DNA of 54,066 bases, from positions 1 through 54,066 of the forward strand of contig JAUCBJ010004747.1 of assembly GCA_032718475.1 (NCBI GenBank). Direction: 5' to 3'. Shown here one piece after another: positions 1-54,066 of the stretch; position 1 is the first letter of the stretch; each line of letters begins with the position of its first letter. The notes beneath the pieces are model-generated. The model was not told where the DNA came from and did not search any database. It saw only the letters and a program-made list of their open reading frames with translations. A program made the translations under genes and the position numbers. This stretch comes from Nemertoderma westbladi. Its lineage: Eukaryota > Animalia > Xenacoelomorpha.

Positions 1-13
1 AACCAGTAACACG

Positions 14-835
14 ATGAGATCGGATAAGGGAACGAACTTCATTGGCGCCAATAACGAAATTCAAGCTTACGTAAAGGACTGGAACAAAAGACAGGTGGAC
101 GATCAGCTAAGGATAACAGCGTCTAGCTGGACCTTCAACGCCGCCGATGCCCCTTGGTGGGGAGGAAGTTGGGAGAGATTGATTAGGAGCGTGAAGACTG
201 CGTTCCACTTTATTTTGCCTTGTCGCGCTTATCTCACCGACGAACTATTGCGGACGTTAATGGAGGAAATCGCCGCCTATCTCAACGAAAGACCACTTAT
301 GCCAGTCTCTTCAAGTCCTGATTCCCTGGAAGCGCTAACACCCGCGCACTTTCTACTGAAGAAGCCCGTAGCCATGCTCCCACGATCGGAGATCACAGAC
401 GGAGACGAGCACTGCCGTCGAACCTGGCAACTTATGCAGTTGCTATCCCGTCGTTTCGCTGACCATTTCGAGAAACATTACCTGCCCACTCTACAACTTC
501 GAACTAAGTGGTTTGCGCAGCAAGAAAACGTCAGCGCTGGAGACATGGTGCTTATTGTGGACCCCTATCTCCCACGTAAGCGATGGCAAACAGGTCGTAT
601 CATCAAGACTCATATCTCGAGCGATGGTTTGGTGCGATCAGTAGAACTCGTCGTCATGCGGCGTAACTTTAAGAAACCAGGGATAGTCTTTGAGACTCAA
701 CAGCTCAATCGCCCAGTGGGTCGTTTATGTTTGCTGGGAAGAGACAGAGAGCTCTCCGGAAACTATGGAAGACAAGAAACTCTTCCCACGACCACTTCCC
801 TAATCCAACCAACACCTAGGGACTCCCCAACTTAA
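14..835 (+). CDS. BEL/Pao LTR retrotransposon Pol C-terminus (integrase core plus DUF5641-like domain); frame is open from the window edge
   Basis: Motifs typical of BEL/Pao integrases: SDKGTNFIGA, W-x-F-N-x3-APWWGGSWERLIRSVK, LNERPL, LTPAHFL, YLPTLQ-x-R-x-KW, W-x2-GRI...DGLVRSV, RPV. Confidence 0.93.
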   Translation: MRSDKGTNFIGANNEIQAYVKDWNKRQVDDQLRITASSWTFNAADAPWWGGSWERLIRSVKTAFHFILPCRAYLTDELLRTLMEEIAAYLNERPLMPVSSSPDSLEALTPAHFLLKKPVAMLPRSEITDGDEHCRRTWQLMQLLSRRFADHFEKHYLPTLQLRTKWFAQQENVSAGDMVLIVDPYLPRKRWQTGRIIKTHISSDGLVRSVELVVMRRNFKKPGIVFETQQLNRPVGRLCLLGRDRELSGNYGRQETLPTTTSLIQPTPRDSPT

Positions 836-853
836 TATCGTTCGGAGTGGGCG

Positions 854-1257
854 TGTGACTCTATTATTTTATATTATTTTATTATTTTTATATTTATGTA
901 TGTATTACTATGTAATTTTATTATAATCGTTTTATTTAATTTAGTAGAATATTATTTAGCGATTATTTAGTAGAATAGTGCAATATATTCGTGTTTATTA
1001 TGTACGTAATTACTTATATTATATTTAGTGCGACGGCGAAGAAATAATTATTTTTTCTCTTTCCTTACTGTCCGTATTATATTATAAATACGTAACTACA
1101 GTAAGATGAAATGTCCGTACTTATTAAAGTACAATAAAGCCACTACTATATTAAAGTATTATTGGTAGGCAGAGTATTAGGAATGCAAAGTTCAGATCCT
1201 CGTGTCTCAGCTAAACCAAGCTCTGGGTAGACCTTGGAAACGACTTGCCTCTTTACA
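854..1257 (+). mobile_element. Putative 3' LTR of the BEL/Pao element
   Basis: Purine-rich GGAGTGGGCG (PPT-like) just after the pol stop, followed by TGT; AT-rich body with AATAAA near 1134; candidate ...TTTACA end at 1257. The 5' LTR is outside the window, so the right end is uncertain. Confidence 0.55.
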
Positions 1258-1351
1258 CTGACATTGCTTCGTGCGATATTGCTCTCATACCGTATATTAA
1301 ATAATACATATAGTAGCATGATGTCCATTTAACAGTAGCGTATAACGCAAA

Positions 1352-1670
1352 ATAAATCTGTTAAACCCTTTGACCATCTGTAATTCTAGTCGATTAAGAT
1401 ATCGTGGCACCCACCGATATACTTGAAAGACAAATTCTAGAATCAGTGGTTAACGTCCCCAGACAAGTTCTGGAATAAATCGGTGCCCATCTCAAATATT
1501 AATTATTTAATATTTGCAAATCTAATAAATCAAAATCTGTAAAATTCAGATCCTTCGACAATTCTAGTCAATTAAGATATTGTAGCATTTACCGATATCC
1601 TTAAAAGACAATTGTCATAGAATTAAGGATCTTGTGTCCCCAGACATGTTCTAGAATCAAAATATGTCAA
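1352..1670. repeat. Diverged direct repeat pair, period about 180 bp
   Basis: AAATCTGT...AATTCTAGTC(G/A)ATTAAGATAT...ACCGATAT...AAAGACAA...GTCCCCAGACA..TTCT occurs twice. Confidence 0.7.
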
Positions 1671-4268
1671 TTTAATTATCAAATAATAAAATTTCAGGGA
1701 ATAAATTTAAATTCATGTCTCTTAATGAATTTAATAAATTGCCATTTTTACGCAATTTATACATTCCCAAAATTCCATTAATTAATAGATCAAGGGAGCG
1801 GAGATTTATCTTATTATGCGTATGAGTGTGCGAAAGTCTCCCAAACATAGTCAATAGCCGATATAATTCATAAAGTCATGTATAAAACAGGACATTGACT
1901 ATTAAAGAATTACTATTAAATAACATCCCAGATCTGTATGCATTGGAATTACCCTAATTCTACCGCTAGCTTGTCCCATTGAATAGCATAGGGAATAAAT
2001 AGTGCACTGATAGTATCCAAGGATACATAATAATACAGTGACATTCTGGAAGGCATTGACTAACGGACAAGTGACCCGAGTGTGTGTAATTTGTGACAAG
2101 TTGTGTGTGTGGTATTTGTGAGTTTATAGGCGAATGTTACTACTAAGGTGTGTTTACAGTAGCGAGTCGCAATTGTGAAAGTAACCCTAACTCTCCAGTA
2201 AGAACCTGAGGTGTATCTAAGCCTTTGGGACGGACAGTCGAGTGACTTGTACCGGTTGTCGTTGTCATTGTGCGGCTACGTCGTTGGCGAAAGTACAGCA
2301 GCGACGACACATCGGTGCTGAGGATCTTGCACTGTCCGGGGGCGGATTGGGGTAGGCAGCGACGCTCGCTAGCCTAAATATAAACTCATTATAATATTAA
2401 TAAACTCATATATAGCAGATATGACGGAGTTGATAGAAGATGGTCTTGGTATCAGGGAGCGATATAATCTACTTTCAAGCGTTTGTTGATAGCTTGATAC
2501 GCGGTGATACTAGTCCAACTACTACGAAGGATGATGGTTGTTATATCGAACCTACGATTTCCTGGAAGTAACTTACGCGTGAATTGGACTATGGAAAATT
2601 CACCGCTCGCTACACGCATTGTAATGGTATGTATATGGACTTCTTAACCATTGGCCATTCTATCGATTTACACGATACGGACTATGTCGAACATATCCTA
2701 CCCAGAGGAGTCGAAACGATAAACCAAAATTCTAATGCGAAAATCCTATTCGAAATCGACTCGAAAGAAAAGACATTAAAGAAACAAATAAACGCGGTAA
2801 CTCCAACATATATTTGGAATTCTTGATAGAAGCATTGTAACAACAAATAAATATCATCCGCGTTTCCCCTACAAGACGTGAGTCTTTGGTATTATTACGA
2901 TAAATGCCCTAGACCAACCAACAAACGGAAAGACATGAACACCAGTGGAGACGTTGCTTTGAACGCGGTTTGCTCGCTGTGTTTGCGGGAGTTTCGGGAG
3001 AAACTTGTTCGATGTGTTACCCACGCTCTCTCGACGCAGGCGATCCTTGAGTAGACCTATGATCTGAGTTCCGGAATACTCGGTCAAACCTCCTCATTCC
3101 TTAGTTGGACCTCAGACCTGCGATCCTGGTGGTGTCGCGGATCCTCGCGGACTGTATTCACTGTTCAAAGATCTAGTGCTACCCTAACAATTAATCGGTA
3201 ACACTCCGACAGTGATTTCTAGCTAGCTGCCCATCTTACCTAGCCGGATTGTGACGCGGACGCCTAATATCACTATCCAACCGTATGGTCGTCCCGGTTT
3301 AACGCGATACAACCCTTTATCAAGGTGAAGGAGAACGTTGTGCGAAACGAATTAAACGCTATTCTACAAAGATCAAAAGAAACCTGCGTTTGTTCAGATA
3401 AACGTAAGTTATAACAGTAAGTCCAATCGATAAACGAATTGGCCTTATCTCAGTTCGATTGGGAAATCTCGAATCTCTAAGAAGATATCAAGCTTAGAAA
3501 ACCCTATTCTCTGCGAGAGTTTTGTACGAACGTATCCCATGACAAGCGGAGGAAAATCAGCTCGAGGAGAAGCATATCGAAATGGACGAGACACCGATCG
3601 TAACCCTGCACCTTCTGATGCAATTATATTGCACCCTTCGCCTAGGAGCTACAGCCCTCCTCGTAAAGTGGCTCGCCCCAAAGAGAAAAAGACTCTGGCT
3701 AGCTTTAAAAAACTGCGTAAACGCCGTCCGCGCAAGAAAGACTAACTGTTTAGAGTATTTATGTATATTAGAAATTGTGATTTTGTATATTTTATAGACT
3801 TAAATCCCATTTTCTGGGAGCGGTGTAAAAGCTTTTGTGGGATAACTGATTCGTTTGCCTTGCTAACCAGTTCCCCCCAGGCGCTGGAATACTCTAAAAA
3901 GGGATCTATAACACGAATAGTGCAAGCTACCGGCTGATTGGCTGATTTGCTGTGCGAAGGGATCTGGGCTACGTTTGATCGTCCAACCAGCTTGGGAAGG
4001 TTGCCCCACAGCCCTGCTTTCTGTATCTGCCAATAGGATTTGAGTTGGTTTTGATTTCGACCTATCACAGATCTACTGAACTGAATTTTCCTATCTGTAT
4101 GCTCATTCTCTGTGGTGGGTGGAAGCTTTTGTAAATAAGGTTATTCTTATCAGTTTTTAGTGTTGTTGGTGATTCTAAGCCAGGAGAGAACGGCTTGGAA
4201 ATATTTTGTGCCTTTCTGTTTTTAGCTTAACACTAGTAGGCTTAATTATAAGGACATATATCCGTTAT

Positions 4269-4345
4269 CAAACTAATGAACAAACTAATGAACAAACTAA
4301 TGAACAATCTAATGAACAAACTAATGAACAAACTGATGAACTAAC
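4269..4345. repeat. 12-bp tandem repeat CAAACTAATGAA, about 6 copies
   Basis: Directly visible. Confidence 0.9.
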
Positions 4346-5572
4346 TAACAACACTTAATATCTTACTGACACTGCATACTGTGTAACACTGTGCATACTT
4401 TATATTGTTATACTGCTATTTGCTGTCGGTCCTTCATAATATGGTTGATGAATTATTATATTTGGAATAACGATAAATAACCCCGAAAACCCAATATTCT
4501 TGATATACCGAAGGTAAGAGAGAAAGGTTACATATAACGATTGTGACTTATGTTAAAGTGGTTTGAAGTGAATCTAATGTTATTTGATAGACCCTACATG
4601 ATTCGGTCCGTGTTCCTTTTATATGTGACTAAAATCAGTGAAGATCGGCAGATTAGTGTGCAGTATTGTGCAGCATTGTGTATGAGTGAGACTGATAACG
4701 AAGCATTTCCTAAAGAATGCGCCATATATGTGAATTATAACTAAGCCATATCGTTGTGAGTAGTTTAAGTCATAACTCTGTTTATATAGATAGAGCGCCA
4801 CGTCCTAAAGGAACTGTTAATATTCCCCGAAGGTGAATAATATTGTCAGAGATTATATAATACTGTCAGTCGAATAATACATTAGGCTTACATAGCAATA
4901 AGATTAAGCCGTCGAACCCAATCTCCCGGGTATATCCAGCGGGTGAATGATCGCGCACAGATTGGTTTCGACTAGTGTAGTGAATCAAATACTTGTCATA
5001 GGCTAAAAGTGATTTATTATCTAAAAGACATCCTAATTTGGCGGGTTAAACTGCCAAAGGTCTGAAAGCGCGAACAAACAGAGATCAGTGACAAGTATCT
5101 GTTTGAACTCTAGTGTGTATGAACAGGTTCAAAAAGCTTATGCTTTCTTACCTTATCAACATTAAACAATAATGCCTCTACCGGGATTAATTTTCCAGCA
5201 TATTTTGGGTTGGCAAAGTTTCTATACCGTTTGAAATTTAAAACAGAGTCAGTTTCACCTCCCCCCCCCCCCCCCCCCTTACTGGGTGAGCCAGAATTTT
5301 AATTTTTGCTTTCATTCTTTAGCTACAAGCTTTTGAAAATAGTGTCTCCGGCGAAATTGCACCAGTCACACCACAGTTATTCTTCAACCTTATTATGAAG
5401 TTAATTGTTAGTACTAATTTAAAGCTAGTCGTACAAGGATTCCAAAAATGTAAAAACATTTGAAATTGGTTGGTAAATAGCTGAGATACGGGCGCTAGAA
5501 AGTTACATGTATTTGCATCCGCACTGGGCTATTTTATTCTATTTAATAAATACACAATGGAAGATCTTCACT

Positions 5573-6298
5573 ATGGTGTCAAACATCAAAAATAAAAGAT
5601 TAACCATCGATAACGAGAAGCTTCTATTAGACAATCTACGAACAATGACCTCAATGTTCGCTAACACCCTCGGTAAACTGGCCGACGCCAGACAACAATC
5701 TATCCAAGCAAAGGATGATCTACTGCTCAATATAAAGAATCAAGTTAAGTTAACCCAACAAGGAAAACCTTCCTATAGAGATGTCATAGTTACACAAGGG
5801 CGTAATCCTACAGCGCGACCATCCGCCCATGGCAGAACGGCTACTGCGACTGGCACCCCGCCAACTCGCCCGCGCCAAGCGGTCCAACGCGGGCGCAAAT
5901 TGGGTGGTTCCTTACGCGTAGCTACCCCTCCGACACGTCCAACACCAAATGAGTCCGGCACGGTGGCGCCCCGGAAAGCGCACATATTCATCGGCCGATT
6001 CGATAAAACCGAAACTCACGAACGAATCGCCAACGAGCTGAAATTATTGGATCTCCCCTTCGACGAGGTAATCCCACTCCCGATATATCCAGAGTCAACC
6101 TGCGCCAGCTTTCACCTGGTATGCGATCAGCAACACCGAGAGGCCCTTATGGACCCCGACAATTGGGACACGGGGGTCTCCATAAAGAATTACCGAATGA
6201 CAAACCCGGAACGCGTGAAGTTCGGACTACAACCAAGAATCACCCATCATCTACCTAATACAGCGGTGGTGAATGCAAGAGGAGATGAGACTGCCTGA
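5573..6298 (+). CDS. LINE ORF1 protein, 5'-truncated
   Basis: C-terminal IFIGRF...SFHLVC...LMDPDNWDTGVSIKNY resembles the conserved ORF1 C-terminal domain of CR1/L2/Jockey-group LINEs. The ORF-track start at 5507 lies in flanking MITE DNA; the first ATG inside the element is 5573. Confidence 0.75.
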   Translation: MVSNIKNKRLTIDNEKLLLDNLRTMTSMFANTLGKLADARQQSIQAKDDLLLNIKNQVKLTQQGKPSYRDVIVTQGRNPTARPSAHGRTATATGTPPTRPRQAVQRGRKLGGSLRVATPPTRPTPNESGTVAPRKAHIFIGRFDKTETHERIANELKLLDLPFDEVIPLPIYPESTCASFHLVCDQQHREALMDPDNWDTGVSIKNYRMTNPERVKFGLQPRITHHLPNTAVVNARGDETA

Positions 6299-9273
6299 CA
6301 GATTCACACATCAAACAAAACTCTCAGTAGCGATACTCAAGCAAACTCTTTTGGACGAACAACTCCACGTAGGACTCCTACAACAGGTTACACGGATCGA
6401 ATTATCAACACAGAACAACTATCACTGGCGACATGGAATGTCGAGGGATTAAAAACAGTCGTTGACTTGTCCCACAACGACCACATATTTAATTGCGATA
6501 TTTTACTACTAACTGAGACAATGGTAGTTGATACTCTAGAAATTCCGGGGTTTTACACATTCGAATCGAAGGCTAAGGATCCGCAAGGAAGGGGTAGACC
6601 TTCAGGTGGCATCGCAATATACATGAAGCCGCAACTTAATCCCCGACTAATAGCTAAAGAAGACAACTTTGTAATAGTAAATTCAAATAACGGCATATAC
6701 ATATGCTGTTACCTGCCGCCTCAATTATCTACCGAGGATTTTATAGATTCCGTTTTAGACATTCTAGACAATATCCCAACCAATCACATTGGCCATATTA
6801 CTATTGGCGGTGATTTTAACGCTCGCTTTGATTTAGACGAAAATCCAAAAGCTATAGTTCTAACTGAATTAATGCCAATCACATTGGCCATATTACTATT
6901 GGCGGTGATTTTAACGCTCGCTTTGATTTAGACGAAAATCCAAAAGCTATAGTTCTAACTGAATTAATGGAGGATTTAAATCTCTCTCTTCAAACGGACC
7001 CATCAGTGAAAACCTATTTTTGCCATAACGGTAGCAGCACCATCGACGTAATATTCGCGAACAAGCAACCTATTGAAACTAGTTATACCCCAAACCCACT
7101 TCGGAAACATGTGCCAATAATTTCATACTGGGACTATGTAACTTCGCTTACTTCAATAGACAACACTCCCACCAGTAAAAGGAAACGCGAATTAGACCTC
7201 AGGAAACTGCTAGAAGATGTTAGGTTATTGCGGTGTTATGACCAGTTGGAGGAGGGCGATGTAGATGGGGCATACGACAACATTTCGGCGGCTATCTGGG
7301 AGTCTGCGCCTGAGATAAAAACCAGGAAGCGTTTTGCGAAGCCATGGTTCGATTCTGACTGTTTTTCTAAACGCAAAGAAGTCATAAGCTTAAACTCGGC
7401 CGCTAAACTAAACCAATCTGTGAGAGAAGAGCTATGTAAAGCAAAGCGCGAATATAAGCAACTACTTAAACTGAAACTTCTCGAGTACACCACCAGAAGA
7501 GAGTCAAAACTTATCGCTGAGGCAGAACAAAATCCATACAAATGGACTAAGAAAAGGAAGTCTGCAGCTAGCTGTCCAGTCCCATTGGAGATATGGGAGG
7601 ACCACTTCTCAGAAATCCTCAGAAGCAACCCTAGTTCCGAAATCCGGTTAGAAGACGATCCTATCGATGATCCTGCTGACGACATCCTTCCATTTACATA
7701 TGAAGAAGTTGAAGAAATCATTACCGGAAAACCGGCAGGCAAATCAGGTGGCCCCGATAATCTACCTTACGAACTTTTAAAATCATCTCTTCCAGCAACT
7801 CTAATGCTACTAACCATGCTATTTAACGTTTGTCTTGCAACCAGCTCACTAGTATCTTCATGGAAATCAAGTTTGTTGATGGTACTATTTAAAGGGAAAG
7901 GTTCACGAGTTGAGCCGGACTCATATCGAGGCATCGCGTTATTATGCAATATGTTCAAAATATTTACTGGTCTGATAGCAAAACGCCTTCGGAACATCGC
8001 TTCGCACCTAATCCCACCGGAACAGTTCGGTTTTATGCCAGGTAAAAGTACATCAGCACCAATTCGACAGTTTATCAACCGTATCCACTCTAACCTCTCG
8101 ATGCCAAGGAAACCTCTGTACGCCGTATATGTCGATTTCCAAAAAGCTTTCGACTCGGTTCCGCGCTCAAGGCTCCTATTCAAACTGCGGGTTTATTTTG
8201 GAATTAAAGGAAACATGTACCAGATAATAAAATCAATATTGAAAGTAAATTACCTTCAGATATTTGACGGCCTCCGAAAATCGAACATTGTAGAACAAAC
8301 CCGTGGTGTCTTGCAGGGAGACAGTATCAGCCCTTTATTCTTCATAATGTTTATTTTTGATATCGTCAGTTGTCTGAAAACCGCTGTGATGAATATTGGG
8401 GAATTAATCATCCTACTTTTTGCCGACGATCTCTTATTTTATGGGGACACAAGAGAAGTTATTCAAGCGGGTCTAGATGCTGTTGCTCGGTGGGCAGCAG
8501 AAAACGGTTTACAAGTAAACCTTACGAAAACCAAGATTATGAAATTTCGCCGTGGTGGACGTTTATGTACCGCAGATAAATTCTATTTCAACAGTTCCCC
8601 GGTGTCTATTGTTAATTCCTACCAATATCTTGGCGTGACCTTTCAAAGTTCATTAACCTTTACAAAACATATAACAAAAATTATGTGTAAAGCCCTATCA
8701 GCGATATACTCAATCAACAAACCAAATATTTTATCACTCCAGACCGCAATAAAACTGTTCAAACTCAAAATAAGCCCAATTGTACTTTACGGTTTCCGTG
8801 AGATTTGGCCGTTTCTATCTGTCACCAACATGGTCACACTCGATAAAATTAAAGCCGCCTACCTTAAGAAAGTATGTTGTCTACACAAATCTACCTCAAA
8901 TCGTCTCGTCACAGCTATCTGCAACGAAAACACCTTGATATCTGAATTTGTTCAGCTCCTAAATCTACCTCACACACCCGTATACAAGCAATACCTGATT
9001 CTCATAAACGGAAAAATACAAGAGATTAATCCCCAATTTTGGAACTCACTGGCATTTACAAACCCCAGATGGCAGGACCCAAACTACACCAACCGACATA
9101 TAATAACCCGCTTCAGCACTAACGGCTTCCACTACAAGATTTGCACTAACTCGAGTTACCATGAGGCGCAAGACAGCTGTATATGTTCACTGTGCGGGGG
9201 GGCGGCCACATTATACCATCTGCTCGAATGCCCTGCAAATCTCCGACCTTTGTGTTCCTGGGCAAGGTCCTAA
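6299..9273 (+). pseudogene. LINE ORF2 (AP endonuclease + reverse transcriptase), frameshifted by a 95-bp tandem duplication
   Basis: EN motifs TWNVEG, LTET, GRPSGGIAIY, GGDFNAR, STIDVIF; RT motifs YRGIALL, QFGF, VDFQKAFDSV, GVLQGDSISP, FADD; C-terminal CSLC-x7-HLLEC. Duplicated copies at 6780-6874 and 6875-6969. Confidence 0.92.
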
Positions 9274-9802
9274 CTATTCAAATAATTTTACCGTTTATTT
9301 ATTTATTAAAGTAATTATGTTTTTATTGTAAATTTGAATTTGATCTAATTTTAATTAATGACCATATCGCCTATTTGCCAGTATTTGGCGTAATAATAAA
9401 TAATAATAATAAATACACAATGTTCTAGAACATTTCGATTATGTATGAATATCCATATACTAGTATAATCATTTAGGCTTTGCATTGTTGCGAAACTATT
9501 TATGAGATAAACAAAATGTTCTAGAACATTGTGTATTTATTAAATGGAATAAATGGCCTGCAGCGGAATCAAATACATGCAAATTTCGAATGCCCATATC
9601 TCAGCTATTTCCCAACCAAATTCAAATATTATTAAATATTAGGAATCCTTGCACGGTCAGCTTTCCAATAGTACCATAAAATCACTAAAAGTTTGAAGAA
9701 TAACCATGGTGTAACTAGTGCAATATCGACGGAGACACTTTTTTTTAAACGTTTGTAGCTAAAGAATGAAAGTGAAAATAAAAATTCTGGCTCACCCACT
9801 AA

Positions 9803-10025
9803 AGGCCATGATACACCACAGGAGTGGCGAGCGGCAGCGGCGGGCGGCCGCGGCGAGCGGCCGTTGTGAGCGGCGACTTTTAGTATGATACACTATAGGA
9901 GCGGCCAGCGGCAGCAGCCATTTGTGGTGTATCATCACCCATAGAAAATAATGTGTTCTATTTTTATAAAGTGGCCGCTTGCCGCGGCCGCTGCCGCTCG
10001 CCGCTCCTGTGGTGTATCATGGCCT
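9803..10025. mobile_element. PIF/Harbinger-type MITE (223 bp)
   Basis: TIR AGGCCATGATACACCACAGGAG / CTCCTGTGGTGTATCATGGCCT; TAA TSD at 9800-9802 and 10026-10028; the host element's other arm shows the empty site. Confidence 0.9.
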
Positions 10026-11021
10026 TAAGGAGGAGGGAGATGAAACTAACTCTGTTTCAAATTTCATGCAATCTCATTAATACTGTATTTGTAGAAAAAT
10101 TTGGGTGGGGAGGGCATGTACCAGAATAACGACACTATATTCCAGGACATGGTGTATTAAATGAATGGTTAATTATAGTAAATAAAATAATATAATATTA
10201 TTAAGAAGCTTTTTTTGATTAGACGCCATTTGAAATGTCCAAATATTATTACATACATAATAAATTACAAAATATTGCTTACTGAGGTATATTTCAACTA
10301 ATAAGATACAAACATTGTCTTACTACCCATAATATTCATTGGAATTCCTATATAGCCCATTGTAAAACTTTCAGCCTACGCTAATTTTGCCTAAATCTCG
10401 GCTGCATGGCCTGTATTAAAGGACGCCTTGGGTCTGCATGTATGTTTTGGTTTGGGTATGTGTGGGGTGCGTGTTACCTCTTTCCTTTGTACAGTATGTG
10501 GTCGTATATGGGTATGTGCGCTGTTCTTCTTTCCTTTGTGAGTCTGTTGTACAAATTGAATTATAATTTATCGGCAAGAGGGCTCCCATAAGCTTCGATT
10601 TGTTGCCCAATTTTCCTCTCATTTGGATAATAAATTTTAAATAAATAAAAACAAAAAAATTAATACCGCCACTTTTACCTCCATTATATTATTAATCACA
10701 CCATTATTGAGAGTAAGCGCTTATTAATTGTTATATTAAATTGGTTGCTTCAGTGATGCCGGGATTGGATATGGTTAAATATTTGTTCATCTTTTCACTT
10801 CGGACTAACCCAGAAACGGAATTATGATTTAGTTTTTTCGGTTTTGTTTTCTTATAGACAGACGGTCTTCTATTAGCCAGCTTGATAGGCTTTCTAGTTT
10901 AATACTAAAGATTAAAATGATAGGTGATAATTAATATGATAATTATGATAATTAATATATTTGCATCAACCATCAAAAACAAACAAATAATAATATTGTA
11001 TAGAAGGGGATAGCAACTGGT

Positions 11022-11319
11022 TAGGGTGGTCCTTATTTCACTTAGTGATATTTTTTTGCTCCATCAGACAACAACATGATTTGATTCCAATTTTGATTCC
11101 AATGAACCTAATGTTGTTTTGAAGATGTCTATGTCTACCCCAACTAAGTCAACTATTGTGGTTCAATGATACTAATATCATTTATAATTATGTCACAAAA
11201 AATCACTAAAGTTATAAACCATTAATGGTAATGGAAAACAATGCATGTTTTCGCGCGATTTAGCAAAAAATATCACAAAAAAACCGAAATTCCAAAAAGG
11301 TGAACTAAGGACCACTCTA
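11022..11319. mobile_element. MITE with TAGGGTGGTCCTTA...TAAGGACCACTCTA termini, probably a TA target
   Basis: Terminal inverted repeats; the termini resemble those of the foldback at 26010-27466. Confidence 0.65.
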
Positions 11320-11373
11320 TTAGAGATGTCAATGTTTATTTAGGAGTTTGCTGAGTTAAGGAGTTGCTGGTAG

Positions 11374-12030
11374 TCAATAGAAACCAATTGGAATTGCTAC
11401 TGCCATTACAACAGCTGTAACGGCTCCATTGGCACGATTTGCCCAACTTGTAGTCGCATATGTTTCTGCTGTAGTTGAAGGTTCTGTTGTGGTTGTAGTC
11501 GTTGTCGTAGTAACCGGAACAAACGCGGGATCATTCCAATCAACATCTCCATTGGCAACCAGGTAGTCGTTTTCCCAGACGCGGTCTGCTCCTATTTTAT
11601 TGCACTCGTCCGATCCGTGACAGCAAACTGTCTGACAACTTTGTCGCGTAAATTCGATTCTGTCTTCGTTTTCCACCTTAGAGAACCTGTCGATCCAGAA
11701 TTGCTTGCATTCTTCTTCATCGGTGTAGTCTTCGCAAGTCGACGTCGTCCAGCAATCTTCTATCCTGGTATAAACCAGGGCTTTTATCTCTTTGTTATTA
11801 AGTGTAGATATGCCTAGGTATTGGGCGAAGAATAAGCGACATGAGGTGCATTCCGTTGTATTGACACCCTGCATATCAACGTACCATGGGGCATCTGCTG
11901 AAATGTCGGGGCGCGATGACTTATAAGTAGCCATGACGTACTCATCCATACAAGAAATTCCAGCTACTTGTACAACCTCTTCTGTAACTATAGAAACAGC
12001 GACCATCAGTAGCGTATAAGCATACTCCAT
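11374..12030 (-). CDS. Putative secreted, GPI-anchored Ly6/uPAR (three-finger)-like protein, 218 aa, intronless
   Basis: Hydrophobic N-terminus; 10 Cys ending in CCHGSDECN (LU-domain CC-x(n)-CN signature); poly-Thr stalk; hydrophobic C-terminal tail AVTAVVMAVAIPIGFY. Confidence 0.75.
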   Translation of the reverse strand: MEYAYTLLMVAVSIVTEEVVQVAGISCMDEYVMATYKSSRPDISADAPWYVDMQGVNTTECTSCRLFFAQYLGISTLNNKEIKALVYTRIEDCWTTSTCEDYTDEEECKQFWIDRFSKVENEDRIEFTRQSCQTVCCHGSDECNKIGADRVWENDYLVANGDVDWNDPAFVPVTTTTTTTTTEPSTTAETYATTSWANRANGAVTAVVMAVAIPIGFY

Positions 12031-12245
12031 ATTTAATATTTATGTTGCCGCGTAGATGTGTGCGTGACAAATTAAAAATGGTTATTGACACAATTATGAT
12101 AGTTTATTTTACTTTATTCTTAAATTGATAATTTAATCGTTTTTTTTTAAGAAAACGAGTTTCGAATCTGGTAAAAATGCAAATTAATTTAGAAATGGAC
12201 AAAGAAAAATTTAAGATAGAAAATCATTAAGACTATATGAAGACT

Positions 12246-13230
12246 GTGGGGCGACCACGAAGTAAGGTGACCCTTAGCGTAGGCCTATAACAAAATTTGG
12301 TACACATGTAGTCTGACAAAAATTTAGAAATTTTCCAAGCTGAATTTACGTTTAGCTTCGGGAAGCTAAGATAAAAGCAGTTAATTAGTTAATTGCGGTA
12401 AAAAGCGGCTTGCAGCGTGTCCTTTAATGTAATAACTATTTACATACTTGTGTGTAAAGTAGCACTTTACAGTGTGATGATCCGAGTGACTTTGTTACAC
12501 GAACGAACGTTAGTGAGTGAGTGAAAATAAAGCCACGAGAATCAGAACACTGTAAAGTACTTTGCAACAAGTATGTATGTAGTTTTATTCCAAAATTTTA
12601 ACATTACGAAATGATTGTACATATACATTATAAGTGATAGAAACTGCACGAAGTATATTAGTTGCTGTATAAATAAATGTAAAAATGACATAAATTATGT
12701 TATAAATAAGTTCGCTTATATAATTATTGTGGCGTTTGGAGCCATGTTATAATAATATAGCTAGGCCTTACTGGTTATTAATAGCCCGGTAGGTAATACC
12801 GGTAGGTAATGCAGTAGGCCTATCTGGCTGTCAGGCAAATACCACCTATTGTTTACGTAGTAACCAATGCCGGCGTGTTGTAATGTCCGCGCTAAGGGGA
12901 CATTACTTAACTATTAACACCAAATAGTGTACAATACTACTGTAAATGTATAGGCCAATACAATGCTGTAATGTCCTCAAAAGTTGTAAAGTGCAAAATA
13001 ACAACTCACTGTTAATACTAACGGCATTGAGTAATGTTAAAATTTTGGAATAAATTAATTATTTTCGACTATAAGATTAAATTAATTGTACTTAAAAATT
13101 TTACAGCTGGAATCCTCATACCCTGTTTCATTATATTACTGTATCTATCTATATATATATACATATAATATTGGAAAACTTTTTAGCACAATATTGGCTT
13201 GATTTAATTCACATTTAAAATTATTTATTA
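12246..13230 (-). mobile_element. Diverged copy of the HINE-like family seen at 20169-24108, interrupted by another element
   Basis: 12246-12428 and 13055-~13230 are reverse-complement matches to the family's 3' end (GTGGGGCGA..CACGAAGT, GAAGCTAAGATAA..GCAGTTAATTAGTTAATT). Confidence 0.7.
12431..13054. mobile_element. Unclassified non-autonomous DNA element with a ~160-bp terminal hairpin and an asymmetric inverted repeat
   Basis: 12431-12590 folds back (ACATACTTG..TTTACAGTGT / ACACTGTAAAG..CAAGTATGT); TTTATTCCAAAATTTTAACATTAC near 12583 is inverted at 13031-13054. Confidence 0.6.
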
Positions 13231-13556
13231 CAAAGACGGACTGTGCACGCGTTGGTTGGAAGCAAAGTTCCAAATTTATATTCACACTATATAGGCCTAT
13301 ACATATAGTGAATCATATCAATCCTGGAGCAACATTCATACTCCACGTCATCAGAGCCCTCGACGTGTTTGATAAATACTGTATTGCAGAGGAAACTCCT
13401 CTCTCACATCCACATAGCATTACTTGGCACATTGGAGTATACACAATGGGTAGGATCTGAATATTGCTTCTTTTAACTGCCATGGTATCAACTCTAACCT
13501 GGATTATATTATTACTCATTGATGCCAAACATGGATGTCATTGCGGCTCAAGAAAC

Positions 13557-15655
13557 AACCAACCAAACAACCGAACAACCAACAACCGAAAACATTAACA
13601 AGGTTGAGAAAGCTAAGGACGATCTTAAATTGGCCTACAACATCAGCCAGGAAAAGTACATACAGGATAAAACTGAAGCAATTACAACTGCTCACATACA
13701 GCAACAATCAAGACTTACCTGGCAAACTGTAAATGAGGTATCTGGTCGGAAAAGTTGTGCAAAGGGGCGCCTCAAAGCCGATAGTCCTGAAAAACGTGTT
13801 GGGAAGTGGAAAAATCACTTCAGCAAATTGCTTGGGCAGCCACCAAACATCGAGGTCCGCCTTACAAGGAAAATATATGACAAGACACTACCTATAGAAA
13901 CAGGGGACTTCACACCTGCCGAACTCCAAACCAAAGAAGCATTAAAAGCAGAAATCCCCGCGGAGGTATGGAAAACCGGAGTGCTAAACAGACCATTATT
14001 GAATGTTTGCAACCGGATGTTAAAAGGAGAAAAGCCACCACCAATTTGGACTAAAGGTCAACTAAAGCCTCTCCCCAAGAAAGGAGACCTCGGCATACCA
14101 ACAAACTATCGTGGGATCTGTCTGCTTGTGGTAGCTGCCAAAATATACAATAAAATGATTCTATATAGGATTAGGCCTCACATAGAGAAACTACTGCGTA
14201 AGAGCCAAAACGGATTTCGACCAAGTAGATCAACAATAGCTCAGATACTTGCACTACGGAGAATGATTGAAGGAATTAAGTCAAAGAATCTCCCGCTGTC
14301 ATGACTTTTGTGGACTTCAAGAAGGCATTCGACTCCATCCATAGAGGTAAAATGCTTGAAATCCTAAGAGCTTATGGAATACCAGAAGTAATTGTTGCTG
14401 ACTTTGGATTGTTATATTGTGACACAGAAGCGCAGGCACTCTCACCAGATGGTGAAACCTTTAAGCAATATTGGGAAGCATGAGGTTGATTACCAATCAA
14501 CCTCGTATCACCCCCAATAAACGGGGACGACAAACCCCAAAGGGCCGCACACAATGGAGGTCAGAGGTTAAACCTCCGGGAGGGGAAAGTAACAGCAGTG
14601 GGGGGGGGGGGGGGGGGGGAAACACTCCCACAGAGTTGAGGGCGAGAATTGGGTTACTGGCCAATGGGGAGCCAGAGTAGCGCATCCGCTGAGTAATAGG
14701 GCCAACCTAGTGTAGTATATTACCGGTTGGTATTCCATTTCCCATTTAGTTTACTCAGTAGTTTGCTCAGTCACTTAGGGCAGAACGGTGACACTTTAAG
14801 ACCGTCACCGCCGTCACCAATACACATTATCATTACCGGTATACTGTGCTGTCATTACTCTGTCTATCTTATTAACATACATATATATTACCGTCCAAGT
14901 TTATTAACAACACTGGAACAACAAACTCTCTTTTTCCATCACACGGTGCGGTTGACGCGTACATAAACCAAACTGGTCGGGATCCTCTGATCCCGTCACA
15001 GATTGCATATAAATGCTACAAAGACCGAATTCATGACCTTTAATGTTGATGGAAACTTGACAACCATTGATAATAATCAACTAAGGAAGGTCGATGACTT
15101 CCAGTACCTTGGATCATGGATAGAGAGTAGCAAAAGGGACATAGAAGTTAGGAAAGCAAAGGCTTGGGTAGCTCTATCAAAAATGGATACCATCTGGAAA
15201 TCAGATCTCTCTAGGCACCGGAAGACTACGTTCTTTCGAGCCACAGTGGAAAGTGTATTTTTATATGGGGGTGAGACCTGGACACTGACTAAATCACTTG
15301 AACAACGAATTGATGGTTGCTACACAAGACTACTAAGGGCAGCCCTAAACATCAGCTGGAGACAACACATGACAAACGCCGAGCTTTATGGTACAATACC
15401 ACCTGTATCAACCACCCTCCGTGAACGCAGATTAAAGCTGGCGAAGTAAAGACGAGGTCATATCAGATCTACTTTTCTGGCAACCAGCTCATGGAAAGCG
15501 TAGTCGTGGACGACCGGCCATAACATATATAGATCAACTTGAAAGGGATACTGAACTTAGGAGAAACGAAATTGCGACAACTATGGAGAATCGGGAAGCC
15601 TGGAAGGATCTCATTTCCACTGTCCGAGTTCGCTCGACCTAGTAGTAGTAGTAGT
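13557..15655 (+). mobile_element. 5'-truncated RTE-clade LINE with (TAG)n tail and deleted RT core
   Basis: 26-bp TSD ATGGATGTCATTGCGGCTCAAGAAAC at 13531-13556 and 15656-15681; motifs PKKGDL..NYRGI, QNGFR..RST, FVDFKKAFDSIHR, FQYLGSW, LYGGETWTLT. Confidence 0.92.
14461..15000 (-). mobile_element. Foreign ~540-bp segment replacing the RTE RT core; possibly a partial LTR
   Basis: RTE homology stops at LSPDGET and resumes at GLHINATKT; the segment begins TGTGACGGG on the minus strand and contains AATAAA; no TSD seen. Confidence 0.4.
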
Positions 15656-18600
15656 ATGGATGTCATTGCGGCTCAAGAAACTTGGTTGTACGACATAGAA
15701 AGTCGCTTTCTGTTATGCAAATTAAATATTGACTTCACATGTGTACATGTGTATACTCTGTCTGCACATTAATGGGAAATCCAGAAAGGAAACGCGGAGC
15801 CGGAGTGGTGGCGTTTCGGTACCGTACCAGTAAACTCACCAATATTTTCAAGCTTACAGGTTCAGGGGACGATATAACTGGATTCAAAGCCAATCTCAAG
15901 GGTTATTACTTGCCGTTTCTGCTACGTTTCTCGCTTTGCCCCAGATTCTAGCAAAAACAACACCCACTACGAATCCTTCTAAGGAAGAATGAGTTCTCTT
16001 CTTGCAGATCATACTGACTGTTTACCAATTATCGTGATGGATGCAAATGCGGATATCGGACCCCTTCAGGGGCCACGTTTCTGTCGACCTTCCGCTACAC
16101 AAAGGGGTTCCCGCTTTAATGAGTTTGTTGTTGGTAATCATTTAGTAGCAGTGGACACCCTGGATAAATTTACTGGACCTGCCACAACTTTTGTCGGCGC
16201 CCATGAGACCGGCATTGATCATATAGTAACATCTGAACTGGGTCTTTCGATATTGGGAAAAGGCAGTGTCTTAACACAACACAATCATAATCATGGTACT
16301 ATGTATCTGTCTGACCACCAACCCCTAGTCGCGACTTTTCGTATTCCCCCATCATCGCATACATATGACAACTGTAAGCAGGAACAATGCTCAAAGAAAC
16401 TCACCAGATTCAATTGGAACCGAGCCACACCACTTCATTTTTCTCAGTACCGATATATAGTTTCTGATAAATTCATGAATATACTAAATCCAGACTAAAC
16501 TGATATCCCATGGGATAAAGGTAAACTTAATTTCATTTCAAAGGAACTACAGGATATCATCTTTACATCATCTTTAAAATTCATTCCATTACATAAGACC
16601 GCAAAACAAACAAAAAATATCAGAATCAGGAATGACAGGCTCTTGGTACGCTCAAGAATAAAAAAGAAGCTATGCAAATTCTGGTTAACTAGTGGGAAAG
16701 ATAACAAAAGCAACCTGGGGAAAGCTTTAAAATCTTCAAAACGAAGCCTTCGACAACTCAAAAACTTCCTTGCTAACAACAAAGTCACGGGTGAGGTTCA
16801 AAAAGTCTTAGGGTCCCTTAAGAATGGTAGTAACAATTCTGGTGCAGAATAAACCCAGTTGTCCACAACCCCAGCTCATGACGCACAGTCTGCAATACGA
16901 AATTAATATGAAGGGAAGAGTGAAAACCATCTGCATGATAAACAACTAGAAGAGCAATTGTTTGCAACCTATAGAAACACTGACGCTGCATGTAACCTTA
17001 CCAGCCCACCATTATTCTCAGTAGTCACTGTTAAAGACAAATAATATTGTCTGCCAAAGATATAGCCCCGGATTACAACTCAATGGCTAGGCTACTGAAC
17101 ACATAATATTCTCTGATTCTGATATCATCTGCGGCGAATTAACAAAGATTTTCAACTCATGTATACGACTAAGAATAGTCCCAGAGTTATAGGGCTACAC
17201 ATTAATCAATCTTATGTATAAGGATAAACAACACAACCCACTGCACCCAAATTCATACAGACCCATTGCTTCAATCAGCATCTTCGACAAGATTTTCAAA
17301 GGAGTGATTCTCTCGAGTTTCTTGCTTGCCTTCCTATATCACCTACTCACTCAGGTCACTTACCAACCAAAATATGGCTCTGGTGTGGTATTAGCAGCTC
17401 TTCTAGAAAGTCTCGAAATAGAAAGAATGCGAGATCGAGTAGCTTCCTCTGTAAATTCGAAATTTCTTCGGCCTTCGACAATGTCCAATACCACCTCCTC
17501 TTTGAGAAACTTATCATGTTTATCAATCCTCACATTTGTCTGGTGTTACTCCATTATTTCCGCACAGGCATGTTATTCCTTAAGTTTGGAGACACAGTGG
17601 ATAGCGTTGGGACTAGAATGTTAAAGGGTCTAAAACAAGGTTCCTTGATCTCACCTATCTTATTTGTATTCTACAGCAGTGAAGCTTTGAATAAATTACA
17701 TGATGCTGGATTTGGATAACCACACGCAACTCTGAATTAATATTGTTTGCTATGCGGATGACATACTACCAATGGGCAGGAGTACCACTGAAATCAAGTT
17801 GATGTTAAAGATATTAATAAAGGAGTTGAACAAAATGGGCCTCGATGTTGAAAAGTCAAAGACAGAATGGTCATACTTGCGTGGGCGGGGCTGTGAGAAA
17901 GATCCAATACCATGTTTATTCAATGTAAACGGAACACTCCTCCCATCCACTACCATCTACTCCCATCCGCATATCGTTCCTCGGAGTGAAATTGAATGAA
18001 AAACCTGTAGACTGCCTTAAAAATTGTTTCAGAGTAATCAGCATTCTATCAGAGACATTCCATAGAAAGGGGTGGACATCACGATGGCTGTCACCAACAG
18101 TATTATCAGTTTTTTGGAATTCAATTGCTGTTCCTTCAATAGTTTATAAGGTACGATTCTCAATGGGTGCATTATCTGTCAAAAAAAAATATATATATAT
18201 ACACTCAGAGCACTAGGCCCTAAAATTAGTACAAGCCACTAGGGCCATAAAAAACAACCAAAAACACATAAACACAAAATAAACTAAAACCAAACATACT
18301 ACTGTACAATGCTCAACACACAGACGTGTATCACAACCCCACCCTAAACCTACCCATTCGTACACTAAATGATAGCTAATCTATACCGGACTAATCTACG
18401 GAGAGCATTATCATAATGTACTATAACAAATATTTAATTCGCCGTCACCCACCCCACAATAATTAATTTTTAATTAATTAACACGTATGGCCGGCATACG
18501 GGGTTACAGTGGTTTCTACAACACTGTATAATAGTTATTATTTGAGGCATGGTTGCCATTTCTGGCAGAGCACGGGAATAACGTTGTACTTTCCTATCAG

Positions 18601-18669
18601 TGACTGTAAAAGGCCTAAATATGACGCGATAGCGAATAAATCTTCTACCGCCCTGGTAGCTCAGTGGTC

Positions 18670-20168
18670 TTTGACACTGTTAGCTGACGACACAAACCTC
18701 CTATAAATACACACACCGTATGCCGCAATACAAGTACGCTAATAGATACTGTCAATGACGAACTACAAAGGCATGACTACTGGTTAAAAGACAACAAATT
18801 ATCGCTAAGATTATTTAAAAAAACAGAATACCTATTTTTTTCTAATAAACCAAACATCCTCATAACGAACCTGTCTTTAGACTGGGTAGTTTTTGTCTAA
18901 AGCTGAGGCCGGCAAAAACACGATGGATATATATATTTATATATTTACCTATATCACTACATATGTCACTATGTATGTTCACCAAATGGCTTGAAACCAC
19001 TTGCATGCATTGTAAAATTGTAAACGCAAGTATTTATCAATTGTTGTCTAGTTGTTGAATAAAAAAGTTGGGAACGATTCGAAGTGCGATATTCGAAATA
19101 TTTGCATATTTTCAACATTATTGAACGCGAAATTAAATACCCACAACTCCCTTGCTTGAAATGTTTTTCAGGTGATTGATATTTAGCAATTATTATGAGG
19201 TTACTTACTACTGAAATCTGACAGAATGCCAAACGTATTATTATAGTTCTATCTCTATTCAGCCAGTTAGTGTAATGTCAAGCAGTACATCATTTATATA
19301 TCGTATGTATCTATAGGGCCTAATTGTCATCGTTATAATACTGTCATCAACTTAGGCTAAGCTCAATTGTAATGCAAAGGCTTAGTAGGTTTTGTATATC
19401 TGGGACGTTTACAACAGCTGTCGATTAAACTAACAAAACCATAAAACTGAACCAGGGTGGCTGCCAGCCGGGTACCAACGGCTGTTGGGTAGACTTAAGG
19501 GAACATTTCACAAACTTTCATAGGATGCTTGTACATGTACATTATATTGGTTGCTCCGATGTTTTTATTAGGCTAACTGAGAATGTATCAGGTATAAATA
19601 CTGTAATTATAGTGTTCTTTATTTTATTTATCTAATACAGACAAGACCCCTCCGCAGAATAAACTGCTCTTTTGGGCCGTTTCTCAGGTTGCGGATATGG
19701 ATACCATTTCACAGATCATCGTAGTAATTGTGATTATGATTTGTTTGCCTAGGCGAATGTGTATTACATTAGATGGGAGGCAGTTTTTTGGTTGATGCAA
19801 GTCATTCTTGGTTTGCATCTTCCAATCCCATCTGTTTCTTGGAGTCTGTGTAAGACAGGTTCGTTTAAAGCCATCTTGATGGCGTTCTAGTTTAAAAAAA
19901 CAGAATACCTATTTTTTTCTAATAAACCAAACATCCTCACAGACACAATCGAAATAAATAATACCAATATAAATATCAAAACTGAAACTATATTCCTAGG
20001 TATTTGGATCGATAATAAACTGACGTGGAAAAACCATTGCGCTTATGTTTTAAAATAATTTTCAAAATCATGCGGAATATTTTATAAAATTCGTCACATC
20101 CTACCTCTGAATATATTAAAAATGTTACACTACTCGTTAATCCACCCTTACTTATTATACGGTATAGT
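18670..20168 (+). mobile_element. Degenerate CR1/L2-like LINE RT fragment, interrupted at 18863-19890 and by the HINE-like array; weak homology resumes after 24108
   Basis: LLADDTNL, W-L-K-D-N-K-L-S-L, FLG...KLTWKNHC-like and PYLLYGI-like remnants. Confidence 0.6.
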
Positions 20169-23100
20169 ACACGTTCGTGGGGCCTTCGCGCAGCACGAGG
20201 CCCAGTTATGAGATACAAATTAATATCGAGCGACTGTATCACAAAATCAGTATTTAACTTTATAAATTAGTAAAATTTAGAAATTTAACCACACCGCCAA
20301 TCAATCAAAAAAAGAGGGACAGTACGTGTTCAGCCCTTTAAATCTGCACCCCCACCCCACCCCACCCCCCCCCCCCCCCCCCGCCCCTTCCCACCCACCA
20401 ATACATAACCGCGACATCTACCACCCACGGAAGGTAGCACAAACTTATTTCCAATCGCACGTTCAATATGCGAAGCCAGGTGGTTTATAGGAATATAATC
20501 TACGCAGTACTAAATACAGTCGATGCAGTAATGAATGATATTCAAATAATTTATTTAATATACTGTTAATGCCTCTGAAAACTTAGACAATTAAAATACA
20601 CAAAAATCCCATCAAAAAATAATAAGCATAATATTTTGAGAAATAAACAATTTTGGATATAAGCCTTCTGCAGTGGTAATCTTATTGACTGACAATCATT
20701 AAATGAGATCTGTCTATTACCTGAGACTAAAGAACACAGACTCTATAAAGTGTAATAGGAGGTAGGGAATGCAGGTTTCAATCTCGTTAGGTCTAGCTGG
20801 CAGCCGTGTGGCTAGTTACATACAACCCCCCTCCACTGGCATTCCCAGCAACTGGCTCCCTTACACACACATCCCCCATCTATGTACCAGCCAACTTGCA
20901 AGTTGGCCAATAAATGATCAGTATTTAATGAGAATCAATTTTTTATGCCGTTTTAATTACTTTAGATCAATTAAAGACACAATTATTAAAGCAAATCACT
21001 TGAACTAATTAAAAACTATAATAGAATGGCGTATGTGGATTACATCTGTATAATTTTTAATTATAATTATTTAAATCTTATACTGTAAAACAATTAATTT
21101 CCTTTAAAAGGCAGGTTGAAAATGGTGTTTTCACCGTAATCAACTTAATTAACTAATTAACTGCTATTATCTTAGCTTCTCGAAGGCCACACGGAAATTC
21201 TACTTGGAAAATTTCTAAACTTTTGCCAAACAACATGTGTACCAAGTTTGGATAGATTTCATCAAAGATTGGCCGAGTTATTAACGTTTAAAATTGAACA
21301 CGACAGAACGACAGAACGACACGTTCGTGGGGACTTCGCGCAGCACGAGGCCTAGTTATTATATACAAATTAAAATGCAGCGACTGTATCACAAAATCAG
21401 GTTTTGAGAAATTTACCCACACCACCAATCAATCAAAGAAAGGTGGACAGTACGTGTTCACCCCTTTTAATCTCCCCCCCCCCCCCCACCCTTCCCAACC
21501 ACCAATACATAACCGCGACATCTACCACCCACGGAAGGGTAGCACGAACTTATTTCCAATCGCACGTTAAATATGCAAAGCCAGGTGGTTTATAGGAATA
21601 TAATAAACGCAGTACTCGTTTTCATTATAAGCCTCTTTGCGTTCGTCCTGTTTTGTATTTAAATATATTTCTTAAACGCAAGCTAGGACGATCTTTATAA
21701 TAATAATAACTAGGGATGCGATCAATATGTGAAGCCAGGTGGTTTATATAATAATTTAGTCAACGCAGTACTCGTCTTCATTATATGCCTCGTTGCGCTC
21801 GTCGCTTGTCCTGTTTTGTCATAAAATATTTTTCCTAAACGCAGACTGACGATCTTTATACAGTTATAACTATGCGAAGTTTCGAAACTGTGCGAGTAAC
21901 TGTTGATACATCTATGTGGAGATGTGTGATATGTGGAGATGTGTGATACAACGCCAACGCATCTTATGCCGATGTAGTAATATGGGTATTGAAATAATAT
22001 TAAATCAATGTACACTCTTAAAGCTGCAGCGAAAAAATGTAGCTAATTTCCTAGGTTACATATAAAATAATAATATTATTTTTAAGAACATTAATTTTAC
22101 TACTTTGCAAAAATTCAATTAAAAAATAACCAGACATATACATTGTGGAATAAACTATTTCAGAAGCCTACAACAGCCATGCCATGGATTGTATTTATGT
22201 TATTATATCTGTCATTTAACTGAGATAGCAATAGTAGTAATAGTCGAACGGTTATGCGGCCCGTCCAGCCTATAATAAACACAATTCAGTGATTGGGCTG
22301 GAATAGCAATACTGGTTGCCTCTATTACAATTCCTCTCAGGTTAGTCTACAGCCACAACTCCCAGCAGCTAGCTCCACACCAGCAGAGACTTGACCAATA
22401 ATGGGAAGGATTAAATTTGTACTCAATAATTGTGCGGTTTAATTACGTTTAGATCAATTAAAGACACATTTATTAAAGCAAATCACTTAAACTAATTAAA
22501 AACTATAATAGAATGGCGTATGGGGATTATATCTGTATAATTTTTAAGTATAATTATTTAAATCTTATACTGTAAAACAATTAATTTCCTTTAAAAGGCA
22601 GGTTGAAAATGGCGTTTTCACCGCAATCAACTTAATTAACTAATTAACTGCTATTATCTTAGCTTCTCGAAGGCCACACGGAAATTCTACTTGGAAAATT
22701 TCTAAACTTTTGCCAAACAACATGTGTACCAAGTTTGGATAGATTTCATCAAAGATTGGCCGAGTTATTAACGTTTAAAATTGAACACGACAGAACGACA
22801 GAACGACAGAACGACAGAACGACACGTTCGTGGGGCCTTCGCGCAGCACGAGGCCCAGTTATGAGATACAAATTAATATCGAGCGACTGTATCACAAAAT
22901 CAGTATTTAGCTTTATAAATTAGTAAAATTTAGAAATTTAACCACACCGCCAATCAATCAAAAAAAGAGGGACAGTACGTGTTCAGCCCTTTAAATCTGC
23001 ACCCCCACCCCACCCCACCCCACCCACCCCACCCCCCCCCCCCACCCTTCCCACCCACCAATACATAACCGCGACATCTACCACCCACGGAAGGTAGCAC

Positions 23101-24108
23101 GAACTTATTTCCAATCGCACGTTCAATATGCGAAGCCAGGTGGTTTATAGGAATATAATCTACGCAGTACTAAATACAGTCGATGCAGTAATGAATGATA
23201 TTCAAATAATTTATTTAATATACTGTTAATGCCTCTGAAAACTTAGACAATTAAAATACACAGAAATCCCATCAAAAAATAATAAGCATAATATTTTGAG
23301 AAATAAACAATTTTGGATATAAGCCTTCTGCAGTGGTAATCTTATTGACTGACAATCATTAAATGAGATCTGTCTATTACCTGAGACTAAAGAACACAGA
23401 CTCTATAAGTGTAATAGGAGGTAGGGAATGCAGGTTTCAATCTCGTTAGGTCTAGCTGGCAGCCGTGTGGCTAGTTACATACAACCCCCCTCCACTGGCA
23501 TTCCCAGCAACTGGCTCCCTTACACACACATCCCCCATCTATGTACCAGCCAACTTGCAAGTTGGCCAATAAATGATCAGTATTTAATGAGAATCCATTT
23601 TTTATGCCGTTTTAATTACTTTAGATCAATTAAAGACACAATTATTAAAGCAAATCACTTGAACTAATTAAAAACTATAATAGAATGGCGTATGTGGATT
23701 ACATCTGTATAATTTTTAATTATAATTATTTAAATCTTATACTGTAAAACAATTAATTTCCTTTAAAAGGCAGGTTGAAAATGGTGTTTTCACCGTAATC
23801 AACTTAATTAACTAATTAACTGCTATTATCTTAGCTTCTCGAAGGCCACACGGAAATTCTACTTGGAAAATTTCTAAACTTTTGCCAAACAACATGTGTA
23901 CCAAGTTTGGATAGATTTCATCAAAGATTGGCTGAGTTATTAACGTTTAAAATTGAACACGACAGAACGACAGAACGACAGAACGACAGAACGACAGGTT
24001 GATTAATGGTACCACTACGCTAAGGCTCACTCACTTCGTGGCTCGCCCCACAGGTTGATTAATGGTACCACTACGCTAAGGCTCACTCACTTCGTGGCTC
24101 GCCCCACA
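20169..24108 (+). mobile_element. Array of three Helentron-associated (HINE/DINE-1/pearl-like) units: A 20169-21318, B 21319-22821, A' 22822-23996, followed by two 56-bp 3' termini
   Basis: Each unit starts ACACGTTCGTGGGG(C/A)CTTCGCGCAGCACGAGG and ends in (GACAGAAC)n; A and A' are nearly identical; the terminus ...CTTCGTGGCTCGCCCCACA occurs twice. Confidence 0.8.
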
Positions 24109-25720
24109 CATACTATCCAAGAACTATTTCATTCCACGAACTAGATTATTGTCTACCCAAAACCCACTCAAATACAGCAGAGCTATGATTTGAAACTCAC
24201 TAAAAATAGAACATAAAACAAGTAAATCAAAACATTCACAGGCTATAAAATTAAAACTATCTATGTTGAACAACCTATAGGCTACTTATCAAATTAAATT
24301 ACTAAATTAAAAATTATTAACAATAACAAATACATATAATACAAAATAATAGCTATGGCATTGGTAGTGAAATTTCGTCATCATATTTTCTTCGTTACAT
24401 TCTAATAAATTGTATTTTTTTATAAACAAAAATATTCAGATTGTCAGCTAGACCAAAAATTTATGACCAAAATTTTTTATATACCGAAAGCGCAACAAGT
24501 CACAGGATATACTTTCGGCCTTGATATGTCACCAAACAATTGATTATTCTGTATATCACAACAAACTTTACCGAAAAGGAAAATGAAGGAGCAAAACTAG
24601 CTACGCGACTGCTTTCTTCATTAATTAATGAACCTACTTGTCCCCCAAAAACAAATAAAATTTGCAAATAAACGTTATCTGGTACAGTAAACTAATAATA
24701 AATTCTCACTCATTGTGATGATACTAATATGGAAAAATATACGAGCTCTACGAGCGCATTGATTTGATTACAATGCAGTTGCAATGGAGAAAAAAAAAAT
24801 TATGTTAATTTCAATGTAAAGTGTTTATACTGAGCGAGCGCAGAGCGCAGGTTTACATCAATAATAAATGGCCATAAATAGGCATTAATTAATGGGTAGG
24901 TAGTTATAGGTAACACTTTATGAGTCCACATTAAATTACGTAACTCCCTTTAGGCCAATATTTTGTAATGGTGTGTGTATAATAATAATAATCCTTCCGA
25001 TCCGTTCAGCTGTAGTATCATCAATATATACTGTAGCTAAACCATTGAAGTAAAGGGTGAGCTTCATTCTGTATGAGATAAGAACAAATCAATGAATATT
25101 GATTTGTAGAATATGTTAATGTTCTACAGTACACGCACTTCTACATGTGTCACTGTGACTGTATTAAATACTGTTGGTGTTGGTGGCTGCTACATTACAC
25201 AATAGCTGCTTCATTATAACACAATATTCCAACTCACTAATTCTGTTTGCCGTGTAATAATAAATGAACTTGCTACCTACCTAACCAAACCATCCACCAT
25301 GAAGCACATTACATTCTGTATGAATTTAGAAAATATGTTATATTATTATCTGAAAAAGCTGATTAAAGAGTGAAATGTTGTGTTTCTTAAATAGCGGTTC
25401 TTGAGGCCACACACTGGTCCACACACTTGTCCACTCACTGGTCCACTCACTGGTCCACTCACTATGTCAGACAAAAGACGCATCACACCGCGGTAAATTT
25501 GCTCAAACTGCTATAATTATTTATATTGCGCTTCGAATATTATAGTCCTCCTTCAAATAATATTAAGAAATATATTCCTTGCCGTTTAGATAGTTATTTT
25601 AAAAATGTAGATAATTATTCTTCCCCCAAAAACTCAAGCACCATTTTTATTTGTATCCTGCTCCGCGGGAAAAATAACCCGGAAAATAACTCAAAACTAG
25701 GGTAATAAAATTACATAGAC

Positions 25721-27584
25721 TACATAGAATTACTGTAGTAAATTTAACGAACTACTTGAATTTAACTATAACTACTGCAGCACGAAATATTGCAAAATGC
25801 GTACGAAGTATATAATATATATACAGTGTGTAACTTATAAAGTAAGATAGGTAGACCTGAGTCATTAAATTATAACATACTGTACAATGCGACTACAATG
25901 CACCTTGGATACTAAACTGATTTATATGCACACAACTAAAGTACGGTATTTTACCAAGTAATTTATTTTATTGGAAAATAACTTACTTTAAGTTACACAC
26001 TGTATATATTAGGGTGGTTCAAATTAAACTTAAAAAAATTAAACATTCGAAATTTCCATGTCTTACCGGCTAAAAGTATGAATTTGGGTTAAATATTAGT
26101 AATTGGAAAGTTTAAATCGATTTGAAGGATGTCTAGAGGTGTCACATCATGCCTAAAGTTCCTATATTGGCATTGCATTTGGCGCGACTACCCTATATCT
26201 ACCATTTTTGTCATGACCAACTTCTGCTCTGCCTATTTCAATGATGCAGGGCTCATTCAAACCGGAATTATCGATTTAGTGGGGGTAGAAATGTTCAAAA
26301 CAAAAATAGAGTTATTCCTTCTCGAGATAATGTACAGTAAGTATTGGATCATGGAATTCAAAATTGGCGCGTCACTTCTCGATTTGTGTTTCAATAAAGA
26401 TCATACTTCCAATGACTTCACAGACTTGTGCTTAGAGTCAGTCAATTGAGCCACAATCATCCATTTAGTGGGTGTAGAAACCTTCAAAACATCAGTAGAG
26501 TAATTAATTTTCATGAGGTTGCACAAAAGGTGCAGCTCGGCTCAACTCAACATTAGCATATGGTTGCGATGTAGGATTGTCATAAAATTTTTGCATCGAA
26601 GGACCTCACTTAGCAAAACATAGTTAAATTACGATAAATTACTGTATTATCACATAAGCCATACTCATTATTGTTTAGAATATTGGTCTTGATTAAAGCT
26701 TACATTCATCAGTTCATTTATATTAGTCCTATGTAAAATGACAGTGTAGGTCTGCCCATGGTATGGTGTGCCCTGTTCATATAAATGAATGTAAGCTTTA
26801 ATCAAGACCAATATTCTAAACAATAATGAGTATGGCTTATGTGATAATACAGTAATTTATCGTAATTTAACTATGTTTTACTAAGTGAGGTCACTGGAAG
26901 CAAACATTTTATGACAATCCTACATCGCAACCATACGCTAATGTTGAGTTGAGCCGACCTGCACCTTTTGTCTAACCTCATGAAAACTAATTACTCTACT
27001 GATATTTTGAAGGTTTCTACACCCACAAAATCGATGATTGTGGTTCGATTGACGCTAAGCACAAGTCTGTGAAGTCATTGGAAGTATGATCTTTATTGAA
27101 ACACAAATCGAGAAATGACGCACCAATTTTGAATTCCATGATCAAATACTTACTGTACATATCTCGAGAAGGAATAACTCTATTCTTGTTTTGAACATTT
27201 CTACCCCCACTAAATCGCTAATTCCGGTTCGAATGAGCCCTGCATCATTGAAATAGGCATAGCAGAAGTTGGTCATGACAAAAATGGTAGATATAGGGTA
27301 GTCGCGCCAAATGCGATGCCAATATAGGACCTTTAGGCATGATGTGACACCTCTAGACATCCTTCAAATCGACTTAAACTTTCCAATTACTAATAATTAA
27401 CCCAAATTCATACTTTTAGCTGGTAAGACATGGAAAATTCGAAAAAAAATTTTTTGAACCACCCTAGTATATATATATTATATATATTACTGTATATATA
27501 TTATATACTTCGTACGCATATTGTAATATTTCAGGCTACAGTAGCTAATATTAAGTAGTTCTTTCAATTTACTAATTCTATGTA
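25721..27584. repeat. Outer palindromic element interrupted by the foldback at 26010-27466
   Basis: TACATAGAATT..TGCGTACGAAGTATATAATATATATACAGTGTGTAACTT (25721-25840) is inverted at 25980-26009 plus 27467-27584. Confidence 0.7.
26010..27466. mobile_element. 1.46-kb foldback DNA element with ~710-bp highly similar inverted arms and a ~55-bp spacer
   Basis: Termini TAGGGTGGTTCAAA / TTTGAACCACCCTA; mirrored ORFs 26129-26449(+) and 27142-27360(-). Confidence 0.9.
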
Positions 27585-28787
27585 AGTAAATTATGGCATT
27601 ATTAGTAATGTGATGGCAATAATGTTAAATTCCGATATATTGCTTATAGAAAGAATGACCCAGGGTTAGGGTTTACATGCCGGTCAATTTTATTTACTGG
27701 TTGTGCCTAACCAACAAACCCTCTAACCAAAATAAACACTGCCTACCGGTAAATGTTATCGTTACCATTCTTGGCCTACTAAATTTAAGTGGGATCTAAA
27801 GTCCCATTCGGGATCTAAAGTCACTAGACCGTGAATATCGCATCTGTATAATAACAAATATTAATACCTAACTAACTAATAATACTAATACCACAGGGAC
27901 GACCGGTAGAATAATAACATCAGCTTATCAGCTGATATAATCCTGTATAATAATGGAATACAGGGGGATGAGGGTATATAATACAACAAAATATTATATA
28001 TTATATACGTCATTGTTCATTAATTACCGCGGAATCACTTTATAGCTTTACGATACGAGTGATATCAAGGGAAGTAACACCGGGGGCCGTAAAAGCTTTA
28101 ATAGTGCTGAGATTGTTTATATTATAATAATATCTGTATTATATTACTATGGAGTTATGGTATAAAAATGGTCACAAATAACAATCCTGTGCTTAAAACA
28201 TAAACGAAAGGAGCAGGTTACAGTGTCAGTGTTCTCTATCATAATATTAAATGGAACTAGAATGTAGAATGCAATCAATTTGCGCTGGAGATAATTTTTC
28301 GCTCAGTCTACTTGGGCCATTATCTGGAATTATTGCTACTTGACATTTAGATATTCATATTACTTATTACATATTAGTATTAAATATGTAATTATTGTAA
28401 ATTGCAAACTTTATGTTAGAGTTCAATAAACTTAATAAATCATTAATGAGTAATGCCACCACAACATGGAAGAACATAAACAAATTTAATAAGCCTTAAC
28501 GTGAATATCAAAATCTGATAAGATTTTATTTTGTCACATAAGGCCTATTTTATTAAATTTATAACTTTTTAAGTGTTAGAAAACTACAGTAGCTATTCGG
28601 CATGCTTAGTAAAGGCCCTACTTAATAAATACTTAGGCTCATGTGTTTTTGTGTCTCTGAAATCAACATCATTTTGTAAATTTTACGACGTAATTTACTT
28701 TAACAGTACCTACTTTCAGCCTTCCGTAAGTTTTGTAAGTTTCAGGCGCTTACCAACTCTGTTGTGTCACTAACTGGGTACTTTATT

Positions 28788-29293
28788 AACACGAAGTGGG
28801 GACTTCGCGCAGCACGAAGTTGGCAGAGCCTTAGCGAATTGACACTGTTAGGGGGTAGGTCAATTTATGCAAATAGTCACGTTGGCCCTCTAGCGGCAGA
28901 CTGGAGAACTGCAGATGGATTCGCCTCCTTTGAAAGTCACAGCTAATGGTCTAATACATATCTGCCAAGTTTCAGCTTAAACGGATTAAAAGCAAAGAAA
29001 TGGGAGGGCATTTAATGTTTAGACATGTGGCCCTCTAGAGGGAGACCATTGCACTGATGGTGTCTGAAAGTCTCTCAAAAATCTCAACTTTTGCTCATAT
29101 TTATACCTACAAATTTTCAACTTGGCAGCTTTAAATCCGACAAAGTTATTAGCATGTCAAAATCGTAACGACGACGACAACGACGACGACGCACGACGAC
29201 GACGACGACGACGACAACTATTTGCATAAATTGACCCACCCCCTAACAGTGTCAATTCGCTAAGGCTCCGCCAACTTCGTGGCTCGCCCCACA
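28788..29293 (+). mobile_element. Complete short HINE-like element with ~65-bp subterminal inverted repeats and a (GAC)n microsatellite
   Basis: Same 5' (AACACGAAGTGGGGACTTCGCGCAGCACGA) and 3' (CTTCGTGGCTCGCCCCACA) ends as the 20-24 kb family; TT flanks; IR CACGAAGTTGGC..TTATGCAAATAGT. Confidence 0.82.
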
Positions 29294-29675
29294 ATTCTTG
29301 TAAGTTTTCCATGTTGCGTGACCTGGGTAGTTAAACCCAGCAGTTCCCTTAAAATTGGACACGATATAGTTTTGTGTTTATTGCTTTTGTTGCAAATTGC
29401 AGTCTCCTGATCCTTTCCATTAATTGTTATAATTTTCCAGTGTAATTAAAAAATGGCCACTTTATTACTAATTAATAATGGCAAAGCATATTAATTTAAT
29501 TTGAATAACCTAATAACCGTTTACAGTTTTTACTTTACCTACCACTATTATGGTTAATTAAATACCCATAAATAGTTAATCAACCCGCTATAATGTATCT
29601 TAAATAATCTCAAATTTTACATTGGAAATGTTAATTAAGTTTAAGTCATCCACTAAATGTTAATTAAGTTTGTCA

Positions 29676-30464
29676 TCAACTAATGACTGATATTAAAATA
29701 TCAACAAAGTCTGCAAAACTATCGCAGACCAAGTCCGGACTTTGACCGTCCGCAGTCCATTCGTCCCCACCGCGGTACTTCCCAGTCCGAACCAAAACGC
29801 CAGTCATCCCGAGTCGCATCGCCCCGAGCACATCATCCCGAACATCGTCCCCCACCATGGCCACTTCGCTCGCGTCCACCCCCAACCCGGAAACCGCTCG
29901 TCCGAAGAACTCCGGGTCCGGCTTCCCTATCGTGGTCGCGTCGCGGCCGGATGCGAACTCCAACGCGGAAACGAACGCCCCAACGCCTAGACGCAACCCG
30001 TCGGGACGCTGGAAGTAACGCGACCTGTTAGCGGCTACCAGCTCGGCGCCGTTATGGAGCAAACGAAAGGCCTCGTTTAATCTCTCGTAGTTAAACATCT
30101 CAGGGGCCAACCCGATTACAACGCAGTTGGGATCCACAGTGTCTATACCGCTCAACTCCTCCTTGGCTGTCTCTTTAAGAAGAAGTAACGGACGCAACTG
30201 TCGGCTAATCAAAAGTTCCTTTATGGCGACCAACGGCGTGTATAAATCATTGGGTTGGATGAAACCCTCAAACCCAATCCTAGCGAGTCTGGCAACTATG
30301 TGATTGGCTGATTCGTGGCTTGTGTTTGTAATGAACCGTATGGGTACTTTGTGTTGTCTCAACTTAGCCAGAGCTTCTAGACTCCCAGGAACCACAGCAT
30401 TCTCTACATGTAGAGTACCACTAAGATCTACCAACACCGCTTTTATTCTACGCAGATGCGACAT
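29676..30464 (-). CDS. HDHD2: HAD-like hydrolase domain-containing protein 2 (HAD IIA), 262 aa, intronless
   Basis: KAVLVDLSGTLH, RFITNT, PNCVVIGLAPE, GKP..FF, MVGDDVRDDV.GA...GM.GVLVRTGKYR; ATG at 30464. Confidence 0.93.
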   Translation of the reverse strand: MSHLRRIKAVLVDLSGTLHVENAVVPGSLEALAKLRQHKVPIRFITNTSHESANHIVARLARIGFEGFIQPNDLYTPLVAIKELLISRQLRPLLLLKETAKEELSGIDTVDPNCVVIGLAPEMFNYERLNEAFRLLHNGAELVAANRSRYFQRPDGLRLGVGAFVSALEFASGRDATTIGKPDPEFFGRAVSGLGVDASEVAMVGDDVRDDVLGAMRLGMTGVLVRTGKYRGGDEWTADGQSPDLVCDSFADFVDILISVIS

Positions 30465-31178
30465 CAATTGGATTACTCGCTGAATTGTTATACAAACTAA
30501 ATATCGTTAATATACTGTAAAATATACAAATAGTTTGGAATAATTTACATTTCAATACGAAGATAAATAGAATGTGCCGCTAATTGAACACTAAATCAAC
30601 CTATTTGTCAAGAATAATTCAGTACCAATGTTGTCACTGGTTCTGGTCTGGTATTGGTAGTTAAATGCGGAAACAATGAAACTTAAATATCACAAATAAT
30701 ACCGAAGTATAATTGCATTTTATTTCATCTTGTTCTTAATAAATATTTATTATAAATATTGATGATCTAATATTAAACCGCACCGATGTATTTTATACTG
30801 TGTTATATTTATTATTGTAGCTTTACACTGGTTAAGCTGGGGACCTTTTCATTTAATATTTAAATGTAAAATTTATTGTTGAAATGAAATTGAAATATTA
30901 TTTTTAATAAAACTAACAGACATACTTAATATGTAAACTGAATCGTTTTAGTACAACTAACTCATATTTAAATAACATGGAACTATTAACAAAAGGTACC
31001 GAAAAACTAAAACTATACCGCGGGGCCTCTAAAAATCGACGTACTTGGGGAATATTCCCCAGTGCGCACGTATTAGTTAACATACCCAACAAGCGGCCCC
31101 ATTACTTCAACTCCAACACACTACTGTTCAATATGTACAGTAGGATGGTTTATATGTTACTGTATGAGAAGTCATCCT

Positions 31179-31931
31179 CTATGCCTTCCCCACTTCATGG
31201 TCTATAGTTAGACTATCCCCCGCATGTTGTCTCCACTCCTCCATCCGCTGTTCCAACTCCCCCCGGTAGTGGCGTATCAACCCCTGAACGGGCCAGGCGG
31301 CCCCATCCCCCAGCGCACAGATGGTGTGACCCTCAATCTGTTTGCTGATCTCCCACAAGGAGTCTATCTCAGCCGGCCTCGCCTTTCCCTCCACCAACCT
31401 CCACATAGTTTGGTTCATCCAGCTGATTCCCTCCCGACACGGGGTGCACTGCCCGCACGACTCGTGTTCGTAGAAGGTAATGAGTCTGGCGATGGCGCGA
31501 ACAATATCCGTAGATTTATCCATTACAATCAACGCAGCGGTCCCTAGTGCCGATTGTTTGGCAACAAGGTCGTCGAAGTCCATAAGAACAGTGTCGCATA
31601 CCGATTTGGGTATAACTGGAGTAGAAGACCCCCCCGGTATGACCCCCAGCAGGTTGTCCCAACCGCCCCGTACACCCCCCGCGTGTCGTTCTATCAGCTC
31701 TCGCAACGGGATCGACATCTCTTCCTCCACCGTGCAGGGTTTATTCACGTGGCCCGAGATGTTGAACAACTTGGTACCCGAGTTCCTGGGACGCCCCAAC
31801 CCGAAGAACCAACTGCCGCCTCGTCGACAGATCGTCGGGGCCACAGCGACAGTCTCCACGTTGGCAACCGTCGTCGGGCAACCGAAGACGCCAACATCGG
31901 CCGGAAAGGGAGGCTTCAACCTGGGTTTGCC
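31179..31931 (-). CDS. NDUFV1: NDUFV1 exon 3 (complex I 51-kDa flavoprotein; Fe-S N3 motif)
   Basis: Acceptor TTCTTCTTCCAACAG|GGC; [49 protein letters not shown]; stop at 31179. Confidence 0.96.
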
Positions 31932-32274
31932 CTGTTGGAAGAAGAAGATCACAAGTATGTAATTGAATAACGAAAATAGAACGTATTGATCGAAAATAGA
32001 ACGTATTGGACTAATTCATACAAATACTGTTAAAATAAAGTTACAGCAATAATGTTGAGGGATGTCCTTAAACATTTTGGCGATTACTAAAGAGTAGGGA
32101 TTAAAGTGCATATAGCATAGAACATATAGCTTACTATTATGTATATGCACCACTTTGTGGTAATAGCATGAAATGATTCGGCGAAAGGGTGATTTAGTAA
32201 GGTGAATAACAGAAAATGTGTATCACCACGAAGTTTTGTATTAACTCCCTCCACCTCAAACAGTTTAACCTCAA

Positions 32275-35200
32275 GCTCTCTACCAATACGTTATATCTTT
32301 CCTACATACTTTACCTGTTTCTCGTCTCAGCTCTCTACCAATACGTTCTCTCTTTCCTACATACTTTACCTGTTTCTCGTCTCAGCTCTCTACCAATACG
32401 TTCTCTCTTTCCTACAAACTTTACCTGTTTCTCGTCTCAGCTCTCTACCAATACATTCTCTCTTTCCTACAAACTTTACCTGTTTCTCGTCTCAGCTCTC
32501 TACCAATACGTTCTCTCTTTCCTACAAACTTTACCTGTTTCTCGTCTCAGCTCTCTACCAATACGTTCTCTCTTTCCTACAAACTTTACCTGTTTCTCGT
32601 CTCAGCTCTCTACCAATACGTTCTATCTTTCCTACAAACTTTACCTGTTTCTCGTCTCAGCTCTCTACCAATACGTTCTCTCTTTCCTACAAACTTTACC
32701 TGTTTCTCGTCTCAGCTCTCTACCAATACGTTCTCTCTTTCCTACAAACTTTACCTGTTTCTCGTCTCAGCTCTCTACCAATACGTTCTCTCTTTCCTAC
32801 AAACTTTACCTGTTTCTCGTCTCAGCTCTCTACCAATACATTCTCTCTTTCCTACAAACTTTACCTGTTTCTCGTCTCAGCTCTCTACCAATACATTCTC
32901 TCTTTCCTACAAACTTTACCTGTTTCTCGTCTCAGCTCTCTACCAATACGTTCTCTCTTTCCTACAAACTTTACCTGTTTCTCGTCTCAGCTCTCTACCA
33001 ATACATTCTCTCTTTCCTACAAACTTTACCTGTTTCTCGTCTCAGCTCTCTACCAATACGTTCTCTCTTTCCTACAAACTTTACCTGTTTCTCGTCTCAG
33101 CTCTCTACCAATACGTTCTCTCTTTCCTACAAACTTTACCTGTTTCTCGTCTCAGCTCTCTACCAATACATTCTCTCTTTCCTACAAACTTTACCTGTTT
33201 CTCGTCTCAGCTCTCTACCAATACGTTCTCTCTTTCCTACAAACTTCACCTGTTTCTCGTCTCAGCTCTCTACCAATACGTTCTCTCTTTCCTACAAACT
33301 TCACCTGTTTCTCGTCTCAGCTCTCTACCAATACGTTCTCTCTTTCCTACAAACTTTACCTGTTTCTCGTCTCAGCTCTCTACCAATACATTCTCTCTTT
33401 CCTACAAACTTCACCTGTTTCTCGTCTCAGCTCTCTACCAATACGTTCTCTCTTTCCTACAAACTTCACCTGTTTCTCGTCTCAGCTCTCTACCAATACG
33501 TTCTCTCTTTCCTACAAACTTTACCTGTTTCTCGTCTCAGCTCTCTACCAATACATTCTCTCTTTCCTACAAACTTTACCTGTTTCTCGTCTCAGCTCTC
33601 TACCAATACATTCTCTCTTTCCTACAAACTTTACCTGTTTCTCGTCTCAGCTCTCTCTCTACCAATACATTCTCTCTTTCCTACAAACTTTACCTGTTTC
33701 TCGTCTCAGCTCTCTACCAATACATTCTCTCTTTCCTACAAACTTTACCTGTTTCTCGTCTCAGCTCTCTACCAATACATTCTCTCTTTCCTACAAACTT
33801 TACCTGTTTCTCGTCTCAGCTCTCTACCAATACATTCTCTCTTTCCTACAAACTTTACCTGTTTCTCGTCTCAGCTCTCTACCAATACATTCTCTCTTTC
33901 CTACAAACTTTACCTGTTTCTCGTCTCAGCTCTCTACCAATACGTTCTATCTTTCCTACAAACTTTACCTGTTTCTCGTCTCAGCTCTCTACCAATACAT
34001 TCTCTCTTTCCTACAAACTTTACCTGTTTCTCGTCTCAGCTCTCTACCAATACGTTCTCTCTTTCCTACAAACTTTACCTGTTTCTCGTCTCAGCTCTCT
34101 ACCAATACGTTCTCTCTTTCCTACAAACTTTACCTGTTTCTCGTCTCAGCTCTCTACCAATACATTCTCTCTTTCCTACAAACTTTACCTGTTTCTCGTC
34201 TCAGCTCTCTACCAATACGTTCTCTCTTTCCTACAAACTTCACCTGTTTCTCGTCTCAGCTCTCTACCAATACGTTCTCTCTTTCCTACAAACTTCACCT
34301 GTTTCTCGTCTCAGCTCTCTACCAATACGTTCTCTCTTTCCTACAAACTTTACCTGTTTCTCGTCTCAGCTCTCTACCAATACATTCTCTCTTTCCTACA
34401 AACTTCACCTGTTTCTCGTCTCAGCTCTCTACCAATACGTTCTCTCTTTCCTACAAACTTCACCTGTTTCTCGTCTCAGCTCTCTACCAATACGTTCTCT
34501 CTTTCCTACAAACTTTACCTGTTTCTCGTCTCAGCTCTCTACCAATACATTCTCTCTTTCCTACAAACTTTACCTGTTTCTCGTCTCAGCTCTCTACCAA
34601 TACATTCTCTCTTTCCTACAAACTTTACCTGTTTCTCGTCTCAGCTCTCTCTCTACCAATACATTCTCTCTTTCCTACAAACTTTACCTGTTTCTCGTCT
34701 CAGCTCTCTACCAATACATTCTCTCTTTCCTACAAACTTTACCTGTTTCTCGTCTCAGCTCTCTACCAATACATTCTCTCTTTCCTACAAACTTTACCTG
34801 TTTCTCGTCTCAGCTCTCTACCAATACATTCTCTCTTTCCTACAAACTTTACCTGTTTCTCGTCTCAGCTCTCTACCAATACGTTCTCTCTTTCCTACAA
34901 ACTTTACCTGTTTCTCGTCTCAGCTCTCTCTCTACCAATACATTCTCTCTTTCCTACAAACTTTACCTGTTTCTCGTCTCAGCTCTCTACCAATACATTC
35001 TCTCTTTCCTACAAACTTTACCTGTTTCTCGTCTCAGCTCTCTACCAATACATTCTCTCTTTCCTACAAACTTTACCTGTTTCTCGTCTCAGCTCTCTCT
35101 CTACCAATACATTCTCTCTTTCCTACAAACTTTACCTGTTTCTCGTCTCAGCTCTCTCTCTACCAATACATTCTCTCTTTCCTACAAACTTTACCTGTTT

Positions 35201-36694
35201 CTCGTCTCAGCTCTCTACCAATACGTTCTCTCTTTCCTACAAACTTTACCTGTTTCTCGTCTCAGCTCTCTACCAATACATTCTCTCTTTCCTACAAACT
35301 TTACCTGTTTCTCGTCTCAGCTCTCTACCAATACGTTCTCTCTTTCCTACAAACTTTACCTGTTTCTCGTCTCAGCTCTCTACCAATACGTTCTCTCTTT
35401 CCTACAAACTTTACCTGTTTCTCGTCTCAGCTCTCTACCAATACATTCTCTCTTTCCTACAAACTTTACCTGTTTCTCGTCTCAGCTCTCTACCAATACA
35501 TTCTCTCTTTCCTACAAACTTTACCTGTTTCTCGTCTCAGCTCTCTACCAATACATTCTCTCTTTCCTACAAACTTTACCTGTTTCTCGTCTCAGCTCTC
35601 TACCAATACATTCTCTCTTTCCTACAAACTTTACCTGTTTCTCGTCTCAGCTCTCTCTCTACCAATACATTCTCTCTTTCCTACAAACTTTACCTGTTTC
35701 TCGTCTCAGCTCTCTACCAATACATTCTCTCTTTCCTACAAACTTTACCTGTTTCTCGTCTCAGCTCTCTACCAATACATTCTCTCTTTCCTACAAACTT
35801 TACCTGTTTCTCGTCTCAGCTCTCTACCAATACATTCTCTCTTTCCTACAAACTTTACCTGTTTCTCGTCTCAGCTCTCTCTCTACCAATACATTCTCTC
35901 TTTCCTACAAACTTTACCTGTTTCTCGTCTCAGCTCTCTACCAATACGTTCTCTCTTTCCTACAAACTTTACCTGTTTCTCGTCTCAGCTCTCTACCAAT
36001 ACATTCTCTCTTTCCTACAAACTTTACCTGTTTCTCGTCTCAGCTCTCTACCAATACGTTCTCTCTTTCCTACAAACTTTACCTGTTTCTCGTCTCAGCT
36101 CTCTACCAATACATTCTCTCTTTCCTACAAACTTTACCTGTTTCTCGTCTCAGCTCTCTACCAATACGTTCTCTCTTTTCTACAAACTTTACCTGTTTCT
36201 CGTCTCAGCTCTCTACCAATACGTTCTCTCTTTCCTACAAACTTTACCTTTTCCTCGTCTCAGCTCTCTACCAATACGTTCTCTCTTTCCTACAAACTTT
36301 ACCTGTTTCTCGTCTCAGCTCTCTACCAATACATTCTCTCTTTCCTACAAACTTTACCTGTTTCTCGTCTCAGCTCTCTACCAATACATTCTCTCTTTCC
36401 TACAAACTTCACCTGTTTCTCGTCTCAGCTCTCTACCAATACGTTCTCTCTTTCCTACAAACTTTACCTTTTCCTCGTCTCAGCTCTCTACCAATACGTT
36501 CTCTCTTTCCTACAAACTTCACCTGTTTCTCGTCTCAGCTCTCTACCAATACGTTCTCTCTTTCCTACAAATTTTACCTGTTTCTCGTCTCAGCTCTCTA
36601 CCAATACGTTCTCTCTTTCCTACAAACTTTACCTGTTTCTCGTCTCAGCTCTCTACCAATACGTTCTATCTTTCCTACAAACTTTACCTGTTTC
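32275..36694 (-). repeat. 55-bp minisatellite, about 80 copies (~4.4 kb), filling NDUFV1 intron 2 (31932-36687)
   Basis: Sense-strand unit GTAAAGTTTGTAGGAAAGAGAGAA(C/T)GTATTGGTAGAGAGCTGAGACGAGAAACAG; occasional 59-bp variants with an extra AGAG. Confidence 0.97.
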
Positions 36695-36837
36695 CCCTCT
36701 AAACTTTCTATCAACGCAGTCTCTTCTCCACATATATACGCTCCGGCCCCACGATGGATAAACACATCGAAATCGTATCCGGATCCGCAAGCGTTGGTAC
36801 CGATCAGTCCTGCGGCGTAGGCCTCATTCACAGCAAC
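36688..36837 (-). CDS. NDUFV1: NDUFV1 exon 2 (150 bp, 50 aa)
   Basis: Acceptor CCCTTCCGTCACAG|GTT, donor AAACAG|GTAAAG; encodes VAVNEAY...[22 protein letters not shown]; phase 0 at both ends. Confidence 0.95.
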
Positions 36838-36993
36838 CTGTGACGGAAGGGAGGGGGCGGGGAGGGTAAACAGATAAGCACATTATATGTAACAGAATAT
36901 GGTTGCTGAAATATTAAAATAGACTCTTCCATTTACCGAGACAACCAAAATCGGGCTTTGAAGAATGAGCGGATAAGACACCTATGATATGAT

Positions 36994-38486
36994 TAGGGAT
37001 GTCCCGGAATTCCGTTCCGGCCGGAATTCCTGCGGTTTTTGCCCGATTCCGGTTCCGGTCGGAATTGCCGGAATGGGGTCAATTCCGGCCGGAATTTTAC
37101 CGGAATTACAAGGTTCATATCTAGATTAATAGTTGCAATTAGTTTGTTAAATTATTATCAACATTATATATTTTTTAAACATTATTACCAATTAATTTAA
37201 GATACTTTTCAACACTGGCAAAAAAGTATAGAAATAAAGTTTTCTTCGACCGTTAGAGCTAACATTTGGATGCAAGGCATAGATGCCCCCTGGTTAGCCC
37301 CTACAAACCATTCGTGCCGAATCGAAAACTGCCTTGGCCCACATACAGGGATCGAACCCACGACCTCCAGATAGATTGGAAATCAATGCAACCACTACAC
37401 CAAGGTGGAACCTAATTAACCTATGTATCGAGGAAAAATTCACAACCACCCTTTTTAGTTTATTAATCACAGTAACCAATCACAGGCCTCTTGTCGGATA
37501 TAACACATGAGTCATGTCCATGTGTCAAAAGATGGAACATGGGACATAATCACTTTCGACTCATCGGTCGTAACTTACGATTTACCAGTGGAGACGCTCC
37601 CATTGAAACAAATGTGTTCCATAATTTATTCTGACTAAGACTACATAAGACTTACCAGTGGAGCACGGGCCTCATTGATTTTATATTATTTTACTTTGAT
37701 TTAATTATTAAATAATATGATAATTACAGGAGGCTAAATAAATTGCTAACCTTGTAAAGTTAGCAATGAAACTCGATTAACGATTAACACAATTACAATT
37801 ACTACTTTAACCTAAAACTAATATAAATATAAAATGTTATTACAACACGTACAGGTCCTGCGAGTTGTCGTTAGTTCAGTCCAGCGCCGTAGGTGCTGCA
37901 TAATATAGTAGTTTTATTTATATTTACAGCAAATCCATTTCTTACCATAAATCTATTTATTCCCAGCAATAATTAACTGTAACGTGTAGGCCTACTATTT
38001 GCCTCGTTTATTGTTTTGGTTCGAATAACATGTCACTGTAACATGCTCCTTTTCCTTAAAGACACCAGTATATTGCACCAATGGACCCAGTGACGCGAAA
38101 CCGTAGGTTTTTGGTTAACGTAGGTTTTTAGGTATGAGTCTAAAGGCTAAAAACTCAGCTTTTGGCCAAGGTTGTCGATTTTAGAAAAAAAATTATATTG
38201 AATAATGCCGAAGTACCACCCAGTCCCCATAATAGGCCATAACGGGCCAGGCCATTCTCCACTCCACTCACCTTAATTGTAATTCCCCCCAAGGTTGTGA
38301 TTCATCTCATTATCAAACTTGGCTTTAGATATTAAAAAAAATCATTTGTCTCACAAAAAATTATAATATTTCCTGGGTATTTCACTAAATTATAGAAAAT
38401 TCCGGTTCCGGCCGGAATATTTCGGCATGTTGAATTCCGGTTCCGGTTCCGGCCGGAATCAAAATATCGATTCCGGGACATCCCTA
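36994..38486. mobile_element. Non-autonomous hAT DNA transposon (1493 bp) in NDUFV1 intron 1
   Basis: TIR TAGGGATGTCCCGGAAT / ATTCCGGGACATCCCTA; 8-bp TSD GATATGAT at 36986-36993 and 38487-38494; subterminal TTCCGG/CCGGAA repeats. Confidence 0.93.
37295..37408 (-). mobile_element. tRNA-derived SINE 5' fragment inside the hAT element
   Basis: A-box TGGTGTAGTGG and B-box GGGTTCGATCCC; homologous to the element at 41245. Confidence 0.75.
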
Positions 38487-38546
38487 GATATGATAATAAG
38501 TTTTACAAACAAAAATGCAGTGTCTAATACAGTACAGTAGGCCAAC

Positions 38547-39077
38547 CTGTTGGTTGTTTGTTTCGTTGTAAAACTCTCCCCGGATGTATATATAGGCGGC
38601 CCGTGCGCCCATTGCAGCTCCAGCAACCAGACACCCCTCGACCAGTTTGTGGGGGTCGTGTCTCATAATCTCCCGGTCCTTGCATGTCCCGGGTTCCCCC
38701 TCGTCCGCGTTCACCACCAGGAACTTGGGCCTACCGTCGGGAGGTTTCTTCATGAATCCCCACTTCATCCCGGTAGGAAACCCAGCCCCGCCGCGCCCGC
38801 GCAACCCGGAGGTCTTGATCTCCCTGAGGATCCAATCATCTCCTTTCTCGATAATTTCCTTGGTTTTGTACCAGTCGCCCCGCGCCAACGCCCCCTTCAG
38901 TCGCCAGTCGTGACGGCCGTAGAGGTTAGTGAATATCCGATCGTCGTCGTGAAGCGGTCCGAACTTGGTTTTGGCGGGTGGCGTTTCAGTCGCCGCAGAA
39001 TTACCGCTCTGGAATCTCGAGTTGCCTACTAATTTACCGATTTTTCGCACTGCATTTCCAACAGCAACTTGATACAT
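38547..39077 (-). CDS. NDUFV1: NDUFV1 exon 1; spliced product 477 aa
   Basis: Presequence-like N-terminus, [54 protein letters not shown]; donor CAG|GTTGGC. Confidence 0.96.
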
Positions 39078-40149
39078 TTTGATTCAGATTTCTGATTCTT
39101 ATAATATAACATAAGATTAGATATTGAGGTACCGGTACAGCAGCACGCGATTTTAACTCGTTTGCTTCACCTCAAGCTGTCAAGCGTCAACTCATCAATT
39201 TCTTGTCTCTATCAGTCTAAATGCTTGATGTAATAAATTTAATACTGTAATATGATAATAAACGTAATGTCTTTCTGTCTGTCTGCGTTTGCATATATCT
39301 GCAGATCTGTATATCAGTATATACATCAGTATATCGACTATCGAGTACCCCTGCCTCGAGAGTACCGGACCGGTATGCGCTTTCGAACGGTCAATATTAT
39401 AAATCTACCTTCAGTCAGACCTTACTGCTTTACAAATAATACCTTTAATACTGTAATAAAACCGGTACCTTTAAATTTAAAATTTAATTTTTTTTACAAA
39501 TGATAAACTTTATGGTAACGGTAACTGATTAATTTCAGAATTTAGGCCTACTACAGTGTGTAGGCCTACTATAAAACATAACACAGTAGCAGCTTAGTCT
39601 GTTAGTAGCCTATGCGTTATTGCAATTACAGGCGCCACTCAGATAGATACCGTAGTCTACTACTGACTGACTGGTAACGTACCTGTCAGCCTGTCCTATA
39701 CCTGTATACTGCTGTATGCTGTACCGGTACTGTATACAATTTATACTGTCATATCAGCATATGAAACTGAACTACGGAATTCGAATCCCACTTCTGCACT
39801 TGAACAGGAACAATGAACATCCACTCTTCAACTTGTCGGATTACTGGATTAGACCTACAGGATTATGCAACAAAACTTCAGATATTCTTTCAGTCTTTTG
39901 CACTTATCGCTATCGGGGTCCTCCCTTCAGCCAGCCCTTCCCCAAAGAAAGTAAAGTCAGTGCAAACTGCAAAGTACCTAGGCCTACAGACTGACAGACC
40001 TAACTGTCTGACTGTAATTTGCTAACTTGCTGTAATGACAGAATGACAACTCCTGAACTCCATCAGTCTGTCAGTCAGTCAGTCTATCATCTGTAGTCAG
40101 TCAGTCAGTCTCAGTCAGTCAGTGTACCAGTGTACTGCCAATGAGAATA

Positions 40150-41128
40150 CAGCGCCACATTGGATAACTGCTTATCAGGAGAAAGTACAGTGAAAAATAT
40201 TTTCTCGAAAGTTAACAGTTAGGCTTAGGTTTCTATACAGAAATAAAAATAGTTTGAACACCGACTCCCGCAAGTTACTTTGCTCTTCTTTACAGTGTCA
40301 CATGGACTATGCGTGCTCTTCTTGGCATGAAGGCTTAACCAAACAGCTTAAATGTAAATTACAAGTAGCTCAGAATAAAGTAGTACGATTTATTAAAGAC
40401 TACAAACCTAGGCACCACCTAACTCCAGACTGCCAGATGACTTTTCTGAATCTGGACTACTTAACTTAGATAGTAGAGTTAAGCAGCTACGCCTTAACCA
40501 TGTGCATAAAGTGTATAATGGTAAATGTCCCAATTACCTAAAACAAAAATTCAACAGAGTACGCGATACACACTCTTACAGTACCAGAGCTAGTGCTTCA
40601 AACTTGTACCTCCCGAATTGTAAATCCTTTGAATCTGATACTTTCTTTTTTAACGGCATTAAAAATTGTAACGCTCTGCCTAATGAAATTAAAAACCTAG
40701 ATAATCAACATTCTTTTAAATCTGCAGTTAAATCTCACCTCCGTGTGCAATGTAAAAATAGGTACAATATAGTCCTACAGTAAGTTATTAGTTTATTAAT
40801 TATTTACTATTTATACTGTAATTACGTTTTATATTAAATTGTTCTGTACATTACATCTTTATCGTTGAGTCGGACATTGTCACGCTCTCGGTAAAGTTGT
40901 ACATGTACATACAGTAGTGTAATTACGTTTTATATTGGTTTTAGGTTAGCGTAGTGTAATATTATATTTGTAACCAAGAGACATAAAGGACCCCCTTGGA
41001 AATAAGCTGCAAAGCTTTAGGGGTAATCCTATATGTTATGTTGGACAATACCGTTATACCGGTACATTGTTTGGTGTATTTGTTATTGTTTTTACATAAT
41101 GTATAAATAAATATATCTATCTATCTCA
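40150..41128 (+). mobile_element. 3' fragment of a CR1/L2-like LINE with 3' UTR and simple-repeat tail
   Basis: LDNCLSGE, DYACSSW, KLQVAQNKVVRFI, HSYSTR, NALPNEIK...FKSAVKSHL; AATAAA followed by (TATC)n. Confidence 0.8.
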
Positions 41129-41244
41129 TCAGTAAAAGGTAATTGCACAGGTGTCTAATCTGCTACAGAGGTTCTTAGTGCAATACCACGACGTTACATA
41201 CAAGATGGGAAGGACCTTTGTTCCACTGAGGTTCCACCTTTATT

Positions 41245-41525
41245 GCCACCTTGGTGTAGTGGTTGCATTTAATTCACATCTCTCGGAGGTCATGGGTTAA
41301 ATCCCCCCCCCCCCCCCCCCCCCCCATGGGCGCTGGCAGTTTTCGTTTCGGAACGAATGGTTTGAAGGGAATTCTGCCTTTGGGTCCTTACGTGGTAGCT
41401 AAATGAGTACTGGAGTTTCCTCTGGGGAGTATAGTGTTGGGGGAACCGCACTGGAAGGAAATAAGTCGTCAGACTTTATGCGTACCCTGGCCTCACGGCC
41501 GAAGAAAATTAACTTTTACTTTTTG
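41245..41525 (+). mobile_element. tRNA-derived SINE, near full length
   Basis: GCCACCTTGGTGTAGTGG A-box, degenerate B-box with an expanded poly-C run, shared body GGCAGTTTTCG.TTCGG.ACGAATGGTTTG, (ACTTTT)n tail. Confidence 0.75.
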
Positions 41526-42113
41526 TCCCTGACTAATGTCGTTTATTCATTTTCGAGTATCGATATTCAAAATTAAAAAAAAAAAGAATTATTGATACTT
41601 AAATATTTATGTGAACGGTTCAGCACAAAAAGGTCGTCAAATATACAGTAGGGCAAGACTGCACATCACAATCATGACACATCAATCCCGATATACATTG
41701 GTTTACTGATGGTTCTTCAATTGCAGTAATTGGTGGATCTGGATACTTTAGGAGGTCCAGCTCCAGGGGAATAAGTTGCTTACCTTGTAAAGTTTGCAAT
41801 GTAAATGCGTATACAGTATAATGATTTCTCCCAATGAGTCATTCAACCAATGATATAAAGTTATTATATAGTTATATTATATTATTACTGTAGTAGGCCT
41901 ACAGTAAAAGTAGTAAGTACTGTATAGAGTAACATTTTCCCTTCCTGTTCGTTCTGGCTGCCACTGTAACGTAACCTGCTCCTTTACTTTTCATTTTATT
42001 GTGATTTGGGTGTAGAGTAGGAGCAGCAGTAGGCCTATAGCATATCAGCACTGATATAGTCACAGACCGACACTTTCATCTAAGTGGTAAGTGTTTACAA
42101 ATGGGCATGGTGC

Positions 42114-43128
42114 GGTTCCCCGGCTTTAGATCCTAGAGTACCTTAGATCCTGAACGAACTAAGATATTGGGTGAACATACTAGATCCGTACCATACGAAC
42201 TTAGATCCTCAACATACGAACTTAGATCCTCAACATACGAAGTTAGATCCTTCCCATACGAACCTAGATCCTTCCGATACGAACTTAGATCCTTTCCCAT
42301 ACGAACATAGATCCTTCCCATACGAACATAGATCCTTCCCATACGAACATAGATCCTTCCCATACGAACATAGATCCTTCCCATACGAACTTAGATCCTT
42401 CCCATACGAACTTAGATCCTTCCCATAGGAATTTAGATCCTCAACATACGAACTAAGATCCCACCTTGCATGTATTGCTGTACCGTAGCTGTGTTAATGT
42501 GAAATGTCATTCCCATAGGCCAACAGACCTTACTGTAAATATTATCACGCTTGAAGGGAAGCGAACTTAGATCCTACCACTAATACATTGCAATGAATTG
42601 GCTATTAATTGGTTATATAATTGATTATACAGTAGTTTGTTGGTGAGTCACTGATCGCAACTACTTTAGAGTGTATGATACAGTATGACTTATTTGCATT
42701 ACATCATTATAAGTAGTTTTATATGCTTAATGAAACACACAAATATACATCACTATAATATCGATGGCCAACGCACAGTATACGTGGGATCTAAGTTCGC
42801 TTCTCCTCTAGCGTGTGCTAAGGAATTTGTATAAATTGGGATCTAAGTTCACCCTGTAGTTAGGATCTAAGTTCACCTACAGTACTTTAGTTAGGATCTA
42901 AGTTAACCTAGTTAGGATCTAAATTCCCCCGGACTGCCGGATAGGATCTACAGTAAGTTCACCTAGTTAGGATCTAAGTTCACCCAGATAGGATCTCAGT
43001 TCAGCTAGTTAGGATCTTAGTTCACCTAGTTAGGATCTAAGTTCACCCAGATTGGATCTATGTTCAGAAAGATCTAAGTTCATCGAAGTCAGGCCAGTTG
43101 CAGGATCTAATTCTAAGTTCGTTTTACC
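42114..43128. mobile_element. Foldback-type DNA transposon (Mutator/FB- or Merlin-like, 1015 bp) with arms built of ~21-bp tandem repeats
   Basis: 9-bp TSD GCATGGTGC at 42105-42113 and 43129-43137; GGT...ACC ends; GAACTTAGATCC repeats on the left and inverted GGATCTAAGTTC repeats on the right. Confidence 0.85.
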
Positions 43129-43313
43129 GCATGGTGCATCCTGCATGGTTATTACTGTATTATGCATTAAAAATGGCAATGTAGTGGTGATTGTTGTCCC
43201 TCAGACGGGATAATGCACCCCGGCTGTCTGTCTGCCTGTCGTATTATTACAGTATTACGTTATACAGTTATACCAGTATACAGTTATATAAGATATGATA
43301 ATAATCAATAATA

Positions 43314-45224
43314 ATGGAAGTGCTACCAAAGCAAGATATACAACAACAACATGATGATGTCTATACAGCTCAACTATATAAAATTGAGATCGAATTGGAA
43401 CAACTGGATGCTGAGATCAATAAACTAAAATCGAAGAGGAAATCTCTAAACGTAAGAAAACTCGAAATTCTTAAATTAGTGGAGAAAGAAAATGAAATCG
43501 ACGTGGCGAAATGGTCTCTTAGCAACTACCCGTGGTCGGGTAAACTTAATGAGAATCTCCGCACTGTGTTTAAACTAGATAATCTTCGCGGGTTACAGTT
43601 AGAAACACTGAACGCCACACTCAGCGGCAGGGATTGTATCCTATTAATGCCAACCGGGGGAGGCAAAAGTTTATGTTTCCAACTCGCTAGTCTACTTTGT
43701 AAAGGTATAACTCTAGTCATCTCTCCCCTCGTGTCTCTTATGGAGAACCAACTAGAAACCCTTCGTCGCTTATCAATCTCAGCCGACTTTCTAACGTCTT
43801 ACAGCTCGAAGGAACACATAAAGTCCACCCATGATGCCATTGCTGGCCAGAGTAGCGGGTTGAAGTTACTCTATGTAACGCCGGAGCGTTTGGCCAAGTC
43901 TAAACGGTTTATGTCGGCACTGGAAAAGTGCTACAGTCGAGGAATGTTGGACAGACTCGTGGTAGACGAGGTCCACTGCTGCTCGCAATGGGGGCACGAC
44001 TTCCGTCCCGATTACAAGGTATTGGGGATACTGAAGCGGCAGTTTCCGGACACACCGATACTCGGGCTGACAGCCACGGCGAACTCGGCTCTCTTAGACG
44101 ACGTGCGAACCATGCTGAACATTCCCAATTGCGTTGTGTTTAAAGGCGCTTTCGATCGCCCAAACTTATTTTATGAAGTTCGACCGAAAGCTGACAACCA
44201 GACACTTCTGTGCGACGAGTTAGCCGGCCTGTGTCTGGAGGAGTTTGTCGAGCAATCCGGCATCATCTACTGCTTCTCTAAGAAGGAGGCGGTGTCGCTT
44301 AGTGCGGGACTGCGGGAGCGGGGTGTGGCGGCAGGCTGTTACCACGCCGATGTGGAGCCGACGGAGAAGTCCAGAGTTCACAGAGAGTGGCTGAACGGCA
44401 TACTTCAGGTTGTCGTAGCGACAGTTGCGTTCGGTATGGGTATCGATAAACCGGATGTACGGTTCGTCATCCATGGCAGTCTCTGTAAATCCATCCCGAA
44501 CTTCTACCAAGAGAGCGGCCGCGCAGGGAGGGATGCCGCGCCGGCGTTGTGTCGCGTTTACTACCGGATGAGCGATGTCTTCCGTTACTCCTCCTATATC
44601 TGTAACTCCCGCGTGGAGGTTAAGAACCTCTATGACTCGGCGTCATACTGCCTGGAGAGTCGCGTTTGCCGCAGACAACTTATAGCTCGACACTTCGACA
44701 GCGACGAGGCGACACAATGTCGCGGGATGTGCGACAATTGCCGCTACAACGACGGCGACACGCAGTCGAGAGATGTCGCGGAAACGGCGCGGGTTATTGT
44801 CCGGGTTATCGAGACTGCTGGGTTGAAGGAGAAGCGACTGACGGCCCAGATGGTGATGGACGCTGTCTTCGGACGGGGTCCTTTCCGGGTTGCTAGGATA
44901 CCGAATCTATCTGTGGTCCAGTGCGAGAGACTCATAGTGCAGTTGGTGTGCTCGGAAATTCTGTCGGAATACTTCCATTACTCAGCTTATAGCGTTATCA
45001 GTTACCTACAGGCCGGCCCCAAGGCCGTATTGTTAGACCAACCCTCCTACAGGGTGGAACTCGTGTTGCCACAGGAACGGGATCCGGTTGCTATAGGCAA
45101 ACTTAACTACATAGCAACTGGGGGTAAACGTGTTACTAGCGAAGAGAGTCGGAGTAAACCTAAGCGAGTTAAACGGGATAGCGAACAGCGAAATACAAGC
45201 GATGTTGTTTTAATAGATAGTTGA
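43314..45224 (+). CDS. RECQL: ATP-dependent DNA helicase Q1 (RecQ1), 636 aa, intronless
   Basis: N-terminal coiled coil and W-x4-YPWS; MPTGGGKSLCFQL, YVTPERLAKSKRFMS, DEVHCCSQWGHDFRPDY, ATVAFGMGIDKPDVRFV, YQESGRAGRD, Zn-binding CRR...CDNC, EYFHYSAYSVISY hairpin. Confidence 0.96.
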   Translation: MEVLPKQDIQQQHDDVYTAQLYKIEIELEQLDAEINKLKSKRKSLNVRKLEILKLVEKENEIDVAKWSLSNYPWSGKLNENLRTVFKLDNLRGLQLETLNATLSGRDCILLMPTGGGKSLCFQLASLLCKGITLVISPLVSLMENQLETLRRLSISADFLTSYSSKEHIKSTHDAIAGQSSGLKLLYVTPERLAKSKRFMSALEKCYSRGMLDRLVVDEVHCCSQWGHDFRPDYKVLGILKRQFPDTPILGLTATANSALLDDVRTMLNIPNCVVFKGAFDRPNLFYEVRPKADNQTLLCDELAGLCLEEFVEQSGIIYCFSKKEAVSLSAGLRERGVAAGCYHADVEPTEKSRVHREWLNGILQVVVATVAFGMGIDKPDVRFVIHGSLCKSIPNFYQESGRAGRDAAPALCRVYYRMSDVFRYSSYICNSRVEVKNLYDSASYCLESRVCRRQLIARHFDSDEATQCRGMCDNCRYNDGDTQSRDVAETARVIVRVIETAGLKEKRLTAQMVMDAVFGRGPFRVARIPNLSVVQCERLIVQLVCSEILSEYFHYSAYSVISYLQAGPKAVLLDQPSYRVELVLPQERDPVAIGKLNYIATGGKRVTSEESRSKPKRVKRDSEQRNTSDVVLIDS

Positions 45225-45373
45225 TTCGAATACGGAACTTTATTTCCAATATAATTCAGTGCAATTTATTAATAAATTTATTACAAATCCAATAAATAAC
45301 AAATTAGTAAATAAATTAAACATAATAAATTAAACATTGTGCCCTGCTTTTAATTATATGTCTTAGAATGTAT

Positions 45374-46030
45374 AACACGTTCGTTTCGTGAGTCCTTAGT
45401 CGAGTCCTTGTCCATGATGAGCCTATGCGTAGAGGTACAATTAGTGAACCGTCTAGTCATTCGCCACCTAGCGGTCGACAGAAGAACAATAAAAGTCTGT
45501 CTGTGTATATAATTTCCTATCTCAGCCGAACGTTCCTATCTCAGCCAAACGTTCCTATCTCAGCCAAACGTTCCTATCTCAGCCGAACGTTCCTATCTCA
45601 GCCGAACGTTCCTATCTCAGCCGAACGTTCATATCTCAGCCGACCGTTCCTATCTCAGACGAACGTTCCTATCTCAGCCAAACGTTCCTATCTCAGCCGA
45701 ACGTTCATATCTCAGCCGAACGTTCCTATCTCAGCTGAACGTTCCTATCTCAGCCGAACGTTCATATCTCAGCCGAACGTTCCTATCTTAGCTGAACGTT
45801 CATATCTCAGCCGAACGTTCCTATCTCAGCTGAACGTTCATATCTCAGCCGAACGTTCCTATCTCAGCCGAACGTTCCTATCTCAGCCGAACGTTCATAT
45901 CTCAGCCGAACTTTCATCTCAGCCGAACGTTTCTATCTCCGCTATTTCTAAACGAAATTGTCTGTACGAAATGAGTGTGAAATTATCCCACCAATTAATA
46001 GTTACGAAACGGAGATTCGTGGGAATTTGT
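45374..46030 (+). repeat. 19-bp tandem repeat CTCAGCCGAACGTTCCTAT (about 22 copies, 45514-45940) inside a probable HINE-like element
   Basis: The array is directly visible; flanks show an AACACGTTCG start, GTCTGTCTG, and a short IR TTCGTTTCGT / ACGAAACGGA. Confidence 0.75.
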
Positions 46031-46636
46031 TTCCAATATTTTTTTACACAATTTATTAATTTGCTAAATAGTATTTTTTCTATTTTTCGACGCAAATAAG
46101 TCAATTATTGATATTAACAGCAAAAATTTAACTATAACCTGTGCTATTAACTTTCGTTTATTGTTTTGGATAGAAGAACGTGTCAATGTAACCTATCTCT
46201 TATTTGATAATTAACATTATTAATTCCACAATGGCAATACGAAATATTAATTATCCCCGATTTGTTTTTTATTAGTTTTTTTATCATGTTTTATTTATGA
46301 GATATTTCCACTTCTCATAACCATTTTTTTCTGATTATGGAATTATAATTATTGCGATTGGCGAATTGGGGTTAACAATAGTACCATATTAAATAGGGTT
46401 GGACAACATACTATTAACTTTGACCCAATGAAGACCAGAGTACACGATAATTGAAGGAGAGATTGAGAAATCTTTTGGATCATTTTTAAGGAACATTTAC
46501 GTAAATCATTAAGTTGTCTTTCTTTCTGTTGCACCAAGTATAGTAAATAATTCCCCTACTACGAATCATATTAATTAAACTATTTACTTACACAACTTCC
46601 CCACAATCATTTATGAAGAGAATCACAATATTATTA

Positions 46637-47266
46637 TTACGTAAAGTAGCTCCATACGAGGTACATTATAACGCAAGTTATAACCATTCCCGCAAACAAT
46701 AACACCTTGTCCTGTTTAGTCCGACCCTCTATTAGTTTCATTACGGAGTTCGATAACCCCAGAGTGGATATAACCAGGAGAATTCGTCGTTGAGCGTTCG
46801 CTAAAGTCCGTCTCTGATTGGATAGACTCCCTATGATAGACCCCCCGCTGCCCAGCAACGAGTCCATCTCTTTGTGGGCGCTGTGTAATTTAGTATTGTG
46901 TGTCAATCCTTGGTCTATGAGAATCGATGTGGAATCGTTGGTGGTAAACCTCGTCCGTAACAACTCCTCGCGATCGTCCAATAAACGAACGCGTTCCTGT
47001 TGCCTCGCTACCGCTCTATCCAGACTCAGCTGGAGGTGTCTGAGTTCCTGTTTGACCTGGTCGATTCGTTGTTTTACCAGCTGCTTCCGGTGCGGTGGTT
47101 CTTTGTTGAGGTAGACGTCGAGTCGGTCGCAATTACCGTCGACCTGGGAGAATATACGCGATAGATTCTCGCGCGAACTCGTGGATTCCACGTCCGTTTC
47201 AAACAAACACAAATGATTCCGAGCTTCGAGTAACAGTCGAGTTGTTTGCTGCAAAGTGGACTCCAT
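46637..47266 (-). CDS. GOSR2: Golgi SNAP receptor complex member 2 (membrin/GS27), 209 aa, intronless
   Basis: MESTLQQT start, CDRLD..LNKEPP, REELLRTRFTTND, Qb-SNARE motif ending TLGLSNSVMKLIEGR..QDK, C-terminal TM helix. Confidence 0.93.
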   Translation of the reverse strand: MESTLQQTTRLLLEARNHLCLFETDVESTSSRENLSRIFSQVDGNCDRLDVYLNKEPPHRKQLVKQRIDQVKQELRHLQLSLDRAVARQQERVRLLDDREELLRTRFTTNDSTSILIDQGLTHNTKLHSAHKEMDSLLGSGGSIIGSLSNQRRTLANAQRRILLVISTLGLSNSVMKLIEGRTKQDKVLLFAGMVITCVIMYLVWSYFT

Positions 47267-47963
47267 CGAAATGCGACTTGAGCAAGTATATTGCAACAGT
47301 CCACAGTCCAGTACAGCAGTTTTCTGGTATTTCCAATTGCAGCTGCTCTGGCCTAGTCCTATACCAGTCAGTATACAGTATACAGCTCTATTACTGTATT
47401 ACTGCACTACGCCTTAACACGTACTTATTACATATTGCAGTAGGTACTGCTGTACTGTATTTAGGTTATATAGTGACAAAGGCCTAACAACCGTGGTAAT
47501 CGGCACGGCATTCGGTAAGATACAGTATGTCTGTAGCCGCGGAAGGCGGGCCGGTGGTAAATAAAACTGGACGTACTGTACTTACCGCGATGGGGGGTGG
47601 GGTGCGGGTGGGGGTGTTGTTCGTGTGTTCATATACAACATGTCTATACCAAAGTATTATCGTCAAAGAAAGTAAAGACTCCCATAGAGTCAGCTCATCT
47701 ATCTACCGGTAGCAGATATACAGTAGTTATTACGACTGCTATAAAAATGTTCTACAGTACATCGAACTGATCGTAACGAAAATTTTAACCAACAACAATA
47801 CGAATTAGGACCGGCATTCTAGTCAAATACTTGGAAAAGCAGTAACTAGAACCGACATACAGTATAATAACCAGATTTACATCTCACGGCTTCCATATCA
47901 CAAACTCTGTATTTTACGAATTCAATATATTTTATACTGTAGTATTGCCATTTTACCCCCACA

Positions 47964-47996
<33 letters not shown>

Positions 47997-48589
47997 TAGA
48001 TTTAAATATTAATAAAAATGTTAAGATACATATCAAATCAGCATACATTGAAGTGCTACATATAATATAATTGCGATGGCTAACTGCGGCTAAATTTTAA
48101 ATTTGTAATCAGCTTATTGTGTAATTAGAGTCTTTCATCTCCTTGGTCATACAGTAATTTAGTGAGCTGACCCCCCGACCCCCCCCCCCCCCCCTACCTT
48201 TTCTAATCTTACAATTTACTGCATTACATTTTAAATATACTGTAGGCCTATGGGTATGGTTTGGTCTCCTATCTTTCTGCTGGATAAGTCAGAATTTATT
48301 TTCACTTTTCAAATTGTCTCCATCGATATCGCACCAGTTGCTCAAAAGTTATTTGAAGTCAATTTCATTAGACCTGCCGCTGATAAGAAAAGTATTCCAA
48401 AACTGTAAAACTATCTTATTTTGTACAGAAATAGCGGAGTTATGACCTTTTGGAAGTTGCATCTTGTTCTCCTCAATTTATATGTATTTTTTGTATATTT
48501 TCTTATACATTGTCTTTTGTGTATTTTTATATGTAAAAAAAATTTTGACAGTTAACTTTGAAAGTCCTCAGCAAGTCTCTGATCGGATG

Positions 48590-49011
48590 AGCATAAGGTC
48601 AAATGATGGTATGCTTGAGCATGTGGACGACTTCTATTCTGTTACCTGGGATCATGGATCCGGAAGTTAGATGAGGACCTCCGAATATGTAAGGGAAAGG
48701 CATGGGCAGCCTTGAATGGGCTTTCTAGGATTTGGAATTGGAAGTCACCGATAATTAATCGGAAACTTAAGGTCCGATTATTTAGAGCAGCAGTAGTTCC
48801 AGTACTTCTCCAGACACTATATAACATTGGAGGTGTCTCATTGGTTCCCCCAAGCCTGACACTAGAACGAAATCGCCTCTGCTTTGCAGGACATTGCTTT
48901 CGCCGCGAGGATCAGCCAGTGCATAATCTTGTACTTTGGCAGCCTCATGGAGTGAATAAGCATGGTGGACAGCCCATGACTTTCTTGAGACGCATCTTAA
49001 GTAGTAGATAA
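48590..49011 (+). mobile_element. Degenerate RTE LINE 3' fragment
   Basis: VDDF..YLGSW, GKAWAALN.L..IW, LKVRLFRA.V..VL, RLCFAGHCFR..DQP...LVLWQP. Confidence 0.8.
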
Positions 49012-50002
49012 TGACCTACTATAACTACTGTTATTGTGGGTCATGAATCGATGAAATTCAATTCTTTTACCTCTGTTTGAACAATCATATTTCCCTTTAT
49101 GAACATAGTGGATGTGGCTCTTTTGGGGGGTGTGCAACGGAATTCATTATTACAGAAACCGCAATCATGTTTGGTACCTTTATGGATAAAGTCGACATGT
49201 TTGTAGACATGTCGACAAGCGGTTATGCTTGATGCGTTTTTCAAACACTTCTAACCAAAGAATAAAGGAAAAAATAAAAATTCTGACTCACCCACTAAAG
49301 AGGAGGACGGTAGAGAAATATTACCTTTTAAAAATAATAAAAAAAACACATTTACATACAACTAAATACTGTAGGTGGGTGTTTGGGAAGTTGGGGGCAG
49401 CTGAGTTTGTAACAAAATTATAAGTTAAAGTTGTAAGTATTTTGCCATGGGAGGCCGGTTGGCGGTAATTGACCAAATTTCTATGTAGTTTTCTCTAGGA
49501 ACCAGTAATGCCCAAAATTACGAACATTTTCTAAGTGGTTTGCCACGGGAACTGGTAAACGTAAAATGAAATTTAAAAAATTCGAAATGGAGACCCCAAA
49601 CAGGAACGTCCCACAAACTGGCAAAAGGCCAACCAAGTAACCAAAAGACTAAACCAAACCTAAACCTACCAAAACCCAGCAGGAGTAGGCCTCTTATAAA
49701 TCTACCCATATTCAGGTAACCGCTACATATGGGTAACCTGCGCTGTACTGCAAGTTACCAATGCTGTACTGAGTACTACTGTACTATTGTGGTTAGGAGC
49801 TGTTGCGCTGGAGCGCCGTTGCATGTTTTCCAGGAAGCCGTATTTACAGTACAGTAGACAGTACATCAGTTCTATCACCCATACTGTACAGTACTGTACT
49901 GTAGGCCTACAGTATAGCAGTTCAGCAGTTACCTAACCAGGTAACGGTATCGACACGGCAACGGGGTGGGCATAATCTAACACTTGTGTCAGATTAGCCG
50001 CG

Positions 50003-50833
50003 ATGGAGTCCCCAATAAATTCGGCACCGAAAACACCAACTGAGACAGAAACATGTAGTTTAACTCAATCAAACAGCATAGGTGAACAGTTGCTTATATT
50101 GGAGTGTAAGCTTGCTAGCGATCTATTGTCTCTGAACTACTATCCTATGGTCTCCCATATTTACAATCCATTAAACTACGCATTGGATATTCATAAAAAG
50201 TTTATTATGGAATATTGTAATTCCGAGAAGCGGGTAATATTCGTTGGAATGAACCCAGGTCCCTTCGGAATGGGACAGACTGGAATTCCTTTTGGTGACG
50301 TTAAATCCGTCCGGAATTTCTTCAGAATACATGGGGACGTCGGTAAACCCACCAATGAGCACCCGCGTAGACAGGTTTACGGGTTGGGCTGCACGCGATG
50401 CGAAGTTAGTGGTTCTCGACTGTGGAGATTAGTGGAGGATATATGTGGGACATCGGAACAATTCTTTTCCACTTCTTTAGTCTATAATGTTTGCCCTCTT
50501 CTGTTTTTGAGTCCAACTGGTACTAACGTAACTCCAAACAGTCTCCCCAGAGATACGAAACTTAAACTCAATGAGCTGTGCGTTGATACTTTAATTCATG
50601 TTATTCGTTTATTCGCTGTGGAGCGTGTTGTTGGTATCGGTAGGTACGCCTGGGATGTATCGAACCGGTTGTTAAGGAGGGTTCGCGGACTTTCTCACGT
50701 GCAGGTTGACTTTCTGATGCATCCGTCTCCTTTAAATCGATCTGCTAATAAACAGGGGTGGGAGATTGTTGCGCGGAGGCAGTTAGAGGAATCCGGTATT
50801 CTAGGTATAATAAAAAACATGGATGGGAAATAA
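50003..50833 (+). CDS. SMUG1: Single-strand selective monofunctional uracil-DNA glycosylase, 276 aa, intronless
   Basis: IYNPLNYA, FVGMNPGPFGMGQTGIPFG, EHPRR.V.GL.C...EVSG.RLW, NVCPLLF, VGIGRYA, MHPSP. Confidence 0.95.
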   Translation: MESPINSAPKTPTETETCSLTQSNSIGEQLLILECKLASDLLSLNYYPMVSHIYNPLNYALDIHKKFIMEYCNSEKRVIFVGMNPGPFGMGQTGIPFGDVKSVRNFFRIHGDVGKPTNEHPRRQVYGLGCTRCEVSGSRLWRLVEDICGTSEQFFSTSLVYNVCPLLFLSPTGTNVTPNSLPRDTKLKLNELCVDTLIHVIRLFAVERVVGIGRYAWDVSNRLLRRVRGLSHVQVDFLMHPSPLNRSANKQGWEIVARRQLEESGILGIIKNMDGK

Positions 50834-51490
50834 TAAACTAATAATATTGAAATCGACATTTGGTAACAAGACGCATAGCTCATGCGTTTCATCATAAAGT
50901 GTACGCCATTCCACCCAATCACGAAGGACTGCTGTTGCAAATATTGCAATGAAATATCGATAACTAGATACCATGTAAGATGTAATAAACTGCAAAAAAT
51001 GTGAGTAGTGTCTACATCATTGTCCAGAATAGGGTGTTTCCCTTCACTTCTATGGGGTTTTCTATTATTCCTACCTGTCCCAAATACGTTGTGTAATGAT
51101 TTCCAACCTGTCCAATATAGGGGCATCCAATCAAATCATCATATGAGCCAACTCCTCGTCATCGGACCAATACCAACATTCCTACAGTTAGGCATCTCCC
51201 TTATTGGCTATATAATGTAAAGGTTAATGGAAAATTCCACTGATATATAATCCAAGTGTCAGCTACGAATCCGGGGCTCATTATAACAACCTATACTGGA
51301 CCAAGCAACGTATTTGGGACAAGAGCTGGTTGAGGTATATGTACAGTGGAAATTCCCATTCTAAATAAGGGCATTGGAATACATGTTCCCTAGTTATGGT
51401 TAAAGATATACTGTGGGTGCCTTGCAAATGGCCTGTAAGACTGTGATGCATTATAGGCTATAGGGTCATCATAGTCACGTTATTTCATTT

Positions 51491-51580
51491 CATGTTGTGC
51501 AATTTATTCATATTGTGCAATTTATTCATGTTGTGCAACTTATTCATTGTGCAATTTATTCATGTGGTGCAATTTATTCA
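51491..51580. repeat. ~18-bp tandem repeat TGTGCAATTTATTCATGT, about 5 copies
   Basis: Directly visible. Confidence 0.8.
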
Positions 51581-51689
51581 CTTATAATAAATCTAAATAC
51601 ATTCGTATAATAATTAAATGACAATCAAATTAGTGATATCGCAACCTCCTCCCCCAGACTCAACTCATCCCAAATAGTCCTTCATAAGT

Positions 51690-54066
51690 CTAAAATTTGA
51701 CTCAAATAGGTGTTAGAGTCCCATATATAGGTTGATTTTGTCCAAAATAGCCTGTAGCTTTATCAAAATTATTTCAAATAGTTTATAAATGTAAAGGAAT
51801 ACTGAAAAGAATATCGACTTCATATCATAGCTTTAATTCCAATTTGTCCCAAATAGGTTATTTATGTCCCATATATGGTGTTTTATGTCCCATACAGGGA
51901 GTTTTTATCCCAAATAGCATGTAACATTCTCAAAATGATTTTACATAGTTTATAAATATAATGGAAATACTCAAAAGAAAATATAATTCACTATCATAGC
52001 TTTAATTTAAATTTGTCCCAAATAGGTTGTTTTTGTCCCATATAGGGTGTTTGTGTCCCATATAGGGTATGAAGTGCTTATAATCATTTCAAATAGTTTC
52101 GAAATGTAATGGAATACTCAAAAGACTATAGAATTCACTATCATAGCTTTAATTTAAATTTGTCCCAACTAGGTTGTTTATGTCCCATATAGGGTGTTTG
52201 TGTCCCATATAGGGAATTTGTGTCCCAAATTGCGTGTCATTTTCTGAAAATGATTTTACATAGTTTATAAATATTATGGAATACTCAAAAGAAAATATAA
52301 TTCACTATCATAGCTTTAATTTAAATTTGTCCCAAATAGGTTGTTTATGTCCCATATAGGGTGTTTGTGTCCCATATAGGGTGTATGTGTGCCAAATAGC
52401 GTGTGACTTTCTCAAAATGATTTTACATACCGGTAGTTTATAAATATAATGGAATACTCAAAATAAAATATAATTCACTATCATTGCTTTAATTTCAATT
52501 TGTCCCAAATAGGTTGTTTTTGTCCCATATAGGGTGTTTGAGTCCCATATAGGGTGTGAATTGCTTATACTGATTTTAAATAGTTTCGAAATGTAATGGA
52601 ATACTCAAAAGAATATAGAATTCACTACCATAGCTTTAATTTCAATTTGTCCCAAATAGGTTGTTTTTGTCCCATATAGGGTGTTTGTGTTCCATATAGG
52701 GTGTTTGTGTCCCAAATAGCGTGTGACTTTCTCAAAATGATTTTAAATAGTTTCTAAATCTCATGGAATACTCAAAAGAATATAGAATTCACTACCATAG
52801 CTTTAATTTCAATTTGTCCCAAATATGTTGTTTATGTCCCATATAGGGTGTTTGTGTCCCATAAAGGGTGTTTGTGTCCCAAATTGCGTGTGACTTTCTC
52901 AAAATGATTTTACATAGTTTATAAATATAATGGAAATACTCAAAGGAAAATAGAATCCACTATCATAGTATTAATTTAAATTTGTCCCAAATATGTTGTT
53001 TGTGTCCCATATAGGGTGTTTGTGTCCCGTATAGGGTGTGAAGTGCTTATAATGATTTCAAATAGTTTCGAAATGTAATGGAATACTCAAAAGAAAATAG
53101 AATTCGCTATCATAGCTTTAATTTAAATTTGTCCCAAATATGTTGTTTATGTCCCATATAGGGTGTTTGTGTCCCATATAGGGTGTTTGTGTCCCAAATT
53201 GCGTGTGACTTTCTCAAAATGATTTTACATAGTTTATAAATAAAATGGACATACTCAAAGGAAAATAGAATCCACTATCATAGTTTTAATTTAAATTTGT
53301 CCCAAATAGGTTGTTTGTGTCCCATATAGGGTGTTTGTGTCCCAAATAGCGTGTGGCTTTCTCAAAATGATTTTAAATAGTTTCTAAATCTCATGGAATA
53401 CTCAAAAGAATATAGAATTCACTACCATAGCTTTAATTTAAATTTGTCCCAAATAGGTTGTTTTTGTCCCATATAGGGTGTTTGAGTCCCGTATAGGGTG
53501 TGAATTGCTTATAATGATTTCAAATATTTTCTAAATGATAATGGAATACTCAAAAGAATGAATGACATATAGAATTCACTATCATACATAGCTTTAATTT
53601 AAATTTGTCCCAAATAGGTTGTTTATGTCCCATATAGGGTGTTTGTGTCCCATATAGGGTGTTTGTGTCCCAAATAGCGTGTGACTTTCTCAAAATGATT
53701 TTACATAGTTTATAAATATAATGGAATGCTCAAAAGAAAATATAATTCACTATCATAGCTTTAATTTAAATTTGTCCCAAATAGGTTGTTTTTGTCCCAT
53801 ATAGGGTGTTTGTGTCGCATATAGGGTGTTTGTGTCCCAAATTGCGTGTGACTTTCTCAAAATGGTTTTACATAGTTTATAAATAAAATGGACATACTCA
53901 AAGGAAAATAGAATCCACTATCATAGTTTTAATTTAAATTTGTCCCAAATAGGTTGTTTGTGTCCCATATAGGGTGTTTGTGTCCTGTATAGGGTGTGAA
54001 GTGCTTATAATGATTTCAAATAGTTTCGAAATGTAATGGAATACTCAAAAGAAAATAGAATTCGCT
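51690..54066. repeat. Satellite array with ~147-bp and ~167-bp monomers built on 20-bp subrepeats; runs off the window
   Basis: The anchor TTCACTATCATAGCTTTAATT recurs near 51987, 52134, 52301, 52474, 52621, 52788, 52955, 53103, 53270 and 53418; subrepeat TGTCCCATATAGGGTGTTTG. Confidence 0.93.

What the first reader, a model, noticed from the sequence alone, without database searches (positions are those of the whole stretch)
32275..36714. NDUFV1 intron 2 is a ~80-copy array of its own splice junction: about 80 decoy 5' splice sites, each unit a GT...AG pseudo-intron
Seen: the 55-nt unit equals the first 28 nt of the intron plus a diverged copy of the last 27 nt of exon 2. The unit end TTGGTAGAGAGCTGAGACGAGAAACAG matches the exon end TTGATAGAAAGTTTAGAGGGGAAACAG at 21/27 positions. 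Most junctions therefore recreate the true donor context GAAACAG|GTAAAGTTTG (some are GTGAAG), so units begin with GT and end with CAG, the recursive-splicing (ratchet) signature. Use of the second donor frameshifts the mRNA, and any later donor includes the in-frame TAG at 36598-36600. Known: NDUFV1 is an essential core subunit of complex I. Inference: the spliceosome must either pick one donor out of ~80 near-identical ones or remove the array stepwise, and array length could tune expression through NMD. Caveat: the units are purine-rich and have no polypyrimidine tract, which argues against their AGs being canonical acceptors.
Basis: partly seen in the sequence, partly recalled or inferred. 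Interest (0 to 1): 0.8.

Follow-up and report, generated by a model that had tools for sequence, protein, structure and literature searches.

The report
Splice-donor minisatellite in NDUFV1 intron
In an animal's gene for a core respiratory-chain protein (NDUFV1), a 55-base piece spanning an exon end and its splice signal is repeated 80 times into the next intron, a repeat type already known from human and lancelet genes, and the cell likely uses the first signal, so the spare copies are probably harmless.

Summary
In detail: intron 2 (36687-31932, minus strand) opens with 80 donor sites 55 nt apart, and the unit end matches the exon end at 21/27. It is a junction-spanning minisatellite of the kind described for human F7, IFI6, CBS, LMNB2 and PDGF and as lancelet "mirages". 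In F7 only the first donor was used, whatever the copy number tested (PMC1557585). Recursive splicing fails its motif test: 0 of 77 YAG|GT sites has a pyrimidine tract, and AG|GT is just the donor consensus. The NMD idea is weak: donor 2 puts the stop in the last exon. The intron position occurs in other eukaryotes, so the array probably grew inside an old intron. One new detail: two antisense copies of part of the unit lie 40-78 nt before the acceptor (1 of 5000 shuffles), but they do not single out donor 1. No RNA could be examined, so donor use is inferred. The scan has noted this class before in other genomes and many times, often far larger, elsewhere in this genome (unchecked notes). Verdict: real, known kind, low interest.

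The parts
38544..39077 (-). NDUFV1 exon 1 (coding part, ATG at 39077)
   Evidence: ORF and Pfam Complex1_51K; 534 nt, joins in frame
36838..38543 (-). Intron 1 (1706 nt); strong acceptor, 17 of 20 pyrimidines; holds an element with 17-nt terminal inverted repeats at 36994-38486
36688..36837 (-). Exon 2 (150 nt), ends ...ESLEGKQ; its last 27 nt are the source of the exon-like half of the unit
36682..36690 (-). Authentic donor CAG|GTAAAG (first intron base 36687)
   Evidence: the only donor that gives the conserved EGKQ|GKPR join; 111 of 120 homologs carry EG.QGKPR
32274..36694 (-). 55-nt minisatellite, 79.9 copies, 79 decoy donors; 75% purine
36598..36600 (-). TAG in unit 2, in frame with exon 2; ends any product of donors 3-80 at 257 aa
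32975..34852 (-). Units 34-67, with a 16-unit block (34-49) repeated exactly at units 52-67
   Evidence: 0 of 2000 shuffles of unit order reach 16; maximum 10
32261..32314 (-). Unit 80: boundary unit whose end is a more diverged exon-end copy with a dead donor (CTG|TT in place of CAG|GT)
   Evidence: alignment; the 14 nt beyond the TRF edge match the exon end modestly, 386 of 20,000 shuffles
31971..32009 (-). Two tandem antisense copies (20-nt period) of unit positions about 14-32, lying 78-62 and 57-40 nt before the acceptor
31932..31951 (-). Pyrimidine tract and acceptor CAG of intron 2 (15 of 20 pyrimidines, no other AG in the last 40 nt)
31179..31931 (-). Exon 3, last coding exon (GKPR... 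to stop)

Best explanation
This is a minisatellite whose unit spans the exon 2/intron 2 junction of NDUFV1 and repeats the donor 80 times, and the spliceosome likely uses the first donor and removes the whole 4.8-kb intron in one step, which would make the 79 copies tolerated passengers. Shown: the anatomy, the intact 478-aa frame through donor 1, the lack of acceptor signals in the units, and unit-order patterns typical of tandem turnover. Inferred origin: an old intron first gained a diverged copy of the exon end 55 nt downstream (a relic survives in unit 80); misalignment between exon end and that copy then made a unit carrying the live donor; unequal exchange amplified it, including one step of about 18 units. 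Inferred splicing: exon 2 is defined from its strong upstream acceptor to the first donor met, as in F7. A small leak to donor 2 or 3, as in IFI6 and CBS, is plausible and would give dead 309-aa or 257-aa products.
For: Same architecture as F7 IVS7, where only the most upstream donor is used, downstream copies work only when upstream ones are mutated, and copy number (1-6, 8-12) had no effect (PMC1557585). Lancelet mirages do not disturb splicing and spare their boundary units from homogenisation (PMC3087553); here the unit-1 variant at position 20 recurs in unit 80, and unit 80 is the most diverged. Exon 2's acceptor has 17 of 20 pyrimidines; donors 4 and later would make exon 2 315 nt or longer. 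No sign of selection on the decoys: 9 variable sites, 3 in the donor 9-mer (P=0.15), none in GT (P=0.70). The 16-unit repeated block fits unequal exchange. An intron at the same codon is present in 7 of 8 fetched eukaryote loci, 52-213 nt long.
Against: No transcript of this gene was examined, so donor use is inferred from other genes. The F7 tests used at most 12 copies in mammalian cells. IFI6 and CBS do use two pseudo-sites. Donor 2 has no stop upstream of it, gives a 205-nt exon, and is predicted more open than donor 1 (mean pairing 0.34 against 0.56). The antisense element near the acceptor is not explained by neutral drift of the array. The relic-copy reading of unit 80 has only modest support (386 of 20,000 shuffles against the exon, and a similar 182 of 20,000 against the unit).
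Confidence: 0.78

Rival explanations
1. RNA bridge: the two antisense copies near the acceptor pair with array units, loop out the intron and help pick a donor or mask the nearest decoys.
For: 18 of 19 match to unit 1, 14 nt exact; 1 of 3000 shuffles of the 339-nt tail; best match outside the array among 1976 tiles, score 31 against 27 for the best unrelated tile. 1 of 5000 shuffles of the last 90 nt. Predicted pairing with the array 0.5-0.96. Intron 1's ends pair far more weakly (-14.2 against -33.4 kcal/mol). RNA bridges are a known device (PMC10790352).
Against: All unit types pair within -27 to -35 kcal/mol; unit 79 and the 59-nt units pair better than unit 1. Unit 1's Boltzmann share is 1.2%, or 0.3% with loop cost. 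The commonest unit type matches weakly (210 of 5000 shuffles). 17 of 1000 shuffles and 5 of 1090 background windows pair as well by energy. The local fold is not unusual (z -0.78). The pairing would also cover the branch and pyrimidine region. The unit-1 variant may simply be the ancestral state kept at the array edge.
Confidence: 0.08
2. Recursive (ratchet) removal: donor 1 splices to an internal CAG, regenerates a donor, and the array is cut out in steps.
For: 77 YAG|GT sites exist; any donor-1-to-internal-CAG step would be harmless. Recursive sites occur in introns of a few kb, and some sites reported by other studies lack the pyrimidine tract (PMC10156609 Table 1). A 52-nt intron exists at this position in locus L001, so size alone does not forbid it.
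Against: 0 of 77 sites has five pyrimidines in reach; longest run 3; no TNAY in the unit tested. 4 of 20 pyrimidines and 8 competing AGs per unit, against 15-17 of 20 and none at this gene's real acceptors. The exon junction complex suppresses regenerated sites after splicing (PMC8184009 abstract).
Confidence: 0.05
3. Rheostat: more copies divert more transcripts to decoy donors and NMD, tuning complex I level.
For: Donors 4-80 would place a stop 75 nt or more before the last junction. All 79 decoys keep GT.
Against: Copy number did not change donor choice in F7. Known leaks go to the nearest two sites, which exist at any copy number and would escape junction-dependent NMD here (rule recalled). 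Keeping GT is expected by chance (P=0.70).
Confidence: 0.04
4. The intron itself was born by tandem duplication of the last 52 nt of exon 2, which begin with GT and end with CAG.
For: The whole unit can be aligned to the exon's last 52 nt with three gaps; the intron-side 28 nt of unit 79 match at 33 of 5000 shuffles.
Against: Units 1, 2 and 80 match at 548, 227 and 115 of 5000. An intron at the same codon exists in 7 of 8 fetched loci. Parallel gain at a CAG|G site is not excluded.
Confidence: 0.03
5. The array is largely an assembly or amplification artefact.
For: The exact 16-unit repeat could be a misjoin, so the true count might be about 62. No reads were examined.
Against: 12 unit types with recurring shared variants, clean flanks, a diverged boundary unit and an intact reading frame. 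An artefact could change the count but not create this variant pattern.
Confidence: 0.03

Closest known systems
Human F7 intron 7 37-bp VNTR (PMC1557585; parts 1-4 of 6 of the text read)
   Same: First unit spans the exon/intron boundary; identical donors repeat into the intron; one downstream acceptor.
   Different: 5-9 copies against 80; 4 exon bases in the unit against 27; F7 donor use was tested, here it is inferred.
Human IFI6 (6-16), CBS intron 13, LMNB2 and PDGF intron 4 minisatellites (seen only as summarised in the PMC1557585 introduction)
   Same: Repeated donors, 10-25 copies; first donor used alone (LMNB2, PDGF) or with the two nearest pseudo-sites (IFI6, CBS).
   Different: Fewer copies; that summary mentions no antisense copy near the acceptor.
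Lancelet 'mirage' minisatellites: Adh3, globins BflGb6 and BflGb9, troponin C, PGBD5 (PMC3087553, 6 passages; PMC3902484, 1 passage)
   Same: Tandem copies of an exon-intron boundary in an invertebrate; concerted evolution with boundary units excluded; splicing not disturbed.
   Different: 3-6 units in BflGb6 against 80 here; here the exon-like half is 22% diverged from the exon while units are 97% alike.
Recursive splice sites (PMC10156609; 12 passages)
   Same: YAG|GT inside an intron.
   Different: The high-confidence set has a pyrimidine tract before YAG; none of the 77 sites here does.
RNA bridges, such as SF1 (PMC10790352; 4 passages)
   Same: Complementary stretches near a donor and near an acceptor.
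   Different: Here one side is present 80 times, so the pairing has no unique partner.

Membership tests
Junction-spanning minisatellite (F7 type, 'mirage') | Tandem array whose first unit spans an exon-intron boundary | tested here: met
   array edge 7 nt inside exon 2; exon match extends to 27 nt
Junction-spanning minisatellite (F7 type, 'mirage') | Splice signal repeated in the units | tested here: met
   79 of 79 downstream junctions keep AG|GT
Junction-spanning minisatellite (F7 type, 'mirage') | Concerted evolution with boundary units left out | tested here: met
   97% matches; unit 80 most diverged; repeated 16-unit block
Junction-spanning minisatellite (F7 type, 'mirage') | Normal mRNA made from the exon-adjacent site | not testable with these tools
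   no RNA run was listed
Junction-spanning minisatellite (F7 type, 'mirage') | Length polymorphism between alleles | not testable with these tools
   one haplotype only; no genome held
Recursive splice site | YAG|GT | tested here: met
   77 sites
Recursive splice site | Pyrimidine tract, Y5+N0-4YAGGT | tested here: not met
   0 of 77
Recursive splice site | Lariats or intermediates at the site | not testable with these tools
   no RNA data
RNA bridge | Complementarity beyond chance near both splice sites | tested here: met
   1 of 3000 and 1 of 5000 shuffles for unit 1
RNA bridge | Pairing specific to the used donor | tested here: not met
   unit 1 share 0.3-1.2%
RNA bridge | Conservation or compensatory change | not testable with these tools
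   no close relative of the locus was found
Intron gained by tandem exon duplication | Intron position absent from other lineages | tested here: not met
   same position in 7 of 8 fetched loci

The most novel reading that the evidence does not exclude
The two antisense copies before the acceptor are a docking site that pairs with array units, so that the 80-donor intron folds back on itself and donor choice, or stepwise removal, in an essential complex I gene is set by RNA pairing and by copy number.
Probability: 0.07. Interest if true: 0.7.

Novelty: new member of a known kind. Interest (0 to 1): 0.17.

Why it matters
As a single locus it adds a larger, invertebrate example to a known class, and a natural test of whether first-donor choice still holds with 79 near-identical competitors in a housekeeping gene. 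The antisense element gives one concrete, mutable feature to test. The larger question is not this locus but why this genome appears, by other agents' unchecked notes, to grow arrays at many splice junctions.

Tried and rejected
RNA evidence: no RNA holder was listed for 29600-32260; this is not evidence either way, and no reads were laid. No whole genome is held, so single-copy status and unit copies elsewhere in the genome are untested. No protein identical to exon 3 among the 120 best listed of about 8,000 candidates scored in each of two searches (best identity 86%); 0 of 6 neighbour proteins found by exact look-up. RECQL's best hits are 44-51% and spread over many animal phyla, so I did not place the animal. 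Rfam: 0 matches in 31900-39200. The 339-nt tail has no convincing copy elsewhere in the window (one 13-nt hit, E 0.62). The other three splice junctions of the gene show no direct copy in 150 nt of adjacent intron. Idea that the antisense element selects donor 1: rejected. Intron birth by exon duplication: rejected as unlikely. Three searches for newer VNTR-splicing papers returned 0 papers, so recent human examples may be missing; a search on intron-end pairing listed 2 off-topic papers. No supplements were read.

Full report
Gene and array. The minus strand carries a three-exon NDUFV1: exon 1 39077-38544, exon 2 36837-36688, exon 3 31931-31179. Joined, they give one 478-aa frame with the glycine-rich and cysteine motifs in place; Pfam and homologs agree. 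Intron 2 is 4756 nt: a 55-nt array from 36694 to 32274 (79.9 copies, 97% matches) and a 342-nt tail. There are 80 donor sites, 67 of them CAG|GTAAAG like the true one. The 21/27 match between unit end and exon end is right; without the 7 shared edge bases it is 14/20, reached by 39 of 200,000 shuffles.

Is it recursive splicing? A unit starts with GT and ends with CAG only because the donor consensus is MAG/guragu (PMC1557585). The motif used to find recursive sites, Y5+N0-4YAGGT (PMC10156609), is met by 0 of 77 YAGGT sites in the intron. The array is 75% purine, its longest pyrimidine run is 3, and the unit tested has no TNAY. A unit has 4 of 20 pyrimidines and 8 extra AGs before its CAG; the gene's two real acceptors have 17 and 15 of 20 and no extra AG. 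Against my reading: that paper's table shows that many sites reported by other methods lack the tract, so rare use cannot be excluded.

What decoy use would give. Donor 2: a 309-aa product with the stop 191 nt into the last exon. Donor 3: 257 aa, stop 20 nt before the last junction. Donor 4 onward: stop 75 nt or more before it, with exon 2 at 315 nt or longer. By the 50-55 nt rule (recalled, vertebrate) the two nearest decoys would escape junction-dependent NMD; many invertebrates use other NMD cues (recalled), so this weakens but does not close the idea. Decoys show no sign of being purged or kept: 9 variable sites, 3 in the donor 9-mer (P=0.15), none in GT (P=0.70).

Origin. A pattern search of metagenome contigs for this exon end followed by GT gave 8 loci. 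Seven have a GT-AG intron of 52-213 nt followed by GKPR in frame; L003 ends before an acceptor; L004 and L008 have the same intron, so there are six distinct cases. It argues against birth of the intron from an exon duplication, which a weak whole-unit alignment had suggested. Unit 80 ends in a more diverged exon-end copy with CTG|TT where the donor would be; the part beyond the TRF edge has modest support (386 of 20,000 shuffles). I infer an old copy first, then a misalignment that put the live donor into the unit, then amplification. Units 34-49 recur exactly as 52-67 (0 of 2000 shuffles), which fits unequal exchange, though a misjoin in assembly could give the same.

At 32009-31971, 78-40 nt before the acceptor, lie two tandem antisense copies of unit positions about 14-32. 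The match to unit 1 is 18 of 19 with 14 nt exact (1 of 3000 tail shuffles, best of 1976 tiles outside the array; 1 of 5000 local shuffles). Folding predicts pairing with the array (0.5-0.96). But all unit types pair within -27 to -35 kcal/mol, unit 1's share is 0.3-1.2%, the commonest unit type matches only weakly (210 of 5000), and the local fold is not unusual (z -0.78). It most likely is a relic of an inverted copy between the ends of the once-short intron. It could matter for splicing but cannot pick donor 1 by pairing strength.

Mechanism. Most likely exon 2 is defined from its strong acceptor to the first donor transcribed, and the intron is removed in one piece (inferred). In human F7, downstream copies of the donor are functional yet silent; inactivating sites in turn activates the next most upstream one; 1-6 or 8-12 copies gave the same choice; only perfect-consensus sites competed (PMC1557585). 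The decoys here match the 9-nt consensus at 6-7 positions, no better than donor 1. IFI6 and CBS leak to the two nearest sites, so a small leak is plausible.

Known relatives and novelty. Human F7, IFI6, CBS, LMNB2 and PDGF and lancelet mirages define the class. The locus meets the three sequence features I could test; splicing outcome and polymorphism were not testable. Earlier notes of this scan report the class in sharks, an annelid and a comb jelly, and many times on other pieces of this genome, with up to about 2,100 copies and, where RNA was seen, mostly the exon-adjacent site in use. I did not check those notes; they gave me the term 'mirage' and context, not evidence. One of them reports use of an internal variant site, which runs against a strictly silent array. 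Verdict: real, new member of a known kind, interest 0.17.

Noticed in passing
window 29679-30467 (-), 43314-45221 (+), 46640-47266 (-), 50003-50830 (+): Four neighbouring housekeeping genes (HAD hydrolase, RECQL helicase, V-SNARE, uracil-DNA glycosylase family) are single uninterrupted ORFs, and NDUFV1 has only two coding introns: an intron-poor animal genome. The names HDHD2, GOSR2 and SMUG1 would be my recall, not a call result.
   Followed up: partly
window 36994-38486: Element in intron 1 with perfect 17-nt terminal inverted repeats and internal TTCCGG repeats, a likely non-autonomous DNA transposon that fills most of the intron.
   Followed up: no
window 38499-38513 and 38561-38575: A short inverted copy of the end of exon 1 lies about 30-45 nt into intron 1 (13 of 15; 41 of 3000 shuffles, one of 8 tests); weak, but it echoes the antisense copy in intron 2.
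   Followed up: partly
window 38544-38561 (-): Exon 1 ends ETNNQQ where the eight commonest homolog patterns have E-A/S-S-N/T-L/M/V-Q/N: an unusual substitution just before the intron 1 donor, which is also weak (CAG|GTTGGC).
   Followed up: no
window 42181-42461, 42954-43066, 45514-45939, 51736-54063: Other minisatellites (21, 21 and 19 nt; nested 20/147-169/315 nt) flank RECQL and the window end, outside the coding frames: the region is repeat-prone in general.
   Followed up: no
window 5477-9273 (+), 13498-15449 (+), 15983-17719 (+), 48619-49011 (+): LINE-like retrotransposon frames (endonuclease- and reverse-transcriptase-like by eye), one nearly whole and several broken.
   Followed up: no
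window 11374-12039 (-): A 218-aa cysteine-rich ORF with a hydrophobic start, a Thr-rich stretch and a hydrophobic end, no Pfam hit; looks like a secreted or GPI-anchored protein.
   Followed up: no
window 32193-36820 (+): The array's antisense strand is stop-free in all three frames (about 1,500 codons each), a by-product of its pyrimidine-rich composition rather than a gene.
   Followed up: no
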